From a virus, in the IMG/VR virus record IMGVR_UViG_3300029337_000071, positions 11,801-75,800 of that record: a stretch of 64,000 nucleotides of DNA; one strand, given 5' to 3'. Each line of letters begins with the position of its first letter. Position 1 is the stretch's first letter. The translations under genes and the position numbers were made by a program. The notes beneath the pieces are model-generated. The model did not search any database. It was not told the DNA's origin and saw nothing but the letters and a program-made list of their open reading frames with translations. This document shows positions 1 to 64,000 of the stretch, one piece after another.

Positions 1-343
1 ATCCATCAATACAGTTTTGCTCATTAGCATAACCATCAAAATTAACCAATGCATCTTGTGGTTTCTTTCCTCGTGGAGTATCATCGACCAATCTATCATC
101 TCTTTGAGAGCTAATAAATTTTTCAAATTTATGTCTTGACCATTCTGTACTCAGCCAATAATAAATACCTTTCCATGACCAATCAAATTCAAGTAATCTA
201 ATTGGCGAATGTTCAGATATAAGCAACTTCTTTTTAAAAGTATCTGTTGCTTCGTTCTCTGTAAAATCTTTATTATCCGTGGTTCTACAATGATTCTTTA
301 CTCTCTTCCAATCATCACCAAACCAGTTAAAAACTGTTTTCAA
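1..343 (-). CDS. FAD-dependent thymidylate synthase ThyX-like protein, partial. Only the N-terminal part is in the window. TTG start at 343
   Basis: Minus-strand ORF running off the window start. AGGAGG sits 7 nt upstream of TTG. Translation reads EHSP..LLEFDWSWKG..WSRHKFEKFISSQRDDR, resembling the ThyX segment HESPLEH...VRHR..SQQSQRY. Confidence 0.35.
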   Translation of the reverse strand, partial: MKTVFNWFGDDWKRVKNHCRTTDNKDFTENEATDTFKKKLLISEHSPIRLLEFDWSWKGIYYWLSTEWSRHKFEKFISSQRDDRLVDDTPRGKKPQDALVNFDGYANEQNCIDG

Positions 344-394
344 AATTAATCCTCCTATTTTTTTAATCTAATGAAAGTTTAGTTTCCTATGAAT

Positions 395-655
395 TTATTC
401 AAATAACATCTTCAATCTCTCAATAAATGATTTATCTGATTTCACTTTTGCAATCCTAACCCCGTAATGCGATTTTTCATTTAGTTGTTTTAGAATTTTG
501 TTGAGTGTATCTGTATCTTTGACTCTAATTGTAACAAGTGGATAAATAGACATTCCCTGTTTCGTTTTAATTACTTCTACATTGTTCAAAGCTAATACTC
601 CAAAAACATTCTTATCGTCACGCATACAATCCGTATACTGTAAAATTGCTTTCAT
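395..655 (-). CDS. hypothetical protein (86 aa)
   Basis: ORF with GGAGG RBS upstream of the start. Confidence 0.5.
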   Translation of the reverse strand: MKAILQYTDCMRDDKNVFGVLALNNVEVIKTKQGMSIYPLVTIRVKDTDTLNKILKQLNEKSHYGVRIAKVKSDKSFIERLKMLFE

Positions 656-695
656 TATCTACCTCCTAATATCCACATGAAATAATTAATGTTTA

Positions 696-848
696 TTATT
701 TCAATTCAAAATAATTAATAATTTTCCCACAATCTTTTAGTCTATTCATATCTTTTAATGCATCATTTATACTATTAAATTTACATGAACAAATATGTTC
801 TTTTGTTAGATTAATAAAAGAATATGTTTCATCAGATTTATTCTTCAT
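696..848 (-). CDS. small Cys-containing hypothetical protein (50 aa)
   Basis: Short ORF in a 290-bp gap with a weak RBS. Confidence 0.2.
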   Translation of the reverse strand: MKNKSDETYSFINLTKEHICSCKFNSINDALKDMNRLKDCGKIINYFELK

Positions 849-946
849 TATCGTCACAATAACATTATCGTGTTGTCGTTTTACTAACCATGTTTTCGTT
901 ATCTCATCTCCTTATAAACACATGAAATAATGGTTTCCTGCTACTT

Positions 947-1567
947 TTAATCATCATCTTTACTGCTTCCTAACAGTCTTAAAAACAAATTGATGATATC
1001 AAGATATAAAGCAACTGCACTATCTATAGCATTATCTAAAGTTTTTGCATTATTTTGTGCTTCTGCCCAATCATATCCAATATATCCGCAGAATAACAAT
1101 GCGACAATCCAATCCCACCATTTAGGTACATTACCAAATAAAATCATAATAAATTCAATTACTATAACTGCTGATAAACAAATAAATAATGTTTTTCCCA
1201 TTGATAGAAATATTTCTGGTTTAATACTTGATACAATGATAAGCACAATGGTAATCAAAGTAGTCAAAATAAAAGCTTGTACAATGGATGACATATAATA
1301 ATCCTTTAAGCAAATACTTAAAACTACACCAACTGGCAATACAACTAAGTTATATCCTATAAAACTCACAATTGGGTTGTCTGAAAACTCACTCATACCA
1401 ATACCTGCTAATGCAACTACAAAGTAGCCAATTAATACCATTGTTGGATTTAAGTTGCAAAATGTGTCTTGAAAAAATACACACATTATTGTATTCACTA
1501 AAAATCCCCAAAGTAAGATAATACCAATGGCAATGTTATACTGTTTGTCTGTTAATTTGTTATACAT
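947..1567 (-). CDS. BAX inhibitor-1/YccA (TMBIM) family membrane protein
   Basis: 206 aa with about 7 hydrophobic segments. C-terminal DWAEAQ..AKT.DNAIDSAVALYLDIINLFLRLL motif is typical of the BI-1 family. Confidence 0.5.
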   Translation of the reverse strand: MYNKLTDKQYNIAIGIILLWGFLVNTIMCVFFQDTFCNLNPTMVLIGYFVVALAGIGMSEFSDNPIVSFIGYNLVVLPVGVVLSICLKDYYMSSIVQAFILTTLITIVLIIVSSIKPEIFLSMGKTLFICLSAVIVIEFIMILFGNVPKWWDWIVALLFCGYIGYDWAEAQNNAKTLDNAIDSAVALYLDIINLFLRLLGSSKDDD

Positions 1568-1580
1568 TATGTTATTCTCC

Positions 1581-1904
1581 TTATCTTCTACATCTCACAC
1601 TTCCACCAGCATCTATATCACCTAATACGTTACCACAAGTTACAGAGCCACCTGCATCTATATCTCCTTTGACATCTCCACTGACTTCACAACTACCACC
1701 GCAATCAATACTTCCTGAATTGCCATGAACTTCTACTGATCCACCACAATCAATTTTGTTGACATCTCCTTCGATGACGACTTTAATATCACCACTATTA
1801 CACTCTTGAATTGTTTTACCATCTACAATAACCTTTCCATTGTTGATGACAACATTAGCTCCTGAACATGTGATTGTTTTACCATTAATAGTTATTCTGT
1901 TCAT
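1581..1904 (-). CDS. beta-helix repeat protein (bactofilin/DUF4097-like GDIDAGGSV repeats)
   Basis: Tandem DxxGGSV/CGGS repeats. The internal ATG at 1904 has AGGAGG 5 nt upstream, whereas the track start at 1925 lacks an RBS. Confidence 0.45.
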   Translation of the reverse strand: MNRITINGKTITCSGANVVINNGKVIVDGKTIQECNSGDIKVVIEGDVNKIDCGGSVEVHGNSGSIDCGGSCEVSGDVKGDIDAGGSVTCGNVLGDIDAGGSVRCRR

Positions 1905-1946
1905 TTTTGCCTCCTTAATTTTCACAAGAAACTATCGCTTTTTAAC

Positions 1947-2108
1947 CTATCTCTCATCAACCAATTCTTCTAACACTCCACCAACTTCAGCAACAATAAT
2001 TCCTACTGCTAATGGAATAATCGAACCGTTCACTAATGTTACAATTCCACCAATTACTCTGATTGCTGATTTTCCTAAACTAATAAATAAATGTCCTTTA
2101 CTGTTCAT
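1947..2108 (-). CDS. small hydrophobic Gly-rich protein (53 aa)
   Basis: Unlisted ORF. GGAGGAAATTAGAA lies upstream of the ATG. Sequence MNSKGHLFISLGKSAIRVIGGIVTLVNGSIIPLAVGIIVAEVGG.. Confidence 0.35.
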   Translation of the reverse strand: MNSKGHLFISLGKSAIRVIGGIVTLVNGSIIPLAVGIIVAEVGGVLEELVDER

Positions 2109-2634
2109 TTCTAATTTCCTCCATAACTTCTTCCACTATGTATTCACAATTTGATTCTGTAGAAGCAATCTCTTCATATTTAATATTGTACTGATTTAAC
2201 TTATCAATAATTTCTTTTCTCACTTCTTTTGCTTCGTCTTCATTCTGGAATCTTCCTTCGTTTTCATAAGAATGGTGTCTTGTGAGTAAATAATTTCTAT
2301 TATTATATGAATTGAATACATTTAACACAGTCTTGTTAAAATCTTCTCCTAATACTTCATCTCTGTTATATATAGCACCTAAGATTAATGGGGAATCAAC
2401 TACTATTACTTGTACTTTTCCTTTGACTCTTCCCATCTTGAATGACTGTTTACCAAAAAGATATTCTTGGTGTTTAAATACCTCATCATTATTTTCATAG
2501 ACTTTATCTTTGGCAAATTCTGAAACATATTCAGCATTAATTCCGTTTCTTTTTAATCTTGCTGCAATATCCATAGCACAGGTGCTTTTACCTACCGATG
2601 GTTCGCCAAACAAATTTACAACAATTGTGTTCAT
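2098..2634 (-). CDS. P-loop NTPase or kinase, AAA_28-like (NadR ribosylnicotinamide-kinase-like fold)
   Basis: Walker A GEPSVGKST followed by AARLKRNGINAEYVSEFAKD. Start moved to MNTIVV, which has a GAAAGGAAGGAAATT RBS. Confidence 0.45.
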   Translation of the reverse strand: MNTIVVNLFGEPSVGKSTCAMDIAARLKRNGINAEYVSEFAKDKVYENNDEVFKHQEYLFGKQSFKMGRVKGKVQVIVVDSPLILGAIYNRDEVLGEDFNKTVLNVFNSYNNRNYLLTRHHSYENEGRFQNEDEAKEVRKEIIDKLNQYNIKYEEIASTESNCEYIVEEVMEEIRNEQ

Positions 2635-2925
2635 AATTTCCTTCCTTTCTTCCAAAGAAACTGTCGTTATATTTAATAATATGTGGGTAGGGATTTTCAC
2701 CCTACATATACATTACTGTACAAACAGAGGTATTATTAACGTGACCGCCATGGGAAAAGAACTTCCGTACTCTTGGTTAACAGCCAAGCGCATTGTTCAG
2801 TCGTACACTTAAGTACATTTCTCGCTACATAACGGATATTTCGTGTCTACATATTCCACCACCACATTTATTTATTCTCTTTTTTAATATGAAGCAGAAG
2901 CTTCATCTAAGTTGTTATTATTTTT

Positions 2926-3267
2926 TCACTTAATTTCTTTCTTTGTCTTATTTAATAGTTTCTTTAAATACCATTTTTGTAATTTTGAAAATTTAATATC
3001 ATCATACATTTCTTCAAAAAGTCCAACACCATCTCTTTCGAGCATTCTTCTATAAGACCATATTTTATCTTCTTTGGCAGTATTTTTATTGTTTTTAAAA
3101 TCATCACGCATAACAACTCCATCTTCACGAGTAATTTTTACTCTTGAATTTGGACAACTCATACAGTCATCTACATAACATAATCCGAATGGATTGTACT
3201 TGGCACATTCTTTTTGATCACAAACTTTAATCAGAAGTTTATATTTAGTAATCGCTCTATTGTCCAT
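2926..3267 (-). CDS. Cys-rich hypothetical protein
   Basis: ORF with CxxC pairs. The ATG start has AAGAGG upstream; the track start is TTG. Confidence 0.4.
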   Translation of the reverse strand: MDNRAITKYKLLIKVCDQKECAKYNPFGLCYVDDCMSCPNSRVKITREDGVVMRDDFKNNKNTAKEDKIWSYRRMLERDGVGLFEEMYDDIKFSKLQKWYLKKLLNKTKKEIK

Positions 3268-3453
3268 CAACTTCAACCTCTTAACATTATGATTATTTTG
3301 TCATTTTTACGAATCAAAAGAAAGAACGGTTTCAAAGGATTTTTCAACCTCGGAAACCCTTATAAATCAAGGGTTTTGAGAATCGAGTTTTCCAATTTTG
3401 CGTTTAATCCTCTAAATCTATCATTAATATTACCTCCTACTATATTATTCTCT

Positions 3454-3951
3454 CTATCGAAGGTAATTCTTTAAGAAATATTCAAAGTATTCACGAATGA
3501 ATAAACCCGAATATTGATTATTTGGCATAAACATAACTGGAATGTTATACTTGAACCAAAAACTATGAATAGATGCTATAAAAGATTTTCGATTATACTT
3601 TGTATCATAATTGCCTGTGGCAATGTCTTCATAAGAAGCATTTTCGATTAACAATACTTTAGTCTTTGGTGCAAGACATAATTCTTTCTCAAATCTGTCA
3701 CGCTCTTTTGTCAAATTATTACTAATTTCTTCGAGACTTGCTTTTCGTTCAATTACGCAAGTGGTATTAAAATACAAATCACGAGGTATTGATAATTTCT
3801 CGTTAGCAGGAATCATAAAACTATAATCACCATAGTCAAGAGCTTTCTTCTTATAAGAAATTTCTTTTCTATCAAAATAATCTGTAATGTGAGAGTTTAC
3901 TTTCTCACGAGTATCTATAAGGATTACGATGGAAGATATTAACTCTTCCAT
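3454..3951 (-). CDS. ERCC4 (XPF/Mus81)-type nuclease, possible junction resolvase
   Basis: Motifs IDTREK ... LDYGDYSF ... VIERKASLEEIS match the ERCC4 D.RE...GDY...ERK pattern. Start at MEEL has TAAGGAG immediately upstream. Confidence 0.5.
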   Translation of the reverse strand: MEELISSIVILIDTREKVNSHITDYFDRKEISYKKKALDYGDYSFMIPANEKLSIPRDLYFNTTCVIERKASLEEISNNLTKERDRFEKELCLAPKTKVLLIENASYEDIATGNYDTKYNRKSFIASIHSFWFKYNIPVMFMPNNQYSGLFIREYFEYFLKNYLR

Positions 3952-3976
3952 CTCCTTATCTGTGTATTTATACTTG

Positions 3977-6900
3977 CTAAATATCGTCTTCGTCCTCCTC
4001 AATATCATTCTTAATTGCAAATTTACTCAACCAAAACTCGAATTTATCAGGAACTTCCTTATAAATCTTCTTTCCTGTTTGTGGATTTATTTCACCTGTT
4101 GGCTCTTTTTTATTTTTCTTTTCAAGGGAAATTATGTAAAGGACAGAACCCAAATCGAAGGGGTTACGATTATACTGACTTGTCCACATTTTTACATCTC
4201 TTGTTTTCCCACTATAAATTTCAAACAAGTGAACATTTACTATGGATTTTTTGATATCCAATTCAGATACATAATACAAACGTTTGCTTACTTTTGAATC
4301 TGAATCACTTACAATTCCAAGAACTTCTCGTTGGTTGTCTAATCTTTCTTTTAATGTCAATTCTCTATATGGAATTTTTGAAATTAGCTCATTAATAATT
4401 TTGTTAGAATCAAGTTTATTAAACTGCTTTGCAGTCTCATTCCCATATTTTTCAAGAACATCAAATGGCAAGTTATTCTTTTCAGCTTTATCTTTTGCAA
4501 TTTGCTTTGCTCCATTGAGAAGATCATAATATCGTGTAATTTCAAGTAGAGTATTTACATCTCCATATTTCTTAAAATAATTAATCCTAATGAGCTTATT
4601 AACAATGGTTTTATTGATTGAATTAGAAAACAATGCAGTCAAAACGCCTGTAAAAGTTTCATATTCCTTTTGTCCTAATTCATATAAAGTATCAACTACA
4701 CCTTCACCAAAACCTTTGACACTGGATAGATTAGGATATATTAGTTTATTCTCTTCGCTGATTGTAACCCTTCGATTATCTGCACCAAATTCATAATCAC
4801 CTAATTTATATCCCCAAAATTTAATAGCCTCTTTTACAAGAGCATCAATTTTATCCTTTTTATTTTTCTCTTGATAATGGTTAATAGCCACTTCGTAAAA
4901 TGTTTTTGTGTGATGTGCTTTAAACCAAGCTTGATAAGCAGAGTCCCCTCCCATTGAATAAGCATGTGGAGAATTGAAGGCGTATCTCGCAGAATCCTCA
5001 ATTACATTCCATACATTCTTGAAATTATCTGTATTGCCAAATTCATCATTCCATGAGTGATTTAACTCAGAAAGTAAATGTTCTTTCTTCTCGCCCTTTA
5101 ATTTCTTTTTGGAAATAGATTTAATGACACCATATGTTTCACCCATTTGTAATTGCAGGAATGAAAGAACTTTCATAATAGATTCCTGATAAATCATAAA
5201 GTGGGCAGTGTCGGATAACAAGTCATCAATCTTCTTTTCACCTGTTGTATAAGGTTCACGATTTAAGAATGTACTAAGCAATGAGGCAAAACCAGGTCTA
5301 ATTGCTGCAATAAAACTACTTAATTCAGCCAAATTCTGTGGCTTATATTTTTTCACACGATTAGTTGTGGCTTCTTTTTCGCATTGATTGACACAACAAG
5401 TTATACCGTTCGCATAAATATCCCATGTCTTTTTATCATTGTCTATCATATGTCTTAATTCATCAAATGTAGGAACTTCCATACCGATACTATGAAAGAA
5501 TTTATATGTAAGATAAACACTATCTACAATAAGGAAATCTTCTTTAACATATCCAAATTCATCAAGATAACCACCCTCGATAGCTGCACATACTGTTCTT
5601 TTACCAGTTGATTCAGACACAGCACTTATCAGCCCTACTTCTCTTCGTATATCACCATCAAAAATAAAATGTCCACAAGCATGTACTTTTAAGTTAATAG
5701 TAATACCTTGATATTCATTACTTTGTTTGAATAAAGAGATATATTCTTCTGGTATGTAATCTTCAACATGAATATCCTCTTTTTCATCATCATCGGCATA
5801 TTTCAAAGCTTTGTTATATTCATCAAGATATTTTGAAATCTGATTGGCATCTTCAGGTTTAACATCGTTTGCACCTGCGTATAACTGCCATGCTGCTTTT
5901 TCTTTCAATTTTTCTATTGCCATCAAAGGATAACAACCATGTTCACCAAGTAATTTCCTTGCTGCTTTAACAAATGGTTCTTGTGTGGCAACATTCAAAT
6001 CTATATCTGGCATCTGACCTGCTAATACACGTTCCTTAGTTAAAAATCTTTCAGGATAAATTGGAATATCAGCATTGAATCTATCAACGGTTGTTAATCC
6101 TAAAAGCTTATTTGTAATGAATGAAGCCGCACTACCTCTTGATGTAGTTGTTAAAATACCACCTTCATTTTGGATTGCATCATCTACAATAGCTTTACTT
6201 GTCAAGAAATAATCAACAACCCCAGCTTCCATAACTTGTTTTGCTTCATATCTAATTCCATTTGCTTTTTCTTTAGACTTTTCCTTTTCTTTGGCATATG
6301 CTTTATTCAAAGTATCTTTGTAGATTTTACATTTTTCTTTATATGTTTTATTCTTATAAACACTAGGAATCTTAAATTTTCTATCAAGAACAATTTCTTC
6401 ACACTCAGATATAAAAACATTCGTATTCATAATTGCCTTATATATTTCTTCCCTATTCAAGATTCCTTGTTCTTCAAATCTTTTTATAACAGTCTTAGTA
6501 TCTGGATAATCAAGATACCATCCTTCCTCGTCAGGATAATTAATATTCTTATATTTAAGAATCTGATCACGCTTGATTGAATTCTCATCTTTTACATAAT
6601 GACTATCAAGACCACAAATAATCTGGATATTATGCTCTTTTGCAATCCTTAGTATCTTTTTATTCAATTCCTTTTGTTTGTCTGTATTATGATACTGTAC
6701 TTCTAAAAAGAAATTGTTACCAAAATATCTATGCACCTTTAACCATATATCCTCTGCATCCTCATAATTCCATCCAGCAACACAAGCAGATGTTACAATT
6801 ACATTATCTTTGGGAATATTAAATAGTAATTCCAAATCAATACGTGGCTTATAATAATATCCGTCTATATTAGCCATTGATAGAGCAAAATTAATATCTC

Positions 6901-7300
6901 CACGACCTTCAGCATTTTTAGCTGCAATAATCATATGACAATTTGCTCTATCTTTCTCTTTCCTATCTTTTACCCAATAAACTTCAGAAGAATGAATATA
7001 TTTCAGATATTCACTCTCTGCGACCTTATATACTTGAAACTGATTGCCTTGTGAACCATGTTCTCCAGAATATAAACATTTTGCACCAAATTCATGAATT
7101 CTTTCTGCATAGGCATTAATAGATTCAGCACAATCTGGTGTAGATGTATTACTAAAATCTTTATGACAATGATAATTTTCAAGATATAGATTCTTTTCAT
7201 ATTCTTCTGGTGAATATGGGAACTTAAATGTAAGAGTAGGAATTATTTTTTTTATTAATTCAATGTCCGAAATATCAAGCCACCTCCTTAATCTCATCAC
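3977..7300 (-). CDS. DNA polymerase III alpha-like (family C, DnaE-type) replicative polymerase with N-terminal PHP-like segment
   Basis: 1107 aa. PHP-like NYHCHKDFSNTS..D; catalytic PDIDLNVA (DnaE PDIDxDF); AAIRPGFASLL (DnaE RPGP). Exact start uncertain because there is no clear SD. Confidence 0.65.
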   Translation of the reverse strand: MMRLRRWLDISDIELIKKIIPTLTFKFPYSPEEYEKNLYLENYHCHKDFSNTSTPDCAESINAYAERIHEFGAKCLYSGEHGSQGNQFQVYKVAESEYLKYIHSSEVYWVKDRKEKDRANCHMIIAAKNAEGRGDINFALSMANIDGYYYKPRIDLELLFNIPKDNVIVTSACVAGWNYEDAEDIWLKVHRYFGNNFFLEVQYHNTDKQKELNKKILRIAKEHNIQIICGLDSHYVKDENSIKRDQILKYKNINYPDEEGWYLDYPDTKTVIKRFEEQGILNREEIYKAIMNTNVFISECEEIVLDRKFKIPSVYKNKTYKEKCKIYKDTLNKAYAKEKEKSKEKANGIRYEAKQVMEAGVVDYFLTSKAIVDDAIQNEGGILTTTSRGSAASFITNKLLGLTTVDRFNADIPIYPERFLTKERVLAGQMPDIDLNVATQEPFVKAARKLLGEHGCYPLMAIEKLKEKAAWQLYAGANDVKPEDANQISKYLDEYNKALKYADDDEKEDIHVEDYIPEEYISLFKQSNEYQGITINLKVHACGHFIFDGDIRREVGLISAVSESTGKRTVCAAIEGGYLDEFGYVKEDFLIVDSVYLTYKFFHSIGMEVPTFDELRHMIDNDKKTWDIYANGITCCVNQCEKEATTNRVKKYKPQNLAELSSFIAAIRPGFASLLSTFLNREPYTTGEKKIDDLLSDTAHFMIYQESIMKVLSFLQLQMGETYGVIKSISKKKLKGEKKEHLLSELNHSWNDEFGNTDNFKNVWNVIEDSARYAFNSPHAYSMGGDSAYQAWFKAHHTKTFYEVAINHYQEKNKKDKIDALVKEAIKFWGYKLGDYEFGADNRRVTISEENKLIYPNLSSVKGFGEGVVDTLYELGQKEYETFTGVLTALFSNSINKTIVNKLIRINYFKKYGDVNTLLEITRYYDLLNGAKQIAKDKAEKNNLPFDVLEKYGNETAKQFNKLDSNKIINELISKIPYRELTLKERLDNQREVLGIVSDSDSKVSKRLYYVSELDIKKSIVNVHLFEIYSGKTRDVKMWTSQYNRNPFDLGSVLYIISLEKKNKKEPTGEINPQTGKKIYKEVPDKFEFWLSKFAIKNDIEEDEDDI

Positions 7301-8891
7301 ACACTGCTTTTAAAACAAATTTTCTACCCAGAAAGCCACTATCAAGAGTACATACAACCTCTAATTCATCGTTCATCATACTATGATCTTCCATTTCATC
7401 AAATGAACCATCAAAATTCCACTTGATAATCTGTAAATAATCATTGGGTTTTACAACCAAATGTTTATAATCACTCATTTGTCCAATTTCGTATTCATTT
7501 ATTCCATTGATAAATACCTTTACTGGCTTAAAATTTGTTCCAGATATTCTATCTATCTTCTTTATATTCTCCACAAGCTTACGAGTAATATCAGAAACAT
7601 CTAATCGAATATCAACATCCACTGAAACATCAGTATTTAATTCTGGAAGAGTTTCTTCTATATATAATGTAAATCTATCTATATCAGATTTTTCGATTGT
7701 GATTCCTGCCGCAAGTTCATGACCATCACATTTTGCTAAACCACTCTCATTACATATTTTTCTAAAGTCATCCACTCCTACAGCCCTCATAGAACCAGAG
7801 TAATTTTCTCCTGTATCTTTCAATACAAGGATTGGCTTTTGATACTTTTCTAGTAATTTATTGCCCAACAAACCACTGATACCATATGGAGTATTTATAT
7901 ATGTAATAATCATTTTTTTATCTGATTGCAAATTGCATTGTTCCAATACATCTGGTAACAATCTATCAACTTCAACATTCTGATCTTCCTTACATTTTTT
8001 TAATTCCTTTACATAAGCCAATACTTGCTTATTTTCATTTTCCAAAAAGGCTTTCATAGCCACATCATTCTTACCCATACGGTTACTTGCATTTACAATA
8101 GGAGCGACACTAAAAGCAATAGCTGTACTGTTAAATTCAAATCCACCAACTATCTTCTTAACTGCTGGATTATATATTTTCTCCAATCCCTTAGAGACAA
8201 TATATCTATTCTCCATAACAGTCATATCCATCATATCTCCAACGATTCCACAAGCTGCTAAATCAACAAGTTCGTCTGCATAATCTGTAATATATTGCTC
8301 ATCAAGATATTTGCAAAACTTCCATACGACACCTGCTCCTGATAACTGTGGATTCTCATAATTTCTTTGCGAAGATACTAAAATTGAAACTTCATCATAT
8401 AGTTCATTCTCTTTAATTGCATGATGATCAAGGATAATTATGTCTACCCCTATCTCTTTCAGCTTTTTATATTGAGAAATATCTTTATCCAAGCTATCTA
8501 CAATAATCAATAAATCAATTCCATTGAACTGAGCTAAATCTTGTCCTATCAAACCATGCATCTTACCTTCATCTATATAAGTCTTAATGTTATTAGTAAA
8601 ATGCTTTAGATATCTTGTCATTTCTGTTCCAGACGTAATACCATCTAAATCAGTATCAAACAAAATTCCTATACATTCATTGTTTGTAATTGCAAAGTCT
8701 ACTCTTTGATATGCTTCATCTATACGAGATAATGAATCTAATGGTAATAAATCTTCTTCTGTTGGATTTAAGAAATGTTCAACATTTTCAACCCCTCTTT
8801 GATTAAGAATCGTATCAAATACTTCATCTTCATACATTCCACGACAATCGTTTAATATTTTATAATTCGTCTTCGTCATCCTCATCTCCAA
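7275..8891 (-). CDS. DHH-family phosphoesterase (RecJ/NrnA-like)
   Basis: DTDLDGITSG (DHH motif I/II), IIILDHHAIKE (DHH), CDGHELAAG (DHHA1 GGGH-like). Confidence 0.6.
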   Translation of the reverse strand: MEMRMTKTNYKILNDCRGMYEDEVFDTILNQRGVENVEHFLNPTEEDLLPLDSLSRIDEAYQRVDFAITNNECIGILFDTDLDGITSGTEMTRYLKHFTNNIKTYIDEGKMHGLIGQDLAQFNGIDLLIIVDSLDKDISQYKKLKEIGVDIIILDHHAIKENELYDEVSILVSSQRNYENPQLSGAGVVWKFCKYLDEQYITDYADELVDLAACGIVGDMMDMTVMENRYIVSKGLEKIYNPAVKKIVGGFEFNSTAIAFSVAPIVNASNRMGKNDVAMKAFLENENKQVLAYVKELKKCKEDQNVEVDRLLPDVLEQCNLQSDKKMIITYINTPYGISGLLGNKLLEKYQKPILVLKDTGENYSGSMRAVGVDDFRKICNESGLAKCDGHELAAGITIEKSDIDRFTLYIEETLPELNTDVSVDVDIRLDVSDITRKLVENIKKIDRISGTNFKPVKVFINGINEYEIGQMSDYKHLVVKPNDYLQIIKWNFDGSFDEMEDHSMMNDELEVVCTLDSGFLGRKFVLKAVCDEIKEVA

Positions 8892-9888
8892 TCATTGTTA
8901 TCTCATTTTGTAAAACATTTTCTAAACACTCTTTTCCTAAATCAGATGGCGAAACTTTATTCTCATATCCTCGACCGAAGTAACCCCAATATCCAAGTTC
9001 AACTTCTGTAAACCTGGAATAATTTTTAACCATATCAATATTTCTCATAATATTTTCAAGTCCATATCCTACATCATGTAGGAAGATTATTCGTTTGGGA
9101 TTTAATTCGAGAAGCATTTTGACTTGTTGAATAGAAATAGATCCGCTTCCAAGAGACACGCAATTTCTTATTCCGTATGAATAACACTGCATACAACTCT
9201 TCTCAGCTTCAAAGATATAGATAGTATTATCTACTAAAAATTCATAGTTCTGAGAATATCCAAATAATGTTTGGCTCATGCTGCAAGGAACAGCATAAAA
9301 ATATTTCATTTCACCATCAGGAACATCATAATTGAATCGTTCCTTAACACCCATTAACTGTCCAAATTGATTTCTTATGGGAATAACAATTCCTTGTGAT
9401 TCTACATCGTACTTTATGTTAAAAAATTTTTGTGAAAGAAGTGATATATTATCAGCAAGAAACCTTGTATTCCCACAATTAACATAGCAATCTAAGATGG
9501 AATCATCGTATGTATTAACTTTATTAGTTCTTCGCTTTCTAATCTTTTCATAAAATCCTCCAAAAATTCCTTTATTATCAAAAAAATCATAATAATCTGT
9601 AATCCCTAATGCATGTCTTACTTCATTAAGGACATCTATAAATTCAACTTTTCTTTGCTCGATAATATATGAAAAAATATCTTTTCTTATATTTCTCGCA
9701 TAATCAATGGTGTATAAATACTCGTTATTTTCAAGATTGATTACTATACTTTTCTTTGATGACTTTTCATCTCGTCCAAAAGATATATATTTAGGACGAA
9801 TTACTATGTTACAATAGCCAAAATGTTCTAACACATCTTTAAGCTTATCTGGGTGATTTATCAGTTCTTTCTTAATATCTGCTAACAT
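8860..9888 (-). CDS. TOPRIM-domain DNA primase-like protein
   Basis: IYIFEAEKS ... IIFLHDVGYG resembles the Toprim E...DxD pattern. Lies in the replication module next to the helicase and has an acidic C-terminus. Confidence 0.45.
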   Translation of the reverse strand: MLADIKKELINHPDKLKDVLEHFGYCNIVIRPKYISFGRDEKSSKKSIVINLENNEYLYTIDYARNIRKDIFSYIIEQRKVEFIDVLNEVRHALGITDYYDFFDNKGIFGGFYEKIRKRRTNKVNTYDDSILDCYVNCGNTRFLADNISLLSQKFFNIKYDVESQGIVIPIRNQFGQLMGVKERFNYDVPDGEMKYFYAVPCSMSQTLFGYSQNYEFLVDNTIYIFEAEKSCMQCYSYGIRNCVSLGSGSISIQQVKMLLELNPKRIIFLHDVGYGLENIMRNIDMVKNYSRFTEVELGYWGYFGRGYENKVSPSDLGKECLENVLQNEITMIGDEDDEDEL

Positions 9889-9906
9889 ATATCACTCCAA
9901 AAGTTA

Positions 9907-11466
9907 TTATTTTATTTCTCCATGTCGAGGTCTGCACTGTGCCACTTCACGGAATATACAATGATCTCCTGAAAACTTCAAAAGATATGCAATACCCGTA
10001 TCACTAGAATTATTTCCATTTCTTGTTTTCTCAACAAAAATCATACGCCATACGGCATTAGGATCAGGTTTATATTCTTCTTCTATCCATTTATCATTGA
10101 CTTTTTTTAATCGGAATGGGCGACAATAGAATTTACTTTTTTCATCCAATTCCTCTGGGTATACAGTTCTCATCAGAAATAGATTTTCCAATATTTCCTT
10201 AATCTGTTTAGCATTACTCAAACAGCTCGCATCCAAGAATAATTTTCCTTTCATATACTCTGCCAACTGCACAGAAGCAAGCATAATCAGATTGTATTTC
10301 ATTGCTAATTTGTCTAATTCACGACTATCTCTTACAAGAGATAAGTCTTGTCTTGCAGATGAAAAATCTCCTTCTTGTATCTTAAATGTGTCATATAATA
10401 CAGTGTCATATCCATATCTCAATACATTTTCACGAATTTTTTTCTTTACAACTCGCATGTCAGCATCGTTAATGGAAATAAATTTAACTCTGCCCTTATA
10501 ATTCTCTCTCCAAAATTTCTGTACATCTGTTAACTGTTCTCTGCTTTCAGCATTAATATCGCCAGATGCCATTTTCTTTTTTGTGAGTTTAAAATATCTA
10601 TTACGCTTTCCAAGCAACCAAACCATGAATTTAATCTTGAATTTTTTGATATTCTCCTCATTGGAGATAATAAGAATTTTTCGATCATAATGCAGAAGTG
10701 CCATAAGAATTGTAATCCACCAAGTAGATTTACCTGCACTTGAGAATCCACCCATCATTGTAAGTGTTCCTTCAAGCAATCCCATAATCTGTCGTGATAA
10801 AAACGGAAAACAGTTCATCTCTTCACCATTTTTATCATAGCCAGCAATATCAAATGGTACACCATTTTCTTCGCCATCTTTACAAGACTCTATGAATTCA
10901 TCATCAAAATCAATTTCTTCCTCTTCAAGTATTTTACTGCTATAACCAGTTCCATAACTAGATATACGAGCTTCATACCAATCTGTTACTTCTTCAGCAG
11001 TCATCTTTCTGAACAATTTCAAAGGTATTACCTTTTTATCTCCCACAGTTATTTCCTGCAAAAGATTAAAACCATCCTTATACATATTCAACATAATATT
11101 TTCTCTATATAGAATATCTATATATGTATCAAAATTCTGAGTATTGATAATATCAATTTGGTGTTGAATTGTATCCCAACCACCCCTATCCTCAAATTTC
11201 TCAATAACTTCTTCATTCATATTTGATAAGATGGTTATCTCATCTAAGGAATAAAACCCTTTTTTTCTCAGATTTTTTAACAATGAAAAATAAAAAAGAC
11301 CATCTGCTGTAATAAAATCTTTTTGTTCAAATGTTGTATCATCAAGCAGAAGCATATCCTTGAAAAAACAACTGATAACATTACCTTCATACTCAATTCT
11401 ACCTTTTAATAATTGAGCAGGATATTTTTCTTTTACACCTGTAATAAATTCACTTATGTTAATCAC
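9907..11466 (-). CDS. DnaB-like replicative helicase
   Basis: Walker A MMGGFSSAGKST, Walker B-like VLYDTFK, IMLASVQL (DnaB sensor-like); 519 aa. Confidence 0.5.
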   Translation of the reverse strand: MINISEFITGVKEKYPAQLLKGRIEYEGNVISCFFKDMLLLDDTTFEQKDFITADGLFYFSLLKNLRKKGFYSLDEITILSNMNEEVIEKFEDRGGWDTIQHQIDIINTQNFDTYIDILYRENIMLNMYKDGFNLLQEITVGDKKVIPLKLFRKMTAEEVTDWYEARISSYGTGYSSKILEEEEIDFDDEFIESCKDGEENGVPFDIAGYDKNGEEMNCFPFLSRQIMGLLEGTLTMMGGFSSAGKSTWWITILMALLHYDRKILIISNEENIKKFKIKFMVWLLGKRNRYFKLTKKKMASGDINAESREQLTDVQKFWRENYKGRVKFISINDADMRVVKKKIRENVLRYGYDTVLYDTFKIQEGDFSSARQDLSLVRDSRELDKLAMKYNLIMLASVQLAEYMKGKLFLDASCLSNAKQIKEILENLFLMRTVYPEELDEKSKFYCRPFRLKKVNDKWIEEEYKPDPNAVWRMIFVEKTRNGNNSSDTGIAYLLKFSGDHCIFREVAQCRPRHGEIK

Positions 11467-11938
11467 CTACGCTTTCTTCAATTTCAGATAAACTTCTACG
11501 TTTATTTCTTCTCTTATAATTCATAATTGGCATATCAACTTCAACTTCTCTCGGTTTTTCAGACTCTTTCATTTTAAAGTCAGTCAAATTATTTTTAAGT
11601 ATTGCAGCGAAATACCGAATTTTTGCATATTCACTTACAAAATCCTTTTCAAGAACCCTTGTTATATACTCTTTATTCTCTGTTAGATATGCCAAAATAT
11701 GTTCATAAGAATATACATCTAATAAAAGATTTATCTCTTTGAACAAAGCGGAATTTAAAACTTTATATCCAAATATCTGATTAATACATTCGTATGTATT
11801 ATCTTTTACTTCCTTTTCGTGCAATACTTTCTGATATTCAGATTCATTGCAATAGTAGGTGTTTTTGCCACCTACTACCACTTTGAATGCTTCATTTCTA
11901 TCTACTTTAGTACCACACAGTCTGCATTTAACCAGCAT
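11459..11938 (-). CDS. zinc-ribbon hypothetical protein
   Basis: N-terminal CRLCGTK...YYCNESEY. Confidence 0.45.
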   Translation of the reverse strand: MLVKCRLCGTKVDRNEAFKVVVGGKNTYYCNESEYQKVLHEKEVKDNTYECINQIFGYKVLNSALFKEINLLLDVYSYEHILAYLTENKEYITRVLEKDFVSEYAKIRYFAAILKNNLTDFKMKESEKPREVEVDMPIMNYKRRNKRRSLSEIEESVGD

Positions 11939-11950
11939 GTGTTACTCCTT

Positions 11951-13096
11951 TTAGTTCATCATGTCGTAGATTCTCTTTAATCCGTCCTCATTGACATCAT
12001 TAAGCTTGCCATACTCAGCAATTACATTCTTAACAGATGCCTTTAGTTCTGCATCTTTGCACTCCTTGTACATCTTACGAATAACAGCATCTAAATCATC
12101 TGGATATGCAGAAGTTTCTGTTGTCTCTTCGATTGTATCCTCTACGGGTGTGTCGATATCATCAATATCGTCTTCCTCAATAGGATCAGGTTCAGTAACC
12201 TTTTCTTCCTTAACTGGCGTTGTCTTCTTAGGGGTAGACTTCTTACCGATAGTAGACTTTGACTTTTCCATACCTTCCTCGACTACTCTAATAAAATCAG
12301 CCGCCATATTAGGCTTATCAAATACCATATATTCTGGCACTGCACCATCTGCAAAACGTCCACCTGCATCAATAAGTGTTGTTCCTCTAAAATAAAGTTT
12401 ACGAACTGTATCTGTTGCATACTTCTTTACTTTATCCCCAACCTTCTTTTCTTCAAGGTCACGATCAATAACACCTGTAAGAGTTACATCAAAAATGTCA
12501 CCAAAAGCAGCTTCATAATCTGCTCCCATATTTGAAGATAACTGCATATATCCATCCTCTTCAAGACCACCCTTTTCCTTAATTGTCTTAAATTTAGTAT
12601 GTGCAATTACCCATACACCAAAACCTGCATCTTCAAGCTTTGTCATATAAGGCTTAATAATATCATTTGCAGAATACTTCTCTCCTGCTGTATATCCACC
12701 AAATGCAGCCTTAATTGACTTACACTTCTTGTTAGGATTTTCAACATTGCTTTGACGAATAGTTTCTGTATCTGCAATAAGTGCAAGCTCATCACCAGTA
12801 TCAAAAGCTACCATTTCAATATTGTGTTCCTTACCCTTCTCGTTAATTAACCAATCAGCTAATTCCTGTAAATCCTTATATGTCTTAACCTGAGTAGCAT
12901 TCAGATTATCAAGCATCTTATAACCTTTCTCATTTCCACAACCTACAAGCAAACCTCTTGATGGATCTCCATACTTTTCAAGAATTACATCTCTAAATAA
13001 TGTTGACTTGCCGAATTTCTTTGTACTCCTAAGATAGATTGATAAGTTCTTAATATCTGGTTTAATTACATTAATTGTTGGTTTCTGAAATGCCAT
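11951..13096 (-). CDS. AAA_24 (Sak4-like) recombination ATPase with acidic C-terminal extension
   Basis: Walker A STKKFGKSTL near the N-terminus and Walker B MVAFDTGDEL, typical of phage Sak4/AAA_24. Confidence 0.55.
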   Translation of the reverse strand: MAFQKPTINVIKPDIKNLSIYLRSTKKFGKSTLFRDVILEKYGDPSRGLLVGCGNEKGYKMLDNLNATQVKTYKDLQELADWLINEKGKEHNIEMVAFDTGDELALIADTETIRQSNVENPNKKCKSIKAAFGGYTAGEKYSANDIIKPYMTKLEDAGFGVWVIAHTKFKTIKEKGGLEEDGYMQLSSNMGADYEAAFGDIFDVTLTGVIDRDLEEKKVGDKVKKYATDTVRKLYFRGTTLIDAGGRFADGAVPEYMVFDKPNMAADFIRVVEEGMEKSKSTIGKKSTPKKTTPVKEEKVTEPDPIEEDDIDDIDTPVEDTIEETTETSAYPDDLDAVIRKMYKECKDAELKASVKNVIAEYGKLNDVNEDGLKRIYDMMN

Positions 13097-13141
13097 ATGT
13101 ATATCTCCTTTTAAATAATCATATTTTTATTTGTTATTATC

Positions 13142-13169
13142 GAGAGAGGGGCATTTGCCCTCATCTCTT
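13142..13169 (-). terminator. GC-rich hairpin (GAGGGCAAATGCCCCTC) immediately downstream of the 403-aa gene
   Basis: A GC stem-loop seen directly in an otherwise AT-rich region, with a T-rich flank. Confidence 0.35.
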
Positions 13170-14381
13170 TTAAAGTTCATCATCGTCATCTTCAAAGAGG
13201 TCTTCTGTTCCTTCTGGAAGCTCCTCTTCAAGTGGCTTAATTACCATATCATCTTCTGTATATACCGTGTCCTGTCTGCCCTTAGTGAATCCCTTTGCTG
13301 ACTTTAAGAACTGATACTCTCTAATTCTTTCACCATACACACTTCCACCAAGTTCTGCACGAATATCATCCATAGTAATAAGACCACACTCTAAGTCATC
13401 CTTCTGTTCATCAGTAAGCATGTCCTCTGTAATCTCTGTCTTTTGAGCACCATTAAGCATATTAACGACTGCACCATATTCCTTGAACGTATCATCATCA
13501 ACAATAAATTTATGCTTGATTGACTCTGCTCTCTTCTTAGCCTTTTCATCAGCATCATCTGAAGGAACTGGAATTGTAATTGTAACTGGCACAGCAATAT
13601 TACCCTTACGATTATTGTCATATTCCATCATGTATCCATTCACATAATACTTCCCCTTCTCTTCTACACTCATATCATCTAAACTCTCTGAGTTAAATAA
13701 GACATTAATTGTAGCTGTTGAACTCTCTTCTGCATCGTCTGCTGCGAGATAAATACGATTAGGAACATATGATTCATAAACTCTCTGATTTTTGTCTGAA
13801 TACTGATACTCGCCATTTCCACGAATGAAGAACTTCTTATCAGAATACTCTCCACTATCAATAACCTTCTTAATAAAGTCGATGAAATCCCATTCTGAAA
13901 TAAATTCATGTCTTCTTTTGTTACTCTTTTCAAGCTCCGCATTTACATCTGCTTCATTCTCAAGACCAATCTCTTTTAACTCTTCATCAGTAAGGTTTGT
14001 TCCTTCCTTAACCTTTTCAGCAGCCTTTTCAAGCTTATATCTACGACCTGGCTTTTCAAGATCAAAGATGAACTTCTTGAACTCTGCAACTTCTGCTAAT
14101 TTTGATGATGTAAGTCTCTCCTTAAATGGAATCTTTAATGATTCACCTTTAACCTTATTGCCATTTTCATCTACACCACTCTTAGAAAATGTGTACACAT
14201 CACCATGACCATCCGCAAAAGCACCTGATGTAACAGTCATCATATGTCTGTTATCTCCACAAGCTACATTAAACATTAACTGCTTGCGTACCCAACCAGA
14301 ATCAAACTGCTTTTCCTGATAAGGATGGAACTTTTCACTCTCCTTACCGATACTTAACTTTCCTGTCATTTCAAAATTCAT
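13170..14381 (-). CDS. hypothetical protein with acidic C-terminal tail (possible ssDNA-binding/annealing partner of Sak4)
   Basis: 403 aa; C-terminus EDLFEDDDDEL resembles SSB tails; located upstream of the Sak4-like gene. Confidence 0.4.
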   Translation of the reverse strand: MNFEMTGKLSIGKESEKFHPYQEKQFDSGWVRKQLMFNVACGDNRHMMTVTSGAFADGHGDVYTFSKSGVDENGNKVKGESLKIPFKERLTSSKLAEVAEFKKFIFDLEKPGRRYKLEKAAEKVKEGTNLTDEELKEIGLENEADVNAELEKSNKRRHEFISEWDFIDFIKKVIDSGEYSDKKFFIRGNGEYQYSDKNQRVYESYVPNRIYLAADDAEESSTATINVLFNSESLDDMSVEEKGKYYVNGYMMEYDNNRKGNIAVPVTITIPVPSDDADEKAKKRAESIKHKFIVDDDTFKEYGAVVNMLNGAQKTEITEDMLTDEQKDDLECGLITMDDIRAELGGSVYGERIREYQFLKSAKGFTKGRQDTVYTEDDMVIKPLEEELPEGTEDLFEDDDDEL

Positions 14382-14420
14382 TAAATGAATCCTCCTTATA
14401 TGTAAATAATTTTTGATAAC

Positions 14421-14448
14421 TTATATATAAACGCCCTTCTCAGGACGG
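14421..14448 (-). terminator. hairpin CCGUCCUGAGAAGGGCG followed by a U-tract
   Basis: GC-rich stem plus TTTATATATAA on the minus strand, between genes. Confidence 0.35.
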
Positions 14449-14599
14449 AACATAGAGATTAAATCTATATAAAATCTATATTCAACAGTGATTTTTGAGC
14501 GCAAAAGCCCAAGGGTATGCTGTTCTTTCACCCATTCATATATTCACTATTCAGTTATTTGTTTTGGAATTTTTGAACTGAATTGTTCAAGACTAATTA

Positions 14600-15034
14600 C
14601 TAAGCAGTAATCTTTACTTTTATAAGTCTATATGGCTGATAAGCGTTTGGATATTTCTCTCTATCCACTTTACTGATAAACATATCATATGGTCTAGTCC
14701 ATACTCTCTGATCCTTTAAGCTCTGATATACAACCATCTTTTCTTCTGTTTCTGTATTAGTTCCAATAGCAACAATCTTATAGAAATCACCTTTGAAATG
14801 TTGTACTGTGTCTCCTGGTTGAAAATCTCTATCATACATGAATACACCATTTGATTCCATATGTCCCAATATCTGAACATTCATTGTGATAAATTCACCA
14901 TGTTTCAGAAGTTCTTCCTTTTTAATAAATACAATTTTATCAACTAAATAACCATCCTCTTTTTCTTCACAAGTAACTGTCTGCCCTGACTTCCAATTAT
15001 TTGCAAAGTCTTCATTAAATCTAAATTCTGTCAC
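14600..15034 (-). CDS. DUF1653-family protein
   Basis: VQHFKGDFYKIV...MVVYQSLKDQRVWTRPYDMF matches the DUF1653 signature. Confidence 0.45.
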   Translation of the reverse strand: MTEFRFNEDFANNWKSGQTVTCEEKEDGYLVDKIVFIKKEELLKHGEFITMNVQILGHMESNGVFMYDRDFQPGDTVQHFKGDFYKIVAIGTNTETEEKMVVYQSLKDQRVWTRPYDMFISKVDREKYPNAYQPYRLIKVKITA

Positions 15035-15095
15035 TTTCTCACCTCCTAATAACCAATGAAACAGTGAATTACTTCACTTACTTATTCTCCCGTTT

Positions 15096-15308
15096 TTAAG
15101 ATAAACTTTCTTCAACCAATATATTTAATTTTTTCCAACAAGGAATACATATATGGAATGGTTGACTTTGTAATCTGAACGATTTTAGATATATGATCTT
15201 TTCATTATTTAATTCTTTATCACAAATTTTACATCTACATTTTTTAGTATTTCTTACTTCAAATTCGTTAAATTCATGTATAAAACTTTTATCCATTTTT
15301 CCCTCCAT
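15096..15308 (-). CDS. zinc-ribbon protein (70 aa)
   Basis: CRCKICDKEL...CIPCWKKL. Confidence 0.4.
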   Translation of the reverse strand: MEGKMDKSFIHEFNEFEVRNTKKCRCKICDKELNNEKIIYLKSFRLQSQPFHICIPCWKKLNILVEESLS

Positions 15309-15382
15309 ATATGTTTATTCTCTATTCGATTTTCATTTTTATTGGAAATTGTGATTCGAACGAATCATAGATAATTCAAATT

Positions 15383-15766
15383 TTACTTGTTAAATAAATA
15401 TTCATCACATTTAAATCCGTTTTTATTTAACCAATCAGCTACTAAATGACGATGGCAAAAATCTGTAGGTTTTTCATAGCAAATCAAAGCAATATCATTT
15501 TCTCCAACATTATATCCATAGCAAATTCTTGAAAAATCTAAGACAACATCAGTAGCGTTTAATTTATTTAATACCTGTTCATTAAAGCACTTTATGTAAT
15601 AGTCATTATCATGATTTTCTTTCCACTTCATAAAGAAGTCATATTTGGGTGCAAGTTTCTTATACTGTAACCCTGCGTACCAATTAGGTGCTTTTCCGCA
15701 AATCGAAATTGGGACTATATTATCTGGTAACGATTTAAGTTTTGCAAAATAACTTGTATATATCAC
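15383..15766 (-). CDS. DUF488-family protein
   Basis: YTSYFAKLKSLP...LAPKYDFFMKWKE...LICYEKPTDFCHRHLVADWL matches DUF488 (CHR..la.wl). Confidence 0.55.
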   Translation of the reverse strand: MIYTSYFAKLKSLPDNIVPISICGKAPNWYAGLQYKKLAPKYDFFMKWKENHDNDYYIKCFNEQVLNKLNATDVVLDFSRICYGYNVGENDIALICYEKPTDFCHRHLVADWLNKNGFKCDEYLFNK

Positions 15767-15780
15767 ATTCTCACCTCCAA

Positions 15781-16209
15781 CTATATATTCTCTGTTTCAG
15801 GTTCTTCTAAAACCGCAATGCTTAAAGTTCCTGTATCACAATTTCTACCCATTCTTGTCTTAAATCCAAGTTTATTCAACTCTTTGTCTAATTCGTATAG
15901 ATCGTTCTCATCTGTACTGTAAATCTTACTACCCTTACAAATCTCGACAGCTCTTACATAATTTTTATCTCGCCAAGCCGAACTAATATACAACCATTGG
16001 TCTGTATCTACTTTAGATATTTTATTTCGTGGAACTATTGTGAATGGTTTAAGAACTTCTTCGATTTCATCTCTATGTTCTATGTAATTATCTACTGGAT
16101 CTCGTATCAAATTAAGAAACGCCCTACGACCTCTTTTATATTCCATAATAATATTCTCCAATCTGCACCAAGAAATGTCAGTTTCATTCGGTCTTGATTT
16201 CCATACCAT
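15781..16209 (-). CDS. hypothetical protein (142 aa)
   Basis: ORF in the operon. Confidence 0.45.
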   Translation of the reverse strand: MVWKSRPNETDISWCRLENIIMEYKRGRRAFLNLIRDPVDNYIEHRDEIEEVLKPFTIVPRNKISKVDTDQWLYISSAWRDKNYVRAVEICKGSKIYSTDENDLYELDKELNKLGFKTRMGRNCDTGTLSIAVLEEPETENI

Positions 16210-16295
16210 ATATAGTGTTTGTTGTGCTTTACGCTCACTATATATGGTATGTTATTTACTCTTCACCAATAAATACCAATCTATCAATATATTCT

Positions 16296-16571
16296 CTACT
16301 TTTCAGAAGATTTCTTTAAGTCTGTTAATGCATAATCTAAATCCTTAACCGTCTGAATAGCTTCCTTCATACTATTCATACCAGCAACAGCACTTGAAAA
16401 AGCTTTAATACTTTCAAACTCCATCTCTGAAATAGTCTTTAAAACATCGACCAATTTCATATTGCCAATTCCAGATACCTTTGCTGCATTTTCGATTGTT
16501 TCTTCTTCATTGACAAGTAAATCAATAAACTGTCTTACCTTATTATTCTCCATCGTGTTTAACTCCTTCAT
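16296..16571 (-). CDS. hypothetical protein (91 aa)
   Basis: ORF. Confidence 0.4.
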   Translation of the reverse strand: MKELNTMENNKVRQFIDLLVNEEETIENAAKVSGIGNMKLVDVLKTISEMEFESIKAFSSAVAGMNSMKEAIQTVKDLDYALTDLKKSSEK

Positions 16572-16725
16572 ATATTCTTTTTAATCTTTCTTTGCATTCC
16601 TTACTTGGATAACCAGAATTAGATAAAGCTAGTTTTATCCATTCTATCGTCTGTTTATCTACTTGTTCTTTGTCAAGTTCAGCATCTTTTACTTCACCAT
16701 CATAAGACTCGTCATACTTCTTCAT
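16543..16725 (-). CDS. hypothetical protein (60 aa)
   Basis: ORF overlapping the downstream gene. Confidence 0.35.
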   Translation of the reverse strand: MKKYDESYDGEVKDAELDKEQVDKQTIEWIKLALSNSGYPSKECKERLKRIYEGVKHDGE

Positions 16726-16799
16726 TTCTTCAACTAAGTAATTTGATACATCTTCGATACTTGGATATTTTTCGATATGTCATGCACCTCCCTAATAAG

Positions 16800-17240
16800 T
16801 TATTCTCCATACTTTTCAAATAATTCTGCCATTGTCATATCATTGTATTTTGCAAGATCCACACAACAAGCACATACATTTTTAGGTTGCGATGCTCCAA
16901 TTCCATAGCATAGATAATCAGTCAATTTAGCATACTGAAAATTTTCATATTCTCCTCTTGTATTCCAACCTACCATTTCTTCACCACTAATAATGAATTT
17001 TGTATCAGGAACACTAAGTACACTGCCATTACACTGTCTCCACCATGCCTCTTCACCTGCTAATTTAACAAATTCATCTTCTGACATATCACACATCTTA
17101 TTAAATAGGTTTTTAGATATTTCCCATACCTCATATCTATTCCCAGCATATGTAATTTCAGCATCATTTGGTGGATTATCTACAATGTCAAAAAATCTTT
17201 TTAATTTATTTCCTAAAATCTCCATTATTTTACCTCTCAA
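16800..17240 (-). CDS. hypothetical protein (146 aa)
   Basis: ORF. Confidence 0.45.
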   Translation of the reverse strand: MRGKIMEILGNKLKRFFDIVDNPPNDAEITYAGNRYEVWEISKNLFNKMCDMSEDEFVKLAGEEAWWRQCNGSVLSVPDTKFIISGEEMVGWNTRGEYENFQYAKLTDYLCYGIGASQPKNVCACCVDLAKYNDMTMAELFEKYGE

Positions 17241-17821
17241 GGAAACCGATATTTATTCTTTGATTCAAATTCTTCAAGTGCTTTATAAAATTCACTGCCT
17301 TTAATTTCTATAAAGCCTGTACTATCATCTGGTGTAATAGTTTCATATTTTGTTGTAGAAATTTTTAAATATAATTTATTCTCATGTTCAAATCTTGAAA
17401 TTGAATATCCCCCAAAATGTAATTCTTTGAAATAATCTCCTTCTTGAATTGGATGATTATTAATAACAATTTCTTTTTCAACGCACAAATCCTGGAACTC
17501 TTTTGATGTTTTGCTATTGGCTCTAAATTTTCTCATTAATACATTAGAATCGCAGAATAACTTAGTTGGTTTTAGTAATTCCTTACCAAATTTCTGATTG
17601 TTTTCATCGCAATGGGCAATATATAATCTAATATTATGTTTCTCATGCTCTTTAAATGGACAATTTACAAATCCATCTCCACTAATATGATATTCTTTTC
17701 CAGCAATACCTTTATTCTCAAAAAAATTATTTACTAATATTCTTCTTTCTTCCTCATGTTTTCTATAATCATCAATCTCTTTGAGGAATTTCTCATTTGT
17801 TACAATATAAAATTTCTCCAT
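17237..17821 (-). CDS. hypothetical protein (194 aa)
   Basis: ORF with a 4-nt overlap onto the downstream gene. Confidence 0.45.
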   Translation of the reverse strand: MEKFYIVTNEKFLKEIDDYRKHEEERRILVNNFFENKGIAGKEYHISGDGFVNCPFKEHEKHNIRLYIAHCDENNQKFGKELLKPTKLFCDSNVLMRKFRANSKTSKEFQDLCVEKEIVINNHPIQEGDYFKELHFGGYSISRFEHENKLYLKISTTKYETITPDDSTGFIEIKGSEFYKALEEFESKNKYRFP

Positions 17822-17866
17822 TTTTTATCTCCACATTTCCACAAGAATCGAATCATTCTTATTAAT

Positions 17867-18154
17867 TTATTCTCTCAATCCATCCAATACTCTCATCAAA
17901 ACGTGTCTTGTAAGTTTTTTAACATCACCACTGTACAATCCACATTCAATGTCACAAGCCTTTAGAACTTCATCAAGAGTTTTATTCTTCTCTTCACTTA
18001 GTAACCTCTTACAGTTCTCATATTCAATATCATTTGTCTCATGAGCATTTCTAAGATTACTTTCTAAGCAGCGAATAATATCAATTAGTTCATCTTTTGT
18101 CATAGATTTTAATGTACTGTCGGAATATGTTTTTCTTCCATCACCTATTGACAT
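17867..18154 (-). CDS. hypothetical protein (95 aa)
   Basis: ORF. Confidence 0.4.
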   Translation of the reverse strand: MSIGDGRKTYSDSTLKSMTKDELIDIIRCLESNLRNAHETNDIEYENCKRLLSEEKNKTLDEVLKACDIECGLYSGDVKKLTRHVLMRVLDGLRE

Positions 18155-18417
18155 GTTCCACCTGCCTTTACTATCTCAATCGCCTTTTCAAGAGGAATAA
18201 GATAATTATTGCTGTTGCCACTTCCATACAGTTTTACAGAAGAGTCCGTTTTCAACTGTCCTACAACACCATCAATATAATAAGCTGTTGATTGGTCTTT
18301 TATGTCTCTATAATCTAACACATAGTTACTACACTCTTGGCAGTGTGATATATCTCCTGAACAATCACCTTCATAGTTGCAATAAAAACTCAACTTATCT
18401 GCATCAATTAATCTCAT
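18145..18417 (-). CDS. Cys-rich hypothetical protein (90 aa)
   Basis: ORF. Confidence 0.4.
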   Translation of the reverse strand: MRLIDADKLSFYCNYEGDCSGDISHCQECSNYVLDYRDIKDQSTAYYIDGVVGQLKTDSSVKLYGSGNSNNYLIPLEKAIEIVKAGGTCQ

Positions 18418-18427
18418 TTTATTTCTC

Positions 18428-18622
18428 CTATTTGTAATCTTCTGGATGTTCTTTATAGTTATCTACCACGCTTTTCATATAACTAAAATAATCTCTTACA
18501 GAATCACTACTATCAGAAAATCCACTTGTCACTTCGTATCCATTATCGAACACTGCAAAGGTTAAGAAACCTGAGCTATCTAGTCCTACTTCTATGTCAC
18601 AGCCTTTATATTTACCTTTCAT
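18428..18622 (-). CDS. hypothetical protein (64 aa)
   Basis: ORF. Confidence 0.35.
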   Translation of the reverse strand: MKGKYKGCDIEVGLDSSGFLTFAVFDNGYEVTSGFSDSSDSVRDYFSYMKSVVDNYKEHPEDYK

Positions 18623-18786
18623 GATGTTATTCTCCTAATCATCCTTATCTATAATGAACCAATATAAGAAACTTAAAAGTGTAAAAATGATTCCAAGTAT
18701 CTTATTTTCTGCTTGATATGAATACATCGTTACACCACTACAGAACCATACCAAAAGAAATGCGATTGCTTGTCTATAATACTTTT

Positions 18787-19017
18787 TCATTTCACACCTC
18801 CAATTTTCTCAGCTACTTTTGCCTCACATATTCCACAAATGCAGCCATTTTTCTCATCATACTTTTCAAGTTCACTAATGAGATTACTACAACACCAGCT
18901 TGATTCATTAAGATGAAACTCAATCATGTCGTCATCCCAATCCGAAGGAAAATCCATTGGTAGATTTATTATCCACTGTATGGTTTTGGTCTGTCTATCT
19001 GCCATATTATTCTCCAA
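18787..19017 (-). CDS. Cys-rich hypothetical protein (76 aa)
   Basis: ORF. Confidence 0.4.
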   Translation of the reverse strand: MENNMADRQTKTIQWIINLPMDFPSDWDDDMIEFHLNESSWCCSNLISELEKYDEKNGCICGICEAKVAEKIGGVK

Positions 19018-19324
19018 TTTCTATCTTCTGACCGATAAACTTCTGAAGCTGTTCATTTACATCATCAGGATAAGTTTTCACAACATAATCAGCGCAAACA
19101 TGAATTTTTGTAATAATCTTATTCTCATCATACTCAATACTTCCAAGTGTTCCACCTGGAATTCTGATAGGCAAACAACTATTCTCATAATCACAAAGCA
19201 CATAATGTTTCCAATGTCCATTAGGATCAAGTCTAGCAAGTTTATCCAGCTCTGTTGTGATTTCACAATAATATTCATTCATTTTTGAATATCTTGAATT
19301 CGCATATTTGTTAATCAGCTTCAT
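19007..19324 (-). CDS. hypothetical protein (105 aa)
   Basis: ORF. Confidence 0.4.
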   Translation of the reverse strand: MKLINKYANSRYSKMNEYYCEITTELDKLARLDPNGHWKHYVLCDYENSCLPIRIPGGTLGSIEYDENKIITKIHVCADYVVKTYPDDVNEQLQKFIGQKIEIGE

Positions 19325-19361
19325 AATGTTATTCTCCTAACTATGTTCATATATTTGTTGT

Positions 19362-19640
19362 TTATATCTTGATTTTATATACTCTGATTGGTTCTCCTTC
19401 ACTTTTATTGCTTTCTTGTGGATAATACGTATTACCAACCCATTTAAATTTTAAATAGACCAACTCAAAATCGTTTTTATCAATACTACACTTTTCAAGT
19501 AATCCATGAAAATTTTTACTCAGCCTAAAACAAGTTTCTACATCATTGTCTTTGTACCAATTCATATTTATCAAAAATTGCGTTCTGTCATTACTAATAC
19601 CACTATAAAAATTTCTCATTCGCACCTCCAATCTATCCAA
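19362..19640 (-). CDS. hypothetical protein (92 aa)
   Basis: ORF. Confidence 0.4.
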   Translation of the reverse strand: MDRLEVRMRNFYSGISNDRTQFLINMNWYKDNDVETCFRLSKNFHGLLEKCSIDKNDFELVYLKFKWVGNTYYPQESNKSEGEPIRVYKIKI

Positions 19641-19707
19641 AGGAAAGAAAAATTTCCTTCGACTTTTGAGATTTTAAAAGCCTTATTTTTCAAGGCTTTC
19701 GTGACCT

Positions 19708-20484
19708 CTAATTATTTATTCTCTGTTTTGCAATATCAAAATACTTTTCATCAAGCTCAATTCCGATAAACTTACGTTTATTATTCATACATGCTACACC
19801 TGTCGTTCCACTTCCCATACAAAAATCAAGCACAACATCTTCCTCATTTGAGAATGTTTTTACAAGATAATCCATTAAAAGCAATGGTTTTTGTGTTTCG
19901 TGAACTCTAATATCAATATCTGGACTATATGTTTTGGATTTAGCTGCCGTGATAGGACATTTATATGCTACTACGCTGATTGGATTTCTTGTTCCATCAT
20001 CAGGTTTTCTATTGCGTTTCATATTCCCATAAACATTATTTGTTTCACCATAAATACTCATTGTTTTTCTCTGTGTTAAAAACTCTTTTTCTTTAACTTC
20101 CCATTTCTGAGGATTGTATGTATATTTACCATTCTTAGCAAATACAATGATATTTTCGTGGACTTTCAAATGCTTCTGTTTATATTGCATACCACTCGCA
20201 GATTTATTTTTAAGCCAAATTATCTCTTCTCTAAAATTGTTGATATTGGAATTTATTAATTTTGAAGTAAATGGTTGGCTAGAAAATAGAACGATTGGCG
20301 AATCATCGTATGTGATTTTATAAAGCAAATCCCACATCTTATCAAATGGAATTACTTCATCCCAAGAACAAGCTGTTGTTCCGTATGGGATATCACATAT
20401 GACTGAATTTACTTTTACACCGTCATCAATTAGTTCTTGTAGTTTTACAAGACAATCTCCTTGCCATAATTCAATATTTTGCAT
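19708..20484 (-). CDS. DNA methyltransferase, beta class (N6-adenine or N4-cytosine; motif IV before motif I)
   Basis: VICDIPYGTT (DPPY-like motif IV) lies upstream of FCMGSGTTGVA (FxGxG motif I). Paralog of 36642..37400. Confidence 0.6.
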   Translation of the reverse strand: MQNIELWQGDCLVKLQELIDDGVKVNSVICDIPYGTTACSWDEVIPFDKMWDLLYKITYDDSPIVLFSSQPFTSKLINSNINNFREEIIWLKNKSASGMQYKQKHLKVHENIIVFAKNGKYTYNPQKWEVKEKEFLTQRKTMSIYGETNNVYGNMKRNRKPDDGTRNPISVVAYKCPITAAKSKTYSPDIDIRVHETQKPLLLMDYLVKTFSNEEDVVLDFCMGSGTTGVACMNNKRKFIGIELDEKYFDIAKQRINN

Positions 20485-20496
20485 TTATCTATTCAA

Positions 20497-20538
20497 AAAG
20501 TGACATGTCCTTAGTAGCTACCTAACTTTTCCTTTCTG
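20497..20538 (-). repeat. 42-bp conserved element (copy 1), shared 5' leader/RBS cassette of two methyltransferase genes
   Basis: AAGTGACATGTCCTTAGTAGCTACCTAACTTTTCCTTTCTG also occurs at 35243..35284 with one T insertion. Confidence 0.6.
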
Positions 20539-20628
20539 ATATTCTCTTATTTACTGGGATTCCCATAGCCGAATGGCTTAGATATGTTCAAAAATTTCCG
20601 AATGAAAGATTGGTTTACTGCGAAACCA

Positions 20629-20940
20629 TTACTTACTCTTCTTTACGGAAGTATTATTAACTGACTTCTGAATGTTCTTCAAAAGCTGAATATTATCGTT
20701 AATCATAAGTGCTAATGCCTGATCCTCTGTAAAACCAACACTTACATATGCATCAAACATATTCTTCTTGATTCTCGCCTGAATTGCAGGATATTCAGTA
20801 TTCTCAGAATAATCCTTTGCAATAATCATGAGTTCCTTCAGAACATCATATACAGGCTCTTTATACTTTGTAATGTATGTCTTTACTACCTCTCCTAAAC
20901 TTTCTGGGTTCTCTGCTAATAATCTTAAAATTGTTTCCAT
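20629..20940 (-). CDS. hypothetical protein (103 aa)
   Basis: ORF. Confidence 0.45.
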   Translation of the reverse strand: METILRLLAENPESLGEVVKTYITKYKEPVYDVLKELMIIAKDYSENTEYPAIQARIKKNMFDAYVSVGFTEDQALALMINDNIQLLKNIQKSVNNTSVKKSK

Positions 20941-20968
20941 GTTTAATATTCTCCTTTATAATTTTTTG

Positions 20969-21262
20969 TTATTCTCCAAACTCACAAGTGTCACATGTTG
21001 AAAAATACTTATCGTGATCTATGCAACATTGTGGTCTGTTATCGTCTTCATCAGTTTCTTCATTAAATTTAATATAAAATGGAGTACAATCACAGACCAA
21101 CATTGATGCGATTGACATTCCGTAAATAATAGCAGATTTACACTCTTGATTATCCTTGAATATTGAACAATTGACCATCTTGTTAAATTCTTCAGAACCA
21201 ATGAAATTCAATACTGTTTTCTGTAATTCGGTTGAATCAATTAGCTTTTTATAATCTTCCAT
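20969..21262 (-). CDS. Cys-rich hypothetical protein (97 aa)
   Basis: ORF. Confidence 0.4.
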   Translation of the reverse strand: MEDYKKLIDSTELQKTVLNFIGSEEFNKMVNCSIFKDNQECKSAIIYGMSIASMLVCDCTPFYIKFNEETDEDDNRPQCCIDHDKYFSTCDTCEFGE

Positions 21263-21319
21263 TTGATACCTCTTTTCTATAATCCAATGATATGTTGCAT
21301 TCTTGTGAAGTTACCACAA

Positions 21320-21940
21320 CTAATTACAATATTTTTCAATACCTTGTGTCATAATATCTCTTAATTCGTCTTCTTCATATGTAGAGCCAAACTGCGACCA
21401 ACTACATTCTGTATCATTGTGTACTAACGCAAGTTTAAATACACTGCCACCATAATTCTTATATGCATCTAATTTGATAGCTTTAATATGAGGAATTTCT
21501 AAATACCAATTATGCTCTTTATATTCAAACTGGATATTAGTAGCTTGACCAAAATTATAATCAATGAATTTAACGTTATTCATATACTCAATATCAAGAA
21601 GTTTTTTAATATAATCAATATACCAATCATACATTTCCCTTTCTTTATACTTCTTTCTTTTATCAAGCTTGTTACCATCAGTATCCTGATTCTTTGATAA
21701 CATATTTAACCATTCTCTACACATTTTAATCGTAGACGACTGATCGAGCAGCATATACTGAATGTTCTCTTTATAAGTGCGAAATGCCTGTTGTTCAATA
21801 AGATCATATTCATTTTTTATGTCATCCAATGCTTGTTTCTTTGCTGACAATCTTCTTTCTGCTTGTGCAAACTTATTTAATGAACCCATTTCATATTCGC
21901 CATTATAGCTATATGTATCATTTTTATATACTAAAGACAT
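21320..21940 (-). CDS. hypothetical protein (206 aa)
   Basis: ORF. Confidence 0.45.
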   Translation of the reverse strand: MSLVYKNDTYSYNGEYEMGSLNKFAQAERRLSAKKQALDDIKNEYDLIEQQAFRTYKENIQYMLLDQSSTIKMCREWLNMLSKNQDTDGNKLDKRKKYKEREMYDWYIDYIKKLLDIEYMNNVKFIDYNFGQATNIQFEYKEHNWYLEIPHIKAIKLDAYKNYGGSVFKLALVHNDTECSWSQFGSTYEEDELRDIMTQGIEKYCN

Positions 21941-22009
21941 TAATTCACCTCTTTTATCTTTTCTAACTCCTATCCTCTCTTTACGTCCAAAGGAAACCTG
22001 AATTTACTT

Positions 22010-22192
22010 TTAAATTTGTTCTCCTAACTTCCTGCCACACCAAGGACAATACGAAATATATTCTCGCTGATGAACAAACCCATCGTCATATTCATCCCAT
22101 TCAGAAGTTTCAATATCCAAATAGTATTCATTCGTTAATGGATCTACGTATATTTGATTATCAGGCGAGTTATAATCACAACGGTTACACAT
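22010..22192 (-). CDS. zinc-ribbon protein (60 aa)
   Basis: CNRCDY...CPWCGRKL. Confidence 0.4.
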   Translation of the reverse strand: MCNRCDYNSPDNQIYVDPLTNEYYLDIETSEWDEYDDGFVHQREYISYCPWCGRKLGEQI

Positions 22193-22194
22193 AT

Positions 22195-23121
22195 TTATTC
22201 TCCAAAAATAATCTTCTTAGCCCAATTCATAGTTGTAGAGCCACACATCTTTCCAAAGAATTCACCAGCTTCAACAACCAATTCATTCTCTTCTTTCACA
22301 CAATCCTCAAAAATTCTCTTAGGTAAATTTTGTGCAACAATCTTCATATCTTGTGGTTCAATCTTTTCAGACAAAATGCCTTCATCAATCATTTTATGTA
22401 ATTCTTTCTGAACCCTATTCTTTGTAACAATTTGTTCTACTATATCAGAAGCTTTTGCTTTGGCAGCTAATTTCTGCGGATCTTCTACTTTCTGTTTGTG
22501 ATTGTCCTTCTTGATTTCACTGAATTGTGAGTTTACAATCTTTAAAACAAATGGGGTTCTTGAATTTGGATTGTTAAGTTCTGTCTGATTCTTAACAACA
22601 ATTCCTTCAGGAACATCAACTGCAATATCTGACTTGTACATAAACGACATACAATGCTCCCAAGAGATAAATTCTCCATCATAAAATGTCTGTACATATC
22701 TTAAATTCAACTCATCAGCGAGTCTCTTAACCTTTGACTGTGGTAGATAACACTCGTTTTCCTTATCATATACATCATAAAAATAAAATTTCTTATATGC
22801 ATCCTGAATATATTTAATGGTATGAGAAGTCAACCATTCACCAAAGAATACATAGTTTGGATATTTTGAAAATGGTTTGACTGCTAACATCTGTACCCAA
22901 TTCCAAAATCCATTTAATGTATTGTTGTAATCAAGAGTCTGTCTTCTTGAAAATGCAACTAATTTATTTGTTTCTATGTCATATGCAATAGCTGAATTGC
23001 TTCCATCTACCTTTTCCTGAATTACAATATGATCTCCTACATGAAAACCACCTGTGTTTGCTACTGTTAATTCCGTATCTTCTTTGATACGTGATATATC
23101 CATAAATTTCTTCTGATCCAA
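22195..23121 (-). CDS. ATP-dependent RNA ligase, Rnl2-like (T4 RnlB family)
   Basis: Nucleotidyltransferase motif I EKVDGSN (KxDGxN), motif III FFGEW, motif IV EGIVVKN, Lys-rich motif V. Confidence 0.6.
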   Translation of the reverse strand: MDQKKFMDISRIKEDTELTVANTGGFHVGDHIVIQEKVDGSNSAIAYDIETNKLVAFSRRQTLDYNNTLNGFWNWVQMLAVKPFSKYPNYVFFGEWLTSHTIKYIQDAYKKFYFYDVYDKENECYLPQSKVKRLADELNLRYVQTFYDGEFISWEHCMSFMYKSDIAVDVPEGIVVKNQTELNNPNSRTPFVLKIVNSQFSEIKKDNHKQKVEDPQKLAAKAKASDIVEQIVTKNRVQKELHKMIDEGILSEKIEPQDMKIVAQNLPKRIFEDCVKEENELVVEAGEFFGKMCGSTTMNWAKKIIFGE

Positions 23122-23186
23122 GTTCCTCTTACCTTAGTAAGTAGTGCGCACTTTATCCTATAGGAACTTTTCTATTTTCCTTTCTT

Positions 23187-23888
23187 TTAATCTTCTAATT
23201 TGTTACCTTTAGCTTCATTACAAAGCTTACACATTGTTTGATAGTTACTAATATCATCAATACCACCTTTTGAACGTGGTAAAATATGATCTTTTGTCAT
23301 TAAAATTTCATTACCATTATCATCGACTGCATATAAATTCAGATGATAAGTTTTATCCTGTAAATGTCTTTCTTTAGCAAAATATTTGCCTTCAACTCCA
23401 CAAACTACACATTTACAGCCTTTTGTGAAAAATGTTTGGTATCTTTGACTATTACCTTTAATCAAATCACCATCAAAATCAACTTTTGCATTTCTTTTAT
23501 CTTTTTCAAACAAAACATCCTTTGTTTTTTCTCTAACTTCATCAATAGAGTAAATTTCTTTGCGAATCAAATCCTCATGTTTTAATTTTTGCTTTAGTTT
23601 TGATTTGCAAAATTGCTTAGTTAATAAAACATTACAAATATCTTCATTACTCAAAATATTCAACAAATCATCTACTGTTTTAATCTGGTTAGGAATATAA
23701 TCAGAAAGTAAATGTCTATTCCAAACAATCTTAAAAATTTCTGTATCCAAATTTGGTGATAATGGATTATTATTTTTAGGAAAACTCGTATTTAAGAAAT
23801 CTTCAATAGTTTCATATTTGTCTAATAACTCCTTATCATTAAAACGATAATGAAATTTAAGACCTTTAAAAAATTTCTTTTTGCTCAT
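23187..23888 (-). CDS. HNH endonuclease
   Basis: CKCVVCG...DHILPRSKGG...NYQTMCKLCNEAKGNK matches the HNH motif. Confidence 0.6.
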   Translation of the reverse strand: MSKKKFFKGLKFHYRFNDKELLDKYETIEDFLNTSFPKNNNPLSPNLDTEIFKIVWNRHLLSDYIPNQIKTVDDLLNILSNEDICNVLLTKQFCKSKLKQKLKHEDLIRKEIYSIDEVREKTKDVLFEKDKRNAKVDFDGDLIKGNSQRYQTFFTKGCKCVVCGVEGKYFAKERHLQDKTYHLNLYAVDDNGNEILMTKDHILPRSKGGIDDISNYQTMCKLCNEAKGNKLED

Positions 23889-23994
23889 AGTGACATCTCC
23901 TTTAAAATTTTATTGTCACTTATATATTCTCTCTTTTATTTGGGAATCGTGAGCAGAAACGCTCTTAGATGGAATCATTTGAAATGCTTCTTTC

Positions 23995-24219
23995 TTATTT
24001 CTCATATAAAGCTTTCTGAAATTGTTTTCTAAATTTCTTACAAGCTGATTCATTTTGACTATCTGTTAATACTCCATGTATATAACAATACTGAATTGAA
24101 TATAATAACTTTTGTAATCTCTCAGCGTCTTTACCGAGAGTACACCCTTGTTTATTCACATACTTTTCCAAATTATCAAATAACGGATCAAAATTACTCA
24201 TATCTACAACTTTACCCAT
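23995..24219 (-). CDS. hypothetical protein (74 aa)
   Basis: ORF. Confidence 0.4.
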   Translation of the reverse strand: MGKVVDMSNFDPLFDNLEKYVNKQGCTLGKDAERLQKLLYSIQYCYIHGVLTDSQNESACKKFRKQFQKALYEK

Positions 24220-24223
24220 ATTC

Positions 24224-24511
24224 TTATTCCCCCATCTGATCTACAATACTTTGTAACTTGTCAATATACATCTGTGCATATTTTTTATGTGATAACTGTT
24301 TAATATTAGCAGGTACAAAAGCTAACTTTGCTTCACCAAAAACATCATTATTTGAATAAACTTTCATAAACTGGCACATAGTTTCAGCATCAACCTGATC
24401 TAAATCTAGCTGAAAACAAATTACATCGCCCTTCTGTGGATGCAGTTTTCTAACCTTAATAAGTGTCTGTTTAAATAATTTCTTTCTCTGTCTCTTATTC
24501 ATAATTTTCAC
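24224..24511 (-). CDS. hypothetical protein (95 aa)
   Basis: ORF. Confidence 0.4.
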   Translation of the reverse strand: MKIMNKRQRKKLFKQTLIKVRKLHPQKGDVICFQLDLDQVDAETMCQFMKVYSNNDVFGEAKLAFVPANIKQLSHKKYAQMYIDKLQSIVDQMGE

Positions 24512-24515
24512 CTAC

Positions 24516-24779
24516 CTACATAACTTCTAAATGATATTCTTCAACATATTTTCTTCTCTTCCAAAACTTCCACCACGGAAATTTCACATATTCTATTTCT
24601 ATAACTCGAAGCATCTTATCCTCATTTTTATCTCTGTCTAACCTTAAAGCAGGTGAATCAAACATTGCTTTGGCTAATTCGTTAATAGAAATATGTTCTC
24701 CAATTTGATATTTCTTCTTGTGTGGTTGTGGAGGATAATAAGAAATTACGTCATGTTGTTGTAATTCATATGCTCTCAT
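24516..24779 (-). CDS. hypothetical protein (87 aa)
   Basis: ORF. Confidence 0.4.
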   Translation of the reverse strand: MRAYELQQHDVISYYPPQPHKKKYQIGEHISINELAKAMFDSPALRLDRDKNEDKMLRVIEIEYVKFPWWKFWKRRKYVEEYHLEVM

Positions 24780-24791
24780 ATTGTTATTCTC

Positions 24792-25265
24792 CTATTCGCT
24801 CACTCTAAGTACATTTGTATCACCAACTGCCAAATCTTTCTCTTCCACAAAAGAATTAAAATACTCATTATTCTTAAAATTATCTTCTAATGCTTCGGTA
24901 ATAATATCATCCAACCGACCAAAGAATTTTACAGAAGGATAAAACGCTGGATATTTCTTTAAACGGTATTTATTAACATTCCCCCTTAATACAGATAATC
25001 CATGTCTTCTACGCTTATTGTTGTTCCAATGAATAGGATCAGCATAGAAAGCATTTTTGTTTCTTTCATACTCTTCTTTTTCTTCCTTCGCCAATCTGTC
25101 AAGTTCTTTTTCTCGTTCAGTTTTTGGACGAGGTTTCATAATTTCTTTGACATTTTCTCGAATTTTATCATTCGCTTCTGCTTTTTCTGAATCACTCATC
25201 TTGTTATAGTTCATAGCAGCTTCTAAAAATATATTTTTCAATTTCTCACCTACTTTCATGACCAA
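24792..25265 (-). CDS. hypothetical protein (157 aa)
   Basis: ORF. Confidence 0.45.
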   Translation of the reverse strand: MVMKVGEKLKNIFLEAAMNYNKMSDSEKAEANDKIRENVKEIMKPRPKTEREKELDRLAKEEKEEYERNKNAFYADPIHWNNNKRRRHGLSVLRGNVNKYRLKKYPAFYPSVKFFGRLDDIITEALEDNFKNNEYFNSFVEEKDLAVGDTNVLRVSE

Positions 25266-25281
25266 AGGAAACGTGGTTTTC

Positions 25282-25827
25282 TTACTTTACTTCTAAGTCT
25301 TCCATAATAATTTGCTTTTGAAGGAAATTCCAACAATAATAACTACTACTAAATGTTATTTTGTTTTGAACTTCTCCGTTATTCATAAATTTCATTCTTT
25401 TATCAAACATCAACAACTGTAAATCTCTTTCCTTAAATATCTGTTTTGGAGCAGCGTCATTTAACCATGTATTACTCATAATAAGTGCGAATGGCTTTCC
25501 AAAACTTAAAGCTCTTTCAAATATCTTACGCTTGTTTGTAAATGGAGGATTTGACACAATACAATCCCAGTTATCATCGGGTTCATATGTATAGAAATCT
25601 TGTCCATTATCTATATGAGTAGCGATTACTTTGTGACCTGCTTCTCTAATTTGTTTAACAAATTCACTATTTTCTTTATCGAATGGACACCACACCACTG
25701 CATTTTGTGGGATATATTTAATAATTGGCTTCACTCCATAAGCAGGTGTTAAGCATTCGTCATTGTTTCCTTTGCTATATAAGACTTCTTTACTATTAAT
25801 CATTATTATTTTTTCAAAAAGGTACAA
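25282..25827 (-). CDS. putative small N6-adenine DNA methyltransferase (NPPF motif)
   Basis: DCIVSNPPFTNKRK (amino-MTase motif IV NPPF); about 180 aa. The start is probably the internal MINSKE. Confidence 0.4.
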   Translation of the reverse strand: MYLFEKIIMINSKEVLYSKGNNDECLTPAYGVKPIIKYIPQNAVVWCPFDKENSEFVKQIREAGHKVIATHIDNGQDFYTYEPDDNWDCIVSNPPFTNKRKIFERALSFGKPFALIMSNTWLNDAAPKQIFKERDLQLLMFDKRMKFMNNGEVQNKITFSSSYYCWNFLQKQIIMEDLEVK

Positions 25828-25968
25828 CGTTGTTTAATTCTTGCAAGAAACCTATACCTTTCTTAATATTTTTTGTAATTACATTTATATATTCTTTTAA
25901 TTCTTGCTGTTTTCAACCTCTGAAAGCCTTGATTTTAGGGCATTTCAGAGATTGGGATTTTAATAAAA

Positions 25969-26169
25969 CTATCCGTATTGCTCAAAATTATTTTTTAATA
26001 AATTTTCACATAGAATAAGTTCTATTTTGTTATTACTTAGAATATATCTACCATCTGATAATTTTTTTGCTACAAACCAAACAGAACCAATTTCTATTTT
26101 TATTCTTTCTAACTCATTTTTATCAAATAGAGTTGTTTTAAATTCTTTGGTGCATTCATACATTCTCAT
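25969..26169 (-). CDS. hypothetical protein (66 aa)
   Basis: ORF. Confidence 0.35.
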   Translation of the reverse strand: MRMYECTKEFKTTLFDKNELERIKIEIGSVWFVAKKLSDGRYILSNNKIELILCENLLKNNFEQYG

Positions 26170-26185
26170 GTTTTTATTCTCCTAT

Positions 26186-27058
26186 TTAATAATTTGTGAT
26201 TAATACCTCGCAATCGGCACTCTTGTCCTTTTTCTGATAATTACAGTTGCTATAATCACCATTAAGATAATGAATGTTATATTTATTTTTCCATTCATCT
26301 AATAACGGATTATCATATTTAAGATTGTTGCTTAGTGCAAATCTGCCATGCTTGTCCACAACATCTAACACACTTAACAAATCTTTCTCGTCCTGTTCTG
26401 ACCAACCGCCATTTTCGTTATAAGTAGCAACTGAGTTGTAATATGGTGGATCAACATATATAAAATCGTCTGCAAAAAAATTACATTCTCTAAAATCTTT
26501 ATTCCAAAATTGAATGTCTTTTTTATGCATTTCATCAACAAAAGTCTTTAATTTTTCTTGTAGGGAAATATTATAATCACGTTTTCCATAAGGCATATTA
26601 AATTCACCTTTAGAATTGAATCGTATCTGATTACTAAACGAACACGTTATAAGTGTATAGAATTTAATCCAATCAGGATTAGAGTTGTATGCTTTTCTTA
26701 ATTCAAAGTATTTAGGCTTATTATATTCGCCAAGACCTTTACTTGACTCACATCCATATACTTCATAACCATTAAGATCAGACCTGCTTAATCCAAAATC
26801 AGATATGGTTTTTAAAATCATATTATGAATATACTCAGAATCATTATTGTAGAAATGTTCCAATAAATCTACCACCTGTTTACAAATATCATTGTAAACC
26901 AAATGCTTTACTTCAATGTTAATCCCAACATTAAATCCACCACCAAATAAATCTACAAATGTATTAATATCTTTTGGTATAAGGGGTATAATCTGTGGCA
27001 GTAACTTATACTTGCCTCCGACATAATTTAGAGGCGATTTGATATATGTATTTTTCAA
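26186..27058 (-). CDS. Dam-family (D12 class) N6-adenine DNA methyltransferase
   Basis: N-terminal NYVGGKYKLLPQI...VDLFGGGFNV (motifs X/I) and FIYVDPPYYNS (DPPY). Confidence 0.65.
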   Translation of the reverse strand: MKNTYIKSPLNYVGGKYKLLPQIIPLIPKDINTFVDLFGGGFNVGINIEVKHLVYNDICKQVVDLLEHFYNNDSEYIHNMILKTISDFGLSRSDLNGYEVYGCESSKGLGEYNKPKYFELRKAYNSNPDWIKFYTLITCSFSNQIRFNSKGEFNMPYGKRDYNISLQEKLKTFVDEMHKKDIQFWNKDFRECNFFADDFIYVDPPYYNSVATYNENGGWSEQDEKDLLSVLDVVDKHGRFALSNNLKYDNPLLDEWKNKYNIHYLNGDYSNCNYQKKDKSADCEVLITNY

Positions 27059-27200
27059 ATTTGTTCACCTGGTAGCTGCGCAGCTTTACTCACATGTGAA
27101 CTCTAATCCTTTCATTAATTTGTAATTATATTGTTATATTCTCTTTTTGTCTCGAATATTGTGTAGTTTTCGTGACAAGCCAAGAAACCAAAATTTCTTC

Positions 27201-27554
27201 TTACTTTTGCAAATTCGCCAATCTCTTATGGCTCAATACATTCAGTGTATCCTCAATACCTTCATAATAAGCAGACTGTTTATCAACATCGTGGTAATTT
27301 CTTGCCTTATCAAATACCTCTTGTATGTACTTCTCTTCATCCTTTTTATCTATTGATAAACGCTTGATTTTACCAATGCAATCATCACATATATCTAAGC
27401 TGTTAAATAACTTATTCCAAAGTCGACAACCATTAATATATCTTTTAGCAATTCCCGCAATGTCAAGTTCAAAACCAGGAATTCTATTTCCACAAATATC
27501 ACATACTCTATAATTTATCTTTGACACTAATTTACCTCCTGTAATGGACACCAT
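27201..27554 (-). CDS. zinc-ribbon hypothetical protein (117 aa)
   Basis: CDICGNRIPGF...CDDCIGKIKRL. Confidence 0.4.
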   Translation of the reverse strand: MVSITGGKLVSKINYRVCDICGNRIPGFELDIAGIAKRYINGCRLWNKLFNSLDICDDCIGKIKRLSIDKKDEEKYIQEVFDKARNYHDVDKQSAYYEGIEDTLNVLSHKRLANLQK

Positions 27555-27727
27555 TCAGGTTTATTCTGACAATATCCATCTTTACAATCAATCATTCTGC
27601 ATAGAGTGTTGTCGTCTGGTTCATCCATTACTTCGCAACAAGCCTCAATACCTTCATCAATTTCTCTACAAAACCTACAGTCAAGACATGTTTCAGGCAT
27701 ATCAATGAACAACGCTGCTTTACTCAT
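27527..27727 (-). CDS. Cys-rich protein, paralog of 40014..40319
   Basis: MSKAALFIDMPETCLDCRFCREIDEGIEACCEVMDEPDDNTLCRM is about 70% identical to the 40-kb copy. Start at MSK has GAAAGGAGAATAT upstream. Confidence 0.5.
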   Translation of the reverse strand: MSKAALFIDMPETCLDCRFCREIDEGIEACCEVMDEPDDNTLCRMIDCKDGYCQNKPEWCPLQEVN

Positions 27728-27768
27728 ATATTCTCCTTTCTCGATCCTAAGAAATATCGCATTCATTT

Positions 27769-28101
27769 TTATTTTAGTCTGTTCTTATATCGCTCAATAC
27801 CATATCTTTCAAGCGAACTACTTGTCATAGTAGCCATTTCCACGTTTGTATTTAACAGAATTGACAACACAAGTGGAAGCTCATCGATCAGAATATTTTT
27901 ATCTCTTTTCATTGCATCAATATCAGCAAATTCATATGCAGAATAAATCTTAACCTCTTTATCAGTAATTCTTTCTGCTAAATCACAAAGATACTGTTTC
28001 ATACTCTCCGTTCCTACGATAATTGGATATCCCGTCTCTACTGCTTTCATAATCAGTCTTGTTGATTTACCGTATCCTCTTGGTACATTTAAAATTTCCA
28101 T
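27769..28101 (-). CDS. small P-loop protein (110 aa)
   Basis: Walker A-like PRGYGKST. Confidence 0.4.
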   Translation of the reverse strand: MEILNVPRGYGKSTRLIMKAVETGYPIIVGTESMKQYLCDLAERITDKEVKIYSAYEFADIDAMKRDKNILIDELPLVLSILLNTNVEMATMTSSSLERYGIERYKNRLK

Positions 28102-28122
28102 GTGTATATTCTCCTATCGTTT

Positions 28123-28857
28123 TTAGAAATTTGGATAGAATGAAGGCATAAGCTGAAGCTTGAACAAATTCTTTTCATGCATTGAATCAATCTTAGCTTT
28201 TACATCCTCATCATCAATCTCTCCTGTTCTGATATATCTATCAAGAGTGTCATAAGTGAATCCAAGGTTATCCTCGTCAGTCTTTCCACAAAGACCGTCA
28301 GTAGGTGTCTTATCTACTAACTCAGATGGAAGTCCTAATTCACGACCAATAGCCTTAACTTCCGAAACTGTAAGCTGTGATAGTGGTGCAAATGAACCAA
28401 ATCCGTCACCTCCGAAGGTCGCATAACCAACCCAATCCTCGGAAAGATTACAATTACAACTTGGGATGCCGTTATTACACTGAGCATAGAAATACAATTC
28501 TGTCATTCTAACTCTTGCAGGAGCATTTACTTTAGCCTGTTCTGTAACAACTACTCCATTTGATTCCATTTCAGAAATAATAGAATCAACGGTTGAACCA
28601 ATATTAATAATTTTGTATTCAATCCCAAGATGATTTGCACATAGAATACTACAGTCAATATCTGACTGTTCATGCTGCGGTAGCATAATAGCTTTTACTC
28701 TATCTTTTCCCAATGCCGCAACACATATAGCCGCAACTACAGACGAATCTTTCCCACCAGATAGTGCGATACAACAATTCTTATCTGGGAATTTTTCTTC
28801 AAACAAATTTTTAACCCATTCAATCACGTCATTTGTTACTGTTTTTGCATCAAACAT
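28123..28857 (-). CDS. nadE: NH3-dependent NAD+ synthetase
   Basis: PP-loop ALSGGKDSS; NAPARVRMTELY; GYATFGGDGFGSFAPL...KTPTDGL parallels E. coli NadE GNEKARERMKAQY / TKYGDGG...PTADL. Confidence 0.7.
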   Translation of the reverse strand: MFDAKTVTNDVIEWVKNLFEEKFPDKNCCIALSGGKDSSVVAAICVAALGKDRVKAIMLPQHEQSDIDCSILCANHLGIEYKIINIGSTVDSIISEMESNGVVVTEQAKVNAPARVRMTELYFYAQCNNGIPSCNCNLSEDWVGYATFGGDGFGSFAPLSQLTVSEVKAIGRELGLPSELVDKTPTDGLCGKTDEDNLGFTYDTLDRYIRTGEIDDEDVKAKIDSMHEKNLFKLQLMPSFYPNF

Positions 28858-28874
28858 TTATATATTCTCCTTCC

Positions 28875-29501
28875 TTACATTCGATTCATTACATCATAAA
28901 ATCGTATCAAATATTCATATACATTCTCAGGAACTAACTCTTTTACCTTTTCAAATTCGCCCTTTTCACACAAATTTCTAACCAAACTTGATGAAGTATG
29001 ATTTTCTGGTATTTGAATTTCTGTAAAATGATCCTTATATTCCATTAAATTAGCTTCTTCTAAAGCATCGTTAAGATTCTGCCCTTCTCTGACACAAGCA
29101 ACAAAATGATATTCTTCTACAAATGGTTTCCAGTTGTACCAACTTGTCAGAGTTTGAATATTGTCCATCCCTAAACAGATATAATATTCGTTGAATTTAT
29201 ACTCTTTTTCTACTTCATCTCTTAGCTGTGTTATTGTATTGTATGTTCTTTGTGGAAAGAAACTCGTTGTCTCTATATCTAATGCTTTCATGTTATACTT
29301 ATCACAATTTGGCATTGAATTTATTAATGATACTCGACAATAACCAGGGATTAATGTTCTTTTCTTTGCCACATAAGTATCATGAGCTGGAATAAAATAT
29401 ATCATGTCGGCATTAACTGCATTTTTAGCAGCCAATGCCATACCCACATGAGCATTTGTAATAGGATTAAAACTTCCTGGAATAAGCAAAATCTTATTCA
29501 T
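28875..29501 (-). CDS. nadD: nicotinate/nicotinamide mononucleotide adenylyltransferase
   Basis: IPGSFNPITNAHV (nucleotidyltransferase (H/T)xGH motif). Start at MNKILL has GGAGAA 7 nt upstream. 8-nt overlap with pncB. Confidence 0.6.
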   Translation of the reverse strand: MNKILLIPGSFNPITNAHVGMALAAKNAVNADMIYFIPAHDTYVAKKRTLIPGYCRVSLINSMPNCDKYNMKALDIETTSFFPQRTYNTITQLRDEVEKEYKFNEYYICLGMDNIQTLTSWYNWKPFVEEYHFVACVREGQNLNDALEEANLMEYKDHFTEIQIPENHTSSSLVRNLCEKGEFEKVKELVPENVYEYLIRFYDVMNRM

Positions 29502-30702
29502 GTGACATTCTCCAATCAATACATCTGTTCAGATAATCTACATATTCAGGATTCTTACACATACCTTTGCCTGTTACATCTGAAACCTTTGCAACATCCA
29601 TACCATTACATTTTGTTGTTTTCATAACAATATTAAGTGCAGGAACATCTGTATCATTGCTTAAATAAGTACCAATTCCAAAAGCAACATTAACTCTATC
29701 GTGGAAATATCTGAATAACTTGTCGGCTCTTTCAAAATCAAGACTATCGCTAAATAACAATGTCTTCGTCTTAGGATTGATGCCTAAAGACTCATAATGA
29801 GCAATCATCTTTGCGCCCCACTCATAAGGATCTCCACTATCATGTCTGACACCACTAAACAATGTTGCATAAGTCAACTGGAAATCTTTAAGGAAACAAT
29901 CTGTTGTAATTGTATCTGTAAGAGCAATACCATTTAATACTCCATACTCCTTAACCCATGCATCAAGAGCATACCAATTTGAATATGCAGGATTGTGCTT
30001 ATGATTCCCCTGTCCTGTACACATAATCCATTCATGAGCCATTGTTCCAACAGGTGTAAGATTATATTTCTTTGCAAGATACACGTTACTTGTACCTACA
30101 AATTTTGAAGGACTATGTAATGTATCATTTAAATGTGAAAACTTCTCAACAGCTAACTCCTGTGCTTCAGCAGAAAGTCTACGTCTCAGACCAAATTCTG
30201 AAAAAGTACCTGCATACCAATGACCACTTCTAAGATTTTCATACTTCTCATCAAGTCTCTTTTTAAAACTTTCAAATAATTCATCATAGTTATAAGCCAT
30301 TCTGAAATAAACTTCATTGACGATAGCAAGAGTTGGAATCTCATACATAGAAGTATTAAGCCATGTTCCTCTTGTCTCAATCGCCAATCCACACTCCGCA
30401 TCAGTTGTTATTTCAAAATCTTCATATCTTGGCTGCCATAATCTCAGAAAATCTACATATGAACCTTTCATCCACTTGATATTATCAATATAAGACAGTT
30501 CTTCTTCTGTAAATCTAAGACCACAATATAATTTAATCTGTCTCTTGATTTCCTCTACCATTTCGGGTGTAAAGAATACATCCTTGTTACGACATTTAAA
30601 ACTCCAAGTAGTCTTGTAATCGCTAAACTGATGATAAATCGCTTGTCCCATACTGAACTTATACGCATCTGTTTCTAACAAACTGTTAATGATCTGCTCC
30701 AT
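29494..30702 (-). CDS. pncB: nicotinate phosphoribosyltransferase
   Basis: Collinear similarity to E. coli PncB: LLETDAYKFSMGQAIYH; FVGTSNVYLAKKYNLTPVGTMAHEW; GIALTDTITTD; SGVRHDSGDPYEWGAKMIAHYESLGINPKTKTLLFSDSLD; AFGIGT; NIVMK..CNG..VAKVSD. Confidence 0.75.
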   Translation of the reverse strand: MEQIINSLLETDAYKFSMGQAIYHQFSDYKTTWSFKCRNKDVFFTPEMVEEIKRQIKLYCGLRFTEEELSYIDNIKWMKGSYVDFLRLWQPRYEDFEITTDAECGLAIETRGTWLNTSMYEIPTLAIVNEVYFRMAYNYDELFESFKKRLDEKYENLRSGHWYAGTFSEFGLRRRLSAEAQELAVEKFSHLNDTLHSPSKFVGTSNVYLAKKYNLTPVGTMAHEWIMCTGQGNHKHNPAYSNWYALDAWVKEYGVLNGIALTDTITTDCFLKDFQLTYATLFSGVRHDSGDPYEWGAKMIAHYESLGINPKTKTLLFSDSLDFERADKLFRYFHDRVNVAFGIGTYLSNDTDVPALNIVMKTTKCNGMDVAKVSDVTGKGMCKNPEYVDYLNRCIDWRMSHE

Positions 30703-30704
30703 AA

Positions 30705-31271
30705 TTATTTTCCTTCTTTCTTAATTAAATTGAATATTGTCCCAATATCATATTCTCTCTTTTCACATTCATAAAATAAATTTATGTATTTATCAATGAA
30801 CGCTTTATCATTTGGGTGCATAGCAATCGGTTTACTCTTCTTTGATTTCCACCATTGCAACTCTTTTTCAAAATTAAAAGCTTTCCCATGATATGCTCTG
30901 CCAGCACCAAGATAATCACATAACATTTCTTTTTTATACTTCATTGGCATTTCAATCGGATTCCCACCATTATCAAAATTATCTTGCCAATATTCGTAAT
31001 GGTGTTTATTTCTTCCCTTATGATGCATCCAAGCTGCTGACCAACCATTTACCTTCTTACAAGCATCAATCGGACTTGAAGTGCCTTGATAATACTTAAC
31101 ACTTTCCCAAAACTCTGTCGGAGAAAACTTTGATAAATCATGTACTAATCCTTGAAATGGGATTCCTGCTTTACAACAGTAATAGAATACCCAATACTTA
31201 TGAACGCATATCTTTTTGAAATGTTTAAAGATATTTGATATATAATTACTGTACTTCATATTATTCTCCAA
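30705..31271 (-). CDS. hypothetical protein, possibly an HD-domain hydrolase, embedded in the NAD operon
   Basis: H...(20)...HDLSKF...HHKG...HH pattern, weakly reminiscent of the HD motif. Overlaps both neighbours. Confidence 0.3.
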   Translation of the reverse strand: MENNMKYSNYISNIFKHFKKICVHKYWVFYYCCKAGIPFQGLVHDLSKFSPTEFWESVKYYQGTSSPIDACKKVNGWSAAWMHHKGRNKHHYEYWQDNFDNGGNPIEMPMKYKKEMLCDYLGAGRAYHGKAFNFEKELQWWKSKKSKPIAMHPNDKAFIDKYINLFYECEKREYDIGTIFNLIKKEGK

Positions 31272-31773
31272 TCACATTAATCTGACACATCTTCATTGTC
31301 TCTAATGCAGCCTTATGTGTCTCAGGTGTTACACCTGCACAGCAACTTGCATCTACTGTAATATCAATGTTAGGGTAATTTGCTCTAATCATAAGTACAT
31401 TTGACACTACACAAATATCTGTGCAAAGACCACAAACTTCTACTTCTGTAAAATCAAAATCATCCCAATGTGTCCATCCGAAAGTTGTCTTATCAATAAC
31501 TACGTCATTGTCAATATCAAAATCTAACTTATCTGATATCTGCCATCCGATTGTATTTTTTACACAATGAACAACAGGAAGATGCTTTCCTTCATATGTT
31601 TCTAAATAATTATTTGGGTGTGTATCTCTTGTAAAAATTACACTATTACTATTTTCTCTATACTTCTTGATTTTCTTTGCCACATTAGGTACAATACTCT
31701 GTGCTTCCTTTGTGCCGAGTGAGCCATCAATAAAATCATTCTGCATATCAATTACAATTAGTGTTTTACTCAT
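31261..31773 (-). CDS. pncA: nicotinamidase (isochorismatase family)
   Basis: LIVIDMQNDFIDG...; Cys-containing catalytic region GLCTDICV. Start at MSKTLIV has AAGGAAGGG upstream. Confidence 0.6.
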   Translation of the reverse strand: MSKTLIVIDMQNDFIDGSLGTKEAQSIVPNVAKKIKKYRENSNSVIFTRDTHPNNYLETYEGKHLPVVHCVKNTIGWQISDKLDFDIDNDVVIDKTTFGWTHWDDFDFTEVEVCGLCTDICVVSNVLMIRANYPNIDITVDASCCAGVTPETHKAALETMKMCQINVIGE

Positions 31774-31862
31774 AATATCCCTTCCTTTCTTTACTATATA
31801 TTGTGTTTTACAATTCATTCAACCACTATATGTAGCTTCAAACTTGCCATGAAATGTCGGTT

Positions 31863-32165
31863 TCAATTCTCGCCATCTTGAAATGCTTTTATTCTATTTT
31901 CAAGACAATCTATCTCATCTTCCCAATGCTCAACTAACATATCTTCAATCTGTTGTTTTGCATCTTCTATGCTATCAGCAATAATTGTGTCATATTCTAC
32001 ATTTAATTCTTCTGAAACATAAATATAAACATTCTCATCCGTTTCATCTTGAACAAATCCAGCTACTACATTCTCATTTTCTTCTTCATAGAACTGACTG
32101 AAATGTAGTTTATAACATTCTTTGCCAAATTCGTTTTTCTCTCCTACTTCCCAATATTTATTCAT
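31863..32165 (-). CDS. hypothetical protein, paralog of 42349..42651
   Basis: KYWEVGEKNEFGKECYKLHFSQFYEE...VAGFVQDETDEN is about 80% identical to the 42-kb copy. GAGGTG RBS upstream. Confidence 0.5.
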   Translation of the reverse strand: MNKYWEVGEKNEFGKECYKLHFSQFYEEENENVVAGFVQDETDENVYIYVSEELNVEYDTIIADSIEDAKQQIEDMLVEHWEDEIDCLENRIKAFQDGEN

Positions 32166-32178
32166 AAACACCTCACAA

Positions 32179-32403
32179 TTAATTATTCTCTTCATATTTC
32201 TGATCAAATAAGATCATTACAAAAGTAAAAGTGAATATACCTAAAACAATACCACCAACTAAGGCAATTGATTGTGGCAGGAATAAAGATAGTAAAAGAC
32301 TAAATCCTAAAACTAATCCAATTGCCATAGCACATATAATTGCAACTACTAATAATACAGTACAAGTCATTTTAAACGCTTCCTTCAAGTTATCACCTCC
32401 CAA
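32179..32403 (-). CDS. small membrane protein (2 TM), holin-like topology
   Basis: 74 aa with two hydrophobic helices and a charged C-terminus. Confidence 0.4.
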   Translation of the reverse strand: MGGDNLKEAFKMTCTVLLVVAIICAMAIGLVLGFSLLLSLFLPQSIALVGGIVLGIFTFTFVMILFDQKYEENN

Positions 32404-32467
32404 TGAAAGACAGGTTTCTTGTCAAAATTCAATCGCTAAAAGCCTTATTTTTAGCCACTTTTGAAGT

Positions 32468-32662
32468 TCAATTTTTCTCAATTTTATATTTGAATGACAA
32501 TGGGCAGCCAAAACCTAATTCGCCACCCAAACATGGATAGTCATTCTCATCACCAGTTATAAAACTGCAACCATATTCACGATACCCAGTGTCGCTTTCA
32601 TAGCATGTCGTTTCACAGTAATCACAATTTTCATAATTGTTTTCGTAGATTTCTTCTTCCAT
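32468..32662 (-). CDS. Cys-rich hypothetical protein (64 aa)
   Basis: ORF. Confidence 0.35.
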   Translation of the reverse strand: MEEEIYENNYENCDYCETTCYESDTGYREYGCSFITGDENDYPCLGGELGFGCPLSFKYKIEKN

Positions 32663-32665
32663 AGG

Positions 32666-33280
32666 CTATACCTGTTTGTCTGCAATGCACTTAATATTAT
32701 TCTCTATCTGTCTGTAAGTTTCATTTGCACCAAGAATACTAAGAACTGCATTCGACAACATACTCTTTGTTGAGTTATCAAAAGTTTCCTTCATAGTCTT
32801 ATTGACCTGTTTACGAATATCGTCCATAAACTTATCAAGATCCTTTTTAATCATGTCATCAAAATCAAACTGTCTGTTGATATATTCCTCAAATGATACA
32901 TTTTCAAAATCATCACTGTATGAACTTGAGCGACCTTTCTTCTTAGCTCTAAGCTTCTTAGAATCAAGTCTTTCCTTTAGTTCCTTCTTAATATACTGTT
33001 CTACTGTATATTCCTTTTCTTCAGTATCACCCCAATAATCTCCACCGACTTTGATTTTGGTATTTGTTATGTACTCATCAACAAAACGCTGAAAATTCTC
33101 AGAAACCTTTTCTTCAATAATTTTCTTAGCGAGATTATAAGCAACCTTTCTAACAGTTCCTTCAATCTGTTCTTTAACAATGTTCTCAATGTTTTTCTCC
33201 ATTGTTGTCTGAACAAGTGTTTCTAAGTTTTCCATATCAATCGTTACCTTCATATAATCATTCTCCTTCAAAATATTCAC
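32666..33280 (-). CDS. hypothetical protein (204 aa)
   Basis: ORF. Confidence 0.45.
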   Translation of the reverse strand: MNILKENDYMKVTIDMENLETLVQTTMEKNIENIVKEQIEGTVRKVAYNLAKKIIEEKVSENFQRFVDEYITNTKIKVGGDYWGDTEEKEYTVEQYIKKELKERLDSKKLRAKKKGRSSSYSDDFENVSFEEYINRQFDFDDMIKKDLDKFMDDIRKQVNKTMKETFDNSTKSMLSNAVLSILGANETYRQIENNIKCIADKQV

Positions 33281-33443
33281 AATCTTTCAAGCTATTATCA
33301 TTTACAGTTGATAATAATGCTCTACCAAGGGTGTTGTCAGTTCCAATACCAAGATAAATCTCGTTTACAATTCTCTTGTAAGAAGCATACCAACCACAAT
33401 CATCTTTACAATTACATTTTTCACAAATCATAGTATTATTCTC

Positions 33444-33656
33444 CTAATTAATTTCTTCAAACGCAACACTATTAAATTCCACATCTGGAAACTCTTTTAT
33501 ATATACAATTGTATGCCAAGAATGAACTACAATATCTTCCAATGTATATTCTTTACCAACTTCCAATAAGTGATGATTTTCACCACCACCACCCCATACG
33601 TCATCATCGTTTCTAACACATTTAATTTTTCTTCGTTTTGTATTATAAATATCCAT
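33444..33656 (-). CDS. hypothetical protein (70 aa)
   Basis: ORF. Confidence 0.35.
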   Translation of the reverse strand: MDIYNTKRRKIKCVRNDDDVWGGGGENHHLLEVGKEYTLEDIVVHSWHTIVYIKEFPDVEFNSVAFEEIN

Positions 33657-33899
33657 TTAATTTCCACTCCTCTTCCAAACACCTATATATTCCTGTGACT
33701 CCTGTTTGAATCTTTTTAACATATCAATTAATGCATCTACTTCTGTCAAATCATCAAAAACAATCTCAACTGGGTCTTTTTCTTTTAAATCCAATCTTTC
33801 TGCGTAAGGAAATGGTTTGATAAAACATTCAAATTTCATATCTCTGCCATTATGTCTGAGTGTGATTTCATTAACATTTTCTTTGTCACCAATCCTCAA
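33657..33899 (-). CDS. hypothetical protein (80 aa)
   Basis: ORF. Confidence 0.4.
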   Translation of the reverse strand: MRIGDKENVNEITLRHNGRDMKFECFIKPFPYAERLDLKEKDPVEIVFDDLTEVDALIDMLKRFKQESQEYIGVWKRSGN

Positions 33900-33930
33900 T
33901 ATTTTGCCTCCTTGTGAAATGCGAGTTTCA

Positions 33931-34485
33931 TTATGTCTCGTACTTCTCTTTTAATCTTGCTAACTCAGCTAATTCCTTTTCTCTTAACATTCTTTCTTTT
34001 TCTAATCGTTCCATTTCCTTAAATGGTGCTGCAAATTTCTCATTCATCAATTCAATATTTTCATTGCAAACCTCTCCATCGCCATAAGAACGCAGTTCAG
34101 CTAAGTAATCCTGTGCGATTTTTTCTGCAAGTTTTCTATTATCATGGTCAATATTAATTGTAAATGCTACCCAATTAGTCCAAGCTCTATTTGGATCTCC
34201 TCTTCGTATACTATTACAATGCAACTTACTATCAACATAACATTTATATCTATCTGGTTCTTCACGCATGATCCATTTATTATCTTTATAATCAAACAGA
34301 ACCTCATGTACATATTTTAATTCTACTTGTGATAAATCTTTCTCATTTGTTAAATCTTTTAACGGTTTTACATAATAATCGTCATCACCACAAACACAAC
34401 AATATTTGTCTGCATCTTCACGATTATTAAAATAACCAACTATATACCAGTCACTATAGCAACCACCAAATACTCCATATACCAT
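33931..34485 (-). CDS. hypothetical protein with C-terminal coiled coil (184 aa)
   Basis: ORF. Confidence 0.45.
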   Translation of the reverse strand: MVYGVFGGCYSDWYIVGYFNNREDADKYCCVCGDDDYYVKPLKDLTNEKDLSQVELKYVHEVLFDYKDNKWIMREEPDRYKCYVDSKLHCNSIRRGDPNRAWTNWVAFTINIDHDNRKLAEKIAQDYLAELRSYGDGEVCNENIELMNEKFAAPFKEMERLEKERMLREKELAELARLKEKYET

Positions 34486-34498
34486 ATTATTTACCTCT

Positions 34499-35251
34499 TC
34501 ATTCTCTTATCTCAAACAACTTTTCTACAGCTTTCTCACCTGTGACTCTATCTGACTTCTGTAACACTTTACGTTCTTTCTGCCAAATACACTTAAAATC
34601 ATCAGGCATATTATATTCACTTACTAACACTATATTATTCTCTGAAAGTTTACGAAGAAAATCGTAGAATTCGTCATAGTCGATTGACTGTTTAGAATAC
34701 TGTTTTGTATTACGATATGGTGGATCGAAATAGAAGAGGCAGTTCTTATAATCTGCAAAGTCTTTATAATCACAACATCTAAATTCAATATCATTCAAAT
34801 CAGGAATTTGTGTCCTAAAGTTCTTCAGTCTCTCATTGTAAATACTTCTACCACCCTTAGAATCTCTGCCATATCCACCATCAAAATATCTGCCACCATA
34901 AGATGCACAATATCCAATAAGTGCTATATACTCTTTTGAATATTTATGTGTTCCAAGTTTCCTATCTTCTCTCACATCGGCATAATGTTCAAATGTGCAT
35001 ACATCTGGTGCAATAGATAAATCATTATCAGACTGAGCATATTTCAATAAAGCAATTAGTTCTTCGTTGATGTCAGCTCCTATCTTCTTATCACATTTAA
35101 TCTTATCAATTAAATTTGCTCCACCCACCATAGGTTCTATGTAAGTTGTAATATTGTTATCATCAATATACTTCTGAATAATTGGCACTAAAAATTTTGC
35201 CAATCTGTTTTTACTTCCTTGATATACCATTCCATTACCAGAAAGTGACAT
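34499..35251 (-). CDS. Dam-family (D12 class) N6-adenine DNA methyltransferase
   Basis: MVYQGSKNRLAKFL...EPMVGGANL and FYFDPPYRNT. Paralog of 40388..41113. The start codon lies inside the 42-bp conserved element. Confidence 0.6.
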   Translation of the reverse strand: MSLSGNGMVYQGSKNRLAKFLVPIIQKYIDDNNITTYIEPMVGGANLIDKIKCDKKIGADINEELIALLKYAQSDNDLSIAPDVCTFEHYADVREDRKLGTHKYSKEYIALIGYCASYGGRYFDGGYGRDSKGGRSIYNERLKNFRTQIPDLNDIEFRCCDYKDFADYKNCLFYFDPPYRNTKQYSKQSIDYDEFYDFLRKLSENNIVLVSEYNMPDDFKCIWQKERKVLQKSDRVTGEKAVEKLFEIRE

Positions 35252-35284
35252 GTCCTTAGTAGCTACCTAACTTTTTCCTTTCTG
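35243..35284 (-). repeat. 42-bp conserved element (copy 2)
   Basis: Near-identical to 20497..20538. Confidence 0.6.
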
Positions 35285-35296
35285 TTTTAATATTTT

Positions 35297-36121
35297 CTAC
35301 TTCACATATAAACTTTCATACACAATACTATCATTTGATTTACCAATAGTACGCTTAAAGCTGCTATTACCACTAAGTAAATATTCGTGTCGTGTATATA
35401 CATCTTCTGGAACATTCCATGTATTGTCTATATCCCCACTCTTACCATCGAATGATAAAGCATACTTGCAAGGTAAACTCCTCAAATAATTCCAAAACTT
35501 CTCATAATCAATTGTTCCATAATACATACCCTTTGTATTGGCATAAGGTGGATCAAGATACAAGAAGTCGTTATCTGTTGGGTTAATATCTTCATAAGAA
35601 CAACTGATAAACTCTACATTATTTTTCTTCAGCATATGACTCCACTCAAAAATAATCTTTTCAAAAGTTTCAGGAATAATACCATTTCTTGTTACATGAA
35701 AAGAATTATTAAATTCACCATCACGATTATATCTTGGCATACCATTAGTAGTAGTTCTCATAATGAACATAAAATCTAATGGATTATGTTCTTTATTGTA
35801 TCGTTCTCTTACACTTGCAAAATATTCTTTTTTACGTTGTTTGTCATCATCAACATTTAACTCATTCCAGAGTTTCTTATAATAAAAATAAACTTCTAAT
35901 GGATTATTGATAATCTCTTTCCATAAATCAATTAACCCGCTATTCAAATCACTACATACATAATGATTAACTTTGATGTCGCTATCTAATAATCTCCTTA
36001 ATACAGACGCTCCACCACAAAACGGTTCATAATATGTATCAATTTCTTTTGGAAAGAATGTCAGTATCTTTTCTGCCTGACTTCTTTTACTTCCACTCCA
36101 TTTAATTACTGGTTCGTACAT
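35297..36121 (-). CDS. Dam-family (D12 class) N6-adenine DNA methyltransferase
   Basis: KWSGSKRSQAEKIL...EPFCGGASV and LYLDPPYANT. Confidence 0.6.
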   Translation of the reverse strand: MYEPVIKWSGSKRSQAEKILTFFPKEIDTYYEPFCGGASVLRRLLDSDIKVNHYVCSDLNSGLIDLWKEIINNPLEVYFYYKKLWNELNVDDDKQRKKEYFASVRERYNKEHNPLDFMFIMRTTTNGMPRYNRDGEFNNSFHVTRNGIIPETFEKIIFEWSHMLKKNNVEFISCSYEDINPTDNDFLYLDPPYANTKGMYYGTIDYEKFWNYLRSLPCKYALSFDGKSGDIDNTWNVPEDVYTRHEYLLSGNSSFKRTIGKSNDSIVYESLYVK

Positions 36122-36198
36122 TTAATCTACTCAGAGCGAAATTTCTTTAAGGCTGCCACTCACTCCTTTCGTATTTTGTTCACATATATATTTTCTAT

Positions 36199-36396
36199 TT
36201 ATTCAACAAATCCAAGAATAATTTTTGCAATACACTTTGCATTATGAGAATCCATATCTTGAATAATCGCTTTTGCAAGATTGATATTATGATATTCTAT
36301 AATTTCAATCTCTTCGTCTGTTGGATTATTACGATCTTCAATCGCTGAGTTAAACTTCTGACAAGTTGATATAATATTTTCAAGCATATTTTTCAC
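36199..36396 (-). CDS. hypothetical protein (65 aa)
   Basis: ORF. Confidence 0.35.
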   Translation of the reverse strand: MKNMLENIISTCQKFNSAIEDRNNPTDEEIEIIEYHNINLAKAIIQDMDSHNAKCIAKIILGFVE

Positions 36397-36467
36397 CTCG
36401 CTAACTTCAAATGAAAGATTTCTTTCAATGTATTATTCTCCGAAGTTTCCTTCAGATTACTATGAAG

Positions 36468-36632
36468 TCAAATTCCAATCTTTTTCATAAATTCAATAGT
36501 TTTCTTGTACTTGTCCAACTCTTCATCTATGTCCACTGAAAAATCACTTGTTAATTCTGCTAATTTCTTACTATCAGCACTAATTCTTTCCTGTAGTTCT
36601 CGTATTTTTCTTTCAGTCTCTTCTTTCTTCAT
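36468..36632 (-). CDS. small coiled-coil protein (54 aa)
   Basis: Unlisted ORF. AGGAGAATAAT lies upstream of the ATG. Confidence 0.3.
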   Translation of the reverse strand: MKKEETERKIRELQERISADSKKLAELTSDFSVDIDEELDKYKKTIEFMKKIGI

Positions 36633-36641
36633 ATTATTCTC

Positions 36642-37400
36642 CTATGTTGCACTCATTAATAAATCCTGATGAGCATATTCAGCTACTCTCTTACTTCCAA
36701 CCTCAAAAATATCCTTATCTTTCTCAAAACATATGTAATTTCTACCTGTATTTAAAGCTGCGACTGCCGTTGTACAACTTCCTGCACATGAATCAAGAAC
36801 TAAATCTCCTGGGTTGGTGTATGTCTTGATAAAATATTCACATGCTTCAACAGGTTTTTGACACTGATGCAAGCTACTTTTCTGAGTATCCCACTTAAAC
36901 TGCAGAACATCTCTTGGATATCTTTGTGTACTACCACCACCTGAAATGCCAGTCTTTGTAGCACCATAACAATTACCATCTGTTGTATGTTTTGTATAAG
37001 AATGGACAGGTGTATGTCCTTCTGTCATTTGTGGATTGTAAGTAGGGAGTTTCTTATAGAAAATCAAGACATTTTCATGAGCCTTCATCGGCATTTTCTT
37101 TGCGTTTAGATGACCAGTTGCTTTGGTCTTTTCAATAACCCATTCATAACGATATAGCTTTTCATTACTACAAGCGAGTCTCTTATCAAATGGTGACTGT
37201 GCCCATAATGCAATACAGCCATTATCTTTGATAATTCTCTCGTATTGTTCCCATAACGACTCGAATGGAATTAGCACATCCCATGAATTCTGGGTTGTTG
37301 AAAACGGCAGATCCGTGAAGATAAAATCAATTGATTTATCATCAATCTTTTTCATACCTTCAAGACAATCTTCGTTGTATATTTTGTTAATCTCTAACAT
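36642..37400 (-). CDS. DNA methyltransferase, beta class (N6A/N4C)
   Basis: IFTDLPFSTTQNSWD (motif IV) precedes DSCAGSCTTAVA (motif I). Paralog of 19708..20484. Confidence 0.6.
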   Translation of the reverse strand: MLEINKIYNEDCLEGMKKIDDKSIDFIFTDLPFSTTQNSWDVLIPFESLWEQYERIIKDNGCIALWAQSPFDKRLACSNEKLYRYEWVIEKTKATGHLNAKKMPMKAHENVLIFYKKLPTYNPQMTEGHTPVHSYTKHTTDGNCYGATKTGISGGGSTQRYPRDVLQFKWDTQKSSLHQCQKPVEACEYFIKTYTNPGDLVLDSCAGSCTTAVAALNTGRNYICFEKDKDIFEVGSKRVAEYAHQDLLMSAT

Positions 37401-37469
37401 TTCTTACTCAGAGCAAATCCAGATTTAATGCTGCAGCAAATCTCATGCTCCTTTCAATGTATTATTCTC

Positions 37470-37670
37470 TTATTTGTGATAGGTTACATCAATATGTTCC
37501 ATACACCATTTCCAATATGGAATTACTTTAACACCACCAGCTTCGTTCCAATCTTTCTTTAACTGCGTTTGTGTATCTTTGTCTAAACAAGAAACTAAAT
37601 ACAAAGAACACTCCATTGGTGCTGTTTTTCTGTATTCTTCACTAAAATCTTCTAAATTTAAATTCGCCAT
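37470..37670 (-). CDS. hypothetical protein (66 aa)
   Basis: ORF. Confidence 0.35.
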   Translation of the reverse strand: MANLNLEDFSEEYRKTAPMECSLYLVSCLDKDTQTQLKKDWNEAGGVKVIPYWKWCMEHIDVTYHK

Positions 37671-37732
37671 TTCTACCTCCTAACTCCAAAGAAACTTCGG
37701 TTTACTATGTCTTTTGTAATATCATTTATTTA

Positions 37733-38092
37733 CTATGGTAAGTCAACAATATTGTACCTAACAGTACCATCGTCATATTTCTTGGTTTCTAATATTCCAT
37801 CAACATATTCTCCAATTTTGTCTGAATATTTGTTATATGTATTACTACCAGAAATATTATATTCTACACCGTTATATTCAACAGTGATTCTATAAACTGC
37901 TGGATGCGATTGTGGCATCATTGTTTTAGTCGCAGGACTATAATACATTGTTGTATAAGCAGCCCTGTGATATTCATCTATTATTTTTACTTGAACTGTA
38001 GATGTTTCGGTACTAATGCATTTTGCACAGCCAGTTAATATAAACATAAATGCTAATAGCAAAGCCAAACTATATAAAATTTTCTTCTTCAT
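37733..38092 (-). CDS. putative lipoprotein
   Basis: Signal peptide MKKKILYSLALLLAFMFILTGC with an LTGC lipobox. Confidence 0.5.
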   Translation of the reverse strand: MKKKILYSLALLLAFMFILTGCAKCISTETSTVQVKIIDEYHRAAYTTMYYSPATKTMMPQSHPAVYRITVEYNGVEYNISGSNTYNKYSDKIGEYVDGILETKKYDDGTVRYNIVDLP

Positions 38093-38252
38093 ATGTTTTA
38101 TTCATCCTCCTTTAACACAAGAATTGCTTTATAGTATCTACTATTACATGAGCTGGATTCTACTTTATATCCATCATCCAAATAATCATTCATAGCATTC
38201 TCAAAATCATTACTATTTTCCATTTCTAAAATTACACAGTTCTTCATATAGA

Positions 38253-38513
38253 TTATTCTCCTTTGTTATATCCAGTCTCTTCAAGAAATTCATCAAATTC
38301 CTCTTTTGTCATATTGTTTGGATAATACATATCTACCACCATATCAAACGGCTTCAAATAATTATCCAACACATCTTCAGCATCTTCTTTTGCTTCCTGC
38401 ATTTTCATATTGATATAATCTTCTCGTATCATGTTCCATGCCGTAGGACAATCCGTGACACTCGAAAATCTACAATATAATCCATTTGGCTGTTTTGATA
38501 CAAACCCTGCCAT
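38253..38513 (-). CDS. hypothetical protein (86 aa)
   Basis: ORF. Confidence 0.4.
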   Translation of the reverse strand: MAGFVSKQPNGLYCRFSSVTDCPTAWNMIREDYINMKMQEAKEDAEDVLDNYLKPFDMVVDMYYPNNMTKEEFDEFLEETGYNKGE

Positions 38514-38514
38514 A

Positions 38515-39153
38515 TTATTCTCCTAACTCTTTTAGTGCATTAACAAGTTCAGCGAGTCTTGGATTCTCAGGATGCTCCTTTGCCATTTTTTCATATAAAG
38601 CAATATTATTCATCTTTTCAATCTCAGACTTTAATTCCTTCTCAATAGAAGCTTTCTGCTTTGCAATTTCTTTCTGACGATTTTCCTCATCAATTCTTGC
38701 ATTGTATGCGTTCATATTAACTACACCGACAACCTGAGCTGTCACACCTTTACCATATTCTTCGACTGTCTTAATTTCTTTCAAAATTCCAAGAACTCTG
38801 TTGTCTTTTCCTCTTGCATTTACAATCAAATATAACGGATGGTTGGTATCATACTTAACAATTTCATTAATATCTTCATCATATAAAGCAAATCCATAAT
38901 CCTTCTTATTGTAATCATCTACCAAATTTACAATCGCCACTTTGCTAAATCCTGTCATTTTATTATCCTCACTTTCAACTTTTTCTACTGATAAAACGTT
39001 ATATCCTTGTTTTCTATTCTTTAATTGAACCATAACATATTTCTGTGTACCTACATTATATGTATCTATAACAAATCCAGTTTGTCCCTTGCTATTACAA
39101 GAACTTTTTATTATAACTTTGTCATTTATCTGAATATTCCTCATAGGCTGCAC
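38515..39153 (-). CDS. hypothetical protein (212 aa)
   Basis: ORF. Confidence 0.45.
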   Translation of the reverse strand: MQPMRNIQINDKVIIKSSCNSKGQTGFVIDTYNVGTQKYVMVQLKNRKQGYNVLSVEKVESEDNKMTGFSKVAIVNLVDDYNKKDYGFALYDEDINEIVKYDTNHPLYLIVNARGKDNRVLGILKEIKTVEEYGKGVTAQVVGVVNMNAYNARIDEENRQKEIAKQKASIEKELKSEIEKMNNIALYEKMAKEHPENPRLAELVNALKELGE

Positions 39154-39175
39154 CTCCTGTTATATTATTCTCTAC

Positions 39176-39427
39176 TTAATATGGATCAGATTCCCATTTA
39201 CACCCACACGTACAACATTCATATGAATCAGTACGATAATATCTAAATAACTTATGATGTTCTGTGATAAAAAGATATTTTAGAACACCTTTAGATTTTC
39301 CTTTTGAGGTTATATAAAACGGCTTACTTTCTCCACAATTAGGGCATATATTACAACCCTTATTTGCTTGCATACATTTCAATTCTTCTTTTGTATAATC
39401 TGTTTTGTTTTGTCTAGTTATTTTCAA
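39176..39427 (-). CDS. zinc-ribbon hypothetical protein (83 aa)
   Basis: CNICPNCG...CCTCGC. Confidence 0.4.
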   Translation of the reverse strand: MKITRQNKTDYTKEELKCMQANKGCNICPNCGESKPFYITSKGKSKGVLKYLFITEHHKLFRYYRTDSYECCTCGCKWESDPY

Positions 39428-39467
39428 TTAATATTACCTTGTTTCTATCCAAAGAAATCTATGATTC

Positions 39468-39665
39468 TTACCCTTCAAGAACTATATAACTTTTATTATT
39501 TATGGTTAATGTACCTGCAACTTTAGACGATTTGAGTAAAGTTATTGCTGCATCTAGTGCTACATTGGCATCGTTTATATCATCTGCATATTCATACTCA
39601 TCCCAATTTTCATTTACATAAGATTTCAGGTCTTCTAATACCTCAATTTGTTTTTCTTTATTCAT
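39468..39665 (-). CDS. hypothetical protein (65 aa)
   Basis: ORF. Confidence 0.35.
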   Translation of the reverse strand: MNKEKQIEVLEDLKSYVNENWDEYEYADDINDANVALDAAITLLKSSKVAGTLTINNKSYIVLEG

Positions 39666-40013
39666 TTATTCTATCCTTTCTGTCTTATACAAATCTTCTA
39701 CACCTATAAATTCAACACATTCTGGAATAACAAGCACACCTTTCTTAATACTTTTATAAATCCATTCACCTATTTTCTCGGCATCGTCAAATGGTAAATC
39801 AGTTTTAAAAAGAAATACTCTTGGAATCGTACCTGTAACAGTAGATGAAACATTTGGTATTTTAATTAAATTCTCTTTTTGAATAATAGGATCTCTGAAT
39901 ATGAGCTTTAGGTATCCTTCACCCACATTTTCTTCACCAACAAATCTATACCCAAGGTTTTCGTATTTCTTAATTGTATCTTTTGCTTCATATATTTTTA
40001 CACCAACTGTCAT
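39666..40013 (-). CDS. hypothetical protein (115 aa)
   Basis: ORF. Confidence 0.4.
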   Translation of the reverse strand: MTVGVKIYEAKDTIKKYENLGYRFVGEENVGEGYLKLIFRDPIIQKENLIKIPNVSSTVTGTIPRVFLFKTDLPFDDAEKIGEWIYKSIKKGVLVIPECVEFIGVEDLYKTERIE

Positions 40014-40319
40014 CTACTTATTCTCCTCATCTTCGCCTAAAATTTCCTTTCTTAATGAGTTCCAACCATTATCATAGCCATCACAATATTCATCCATATA
40101 TTCATCATTGTGAGTCTCTTCTGGTAATTCTTTTAATGGACACCAATTTGGTTTTTCTTGACAATATCCATTTTTACTATCAACCATTCTACAAAGAGTA
40201 TTATCATTTGGCTCATCCATTAATTCACAACATGCTTCGATACCTTCTTGTATTTCTCTACAAAAATTACAATCACAACAAGTTCCAGGCATATCTAACA
40301 CTAAAACAGCTTTACTCAT
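40014..40319 (-). CDS. Cys-rich protein, paralog of 27527..27727
   Basis: MSKAVLVLDMPGTCCDCNFCREIQEGIEACCELMDEPNDNTLCRM. Confidence 0.5.
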   Translation of the reverse strand: MSKAVLVLDMPGTCCDCNFCREIQEGIEACCELMDEPNDNTLCRMVDSKNGYCQEKPNWCPLKELPEETHNDEYMDEYCDGYDNGWNSLRKEILGEDEENK

Positions 40320-40387
40320 ATATTTAATCCTCTTTTTCTTTATTTTTATATGTATTTGTTCTCTGAAAACTCAGAAGAAATTCCGCT

Positions 40388-41113
40388 TTACTTAGAACTT
40401 TTATTTTTATACACAAACAGCTTTTCTCTTCGAAAATCCTTAATGCTATTACACTTTCTATTGCTGTCAAATGTAATCTTAACTTGTTTCTCCCAAATGC
40501 AATCAAAGTCATCTGGCATTGAATATTCACTTATAATGACAATATTGTCTTTAGACATTTCTCTACACCATTGATAAAATTGTTCATATGGAAATTCACC
40601 TGTTTTATATTTTGTTGTATTTTTATACGGTGGATCGCAATATATTACATACCCATGTAAGTTAGAATAATCTAAAAATGAAGCTGTTCTAAAATGGATA
40701 TCTTTAAGATTTGGAGCTTGCTTCATACATGATTTGTAAGAATAAATATCTCCACGATGTTTAGCATCATCACGCTTTGCATAACCCCCAAACCACTTTG
40801 CTCCAAAACTAAGTTCATATCCTATATACCCTGTTATAAAATCAGAATACTTGTCAGGATTATTTTTTACATCAATATAAAATTCTTTCGATACTTCTTT
40901 TGGTGGTTCAATTCCTTGCTGCAAACCAATAAGTACAGAGATTACATATTTATCAATATCGCTTCCTATCTTATTGTCGCATTCAATTTTATCAATAATA
41001 TTTGCACCACCTACGAATGGTTCTAAATAACCATTGCATCCATTGTCTATGTAATTCTGTATAATCGGTACAATTTGTTTTGATAACCGATTTTTGCTTC
41101 CCATGTAAATCAT
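40388..41113 (-). CDS. Dam-family (D12 class) N6-adenine DNA methyltransferase
   Basis: MIYMGSKNRLSKQIV...EPFVGGANI and IYCDPPYKNT. Paralog of 34499..35251. Confidence 0.6.
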   Translation of the reverse strand: MIYMGSKNRLSKQIVPIIQNYIDNGCNGYLEPFVGGANIIDKIECDNKIGSDIDKYVISVLIGLQQGIEPPKEVSKEFYIDVKNNPDKYSDFITGYIGYELSFGAKWFGGYAKRDDAKHRGDIYSYKSCMKQAPNLKDIHFRTASFLDYSNLHGYVIYCDPPYKNTTKYKTGEFPYEQFYQWCREMSKDNIVIISEYSMPDDFDCIWEKQVKITFDSNRKCNSIKDFRREKLFVYKNKSSK

Positions 41114-41186
41114 TATATATCAGGAGTAAACGCTGCGTTTTCGGTATACCAAACCTCTTACTCCTTCCTTTTATGTTATTCTCTAT

Positions 41187-42155
41187 TTAATATTCCCAAT
41201 CATCATTTCTAACCTGGAATACATCGCCACACTCTTCAATATCTGGATAATTATATGTGGCAACATTCATAGCATATTTATCTATTTCATACGCTTTATA
41301 TATAATATTTGTAAATCCCATTTTTTCTAAACAATATCTACCAGTAGCAATACCATCATATAAGCTTAGAACTTCAATAGGATAATCTCGTGGAACATTC
41401 TTTAATCCCTGATTTAAAATATGAATAATTACCTCTGACGTCCATCCATTACCAATACATTTATAACGTTGCGTTTCAGGAACACCATTACATAATGTAT
41501 AATTATCAGGTAACGTCTGTAATCTTTCTGCTTCTAAGGGATTTAATTTTCTTACTTCTCCATTGATAAGATACAATCCAGTTTTTGCACCTCTTCCACC
41601 ACCATTGGCAGACAAAGTGCATGATTTACCATTTATGGAATATACTCTTTCACCTTGTCCACCTTTACCAATAGTGCCAATTCTAACAAGTTTATTGTTA
41701 TCCTTAGTATCATCTCTGTTATTAAATTTGACCTCATTTATTAAGTTTTCTTTGTGGAATTCAACATCAAGAATATCTTTCACTCTTATACCTTTATCTA
41801 TAATGTTTTTTAGATCAATATTGAGATTAGTAGCATAAATACGATGTCGAGTTTGTGCTGATAATAATGCACTGTTGATATGTAATAGATTAACATTTAA
41901 TCGTTTTTCGATTTCCTTTTGAATTTCTTTTGATATACTTTCGTTGTTTTCATATAAAAATATATCTGGTTGCCATTTTTCTTTCGCAATTAAATAATTT
42001 TTAAATAATTCCCATCCTGTACCTTCACAAGTGGTTTCTCTTCTTTCGGGTGATTGTGAGATTGACCAAAATGTACAAGGCGAACCACCTATTAACAAAC
42101 GTAATGGTCGTCCATTAAGCTCACAATAATTATTTTTTTCTTTATTCTCTGTCAA
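41187..42155 (-). CDS. C5-cytosine DNA methyltransferase with permuted motif order (IV-VI-VIII ... X-I-II); TTG start without SD
   Basis: Motifs in order: GGSPCTFWS (IV, PC), LYENNES (VI, ENV), QTRHR (VIII), IGNGW (X), then C-terminal LSLYDGIATG (I) and AYEIDKYAMNVATYNYP (II). Confidence 0.5.
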   Translation of the reverse strand: MTENKEKNNYCELNGRPLRLLIGGSPCTFWSISQSPERRETTCEGTGWELFKNYLIAKEKWQPDIFLYENNESISKEIQKEIEKRLNVNLLHINSALLSAQTRHRIYATNLNIDLKNIIDKGIRVKDILDVEFHKENLINEVKFNNRDDTKDNNKLVRIGTIGKGGQGERVYSINGKSCTLSANGGGRGAKTGLYLINGEVRKLNPLEAERLQTLPDNYTLCNGVPETQRYKCIGNGWTSEVIIHILNQGLKNVPRDYPIEVLSLYDGIATGRYCLEKMGFTNIIYKAYEIDKYAMNVATYNYPDIEECGDVFQVRNDDWEY

Positions 42156-42348
42156 AATACACTATTTTACAGAGGTTACGTAACCATAATTACCTAGGAG
42201 TTACTGCTTAATTCCTTTCTTCTTAATTATTTTGTTGTAAAATCCTATGGAATTAACACGTCTGCTAAAACCATAGGAAAAAATAATTCTTGTTACTTTT
42301 ATTTGGAAAATTTGGCTGAATCGCCAAGATAGAAATTTCTATATATGA

Positions 42349-42651
42349 TTATTCTTCGCCTTGAAATGATTTAATTCGATTTTCTAAATAATCAATCTCT
42401 TCATTCCAATGGTCTATTAACATCTCTTCAATTTGATGCTTTGCATCTTCTATACTGTCTGCAAACAATGTATCATATTCAACATTTAGTTCTTTTGATA
42501 CATATATAAATATGTTTTCGTCTGTCTCATCTTGTACAAAACCAGCTACTACATTTTTTTCATCATCTTCTTCATAAAATTGACTAAAATGTAATTTATA
42601 ACATTCCTTACCAAATTTATTCTTTTCACCTGTTTTCCAATATTTCTTCAC
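42349..42651 (-). CDS. hypothetical protein, paralog of 31863..32165 (GTG start)
   Basis: KKYWKTGEKNKFGKECYKLHFSQFYEEDDEKNVVAGFVQDETDEN. GAGGTG RBS upstream of GTG. Confidence 0.45.
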   Translation of the reverse strand: MKKYWKTGEKNKFGKECYKLHFSQFYEEDDEKNVVAGFVQDETDENIFIYVSKELNVEYDTLFADSIEDAKHQIEEMLIDHWNEEIDYLENRIKSFQGEE

Positions 42652-42717
42652 TTTATCACCTCGCTTAATTTGGCTGACCAACCTTTGAATAGAATTACTT
42701 CTATATTAGATTATTCT

Positions 42718-43107
42718 CTACTTTACAAATGGATTATCCATAATATGGTCATTAATCATATTTTTAAATCCAAAAGGTGAATCAATCACCCTATCTGAAT
42801 ATTTGAATTGTTGTAAAAATCTGATTACATCACGAGCATCACCAGATGATAATGGCATAAATGATACGTACTCTGGGTGACCTTTAATACATACAACAGC
42901 CCAAGAATGGTCGCTATGTAAATGAATATCAGTTCCGACATCCATCATTGAATTTATTAATTGATGACAATCATTGACTAATCTATATGCGTCTGAATAT
43001 TGGTTTCGTGCCATTTGCATCTGTATAGTAGATTTTTGCAAGTCCTTTAATTCAGTCTCAAAGAACCAAGTTCTTAATTTATTTCGTATTTTATCTTTTA
43101 TTTTCAC
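42718..43107 (-). CDS. hypothetical protein (129 aa)
   Basis: ORF. Confidence 0.45.
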   Translation of the reverse strand: MKIKDKIRNKLRTWFFETELKDLQKSTIQMQMARNQYSDAYRLVNDCHQLINSMMDVGTDIHLHSDHSWAVVCIKGHPEYVSFMPLSSGDARDVIRFLQQFKYSDRVIDSPFGFKNMINDHIMDNPFVK

Positions 43108-43121
43108 GTTCTCACCTCACT

Positions 43122-43895
43122 TTACAATATCCTAACAATCTGTTCATACAAACAAATATCTCTGTCATTGATTGCCTTATTTAAATGCATATGACCAAAC
43201 AGATGTTTTTTGTATTCAGTTGTAGCTTTCACTTCTTCCAAATAATTAGTCAATATATCTGATTCATATAATCCTTTACCACCCATAAGATACAAATCTG
43301 ATGTAGAAGGGCTATGTGTAATAATATAATCAACTATATTGTTATTTTCTTTTAAAACCTCTAGTCCATACTGCATTTCTTCATCTGTTGGCAATTCCTC
43401 TTTCCACCAAGATAAATCCTTGATACGATACATATACTTACCTTGCTTATCAAGCTTCTTGGCTTCTTCTCTCCAATCCTCATCATTATAATCAAGAATG
43501 CCATCTTGAATATCATGACTTGATGCTCCACCAAAAGCAAAAAATTTCTTATCTTCGATAGTGAAAACCTCACCACGCATTAAGTGAAGTACATTGGATC
43601 TTATTTCATGAACCTTACCTCCATGCCATTCTTTTACAGGATAAGTCACAAGCCTTTTATGATTCTCGTGATTTCCGTCAACAAATATAGTTGTGAATGG
43701 TTTCTGATTTAACCAATCCAACCAATATTTTTCCTGTTTGCTTTCACCATCTCTGTTCCATACAAGACCAAAATCGCCAAGAATAATTACAATGTTCTCA
43801 TCTTTATTTCCAGAGAAATCTTTCTGTTCATAGAAACTATCTTTACTTAATCTTACAGGATTTCCATGTATATCGCCTGTTACAAATACTGCCAT
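43122..43895 (-). CDS. calcineurin-like metallophosphoesterase
   Basis: N-terminal VTGDIHGN, ILGDFG, VDGNHENH (GDxHG...GNHE motifs). Confidence 0.6.
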   Translation of the reverse strand: MAVFVTGDIHGNPVRLSKDSFYEQKDFSGNKDENIVIILGDFGLVWNRDGESKQEKYWLDWLNQKPFTTIFVDGNHENHKRLVTYPVKEWHGGKVHEIRSNVLHLMRGEVFTIEDKKFFAFGGASSHDIQDGILDYNDEDWREEAKKLDKQGKYMYRIKDLSWWKEELPTDEEMQYGLEVLKENNNIVDYIITHSPSTSDLYLMGGKGLYESDILTNYLEEVKATTEYKKHLFGHMHLNKAINDRDICLYEQIVRIL

Positions 43896-43898
43896 AAT

Positions 43899-44342
43899 TT
43901 ACCTCTTACACACTAAAATCTCAACATCCATATCTGCAAAAACATCTTTAATCTGTTCTGAGACATCATTCCAGTTCAACCTATCTAACCCACAACCAAT
44001 TACAGGCATTGCAATCTTTTTGATATTATTCTCTAAACAAATCTGTTTCATCTTTTCGAGTGCGAATTTCATTGTGATAATTGTTGGCTTGTGAAAATAT
44101 CTCTCTTTTGTAATAAGATTAAATACTCTACCCTCTAATAGACAGTCACCACCAATTCTCTTATGAGTATACTGGTTAAGATAATCTGGATATTTTGTCT
44201 GCAATTTTCGTTTCATATCAAATCTTTTATTGAATTCAACTACAATTCCTTTACCCATTCCAAAATCTGCACTAATACAATGTGCTAAATAATAATCTTC
44301 TGGTACTTTAAATAAGTCTTTGCGATCTTCTCTATACGTCAT
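43899..44342 (-). CDS. macro domain protein (ADP-ribose binding/processing)
   Basis: LAHCISADFGMGKGIVVEFNKRF ... IAMPVIGCGLDRLNW; 147 aa. Confidence 0.55.
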   Translation of the reverse strand: MTYREDRKDLFKVPEDYYLAHCISADFGMGKGIVVEFNKRFDMKRKLQTKYPDYLNQYTHKRIGGDCLLEGRVFNLITKERYFHKPTIITMKFALEKMKQICLENNIKKIAMPVIGCGLDRLNWNDVSEQIKDVFADMDVEILVCKR

Positions 44343-44352
44343 TTATTTCACC

Positions 44353-44562
44353 TCACTCTATGTACATCATTCTCGCTATGTTATCACCCATATATTCAAC
44401 CGCATGATAATCTTCAATTGGCTTTAAAAAATCACATCTATTAGGTTCACATCCTCTTCCTTGATATAAATTACATGCATAGATACCATGCAACTGATTT
44501 GTACATTCAGAAAAGATACATCCTTTTGGCTCATTAGGCATTTTATCTACAATAATTTTCAT
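44353..44562 (-). CDS. Cys-rich hypothetical protein (69 aa)
   Basis: ORF. Confidence 0.4.
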   Translation of the reverse strand: MKIIVDKMPNEPKGCIFSECTNQLHGIYACNLYQGRGCEPNRCDFLKPIEDYHAVEYMGDNIARMMYIE

Positions 44563-44571
44563 AATCTCACC

Positions 44572-44730
44572 TCACTTGTCTTCTTTCCAATCAACCATAA
44601 TAAATGATAAAAATCCCAAACATGTCTCTATTAATAAAAATTTCCATAATTCAACTGGTTCGGGAAAAATAAAATTCATTAATAAGTTTAATGTCATAAG
44701 CCATATTAAAAATCTTATTGTAGATTTCAT
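44572..44730 (-). CDS. small membrane protein (52 aa)
   Basis: Unlisted ORF. TGGAGGATAACT lies upstream of the ATG. Two hydrophobic segments. Confidence 0.35.
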   Translation of the reverse strand: MKSTIRFLIWLMTLNLLMNFIFPEPVELWKFLLIETCLGFLSFIMVDWKEDK

Positions 44731-44790
44731 AGTTATCCTCCATTCGTAATCATATCTAAAAACAACAGCTCATCTTTCTTCAATGCGATG

Positions 44791-45027
44791 TCATAATCTT
44801 TCCTCTTGATTTTTAATTTTACTAAATTTTATCACTATTCTTTCTGTATGATAAAATTCTTTTTCGCACCTTATTTCATGTAAGTATCCTTTTTTCATAA
44901 AGTCACATATAACATCAAGATCATCAGCACTTCTATCTCCATCTCTAATATATTCAATGTCTTCACCTTGAGATTCTTTTATAATATCATCTATATCAAT
45001 TCTACAAATTCTATCATATGATTTCAT
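44791..45027 (-). CDS. hypothetical protein (78 aa)
   Basis: ORF. Confidence 0.4.
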   Translation of the reverse strand: MKSYDRICRIDIDDIIKESQGEDIEYIRDGDRSADDLDVICDFMKKGYLHEIRCEKEFYHTERIVIKFSKIKNQEERL

Positions 45028-45141
45028 ATTTTACCTCCAAAAATTTCGCAAGAAATGTGCGTTTCTTTCTAATGTAAAATATATACCATATATAGTATAC
45101 ATTGCTTATTTTTAATACTATATATGGTATATTTGTAACAA

Positions 45142-45531
45142 TTACTCACTTAATTCTGCAAGTGTCTTATCCAGTTCCTCATCAGACATATTTTCAAGTG
45201 CTGCATCCTGTCTCTTAGCCTTGATTTCAAGCAATCTCTGTCTCATCTCAGCATTTTTCTTAGCGTCTTCTCTCTTCTTTTTCTCATCCAGCTTCACACT
45301 AACAATATACTTGACAATTTCAATCTTATTAGAAATCTCCTCATCTTCCTTTGACTTGATATTCAGAAGACTTTCTTCCTCAGACTTCTTTGCTTCTGCA
45401 TTGAGTGTTTTAAACACTGAGTCCAGATTTGTGAGAGACAAATCCCACAAATCAATTACGTTAATCATTCCTCTAAATGGGAACTGATAGTTTGCTCTTG
45501 TTGCATTGATAAATAATTCGTTGTTTGTCAT
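45142..45531 (-). CDS. coiled-coil hypothetical protein (129 aa)
   Basis: ORF. Confidence 0.45.
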   Translation of the reverse strand: MTNNELFINATRANYQFPFRGMINVIDLWDLSLTNLDSVFKTLNAEAKKSEEESLLNIKSKEDEEISNKIEIVKYIVSVKLDEKKKREDAKKNAEMRQRLLEIKAKRQDAALENMSDEELDKTLAELSE

Positions 45532-45552
45532 AATAATAATCTCCTTTTCTAA

Positions 45553-47664
45553 TTAAAACTTAATCTTCATTACACGCTCTGTTGCGCCCTTAACCTTAAC
45601 AACTAAATCTGCTCTCTTTGTCATAGAGAATCCAATTCCTGAAAGCTGATCATCAGTATCTTCTACATGACACTTAGCACCTAAAGCCTCAAATACTCTC
45701 TTGTGCTTTTCAAGGTCACTCTTTAAGAACTCATTGTAATAGCCATTAGGACTTTCGTTGTTTACACAATCCTTCAGGAAGAAGAATAAATGTCTATGAC
45801 CAATTCCATCCTGTTCATCAAAATAATTTGGGCTATAACTGATTACTGATACAGGAACAAACTGATTCGTTTTGATATTCCACTTTTCAATAGGTGTACT
45901 ATCATTCTCTGCCATTTCAAGAATACTAAACTCGCCATTTTTTAATTCTAATTTTGCAAGAGTAATCCATTCCTTGTGCTGTAATGGTTCTCTTCTTACA
46001 AATCTATAAACATTACCGCCAAATGCAATTTCTGCTTTAAAGCCACCTGTTGTCGGATTTCTAAAATTCCAATTATGGATTTTAAAAGTGTATACACCCT
46101 CTTTCAATTTATCAATTGAAGGAAATGTTGTGTTTTCAACTGGAACATATCCAATAGGAGCAGGAGCGGTATAATCTACATCCTGAACTCCACCAGAAGC
46201 ATAATGTCTTCTATGATTCCATCCAACTCTTTCATCATTCCCATAATTATCATGAATTTCTTTCCCATTCTTGATAACAACATTCTGATTTGAACCAGGC
46301 ATAAACACATGTAAATCCATAAGAGAAGCATTTCTCATTCCATCATAATTCCAACTATGTGAAAATCTAAGAACCCCATCCGTTCTTCCACCAGCGGCTC
46401 TAACCTTTTCTGTAATCTCTGAGTCTGTAATATTTCCTGAATAAGCCCAAGATAATCCATTATTCCACTTAAACATTGTTTTAGCATCTGGATTAACTGG
46501 TGCAATCATAGATACAAAGTTCTTCTCATGCTTATTCTCTACAAATGCTTCAATCTCCTTTGCAGTTGGAAGTACCTTATCAATGAAATCCTGTGCTGAA
46601 ATCTCCTCAACCTTAGAAAACTTCTTAGGACTTACAGCAACATCTTTTTCCATCTGACCAAAAATATCATCTGCGCCAACCATTCTTCTTGCAGCACTTT
46701 TATTTGAGAACAGTACATTATTTACAGTAATATCATTCAGATTAGCAAATCTTCTCTGTAATGAATCCATATATCCAAGTTCTGTAATGGTCTTCTTTGC
46801 ATCCTCAAGCATTTTCTTTGTAAAAATAGCCTTTGGACGCTTATAATTGCTTGGAGCGACAATCTGCTCATACTTCTTAACTGCTGTGTCAAGATCCATA
46901 TCCTCACTTACATTAATAAGAAGTGTTCCAATGGAATGATTTCTAATTCTACCGATAGCCATACCTGCTGTTACCGACTTCTCCCAAGCATATAAATCCT
47001 TTTCAGTATCAGAAGTCAGCTTATCATATTCCTTCTTATACTTCTTGAACTCTGTGAGTACGCCTTTCCACTCTTCGCCCTTGTAAAGTGTATTTGAATT
47101 GATAAGTTCAAGAATTGTATCAAGTGCTTCCATAGTAATCTCATCGAGAGAACGCTTAAATACATTTCTTGTATCTCTGAACTGTCCTTTAACTTCCTCG
47201 TTAGAACGACTACTTCTATTTACGAACTTGCTTGGAAGCTCTAAGAAGAAATGATCCCACTGATGAGACTTTCCATTGATTTCCTCAAAGTTAAAATCTG
47301 TACCAATTTTAGGGAACTTAGTTGTATAAATATCTGTAACTGTATGAGCTTTTACGAAAGCATCAAGTGCATCACATACTGGCTGATATGTTGTATCACC
47401 AAGATTCAGTTCCCAAATCGTATGAATCTGGTTATCCTTGATAGTGACAGCAGAACCAATATTCTTAATAAACTGTCTACAACAACTACAATCATGTTCT
47501 CTACGCTCTCTGAAAATCTCATTTGTACCAGCAGGGAAGCTATCAAGATATGTATTCCATAATTCATTCTTATCTACATTTACTTCAAATAAATGTGTTG
47601 CCTCTTTCTGCATTTCATCGAAGTGCTTCTGTAAAGCCTTCTTAAACATCATAAATCCATCCAT
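45553..47664 (-). CDS. large hypothetical protein (about 703 aa), function unknown
   Basis: Long ORF. Start set at MDGFMMFKK, which has AGAAGAGG 8 nt upstream. Contains HDCSCCRQF; no family recognised. Confidence 0.5.
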   Translation of the reverse strand: MDGFMMFKKALQKHFDEMQKEATHLFEVNVDKNELWNTYLDSFPAGTNEIFRERREHDCSCCRQFIKNIGSAVTIKDNQIHTIWELNLGDTTYQPVCDALDAFVKAHTVTDIYTTKFPKIGTDFNFEEINGKSHQWDHFFLELPSKFVNRSSRSNEEVKGQFRDTRNVFKRSLDEITMEALDTILELINSNTLYKGEEWKGVLTEFKKYKKEYDKLTSDTEKDLYAWEKSVTAGMAIGRIRNHSIGTLLINVSEDMDLDTAVKKYEQIVAPSNYKRPKAIFTKKMLEDAKKTITELGYMDSLQRRFANLNDITVNNVLFSNKSAARRMVGADDIFGQMEKDVAVSPKKFSKVEEISAQDFIDKVLPTAKEIEAFVENKHEKNFVSMIAPVNPDAKTMFKWNNGLSWAYSGNITDSEITEKVRAAGGRTDGVLRFSHSWNYDGMRNASLMDLHVFMPGSNQNVVIKNGKEIHDNYGNDERVGWNHRRHYASGGVQDVDYTAPAPIGYVPVENTTFPSIDKLKEGVYTFKIHNWNFRNPTTGGFKAEIAFGGNVYRFVRREPLQHKEWITLAKLELKNGEFSILEMAENDSTPIEKWNIKTNQFVPVSVISYSPNYFDEQDGIGHRHLFFFLKDCVNNESPNGYYNEFLKSDLEKHKRVFEALGAKCHVEDTDDQLSGIGFSMTKRADLVVKVKGATERVMKIKF

Positions 47665-47727
47665 ATTTTGTACCTCTTCTTTCTTATATTTATTTTTGTT
47701 AATTGTTTCTACCGTTATATTCTCCAT

Positions 47728-48039
47728 TTATATCAAACCAGTTGCCTTATCCGGATTTTCATTAGCCCATTTTATCCATCTTTCAGCATAAGATTCAGTT
47801 TTATTATTTAGTCCAAACACTTCTCTTACGATGATATATCCTTCACAAATCGACTCTTCCATATCTTTTGTATTGTTATCTACATCATCTGCATCTAATG
47901 GTCGAAACACTGTTTTGGTAAAATATCTTCTACCATATTTCTTTGTTGTAGTGATTTTATTTATCTTATCCTTATATAACTTCCATACACCAGATGAATC
48001 TTTATTGATCTGCCCTACATAATCTCCAACGTTTAGCAT
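47728..48039 (-). CDS. hypothetical protein (103 aa)
   Basis: ORF. Confidence 0.45.
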   Translation of the reverse strand: MLNVGDYVGQINKDSSGVWKLYKDKINKITTTKKYGRRYFTKTVFRPLDADDVDNNTKDMEESICEGYIIVREVFGLNNKTESYAERWIKWANENPDKATGLI

Positions 48040-48081
48040 ATTGTCTCCTTTCTTAATTTCGCATGAAACGAAGTTTTCTTA

Positions 48082-48507
48082 CTACTTCCAACCACTACAA
48101 TCTCTACAACCTAATGCATATACATCACACTCTTTAACCGCACAAGTTTCACATTTATATGGTTCTCTGTATGATGTAATTTTATCTTGTAGTTCATTAA
48201 TTTCTTTCATAATAGTATCAATATCTTTTAACTTAATTCCAAAAAGAATCTTCTTCAATTCTTCATACATAAGTTTTTTTGATACATTTTTATCACTCTT
48301 ATTTGGTTTATATTTAAAATCATATTTCCATTGGTCTATTTCTCCATATCTACAATTCTTAACAATTGGGGAATCTGCTATTGGATGGCAACTGTTCTTA
48401 TTTGAACAATAATAATTATTTCTCACATAATCATGTTCACATCCATATTTACAAATATCACATGATACTCCCATATAAAATCTCCTTTCCAATTTACCAA
48501 ATTCCAT
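48082..48507 (-). CDS. Cys-rich hypothetical protein (141 aa)
   Basis: Multiple CxxC pairs. Confidence 0.45.
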   Translation of the reverse strand: MEFGKLERRFYMGVSCDICKYGCEHDYVRNNYYCSNKNSCHPIADSPIVKNCRYGEIDQWKYDFKYKPNKSDKNVSKKLMYEELKKILFGIKLKDIDTIMKEINELQDKITSYREPYKCETCAVKECDVYALGCRDCSGWK

Positions 48508-48721
48508 TTACCGTCTTATCAATAACTTCTTTCATCACTCCACCAGTCATTTTATTCATTGTATCTGTAACAAGACCTTTAAATTCTGCTCTTATTCGCC
48601 TATTATGACGAGTACAGGGTTTTGAACAATAATTGTTTCTTCTACATTTTTCACAATTACCATTTAATTTCCACTGTTCGTTTTCCTGAATCTGTTCCAT
48701 AATCTTTTCTCCTCTCTTCAA
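48494..48721 (-). CDS. Cys-rich hypothetical protein (75 aa)
   Basis: ORF. Confidence 0.4.
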   Translation of the reverse strand: MKRGEKIMEQIQENEQWKLNGNCEKCRRNNYCSKPCTRHNRRIRAEFKGLVTDTMNKMTGGVMKEVIDKTVNGIW

Positions 48722-48728
48722 AAAAATT

Positions 48729-49100
48729 CTACTTCGATATTTCTATTTTAATTTCAGTACCTTCATAATTACCTGTTATTTGCCTTTTTTCTACAGATAT
48801 TCCCTCTTGATATTCATTGATAACATTTTCTAAATATTTCATAATATCATAAAAATCTTTAAGCAACCAAGGATGTGTATAAGATATATGAATTCCATCA
48901 CATAAAAATCTCCAAAGAAAATCTTTTGCTTCGCTTTTACAATGCCACTCATCTTCATATTTAAATTCCATAGAACCAACATAATCATAATATTCAGAAT
49001 CATCAACTACTACGTCTCTATTAGTACAGCCAAAATCTTCGGCATTCCTTAAACTGTAATCACCGTCTGTATATAATGTATAACTAATATTTATTTGCAT
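48729..49100 (-). CDS. hypothetical protein (123 aa)
   Basis: ORF. Confidence 0.4.
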   Translation of the reverse strand: MQINISYTLYTDGDYSLRNAEDFGCTNRDVVVDDSEYYDYVGSMEFKYEDEWHCKSEAKDFLWRFLCDGIHISYTHPWLLKDFYDIMKYLENVINEYQEGISVEKRQITGNYEGTEIKIEISK

Positions 49101-49131
49101 CTTTTCACCTTTCTTCCTATGAAACCTAACA

Positions 49132-49377
49132 TTAATATGGCAATAAATACTCTCTTTCCTCTATATAAAATTCTTTTTGCCATCTATCCATTAAGTCATA
49201 ATGATTTTGTTCCATATAACAAGATGAACCATTATATCCATCATAATCTTTCCAGATTATTTCTTCTGCCAAGATATGTAATTCCTTATGTGATAACGAT
49301 GATAAAAAATCTCTAAATGTCACATAATTTATTCTCTTGTCTAATATTTTCTCAAGTTTTGTTTTTCTTCTAAACAT
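49132..49377 (-). CDS. hypothetical protein (81 aa)
   Basis: ORF. Confidence 0.4.
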   Translation of the reverse strand: MFRRKTKLEKILDKRINYVTFRDFLSSLSHKELHILAEEIIWKDYDGYNGSSCYMEQNHYDLMDRWQKEFYIEEREYLLPY

Positions 49378-49425
49378 CTTTTTCTACCTCTCTTCCAAAA
49401 AAAATCGGACATTTAATTCTTGTTA

Positions 49426-49704
49426 TCATTTACCTATTTTCATCCAACCATTTAAAAAATTCTTGTCATATAAATTCGGAATATCATTTCTGTTTCCTTC
49501 TACAAAATTAATAATATCCTGAATTAATTCTTGCATTCCACGAACGTTTAATTCAAATTTGTAATACTCTATGCAAAAAATAATATACTCTTTAATTTTT
49601 CTGCTTCCATATTTTCTATTTTGGTTTATTAAACTATGATATTCGTCCTCTGTTAAGATATATTTTTTTACTGTTTGATGTACTTCCATTTCTTGTATCT
49701 CCAT
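49426..49704 (-). CDS. hypothetical protein (92 aa)
   Basis: ORF. Confidence 0.4.
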   Translation of the reverse strand: MEIQEMEVHQTVKKYILTEDEYHSLINQNRKYGSRKIKEYIIFCIEYYKFELNVRGMQELIQDIINFVEGNRNDIPNLYDKNFLNGWMKIGK

Positions 49705-49734
49705 ATTTCACCTCATAATTCAAAGAAAAGAATT

Positions 49735-49899
49735 TTACTCTTTAAATGCATAGTCGCTTGCTACCCATTTATATCCACCAAATTCAAAATGCCAAAGATT
49801 ATCTTTTCCTAATTCTGCATCAACGACCTTTCCTTCGACTTGTTTCGCAATTCCACAATGTTTTCCGTATTCCATATAGCTTTTAATTATCTTTTTCAT
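49735..49899 (-). CDS. small hypothetical protein (54 aa)
   Basis: Unlisted ORF. GGAGGTAGAATTGT lies upstream of the ATG. Confidence 0.3.
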   Translation of the reverse strand: MKKIIKSYMEYGKHCGIAKQVEGKVVDAELGKDNLWHFEFGGYKWVASDYAFKE

Positions 49900-50014
49900 A
49901 CAATTCTACCTCCTGAAATGCTACGTTACTTTCATCTTGATTAGTTTCTTTGCATTTCTGTCTTCCAACATCTTAAAAATCAAATGCTCTACCAACTGAT
50001 TTAATGATTCAAGA

Positions 50015-50087
50015 CTAGGCTGGTGGGACTTGAATCCACGAATGTCAGAATCAAAATCTGATGTGTTGACCACTTCACCACATCCCA
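50015..50087 (-). tRNA. tRNA-Gln(UUG)-like, 73 nt, with non-canonical pairs; no encoded CCA
   Basis: Hand-folded. Acceptor UGGGAUG/CAGCCUA pairs 6 of 7. D-arm GUGA-AGUGGUCA-ACAC. Anticodon arm UCAGA-UUUUGAU-UCUGA is perfect, with U33 and A37. Variable loop is 5 nt. T-arm GUGGA-UUCAAGU-CCCAC. Confidence 0.4.
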
Positions 50088-50133
50088 TTAGTAAGGTGTG
50101 AGTTATATCACACCTTTTAATTAATATTAATAA

Positions 50134-51003
50134 TTACTTATCTGTTACAACTGTATTGTTAGTTCCAGAAATAGTAACCCAACCAAATTTATTTCTTGCT
50201 TCGGCTTCCTTCATTCTTATAAGCTCATCTGTAATAGAAGAACTTAACTTATTATTCGCCTCTGCCTGTGCTTTGGCTTCGATTAACTGTGCATCAGCCT
50301 TTGCTTGTGCTTCTGCCTTAGTTACTTCTGCATCAGCCTTTGCCTTATTAATAGCTGTCTGATTATTAATTTCCTGAGTTTCGGCTGCCTGCTGTGCTGT
50401 AATCTTTGCATTAATAGCTTCCTGTGTCTTTGTATCAACGGAAATATTAATCAATGATACATTACTAATCGCTATACCATATGGTTCAAACTTCTTATTA
50501 AGATAATCAGTTAATGCTGTATTTACATTTGCTCTTTCAGAACCAAGAATATCTGACACCTTATAGTTAGCAACAATTTCTTTAGTCCAAGAAATAATGT
50601 TAGGTTTAATAAAACTGTCTCTTACTTCCTTTCCAGATTGTCCTCTAAATCTTGTAAATAGATCAGCTACCTTATCAGGACTATACTGATATGTAAATGT
50701 AAGATCTATCTGCATAGCCTTACCCTCAGATGAACTCGCTGAAAAGCTGTCATCATCTTTAGAGTCTCCGTCCTTACCAGATGTTAAATAACTCTGTTCA
50801 AGACTCACCGAGTAAAGTGTCGTTTTTACAGTTGGTGACTTTAAATGCCATCCTTGTGTAAGAATATCGCCTTTTACTCCACCCGACATACTGTACTGTA
50901 CGGCAATATAGCCAGCAGGTACACGCACACTTGACATAAATAATAATATTGCTACAACAACAATTACTACTACTGTTACTACTCCTCCGATTGTTTTCTT
51001 CAT
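50134..51003 (-). CDS. SPFH/band-7 (prohibitin/HflC-like) domain membrane protein
   Basis: N-terminal TM helix, then an SPFH-like core and a C-terminal Ala/Lys/Glu-rich coiled coil. Confidence 0.55.
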   Translation of the reverse strand: MKKTIGGVVTVVVIVVVAILLFMSSVRVPAGYIAVQYSMSGGVKGDILTQGWHLKSPTVKTTLYSVSLEQSYLTSGKDGDSKDDDSFSASSSEGKAMQIDLTFTYQYSPDKVADLFTRFRGQSGKEVRDSFIKPNIISWTKEIVANYKVSDILGSERANVNTALTDYLNKKFEPYGIAISNVSLINISVDTKTQEAINAKITAQQAAETQEINNQTAINKAKADAEVTKAEAQAKADAQLIEAKAQAEANNKLSSSITDELIRMKEAEARNKFGWVTISGTNNTVVTDK

Positions 51004-51161
51004 TCTTTTGTCTCCTTTTCTTCGTTATTATTTATTTCATCTGTCGAAAATACTTTATTTATAACATTGATAACAAACTTACCAATTTTTTCAAATAAAG
51101 GTGACAGTAGAAACCATAAAATTATTAATCCTATTAAAACTAATATAAAAAATACTGACAT
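51000..51161 (-). CDS. small membrane protein (53 aa), translationally coupled (ATGA overlap) to the SPFH gene
   Basis: Unlisted ORF MSVFFILVLIGLIILWFLL... with GGAGAATAGTTAA upstream. Its stop overlaps the SPFH start. Confidence 0.4.
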   Translation of the reverse strand: MSVFFILVLIGLIILWFLLSPLFEKIGKFVINVINKVFSTDEINNNEEKETKE

Positions 51162-51276
51162 TTAACTATTCTCCTTTTCGTATTATATTTTTCTTCCATT
51201 AGCTTGATAATCTCAACATTTCTGTAGTATCTATATTGAATAATCATTTTACTGAGTAAAATGTTGTCTTAACCGT

Positions 51277-51312
51277 GTTTTGTATCTATGTTAAATTAAA
51301 CATATCTAAAAC
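51277..51312 (-). CRISPR. orphan degenerate CRISPR-like repeat (unit C) downstream of the nuclease gene
   Basis: GTTTTGTATCTATGTTAAATTAAACATATCTAAAAC is about 26 of 36 identical to the array repeat. Confidence 0.5.
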
Positions 51313-51420
51313 CTCAAATCACACAGATACTATTAACATAGATTCTAACGAGTGCCATTAATTAACAACCTCGCCATTCAGGTGCAAAATCACCTGCAAT
51401 CTTACGATTGATTAAGTAGC
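51313..51420 (-). ncRNA. conserved structured RNA element E1 (candidate tracrRNA/omega-RNA-like scaffold), directly after the nuclease stop codon
   Basis: Starts CTCAAA; contains hairpin CAGGTG-CAAAAT-CACCTG (51379..51396). Homologous to E2 and E3. Confidence 0.45.
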
Positions 51421-51422
51421 AC

Positions 51423-52811
51423 TTAAGCTACTTTATTATTCTCTGAACCATTCTTACTTTGTTCATATTTTTCAGAGATATCATAATATTCTCTTGCTTC
51501 CTGTTTACTCTTTTCAGTAACTTGTCCACTTCCCATCCAAAGAGTTGACATTGCAATGTTTCTGGCAGCATTGAAGTCTGCATTAAAACCAGTTTTTTCA
51601 TATTTTTTATGACTATCACAATTCTCATTTGCACATTCAAATACTGACTGTGACTTTCTCTGACCAAACTCCCAATTACCACATACACTACAAATCTGTG
51701 ATGTATAACAAGGATTGATTTTTCTTACTTCTATTCCGTATTTAGCTGCTTTATATGTAATATAATCTTGAAGTTTATAATAACTCCAATTTCTCAGGAT
51801 AAAATCACTTGTATCATATCCTGTTAAATTCTCAATATTTATGTATTTAGCATTATGTTTTAAAGCAAAATCAACGACTCTTTTACTTATCATATGACAA
51901 TATGTTTCAACAAAATGTACTTCTGCTTTCTGCAATCTTTCTAATGCTTTCAGTTTCTTTGCTCTACCATGACCACCAGAAGTATTTCGTAATGACTTCT
52001 GTAATCTTTTTCTCTGAGCTTGCATTTTAGTTCTTATTCTTAGAAAATCATCTGCATTTCCAATTGCCAATCTCTCGTAAAGATTATTGTTTAAAGCACA
52101 CATAGCAGGAACTGCAATGCCTAAATCAACACCTACTACTATATTTTCATCCAGCTCTCTAAGTTGTTTTGGAATAGATATTGAGAGATTTAAAATGATT
52201 GACTTACCATCAATTTCAATGCTACTTCCTTGCACTTTATAATTCTCTTCTAATATATTCTGAATAACAGATCTTAACTCTAATGACCTATGCGGATTGC
52301 CAAACACAACCTTAAATACAATTTTATTAACCCACTTGACATATACCGCCAAATCAGAATCATTAATCTTGTCTAAAAAATCATGATATGTTTCATACTC
52401 ATGATAAAAAGTTAAGTTTCTGCCTCTTGTAATAAGTGGATTAGTTCTCTTATAATTTGTTACAGTTCGTTCACCTTTAGCCAATCCATTCTTTAAAGCT
52501 GTGCTGAAATCCTGCTTGACTTTCTGAGTAACGGCTGATGGAGTGTCTACACCAGTTGCAAAATCAATATCTTTTAATATGATATTAGAGTTTGTCATTA
52601 TTTCTTTCTGTCTTGCCTTAAATTCTTCATTCTTAATATCACGATTATATTTGTAATATTCACTCATAAGCTGTCCCATAAGCAGGTTACAAGCCTGATA
52701 TTGAGCATACTGACCATTTCTAATAAAATCATATACTCTATTGATTTCATCCTTATCTCCTACTGGAAATAATTTAATTTTTCTACAAATTGTCATTCTA
52801 TTGTTTCCCAT
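51423..52811 (-). CDS. cas12f: Cas12f (Cas14)/TnpB-family RNA-guided nuclease, 462 aa
   Basis: RuvC-I VGVDLGIAVPAMCALNN; Arg/Lys-rich bridge QRKRLQKSLRNTSGGHGRAKKLKALERLQK; RuvC-II INIENLTG; zinc finger CYTSQICSVCG...ECANENC; RuvC-III NADFNAARNIA; N-terminal KIKLFPVGD. Collinear with Cas14a/Un1Cas12f1 from memory. Confidence 0.7.
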   Translation of the reverse strand: MGNNRMTICRKIKLFPVGDKDEINRVYDFIRNGQYAQYQACNLLMGQLMSEYYKYNRDIKNEEFKARQKEIMTNSNIILKDIDFATGVDTPSAVTQKVKQDFSTALKNGLAKGERTVTNYKRTNPLITRGRNLTFYHEYETYHDFLDKINDSDLAVYVKWVNKIVFKVVFGNPHRSLELRSVIQNILEENYKVQGSSIEIDGKSIILNLSISIPKQLRELDENIVVGVDLGIAVPAMCALNNNLYERLAIGNADDFLRIRTKMQAQRKRLQKSLRNTSGGHGRAKKLKALERLQKAEVHFVETYCHMISKRVVDFALKHNAKYINIENLTGYDTSDFILRNWSYYKLQDYITYKAAKYGIEVRKINPCYTSQICSVCGNWEFGQRKSQSVFECANENCDSHKKYEKTGFNADFNAARNIAMSTLWMGSGQVTEKSKQEAREYYDISEKYEQSKNGSENNKVA

Positions 52812-52892
52812 AATTTGTAAATCTCCTTTTATATTTTTTGTAATTTTAAATATCTCTAAAATTAAACAGTTTACAAGTACAACAACGCAAGT

Positions 52893-53059
52893 GTTTTATA
52901 CCTATGTAATTTTATATGTATCTAAAACTGTCATTAACTTTTATTTTCATATTTTTAGTTTTATACCTATGTAATTTTATATGTATCTAAAACGTATAGT
53001 TTGCCACTATATCTGCAAATGGTGTTTTATACCTATGTAATTTTATATGTATCTAAAAC
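52893..53059 (-). CRISPR. mini CRISPR array 1: three identical 36-nt repeats (GTTTTATACCTATGTAATTTTATATGTATCTAAAAC) and two spacers of 29 and 30 nt
   Basis: Repeats at 52893-52928, 52958-52993 and 53024-53059. Spacers are tgtcattaacttttattttcatattttta and gtatagtttgccactatatctgcaaatggt. Strand is uncertain; minus is inferred from the co-oriented gene and leader-like E elements. Confidence 0.7.
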
Positions 53060-53158
53060 CTCAAACTTATTACATAGATTTTCATGAGTTGCATTGCACT
53101 CACGATTCGGCAGTAAAATCTACCGCAATAGAATTGATTTTAATTTCATTTATATATT
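53060..53158 (-). ncRNA. conserved structured RNA element E2 (candidate scaffold/tracr-like or leader) between the two arrays
   Basis: Starts CTCAAA; hairpins GAGTTGCATTGCACTC and CGGCAG-TAAAAT-CTACCG (53108..53125); contains an inverted copy (ATTACATAG) of the repeat core. Confidence 0.45.
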
Positions 53159-53322
53159 CTTTTAATGAGATGTAATTTTATATACTTCTAAAATTTTATA
53201 ACTTGTGTCGATATATATCATGTAATTTTGCTAGTATGTAACTATACTTCCAAAACAACTGAAACATCTCCTCTCTGTTGCCAGGTATTTTGTTAGTATG
53301 TAATTTCATATACTTCCAAAAC
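53159..53322 (-). CRISPR. mini CRISPR array 2: three degenerate repeats (36, 32 and 36 nt) and two 30-nt spacers
   Basis: Repeats at 53159-53194, 53225-53256 and 53287-53322 (ATTTTGTTAGTATGTAATTTCATATACTTCCAAAAC type). Spacers are tttataacttgtgtcgatatatatcatgta and aactgaaacatctcctctctgttgccaggt. Confidence 0.55.
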
Positions 53323-53405
53323 TTCAAATTACATATAAATTACATACTTTTCAGTGAGTGATATAATCCTCACTATTCGGACTCAAAATAGCCCGTAGTC
53401 AAAAG
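53323..53405 (-). ncRNA. conserved structured RNA element E3
   Basis: Starts TTCAAA; hairpins GTGAGTGATATAATCCTCACT and CGGACT-CAAAAT-AGCCCG (53378..53395); contains an anti-repeat-like ACATATAAATTACATA. Confidence 0.45.
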
Positions 53406-53487
53406 ACTAATTGTTATAGGATAAACTGGCTTGAATTAGCCAAATAGATTTGTTATAATAGAACATATATAGTTTATCCTATATTTT

Positions 53488-53530
53488 ATTCTCTGAGCAG
53501 ATTGTTTAGGTCGGCAAACTTTTGCAATCT
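53488..53530. terminator. long imperfect hairpin (GAGCAGATTG...CAATCTGTTC) flanked by T-rich sequence on the plus strand
   Basis: 10-bp stem with one mismatch, located between the CRISPR region and the next gene. Confidence 0.3.
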
Positions 53531-53538
53531 GTTCTCTT

Positions 53539-53682
53539 CTATTTAATATCTTCCCAATCGGTTTCATCCTTATCATTAGAAAAATTCATGAATAAGTGAA
53601 TATATAATTCAATAATTCGCTCCTTTGATAAGGCTTGTAACTGTTTTCTAAGTTCATTTCGCTTATTTGTATCTTTATCCAT
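53539..53682 (-). CDS. small hypothetical protein (47 aa)
   Basis: Unlisted ORF. AGGAGAATAATAAA lies upstream of the ATG. Confidence 0.3.
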   Translation of the reverse strand: MDKDTNKRNELRKQLQALSKERIIELYIHLFMNFSNDKDETDWEDIK

Positions 53683-53701
53683 TTTATTATTCTCCTGTAT
53701 T

Positions 53702-53902
53702 TTAGCATCTTACTAACAAGCTACTTATATCATCAGCAAGTACTTCTCTGTCAGTAACAATCCATTGACACCTAAAATCTCTATCTGCACATAACGAAGT
53801 AAAATCAGCATAACTTTGTATCTTATCTGGCTTTGCTATTGCTCTATAACACTGTTTTCTTCTTTCACATGTTTTGCTTGTACACATTGTAATATCTGGC
53901 AT
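53702..53902 (-). CDS. Cys-rich hypothetical protein (66 aa)
   Basis: ORF. Confidence 0.4.
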   Translation of the reverse strand: MPDITMCTSKTCERRKQCYRAIAKPDKIQSYADFTSLCADRDFRCQWIVTDREVLADDISSLLVRC

Positions 53903-53904
53903 AG

Positions 53905-54099
53905 TTATTTTTCTCCCTTATACTCTTTTAAAATATCCTGTAAATTGCTATAATGTATATACATAAATTGACCATACCCATTATCTTTTTTGAATCCGTC
54001 TAATTGCATATATAAACAAATATCAGACAAGGTTTCCATTATTTCAATTTGCATTTTCTTTTTTAATACAATACTTTTTAACAATGTTTTAATTAACAC
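53905..54099 (-). CDS. hypothetical protein (64 aa)
   Basis: ORF. Confidence 0.35.
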   Translation of the reverse strand: MLIKTLLKSIVLKKKMQIEIMETLSDICLYMQLDGFKKDNGYGQFMYIHYSNLQDILKEYKGEK

Positions 54100-55633
54100 T
54101 AGCTGTTCTTCCTTTCTCCATATTATTTAAGAAATTTATGTAATTATCAAAATCTCTCTTCATATATCTATAATTTACTTCCTGCGAAGAACTATATGTC
54201 TTATCAATTGAATTCTTCTGATACTGTTCAATCCAAGTTGCAAGTTCTTCATCCTTATCAGTTTTATAAGCATAAGCTGTTAATGCCATTAACGCTGCTT
54301 CACACTGTTTATATAACGATGAATTTATATCAATATATACATCAACAAAATCTTGATATTCACTTATATCTTCATTCTCTATATCTTCTGCCACACTATT
54401 TTGAACAAACTGTAATACATCAGAACTACCCGTATTCTGTTCTGATATATTACTATCTGTTTCATCGTCTTCATTAGAAGACATAGTATTATTCTCTGTT
54501 TCAGAGATAATTTGTACTGTGTTTTCTGTTGTATTTTCAACAACTTCTTCGATTTCTGAATGAGTTTCTTCCTTATTTATATGTAAATATTCTTCCATAA
54601 GCTTAGTAACCATATCTAACTTAGCCATTACAACTTTTTTATCCTTTGTGCTTCGGTTGCTATCATATGTATCAAATGATTCATTATCATATTCTTTAAA
54701 TGTCATGCTATGTAATATTCCCTGAAATTCATTTAAGAAATCAGCAAATTTAATATCTTCTATGTTATATGAAGTAAACTTATGAAAAGCTGCCAACCAA
54801 ATAAAGCTATTCTTGCTATTAAATAACTGTCCGTTAGTATCTTGATCTATTACTTTTTGTAATCTATTAAGTTCCTCTTCTAATATATTGAATTCCTCTT
54901 CTGCGGCATTTTCATTAAGATACTTAGCCATAGCTGCGTTTTTCTTCCAAGAATCAGAATGGAACATTAACATTAATGACTCTTCAACTACTCTATTTAA
55001 TACTTCTTTCTTTCTTTCAGGTGCTGTATATTCACCACAGTCCAAGAAGAATCTATTCTTTGTAACCCTTTTAAGTGAATCTACCACTTTATACATCATC
55101 AAAACATTTTTCTGATTTGTATTCATACTTGTCTGCTTATTATATCTATCAATATGATAAGCTATCTCTTCATTAGTACAATCAAGATGCTTAACTATAT
55201 CTACCTGGAAATTATCAAATTCTTCTCTTAACTCATCTGGAAGGTCTTTGTATTTCTTACCTCTTAAATCATACTCAACAACATTACCACTTCCATCTTC
55301 AGCTTGATAAGCTATCATAGGCATTCTCAATGATTTTCCCATTGCAAAGACATTATTTTTAAACTCTTCCAATACAGTTAATCTCTGTAATCCATCAATA
55401 AGCCAGTTTGTGAAACTATTTTCGTAAATCTGTTCACATAATTTAATTGAATCAATATCTTCATGTTTAATTACACTGGCAGCAAGTCCAGATTTTGCTT
55501 CGTCCGACCACTGATCAGGTTTTCTCTGTAATGGATGATTCTTATTGATTACATTTGTTCTAAACTGCTTAATCACCGTTCCTAACATTAATTGTGTCTT
55601 TACTACCTTATCTCTTCCTAACATTACTGCCAT
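54089..55633 (-). CDS. DUF262 (ParB/Srx-like nuclease domain) protein with acidic C-terminal region
   Basis: IDGLQRLT (DGQQR motif of DUF262) near the N-terminus; 514 aa; AAGGGAGAATATTACA RBS upstream. Confidence 0.5.
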   Translation of the reverse strand: MAVMLGRDKVVKTQLMLGTVIKQFRTNVINKNHPLQRKPDQWSDEAKSGLAASVIKHEDIDSIKLCEQIYENSFTNWLIDGLQRLTVLEEFKNNVFAMGKSLRMPMIAYQAEDGSGNVVEYDLRGKKYKDLPDELREEFDNFQVDIVKHLDCTNEEIAYHIDRYNKQTSMNTNQKNVLMMYKVVDSLKRVTKNRFFLDCGEYTAPERKKEVLNRVVEESLMLMFHSDSWKKNAAMAKYLNENAAEEEFNILEEELNRLQKVIDQDTNGQLFNSKNSFIWLAAFHKFTSYNIEDIKFADFLNEFQGILHSMTFKEYDNESFDTYDSNRSTKDKKVVMAKLDMVTKLMEEYLHINKEETHSEIEEVVENTTENTVQIISETENNTMSSNEDDETDSNISEQNTGSSDVLQFVQNSVAEDIENEDISEYQDFVDVYIDINSSLYKQCEAALMALTAYAYKTDKDEELATWIEQYQKNSIDKTYSSSQEVNYRYMKRDFDNYINFLNNMEKGRTASVN

Positions 55634-55651
55634 TGTAATATTCTCCCTTCT

Positions 55652-56308
55652 TTAATTAAATAATAATGATATGTATTCGTATGACTTTAGAATCTTCATA
55701 CAGTCTAATAATTGTTGTTCTGTTATATGTAATAATTCCATAATTTCATCTCGATTGTATTCTTGAGAAAATAACTTTGCTACGCCTCTAACTCTTTTAG
55801 GTAAATTGCTAAGATATAGTTCAACCTTATCTGTATATTCCTCCGCAATGAGAATATCTTCTATGTTTATCTTGGATGATAGTGTTTCTTTTAAATTCTG
55901 TGTTTCGTCACTATCCAAGTCAAATGAAACATTGTCAATTCTTATAGGTCTTTTCTTGCCATTAACATCTTCATATATAATCTTTCCATTACCATCTCTG
56001 GCAAGATTATTTCGGCAGCCTGTATATTTATTATCCCGAAACCAACTGTAAGACGATCTTGAAATATTACTCGTTAGGTAAGTTTCAAATTTTGCCTTAC
56101 TTTTAGCGTCATATGTAACTAAAGATTCTATTAATACTTCTATAGCATCGTCAAGCAATTCATCTTCTTCGTAATTATCAACCTTACCTTTCCATATTTT
56201 ATAGCAAATATTTTTTAACTTCTTCATTTCATTTGCCATATATAAATCAAGTATTTCTGACAATTTAGGATTGTTTTTAATAACCAACATCATTTCTTTA
56301 TTAATCAT
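55652..56308 (-). CDS. sigma-70 family RNA polymerase sigma factor-like protein
   Basis: C-terminal region-4-like HTH LSNLPKRVRGVAKLFSQEYNRDEIMELLHITEQQL. Confidence 0.45.
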   Translation of the reverse strand: MINKEMMLVIKNNPKLSEILDLYMANEMKKLKNICYKIWKGKVDNYEEDELLDDAIEVLIESLVTYDAKSKAKFETYLTSNISRSSYSWFRDNKYTGCRNNLARDGNGKIIYEDVNGKKRPIRIDNVSFDLDSDETQNLKETLSSKINIEDILIAEEYTDKVELYLSNLPKRVRGVAKLFSQEYNRDEIMELLHITEQQLLDCMKILKSYEYISLLFN

Positions 56309-56344
56309 GCCATCTACCTACCTTTCCATTTATATATTCTCGAT

Positions 56345-56938
56345 TTACTTCGCACTTTTTTCATCTTCTTCTATTTCCGTAACACGATACTTATATTTTC
56401 TATGTAATAATCCATCAACAGCTTTCTGAATACGCTCTTTTTGAAATTTTGATGGTTGCTTTATTTCATCCAATACATCAGATATAATCATTAGTTCATC
56501 CTTTAATTCACGTCTTCTTCTACGATTCTTACGAAGTCTGACATATAACAGATATCCTTTATACATATTCATATCATTCTCTAATTCAGCATCATGAACA
56601 ATATCTATAAGTTCATCATCACAAGTATTAAGTTCAGCTATGAGTATGTTACTTCTCGCTTCCGCTTCATTTAACGTCTGTCCAATTGAACCGAATTTAT
56701 CAATCCATTGTGAAACGGATTCGGGTATTTTATATGTATTATTTTCTATGGTTTTAGGTGGTATATCAGGTATTGCTTCGATATGAAAACCATATCTCTT
56801 TAATGTTTTTGGTAATGAATGTAATATATTTCTTGCTTTTGTTTCACTAAATATACCTTTCATTTTTTCTGCACAAGTTTCTGTTTTCCCATTATTGACA
56901 CGGATATAAACTTTGCCACTTCTTATTACATAATCCAA
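56345..56938 (-). CDS. hypothetical protein with basic/coiled-coil C-terminus (start uncertain, TTG)
   Basis: ORF. AAGGGAGTGA lies upstream of the TTG at LDYVIRSGK. Confidence 0.35.
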   Translation of the reverse strand: MDYVIRSGKVYIRVNNGKTETCAEKMKGIFSETKARNILHSLPKTLKRYGFHIEAIPDIPPKTIENNTYKIPESVSQWIDKFGSIGQTLNEAEARSNILIAELNTCDDELIDIVHDAELENDMNMYKGYLLYVRLRKNRRRRRELKDELMIISDVLDEIKQPSKFQKERIQKAVDGLLHRKYKYRVTEIEEDEKSAK

Positions 56939-57051
56939 AAAAATCACTCCCTTCTGATTTTTGGCGTACTTTAATAAACTTTGGGTATACCAAAGAAAAA
57001 TTAAAACACTATTAAATTTGGTAATTTTTGGAAAAAATGTACGAAAGTACA

Positions 57052-57081
57052 TTGACTAAAAATAAAGAAATATCATATAAT
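57052..57081 (+). promoter_or_regulatory. near-consensus sigma-70 promoter, TTGACT-18-TATAAT
   Basis: Seen directly in the 340-bp non-coding region; faces a 14-codon ORF (MMMFKKCLVARASV) and an AT-rich tract. Confidence 0.45.
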
Positions 57082-57393
57082 AAATGTGAGTAGAGTACAT
57101 TGTTGCTCTTCTCCTTCGTAGAAAGAGGCTATATATGATGATGTTCAAAAAGTGTTTGGTCGCACGAGCATCCGTATAGTCTCTTTTATTTCTTATTTCC
57201 ATTTCCATATTGCATATTATAATCCGAACATGTATTCGATGTCAATAGAACACAAACATATATTCGAAACAATTTTGCATTTTATTTTATACACACTGCA
57301 TAAAATCTCAAATTATGTAAAGATAAAATATAGCAGAATTATTACGAATACTATATTTTATCATATTTTCTATTCTATTATCTGGACAAATTA

Positions 57394-57693
57394 TTATAAT
57401 AGTATGTCATGCATTATTCCTCTTCTAATGATATTCTTTATATTCTGTTCTGTATTAAAAAGCTGCATGTGTGGAATATATTCATCTTCATTCATAATAA
57501 TTGTCTTTGACTTCTTTACTAAAAGACATCCATCATCAGGTGACGCAATTTTTTTTGACGAAGTATTATTATCAAAATCCATTGTAAGTATTACTACATT
57601 TTTAGGATTTTTACCTTCAGTTTTCAACTTCTGTAATCTTTCTATAGCTTCATCAATTGTTGAATAATCATATGCTTCTGTCTTCATAAACAT
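57394..57693 (-). CDS. hypothetical protein (99 aa) immediately downstream of the mazF-like gene
   Basis: ORF; possible antitoxin in reversed order. Confidence 0.4.
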   Translation of the reverse strand: MFMKTEAYDYSTIDEAIERLQKLKTEGKNPKNVVILTMDFDNNTSSKKIASPDDGCLLVKKSKTIIMNEDEYIPHMQLFNTEQNIKNIIRRGIMHDILL

Positions 57694-57708
57694 ATTCTCT
57701 CCTCTCTC

Positions 57709-58059
57709 CTATATCATAGCCAGACTTATTTTCATCGCTTCCATAACACGAACATTATCATCATTAGATAAATTACCAATCTTAAACTTTAGTCTATCTT
57801 TATCTATTGTGGTAATTTGTTCAAGAGCTACAACAGAATCGTGTTTTAATCCGTTGAATTTATCTTTATGTAACTCAACGTGAGTTGGTAATTCCCTTTT
57901 AGACTTCGTAGTTATAATGGCAATAATAGTGGTAGGGCTAAATTTATTTCCAATGTCATTCTGAAGTATTAACACTGGTCTTCTACCACTCTGTTCAGAA
58001 CCCTGAGAATCATATCTACCTACATCTGCGAAGTATATTTCACCACGTTTTATGTCCAT
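57709..58059 (-). CDS. mazF: MazF/PemK-family endoribonuclease toxin
   Basis: RGEIYFADVG...GSEQSGRRPVLILQND...SPTTIIAIITTK...GLKHDSVVALEQITTID. Start at MDIKRG has AAGGAGGG upstream. Confidence 0.6.
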   Translation of the reverse strand: MDIKRGEIYFADVGRYDSQGSEQSGRRPVLILQNDIGNKFSPTTIIAIITTKSKRELPTHVELHKDKFNGLKHDSVVALEQITTIDKDRLKFKIGNLSNDDNVRVMEAMKISLAMI

Positions 58060-58207
58060 TGCTTTAGCCCTCCTTTCTCTGTTTGTTCCTTTGATATTTT
58101 GTATTATATACTTCACTATATATATTGTCAAGTATTATTACAATTATTTTTTATATTTATTTTTTCTTTTATATATGGTACTCTATGTATATAGGAGGAT
58201 TGCATTT

Positions 58208-58474
58208 ATGAGATTATCTATTCAAAATAAGTTAAAAGAAAAAAATATGACACGTTATGAACTGGCTAAAAAAATAGGAGTAACATATCCAACAATCGAC
58301 AAAATCTATAAAGGTGAATCAACCTCGATTAAATTTGATATTTTAGAATCAATCTGCAAAGAATTAAACTGTTCACCAATTGAAATACTTGATACAGATG
58401 ATGCTCAAATGAAACGATTACTAGCTTATACAAATGAATTTTATAAATTAAATAATAAGGACGACACAAACTAA
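58208..58474 (+). CDS. XRE-family helix-turn-helix transcriptional regulator
   Basis: MTRYELAKKIGVTYPTIDKIYKG HTH. Start at MRLSIQ has AGGAGGATTGCATTT upstream. It is the only convincing plus-strand gene. Confidence 0.55.
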   Translation: MRLSIQNKLKEKNMTRYELAKKIGVTYPTIDKIYKGESTSIKFDILESICKELNCSPIEILDTDDAQMKRLLAYTNEFYKLNNKDDTN

Positions 58475-58494
58475 TCTGTATTGTCCTTTACATA

Positions 58495-59511
58495 TCACAT
58501 ATTATTTAGTACATCTTTCATTCCCACTGCTCCATTTGCATAATTTTTGACAGTTGTTTTTACACTACTATGCCCAAGCTGCTGTTGTACGAATGCAAGA
58601 TTTCCATTTTGATTCATTACAGTAGCATAATAATGTCTCATCATATGTGCAGTAATACCATTTCCGTAATTTTCAAATATCTGCTTAATATTTTTCTCTG
58701 TTGTACGTGTTCCGTTTTTATTAATAAAAACTGCTTCTGTATCAATAATATTATCCAATGTCAACCTATACTCTAACCACTCTTTCAATGCTTTTAAGGC
58801 TGATCCGCTAAGATATACGGTTCTATTTTGCATTTCTCTGTACACACCTTTGCCAAGAATAGTAATGTATGGCATTTCTTCCTTCAAATGTAAATCAGAT
58901 AAATCTAAGCCAGCAAGCTCTGACTCTCTTATACCAGTGCCCCTTAATACCCTAAAGATAGCAATATTCCTATTTTTTACTGCAATATCCTTTTTCCACA
59001 TTATCTTCTCTTCCATGTCATTAAGCTGCTTTTCTGTTGGAAGTTTTTTTATTAAGTTGTTTCCAGATGGGATTCCCTTATATTTAATCATTTTGTAAAA
59101 ATCTTCTATATTACTATAAACTTCTCTTAACAAACACTCTCTGTATGAATAAATATCCTGTATAAAACTTTTAATGATATTTTTCCTTGTTTCTGTTGTG
59201 GTTGGTGACATTCCATTTGTTTCCTTATATCTAAGATATGAACTAATATTTTGTGGTCTTAGGTCATTAAAATCAGAAACTTCTATTTCAGAAATTGATT
59301 TCTTATTAATAATATTACTTTCAATCAACCACTGTAAAAAATCTTTAATTGCCACTAAATAATTTAGCGCTCCGTTTTTGCTTTCCAACTCATTTAAGTA
59401 ATCTCTTAAAAATTGTGGTGCATTTAACTCATCTAATTTTTTATTAAGCTTCTCCGCATTTTTATTCTGCACTTCTATTTTATAACACATTATCATCAAC
59501 CTACCTTTCAT
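58495..59511 (-). CDS. tyrosine recombinase/integrase
   Basis: C-terminal catalytic region TAHMMRHYYATVM...LGHSSVKTTVKNYANGAV (R..H..R/H..Y). Confidence 0.6.
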   Translation of the reverse strand: MKGRLMIMCYKIEVQNKNAEKLNKKLDELNAPQFLRDYLNELESKNGALNYLVAIKDFLQWLIESNIINKKSISEIEVSDFNDLRPQNISSYLRYKETNGMSPTTTETRKNIIKSFIQDIYSYRECLLREVYSNIEDFYKMIKYKGIPSGNNLIKKLPTEKQLNDMEEKIMWKKDIAVKNRNIAIFRVLRGTGIRESELAGLDLSDLHLKEEMPYITILGKGVYREMQNRTVYLSGSALKALKEWLEYRLTLDNIIDTEAVFINKNGTRTTEKNIKQIFENYGNGITAHMMRHYYATVMNQNGNLAFVQQQLGHSSVKTTVKNYANGAVGMKDVLNNM

Positions 59512-59758
59512 AATTGTCTATGTAATAATTCTCTCTTTTTATCTTTGCAACCTCAAAAATTTCTTCATAAGAATCACAAAATCTTACTTCGATGCACTTC
59601 GTTACCTCTCCACACTTCAAACAATACAAATCCTTAATATGTTTTCGTTCTCTTTGTCTCTGTCTCTGAATTCCACTGGCTAACATATTTTCATTCATAC
59701 ATTTTAAACATATGAATCGACTTGCATGTTTTGGGTTTCCATTCTTATATCTACTCAA
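59501..59758 (-). CDS. zinc-ribbon protein (85 aa)
   Basis: CLKCMNE...CLKCGEV. Confidence 0.4.
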   Translation of the reverse strand: MSRYKNGNPKHASRFICLKCMNENMLASGIQRQRQRERKHIKDLYCLKCGEVTKCIEVRFCDSYEEIFEVAKIKRENYYIDNYER

Positions 59759-59817
59759 ACATTATTCACCTCATTTTTGCAATAAAAAAGAAGCAGTTGA
59801 TTTCTGCTTCCTTATGA

Positions 59818-60153
59818 TTAATATTTATTACTCTTTCTTTCTTTTACTTTATCAATTATTTCTTCTCTATGATCTTTATAGTATTGATCTGAAATTTCCT
59901 TTACATGTATTTTATGTGCTTTCTCAGAACACTCTTCTGAACAATATGTTCTTCTAAGTGTTTCAAACTTTTCTCCACAAATAGGACAGATTTTAATTAT
60001 TGGTGTATTCGATTCCTTACTATATCTTCTTTTATTCGAATTTTCATCTTGTCGTTTCTTTTTTTCTATTTTACATTGTTCACTACATACATTTATTCCA
60101 TGGTAACTTGTAAACCTCTTACCACAAATAACACAATCTCTAATTCTTGGCAT
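59818..60153 (-). CDS. tandem zinc-ribbon protein (111 aa)
   Basis: CVICGKRF...CSEQC / CPICGEKF...CSEEC. Confidence 0.45.
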   Translation of the reverse strand: MPRIRDCVICGKRFTSYHGINVCSEQCKIEKKKRQDENSNKRRYSKESNTPIIKICPICGEKFETLRRTYCSEECSEKAHKIHVKEISDQYYKDHREEIIDKVKERKSNKY

Positions 60154-60170
60154 TTTTCCTTCCTTTCAAA

Positions 60171-60785
60171 TCAGTCTTTTTTATACTTATCTATAATCGG
60201 TTTAAAAAATCTATCTTCTGCATCTTTTCTAGCTTTTTCTGCATCTTCAATTTTTTTAAATTTACCGAGACTATAATTCTTTCCTTGAAATCCAATTTGA
60301 GCAACCCACAATTTTCTGGTTTTGTCAAAAGAAACTCCTTTTATACCTGAAGTATTATTTTTTGAAACTTTTTGAGTTAAAGTTTGTACAATCGTTCCAT
60401 CGACCTGTGTACGCTTTTTTCTATTTTCATTTAATGTTTTCCCATCTCTATGATTTCCACAAGTACCAACCTTTTTTGCCTCAGATACCGTTCTGTAGCA
60501 CATTCTTCCACATTTTAGACATTTACATTTCCATATAACTTTTCCATTTTCATAGCCAAAAGGCTCTAAAAACAATAAATCTTTTACGATTTTCCTAGTC
60601 ATATCTAATTTTCTTTTACAACCACAAGACTTAGACTTTCCTGAAATTAATTTTCCTTTGTTAATTGCTCTAATTGTCCCACACACACATTGACATGTGT
60701 AATACTTATTGTGTGACGAATCCGTTTTATCTGACAAAGCTAGTACAGTCCAATTACCAAATTTATCACCTATATTTATTTCCAT
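60171..60785 (-). CDS. AP2-domain DNA-binding protein with N-terminal Cys-cluster repeats
   Basis: C-terminal GVSFDKTRKLWVAQIGFQGKNYSLGKFKKIEDAEKARKDAE (AP2/ERF-like). Paralog of 62117..62977. Confidence 0.5.
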   Translation of the reverse strand: MEINIGDKFGNWTVLALSDKTDSSHNKYYTCQCVCGTIRAINKGKLISGKSKSCGCKRKLDMTRKIVKDLLFLEPFGYENGKVIWKCKCLKCGRMCYRTVSEAKKVGTCGNHRDGKTLNENRKKRTQVDGTIVQTLTQKVSKNNTSGIKGVSFDKTRKLWVAQIGFQGKNYSLGKFKKIEDAEKARKDAEDRFFKPIIDKYKKD

Positions 60786-61008
60786 ATAATTACTTTCCTC
60801 TTGAAAACAATCTTCAACTGTCTTTATTTTACCACTATAGTATCAACTTGGAAAGGAGCTTCTTCTAAACTATCCAAAAACTAATTCATCAACTGTTTGT
60901 CCATGAAACAAATCTTTGTCATCAACCGTTATTGTCACTTCTACAATGTACTGTCTTTCCATTTTTATTATCCTCCGTTCTGCTATTGAAAGCAATTTTT
61001 CTTTGGGT

Positions 61009-61323
61009 TTAATATCCCAACTTCTTCATGCTTTCTATATTAAATTTCCAATATGTCTCAACCATATTTCCATATTTCTTTATAGCAGCCTGTCTTAATC
61101 CTTCACTTGTAAAAATTAATTCTGTATTTTTCAAATCATTGAATAATTTTTTGCTCATTATAGGACACGCTTTATTAAATCCACTTCCTATTCTTTGTGT
61201 TATGATCTGATAACAAGCTCCATTATCAAGTATCAAATCATTTTCACTTATATCTAATATTTTTCTTCCAACTTTTAACTTAACCATAATATTATATCCT
61301 TTCTTTTGAAACAACTCTTTCAA
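61009..61323 (-). CDS. hypothetical protein (104 aa)
   Basis: ORF. Confidence 0.4.
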   Translation of the reverse strand: MKELFQKKGYNIMVKLKVGRKILDISENDLILDNGACYQIITQRIGSGFNKACPIMSKKLFNDLKNTELIFTSEGLRQAAIKKYGNMVETYWKFNIESMKKLGY

Positions 61324-61544
61324 TCTTTTTTAGAATTGTTGTATTTGATTATTCTCTTAACAATCTCACTACCATTTGGAAGTTTTTCTAACTGATTAAC
61401 ACTAATATGTCTACAATCGTCTGGATTATCACAATTATCAAATCTTACAATAGCTTCATCATCACTATTCCATACATATTCGATGAAAACTCCAAATAAA
61501 TGCAATCCTTTATGAAAAACTCTATCTCCATTATTAAATTTCAT
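61320..61544 (-). CDS. hypothetical protein (74 aa)
   Basis: ORF. Confidence 0.4.
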   Translation of the reverse strand: MKFNNGDRVFHKGLHLFGVFIEYVWNSDDEAIVRFDNCDNPDDCRHISVNQLEKLPNGSEIVKRIIKYNNSKKD

Positions 61545-61870
61545 ATTCTTTCCTCCAATCTACCTTTTAAATCGCCTATAATTTCATGAAGAGTCTCACA
61601 ACGTGCTAATAGCATATTATTCGTGGTTTCTGCTTCAATACCATTATCAATAATACATTGTTCACATCTATCAATTTCCATTTCAAGCTCACCAATATAT
61701 TCATCAACCTTCTCTCTCATATTAGGCTGATTCTCATACTGATACAGCTTTTCTAATGGTTCTTGCATTGCTTTGTTTGCCTCAAAATTAGCTTCGCCAT
61801 ATATATACATTTCTATATTAGAACCATCTAAATTCCATTTGACTTTCTGTACTAATTTACTCATTGACAT
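61541..61870 (-). CDS. hypothetical protein (109 aa)
   Basis: ORF. Confidence 0.4.
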   Translation of the reverse strand: MSMSKLVQKVKWNLDGSNIEMYIYGEANFEANKAMQEPLEKLYQYENQPNMREKVDEYIGELEMEIDRCEQCIIDNGIEAETTNNMLLARCETLHEIIGDLKGRLEERI

Positions 61871-62116
61871 TGCTCTCCTTGTATAGTTTTATAATAATAT
61901 TTCCATCCTTATCATAAAAAAATTCCATAGGTGTACCTTCTACATTATATTTTCCAAACACCTTTTTTCTAATTTCTTTTGGAATATGTATTCTCCCTAA
62001 ATCGTCAAAGCGTCTTACAATCCCTGTTGTTATCATTCATATCACAACCTTTCTTATATTCTATATTATAATATTCTCTCTTACAAAAAATAACTGCTAG
62101 CATTTCTACTAGCAGC

Positions 62117-62977
62117 TCATTTATTATATTTACAATTATACCATTCTAAAAAATCTCTATACAAATGATGTTCAGCTTCTTTTCTTGCCGTAATAGCATC
62201 TTTCTTTTCATCAAAAGTACCAAGCCAATATGTTTTCTTTTGGAAGGTAATTCTTGCTCCCCATTTTCCATTAGCTCTTAAAACACCTCTAACACCACTT
62301 GTATTATCACTTCTAAGTTTTTGTCCATTGTTTACTACCCATGTCAATTTAGTGTGTTTAGTTTCTTCTATATCACCCATACATCCACAAGAACGTCTCC
62401 AACATAAATCAGAAACAGTAACAATTATTTCATTTCCACATTCACATTTGCATTTGCATTTTCCGTTAGTAACTCCAACAACAGTTAATAATCCAATCTT
62501 ATTATTAAGTAACTTATATGCAGATGACTGACATTCGCATCTTGATATAGTGTTATTTACAAGCTTATAAACTGAAAATTCTTTAATTCTTCCACATTTG
62601 ACACATTTACATTTCCACATTTGTATGCCGTTTTGATAAGTACTCTTTTCTATAACTTTCCAATCTCCAAAACGCCGATTCATCAAGTCTTCCTTGCTTA
62701 TGCTTTCTGTATTCACATGTTTTTCTATTAAAGCAATACTTTTTTCTTTTTTTGCACAAGCCGAACACATTTTAATAGCTCCGCTATTCAAGAATTTTGC
62801 AGAGACATTTCTAATATTTCCACAATCACAAACACATTCCCAGATTGCATACCGATTTTTAATTTCTATTACTTTATTTGCTGTTAATTTACCAAATCGC
62901 TGCCCTTGTAGGTTCTTAATTCTACTTCCGTTATAAAAAATATAATTATCCATAATTAAGTTCATAAATAAGTTCAA
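62117..62977 (-). CDS. AP2-domain DNA-binding protein with three Cys-cluster repeats
   Basis: C-terminal SGVRGVLRANGKWGARITFQKKTYWLGTFDEKKDAITARKEAE. Confidence 0.5.
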   Translation of the reverse strand: MNLFMNLIMDNYIFYNGSRIKNLQGQRFGKLTANKVIEIKNRYAIWECVCDCGNIRNVSAKFLNSGAIKMCSACAKKEKSIALIEKHVNTESISKEDLMNRRFGDWKVIEKSTYQNGIQMWKCKCVKCGRIKEFSVYKLVNNTISRCECQSSAYKLLNNKIGLLTVVGVTNGKCKCKCECGNEIIVTVSDLCWRRSCGCMGDIEETKHTKLTWVVNNGQKLRSDNTSGVRGVLRANGKWGARITFQKKTYWLGTFDEKKDAITARKEAEHHLYRDFLEWYNCKYNK

Positions 62978-63242
62978 TATTTGTAATTTTTATTTTTGTT
63001 TCAAGAATATCATCATTCTCTTCAATAATATTAAACTCATAATTTATCCATATATCAAGATTTCCATTACCATCTTCATCAGAATCTGTGATTTTATAAC
63101 TTATACTTTCAGTTGGCGTTTCGCCATTTCCATCCCAAATATCATTAAGAGTAAGCATATCTCCTATTTCACATTCAGGAATATCTATATTCCAATCTAC
63201 ATTTTTGTTTATTTCTATTGCTTTTTCTATTGTCTTATTCAT
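62946..63242 (-). CDS. acidic hypothetical protein (98 aa)
   Basis: ORF. Confidence 0.4.
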   Translation of the reverse strand: MNKTIEKAIEINKNVDWNIDIPECEIGDMLTLNDIWDGNGETPTESISYKITDSDEDGNGNLDIWINYEFNIIEENDDILETKIKITNIELIYELNYG

Positions 63243-63460
63243 AATTATACCTACCTTTCTTGAATCAATTCTTTCATCAGATTTTTATTTCACTTGAACT
63301 GAATTTACTAAGTCCAAAATTTCCTTTTCATACATCACTTTCCCAATGTCAGTTCTTGCACAATATGGGTTAGAAAAATGCTTTGATATAGCTTGCAATA
63401 CTCTTTCCTTATATTCTTCTATTTCAGTCTTCATAATTGTATTCATATCTACCATATATA

Positions 63461-63724
63461 TCACTCTTCAATATCTACAGGATTTTCAAGCTGTAAAATC
63501 TCATCTCTGTGTTCTACCAATGCCGCACTTGCAATCGCATTAATCTTATTCTGACAGAATGATTCAATTTCACCTTTCGCTTCCATTACAGTTTTATCCA
63601 TCTGCTCATTAAATGAATCGGCTATAAAATCCATATTACATCCAATATCAGAATTTAACATATTAAGTTTCTTTAAAATATTCTCTTTATCTGCCTTTGT
63701 CAGAGTCATCTGGAAGATGCTCAC
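63461..63724 (-). CDS. hypothetical protein (87 aa)
   Basis: ORF. Confidence 0.4.
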   Translation of the reverse strand: MSIFQMTLTKADKENILKKLNMLNSDIGCNMDFIADSFNEQMDKTVMEAKGEIESFCQNKINAIASAALVEHRDEILQLENPVDIEE

Positions 63725-64000
63725 TGACGAAGTAGAATTTAACCTCGAATAAGAGGTCTGTATACCAATATCGATAGATCTTGAAAAAGCACCCTAAGGG
63801 AGCTCTATTAAAGTTACCTTTTTACCACCGATATGAAAAAGAAATTTTTTGCTAATTTATGGTTGACTTTTCATAGCTGGTCTCCTTTAATTAATTTAGT
63901 TATTTAATTTATTTGTCCATTTTTTATTAATTTTAATATAGCTTTGACATACTAACTCCCATGCTTTGCTAAGTTCTTCTTCTTGTTCTGTTACGGATTC

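Follow-up and report, generated by a model that had tools for sequence, protein, structure and literature searches.

A cas12f-family gene among short arrays on the minus strand

The window, i.e., the 64,000-nucleotide stretch of virus record IMGVR_UViG_3300029337_000071 that was analyzed, encodes on its minus strand a 462-aa protein of the Cas12f1 family (51423–52811). The assignment follows from matches to Pfam (Cas12f1-like_TNB, 1.7e-15), NCBIfam (guided_TnpB, 2.8e-47), and the PDB, where CnCas12f1 (8hr5, 1e-87) and RhCas12f (9nzp, 2e-81) ranked at the top, and from the presence of RuvC triad and zinc ribbon motifs. Across 12 homologues, residues E327, D412, and C374/C377/C393/C398 were invariant and D229 nearly so (at least 90%), and the nuclease motifs of the window gene are intact. 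GenBank phages contained no close relative of the nuclease, with the best match at 32–38% identity. Cas12p (“Cas12 hacker”), which we considered for being phage-borne, was rejected as the identity of the protein, as it proved only a remote relative (E = 0.002). A palindrome scan flagged a hairpin across the cas12f stop codon (51414–51433, minus strand), close before E1, and an equivalent one, GGTAGC-GTAAT-GCTACC, was found at the stop codon of a 58%-identical locus (L022).

Read along the minus strand, the locus is ordered as E3, array A3 (two spacers), E2, array A2 (three spacers), cas12f, E1, and a single repeat, where E1 to E3 denote three copies of a conserved element. E1 begins ~10 nt behind the stop codon of cas12f; E2 and E3 are found at the other end of the gene, at most 600 nt upstream. 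The repeats measure 36 nt, start with GTTTTAGA, and end with AAAAC, and the spacers measure 30 nt. Our repeat search placed array A3 at 53159–53322 (minus strand), with repeats at 53287–53322, 53225–53256 (carrying an indel), and 53159–53194 (degenerate and abutting E2) and spacers at 53257–53286 and 53195–53224. Array A2 spans 52827–53059 (minus strand), with repeats at 53024–53059, 52958–52993, and 52893–52928, a degenerate one at 52827–52862 just upstream of the gene, and spacers at 52994–53023, 52929–52957, and 52863–52892. The indel-bearing third A3 repeat and the degenerate repeat beside the gene had been overlooked in the original prediction for this region. A1 consists of one 36-nt repeat (51277–51312, minus strand) with no spacer in the window, followed by a conserved trailer with a hairpin at ~51263–51245.

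The position of the locus was constant in more than 19 related phages, a cognate Cas12f gene lay inside the locus in every phage examined, and the adjacency of the nuclease was kept in all related loci. Two of these (L022 and L023) carry five to six tandem scaffold+repeat+spacer units downstream of the gene, and in a further one (L029) the duplicated module includes the 3′ end of the gene. In eight loci (L005–L010, L030, and L031), we found collapsed versions without junction and array, in which the scaffold is kept while the duplex and its loop are reduced to a short hairpin, followed by ACAAAA and flanking sequence.

The E elements contain four covarying helices

The original prediction described the E elements on the plus strand as three copies of a structured RNA module that begin with (C/T)TCAAA after a 36-nt repeat. 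This motif is present at 51313, 53060, and 53323, and the blocks said to be shared between copies, the near anti-repeat of E3, and the inverted 9-mer of E2 were all found in the sequence. The modules are thus real but larger than described, comprising a stem 0, a stem 1, a stem 2, a duplex, and a pseudoknot. E1 (51313–51412, minus strand) is composed of stem 0 (51410–51397), stem 1 (51396–51379, loop AUUUUG), stem 2 (51376–51346), an anti-repeat (51343–51333), and the junction AUUUGAG (51319–51313); a covariance model matched it at 51405–51274 with 108.9 bits (fold z = −3.3). For E2 (53060–53136, minus strand), the corresponding parts are stem 0 (53136–53126), stem 1 (53125–53108, loop AUUUUA), stem 2 (53105–53082), anti-repeat (53079–53069), and junction GUUUGAG (53066–53060), with a model match at 53134–53021 of 110.9 bits that is accompanied by a computed fold. 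E3 (53323–53410, minus strand) contains stem 0 (53409–53396), stem 1 (53395–53378, loop AUUUUG), stem 2 (53375–53352), an extended anti-repeat (53348–53337 and beyond), and junction AUUUGAA (53329–53323), and was matched at 53404–53284 with 115 bits (fold z = −5.4).

All three copies gave similar folds (z = −3.1 to −5.4), in which stem 2 follows the pattern GYGAG...CUCRY. In the predicted folds, every copy forms an anti-repeat:repeat duplex of 11–12 bp that involves positions ~20–30 of the adjacent repeat, which is compatible with a fold in cis, and no terminator was found between scaffold and first repeat. Stem 0 was excluded from the covariance model owing to inconsistent MAFFT alignment; it pairs by eye in each window copy and also appears in the computed folds of E1 and E3. 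When run over both strands of the 64 kb, the model returned exactly three matches, all on the minus strand (109–115 bits, E ~1e-18), with the next-best match at E = 0.45, well beyond what chance would give. An Rfam search over the locus gave no match that reached the gathering threshold; at E ≤ 10, it returned noise only. A 42-aa plus-strand open reading frame over E2 (53047–53175) was dismissed, as it overlaps the covarying RNA.

The original prediction took covariation between the copies as the signature of a functional structured RNA, and its extension to homologous loci bears this out. The model identified 87 copies in 33 sources. Among them, covariation extends over four helices, namely stems 1 and 2, the duplex of anti-repeat and repeat, and a pseudoknot in which the loop of stem 1 pairs with the 3′ end of the repeat. 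In the 73 distinct copies on which covariation was counted, 96.8% of cells were paired, vs 28–48% when the partners were slid by one to three columns, and both-sided changes occurred in 24 of 29 pairs, cell counts that overstate the number of independent events because many of the copies come from closely related phages. None of 500 shuffles reached the observed values. The alignment behind these counts was fitted to the model, which favors structure; the same pairs are found in the MAFFT seed alignment. Both-sided changes were seen across copies in 10 of the 11 pairs of the anti-repeat:repeat duplex, where the anti-repeat covaries with the repeat of its own array. In the pseudoknot, which joins the loop AUUUUR with YAAAA, 99.4% of cells were computed to be paired, including exchanges between G-C (49) and A-U (14) and between U-A (58) and C-G (7).

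These data also settle the strand. The proposed 6-bp stems with a YAAAAT loop (CAGGTG/CACCTG, CGGCAG/CTACCG, and CGGACT/AGCCCG) are present, but when read on the plus strand, two of them are mismatched at position 4 (C.A or A.C). The minus strand alone preserves the pairing in full, since these mismatches become U.G and G.U wobbles there. Over the copies overall, the minus-strand reading contains 151 G.U cells vs 22 A.C cells. We rejected a plus-strand RNA on account of the stem-1 mismatches, this count, the co-orientation of all 87 copies with the nuclease gene, and the side of the protospacer-adjacent motif (PAM; see below). With the RNA on the minus strand, transcription would pass through each E element before it reaches the first repeat of the array, and the earlier description of elements fused behind a terminal repeat does not hold. 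A promoter scan did not rise above chance in this AT-rich DNA, with a weak promoter-like site just upstream of E2, and hence we claim no transcription start.

Kinship with validated Cas12f tracrRNAs

The window nuclease shares its family with the C-rich-PAM Cas12f1 clade of RhCas12f1, CnCas12f1, and Cs1Cas12f1 (PMC10090079; PDB 9NZP, 8HR5), for which validated tracrRNA sequences are available (PMC10090079, Suppl. Data 1). The E elements resemble these tracrRNAs in a 6-bp stem 1, an AUUUAR loop complementary to the 3′ tail of the repeat, a GAA linker, and a stem 2 of the form YUGAGG...CCACUCRG. The covariance model also located the Rh-type tracrRNA in its native locus (L072, 3771–3899), with a modest score (27.2 bits, E = 3.6e-4) and an alignment confined to stems 1 and 2. 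Stem 3 of the Rh and Cn tracrRNAs (CUUGGUC...GACCAAG) is absent from the window scaffolds, and the repeat:anti-repeat duplex spans 11–12 bp in the window vs 7 in Rh/Cn. The Rh-type native locus contains one tracrRNA, ~190 nt from an array of 11 repeats, with 30-nt repeats and 36-nt spacers, whereas in the window each of three scaffolds runs directly into the first repeat of an array of one to four repeats, with 36-nt repeats and 30-nt spacers.

By homology and pairing pattern, the E elements are tracrRNA-type scaffolds of the CnCas12f1/RhCas12f1 kind. This agrees with the suggestion in the original prediction of tracrRNA-like or omega-RNA-like scaffolds duplicated with their arrays, given the flanking Cas12f1 gene, the four covarying helices, the anti-repeat, and the tracrRNA homology. 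The Cas12f tracrRNA type is already known; what is new is its occurrence as cis-fused, multicopy tracrRNA/array modules. Tandem scaffold+repeat+spacer units akin to those of L022 and L023 have been reported beside Cas12f-family genes, but those reports deal mostly with nuclease-dead, sigma-factor-linked proteins from Bacteroidota or describe the units only briefly, while the window locus has intact nuclease motifs, resides in a gut phage, and contains mini-arrays that gain spacers and have foreign targets.

Spacers match foreign gut elements flanked by 5′-NCCA

Across 34 loci we collected 79 distinct spacers. All five independent protospacers, which lie in other gut mobile elements, were flanked by 5′-NCCA, where one window spacer had an identified target and the remaining examples came from related phages. 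The same PAM class is listed for the Rh/Cn/Cs1 clade (TCCA/ACCA/CCCA; PMC10090079). The occurrence of 5′-NCCA on all five protospacers fixes the strand, and its side fits the orientation implied by minus-strand transcription. For the first A2 spacer (52994–53023), we found protospacers in 22 human-gut contigs, among them exact ones with a 5′-TCCA flank: All 30 nt matched in 10 of the 22, the other contigs displayed one to three changes outside the 23-mer used for searching, and TCCA was present in 16 of the 22. Pfam returned no family for the small open reading frame that contains this target, and we accordingly claim no function for it. Among the spacer targets are an integrase gene, located on a viral contig, and a position adjoining a Rep_3 gene.

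Exact searches of IMG/VR yielded no match for the first A2 spacer; the third A2 spacer and the conserved one of A3 were matched solely by the arrays of related phages. GenBank phages matched the 79 concatenated spacers at chance level only. Within the window and the fetched loci, we found no self-targets of the spacers and none of the trailer behind the E1 repeat. The consistent, PAM-flanked foreign targets indicate that the system is active.

A leader-like junction and the alternatives to a Cas12f guide

The junction between scaffold and repeat, ATTTGAG|GTTT, equals the leader-repeat junction of type II-A group 1 (PMC5382924), with which the locus also shares the 36-nt repeat, the 30-nt spacer, and polarized spacer addition. 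Spacer orders in related phages are nested, with additions at the E-proximal end: A3 has one or two extra spacers at its E3-proximal end, and in three loci (L002, L014, and L019) one spacer and a second repeat are inserted between the A1 repeat and E1. The likeness to type II-A has its limits, as the PAM is found on that side of the spacer which faces the leader, a polarity of type V/I and contrary to that of type II-A, and the ~30 window open reading frames scanned included no cas9, csn2, cas1, or cas2 and no adaptation genes.

The original prediction had named a leader or promoter as the alternative to a structured RNA, i.e., E elements that would serve only as DNA-level promoter or integration signals of the arrays. 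The unpaired junction, which is the most conserved part of the linker, its identity with a known leader end, the entry of spacers at the E end, and the weak promoter-like site upstream of E2 all speak for such a role, and the 3′ ends of the elements do behave as leader ends. As a replacement for the RNA role, however, we consider it improbable. Four helices covary with many both-sided changes and a 7:1 excess of G.U over A.C, a pattern that no DNA signal would yield, the elements are homologous to a validated tracrRNA, and the collapsed copies retain the scaffold while lacking junction and array. For these reasons, a leader role would come on top of the RNA role rather than replace it.

The units might instead be phage RNA decoys, in the manner of RNA anti-CRISPRs or viral single-guide RNAs, which would imitate CRISPR RNAs of the host so as to sequester or redirect a host nuclease such as type II-A Cas9 and would not guide the nuclease of the phage itself. 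Phage-encoded natural single-guide RNAs that subvert Cas9 have been described (bioRxiv 10.64898/2026.06.01.729453), and the repeat ends, repeat and spacer lengths, and the preceding ATTTGAG are all type II-A-like here. Those viral guides and tracr-L resemble the window modules in that scaffold and guide are naturally fused and some are phage-encoded, but their scaffolds are of the Cas9 kind, their guide is located 5′, and they function as regulators or anti-CRISPRs where the phage encodes no nuclease; the same report contains no Cas12f or type V natural guides and mentions Cas12 only as general background. A decoy is very improbable in view of the cognate Cas12f gene within the locus of every phage examined, a scaffold of Cas12f rather than Cas9 type, spacers that turn over and match foreign elements with the 5′ PAM of the Cas12f clade, and four protospacers on which no consistent Cas9-type 3′ PAM was apparent by eye.

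It is likewise highly unlikely that the gene is a mobile TnpB with E1 and its repeat as the omega RNA of the transposon right end and E2/E3 as remnants of other insertions: While E1 directly follows the stop codon in the usual omega RNA position, the protein falls into the guided_TnpB family, the L029 duplication takes along the 3′ end of the gene, and a resolvase gene adjoins the Rh-type gene in L072, a Pfam scan of flanking open reading frames, which covered part of the small ones, returned no transposase family, the locus keeps its position in related phages, and variable 30-nt spacers match foreign DNA with a 3-base PAM in a CRISPR-like manner.

Discussion

We conclude with good confidence that this part of the phage genome, read on the minus strand, is a type V-F1-like CRISPR-Cas12f locus with the E elements as its tracrRNA-type scaffolds. 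Each scaffold consists of stem 1 with its AUUUUR loop, the GAA linker, stem 2, and the anti-repeat. In the working that we propose, an E-repeat-spacer transcript should be able to fold on itself because the scaffold is contiguous with the first repeat: The anti-repeat would pair with the repeat's 3′ half, a pseudoknot would join the stem-1 loop to the last repeat bases (YAAAA), and the 5′ half of the repeat would be left as a loop. The product would resemble a natural single-guide RNA, comparable to the omega/reRNA of TnpB, with the first spacer as guide. E scaffolds that pair in trans would provide for the repeat-spacer units further along the same array. Bound to its RNA, Cas12f would then cut DNA with 5′-NCCA beside the protospacer, the targets identified being other mobile elements of the human gut, while the E end ATTTGAG and the repeat start GTTT would double as the leader end, at which the array receives new spacers. 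We infer that the modules would be transcribed, that folding could proceed in cis or in trans, that the RNA would be processed, and that an integrase would load the spacers; the collapsed relatives count in favor of folding in cis.

The likeness to TnpB extends to a scaffold located directly 3′ of the nuclease gene and followed by the guide, to a single transcript that could give both, and to the collapsed single-guide forms in relatives. The window differs in that the Pfam-scanned flanking open reading frames include no transposase and in that the guide position is taken by a full CRISPR repeat with exchangeable spacers. Since later array units would depend on a scaffold in trans, the window locus would have split and unsplit guides side by side. 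Judged by its layout, the arrangement is intermediate between the single guide RNA of transposons and the CRISPR system with its usual two RNAs.

A more far-reaching reading, which we offer as tentative and consider rather doubtful in its entirety, joins these features into one three-in-one module. Here, E may be the tracrRNA scaffold of Cas12f, at the same time form the 5′ portion of a natural single-guide RNA, and also act as a spacer-integration leader, whose end (ATTTGAG|GTTT with the 36-nt repeat and 30-nt spacer) may copy the type II-A integration signal. A phage with no adaptation genes in its locus may in this way get a host integrase to load spacers for its own Cas12f, and the repeat may be bipartite, with a 5′ half that serves the integrase, and is a mere loop in the RNA, and a 3′ half that serves Cas12f. 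As the first array units would be unsplit and later units split, the locus would represent a living intermediate of reRNA splitting.

In the current view, type V CRISPR arose from a transposon single guide RNA that split into tracrRNA and crRNA, as in the TranC model (“functional RNA splitting”) for the origin of type V, which bioRxiv 10.64898/2026.03.27.714800 cites. In this phage clade, a single nuclease appears to use split and unsplit guides together at natural loci, so that the tracrRNA/crRNA splitting transition becomes testable with defined sequences. The loci further supply natural, compact designs of single guides for a nuclease of 462 aa that has a short PAM, NCCA. They also present phage arrays that continue to acquire spacers against plasmids and competing phages with adaptation genes not in sight; if the II-A-like junction indeed recruits a host integrase, this would constitute a new viral exploitation of host CRISPR adaptation.

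Three probable RNA scaffolds stand before the mini-arrays of a cas12f1-family gene

Between 51200 and 53450, 36-nt direct repeats (GTTTTATACCTATGTAATTTTATATGTATCTAAAAC on the plus strand) recur at a spacing of 65-66 nt, alongside further diverged copies. The three elements of the original prediction lie at the places it gave and align with one another; on the minus strand they are E1 (51313-51412), E2 (53060-53136) and E3 (53323-53410). They had been described as fused to a terminal repeat, a polarity that is reversed on the minus strand. There, the order is E3 with repeat-spacer-repeat-spacer-repeat (array A3, within 53159-53322), E2 with repeat-spacer-repeat-spacer-repeat-spacer-degenerate repeat (A2, within 52827-53059), a cas12f1-family open reading frame (ORF) of 462 amino acids (51423-52811, minus strand, between E1 and the E2 array), and finally E1 with a single repeat (A1, 51277-51312), so that every E stands ahead of its array's first repeat.

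Cofolding of repeat and E, one of the checks suggested with the prediction, yielded one minus-strand architecture common to all three units (z = -3.1 to -5.4): a short stem 0 is followed by stem 1 (6 bp, loop AUUUUR) and a stem 2 of the form GYGAG...CUCRY, and an anti-repeat in E forms 11-12 bp with the adjacent repeat at about its positions 20-30. Each anti-repeat matched the repeat variant of its own array. The stem-1 loop complements the 3′-terminal bases of the repeat (UUUUG with CAAAA for E1 and E3, UUUUA with UAAAA for E2), and the Cas12p paper describes a loop/repeat-end pseudoknot of this kind as characteristic of Cas12 tracrRNAs. The claim that stem-1 pairing is kept despite changed bases held on the minus strand but failed on the plus strand, where direct reading gives C.A and A.C mismatches in the E2 and E3 versions in place of the minus-strand U.G and G.U. 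Immediately ahead of E1, the cas12f stop codon lies within a further hairpin (51414-51433), whose counterpart in a 58%-identical locus (L022, about 4127-4150) is built from other stem bases; a processing site, an attenuator or a part of the scaffold are candidate roles.

Covariation across related loci

We built a covariance model on 12 diverse scaffold+repeat modules, including the three window copies, that comprised stems 1 and 2 and the repeat:anti-repeat duplex. Over the whole window, it returned exactly three matches (109-115 bits, all minus strand; next match E = 0.45), and across 33 related sources a total of 87, all of which share the strand of the nuclease gene. Among 73 distinct copies, many of them from close relatives, so that cell counts do not equal independent events, standard pairs filled 96.8% of cells in an alignment fitted to the model, versus 28-48% once partners were slid by 1-3 columns. 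Both sides had changed in 24 of the 29 pairs, and none of 500 column shuffles reached any of the observed measures. Covariation extended to all four helices, pseudoknot included (G-C 49 / A-U 14; U-A 58 / C-G 7), which bears out the compensatory base changes originally proposed. The excess of G.U over A.C (151 versus 22 cells) again points to the minus-strand reading of E as the sense strand. A model-free MAFFT seed displayed the same exchanges among distant loci.

The nuclease and its relatives

The 462-aa ORF matched Pfam Cas12f1-like_TNB (1.7e-15) and NCBIfam guided_TnpB (2.8e-47). Its nearest solved structures were 8hr5 (1e-87), which we take to be CnCas12f1, and 9nzp (2e-81). The latter is RhCas12f (PMC13186708). 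When 11 homologues (60-83% identity) were aligned with the protein, E327, D412 and the four zinc-ribbon cysteines were invariant and D229 nearly so (at least 90%); the motifs VGVDLG, INIEN and NADFNAARN point to D229, E327 and D412 as the putative RuvC triad. Close relatives were encoded on 25 IMG/VR viral contigs, 7-186 kb long, 19 of which gave 95-100% identity, and by 9 bacterial genomes or MAGs from Clostridia and others. GenBank phage records held no close relative (best match 32-38% identity), and hence we know this phage lineage from metagenomes only. A sigma-70 region-2-like protein, a weak match under the Pfam cut-off, is encoded 2.2 kb upstream of E3 (55652-56308, minus). Dead Cas12f homologues are known to partner with sigma factors; the window nuclease, in contrast to these, retains its catalytic motifs.

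The scaffolds resemble RhCas12f1-type tracrRNAs

The published tracrRNAs of RhCas12f1, CnCas12f1 and Cs1Cas12f1 share their starting layout with E (PMC10090079 Suppl. Data 1). The Rh tracrRNA starts ACGGUUG-AUUUAG-CAACCG, AAGU, CUGAGGG...CCACUCGG, and the associated repeat ends in UAAAU, the complement of that loop. In the native locus of a protein 95% identical to the Rh type (L072), our phage-module model found the Rh-type tracrRNA (27.2 bits, E = 3.6e-4). On this detection, we count E as a member of that tracrRNA lineage. The earlier tracrRNA-like reading thus gains support, with strand and polarity corrected.

The Rh-type locus has a single tracrRNA after the gene and, about 190 nt further on, an array of 11 repeats (30 nt, with 36-nt spacers), whereas in the phage clade the scaffold is contiguous with the initial repeat of an array of 1-4 repeats (36 nt, with 30-nt spacers), and each nuclease has several scaffold+array modules (three in the window, as many as six in L022 and L023). 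In these two loci, whose nuclease is 55-58% identical in the best tblastn segment, 5-6 tandem modules lie downstream of the gene (L022 4150-5260, L023 4160-5220); their repeat variants diverge, and their scaffolds fall into two subtypes, one of which has stem 1 swapped for a different hairpin followed by UACGCCGAA and resembles the published Cb3Cas12f1 tracrRNA. Directly upstream of cas12f, L072 carries a serine-recombinase (resolvase) gene (1799-2413), an order that recalls the IS607 TnpA-TnpB organisation.

Spacer targets and PAM

The 34 loci contained 79 distinct spacers, which differed between phages with 96-100% identical nucleases. For the first A2 spacer (52994-53023, minus; ACCATTTGCAGATATAGTGGCAAACTATAC), protospacers were found in 22 human-gut metagenome contigs, with the searched 23-nt core exact in all 22, the full 30 nt matched in 10 and 1-3 changes in the rest. 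The 5′ flank was TCCA in 16, TCTA in 5 and TCAA in 1. The target lies within a small hydrophobic ORF that matched no Pfam family and, in a 100-kb contig, adjoins a Rep_3 replication-initiator gene. In related phages, an L001 spacer matches this target 6 nt further downstream (GCCA flank), two spacers from L007 and L010 match a single site in an integrase-family gene of a 28.6-kb viral contig, on opposite strands (TCCA and ACCA), and a spacer common to L014-L018 has a TCCA-flanked match in 42-49 kb viral contigs. Two of these last contigs (L075 3772-3797, L076 3174-3199) differ, one by TTCA for TCCA and the other by a PAM-distal 3-nt insertion, possibly escape changes.

Oriented according to minus-strand transcription, all five independent protospacers (one from a window spacer, four from related phages) carried 5′-NCCA, while the opposite orientation, compared by eye for four of the five, gave nothing common in the flanks. 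This flank equals the PAM of characterised members of the C-rich-PAM Cas12f1 clade, listed as TCCA, ACCA and CCCA (PMC10090079). The five sites settle the strand and indicate that the system is active.

E as a probable array leader

Spacer orders across 20 related phages form nested series that grow at the E-proximal end only. The A3 series runs s0 s1 (window), s5 s0 s1, s28 s0 s1, s27 s28 s0 s1 and s33 s28 s0 s1, and A2 behaves alike. E1 in the window is followed by a single repeat and a conserved trailer, an "empty" array; in L002, L014 and L019, one spacer and a second repeat are inserted between E1 and its repeat. Given these nested orders and the E1-side gain, the arrays are still acquiring spacers.

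The RNA model leaves the anti-repeat/repeat linker unpaired, yet the last seven bases of this linker, ATTTGAG, are strongly conserved and followed by GTTTTAGA (junction at 51313-51319, 53060-53066 and 53323-53329, minus, and in 65 modules of related loci). Group-1 type II-A arrays have ATTTGAG/GTTT as their conserved leader-repeat junction (PMC5382924), and the same review, citing Wei et al. 2015, reports that the final 10 leader nucleotides together with the first repeat suffice for adaptation. The likeness to type II-A comprises this identical junction and the 36/30 repeat/spacer lengths, unlike Rh/Cn loci (repeats of 29-30 nt; 36-nt spacers in the Rh-type locus). However, the PAM-proximal spacer end faces the leader, a type V/I polarity that disfavours a simple type II-A loading model. 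Among about 30 window ORFs scanned, none encoded Cas1, Cas2, Cas4, Csn2 or Cas9.

A possible natural single guide

A locus scan found no terminator-like site between anti-repeat and repeat, and the cis hairpin was the minimum-free-energy fold in 3/3 copies. Relatives contain collapsed versions (Roseburia L030 4292-4377, Clostridium L031, and the E1 position of phages L005-L010) that miss the 5′ half of the repeat and in which stem 2 is followed by a short hairpin, ACAAAA and the flank. On these three grounds, we lean slightly toward reading each array's first unit as a natural single guide. Later array units would need the E scaffold in trans. In L029 (4680-4900), a duplicated scaffold+repeat module has brought along a second copy of the 3′-terminal ~90 nt of cas12f coding sequence, which would fit an origin of modules by copying of a gene-proximal omega-RNA-like unit.

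Phage context and implications

The locus is flanked by genes for a PemK/MazF-type toxin (57709-58131), a tyrosine integrase (58495-59511), an SPFH/Band-7 membrane protein (50134-51003) and tRNA-Gln(UUG) (50015-50087); the integrase gene suggests that the 146-186 kb phage may be temperate. A replication module encodes a DnaE-type polymerase III alpha, a DHH/RecJ-like protein, a DnaB-like helicase and an AAA_24 ATPase (3977-13096), and an RNA ligase lies at 22195-23121. Seven minus-strand DNA methyltransferase genes within 23 kb (19708-20484, 26186-27058, 34499-35251, 35297-36121, 36642-37400, 40388-41113, 41187-42155; four D12-class N6-adenine, two N6/N4, one C5-cytosine) probably provide broad anti-restriction protection of the phage genome. 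The closely placed NAD synthase and nicotinate phosphoribosyltransferase genes (28123-28857, 29494-30702, minus) may form an NAD+ replenishment route against NAD-depleting defences.

Type V guides have been proposed to arise by splitting of transposon reRNAs, as cited in bioRxiv 10.64898/2026.03.27.714800, and natural phage sgRNAs have so far been reported for Cas9 only (bioRxiv 10.64898/2026.06.01.729453). Cas12f1 tracrRNAs, the reRNA-splitting idea and natural phage sgRNAs for Cas9 were known already. A limited literature search turned up no account of phage-borne, nuclease-competent Cas12f loci with multiple mini-array-fused tracrRNAs. What appears to be new, as read from sequence, is a phage locus with several tracrRNA scaffolds, each fused to a growing mini-array by a type II-A-like leader junction.
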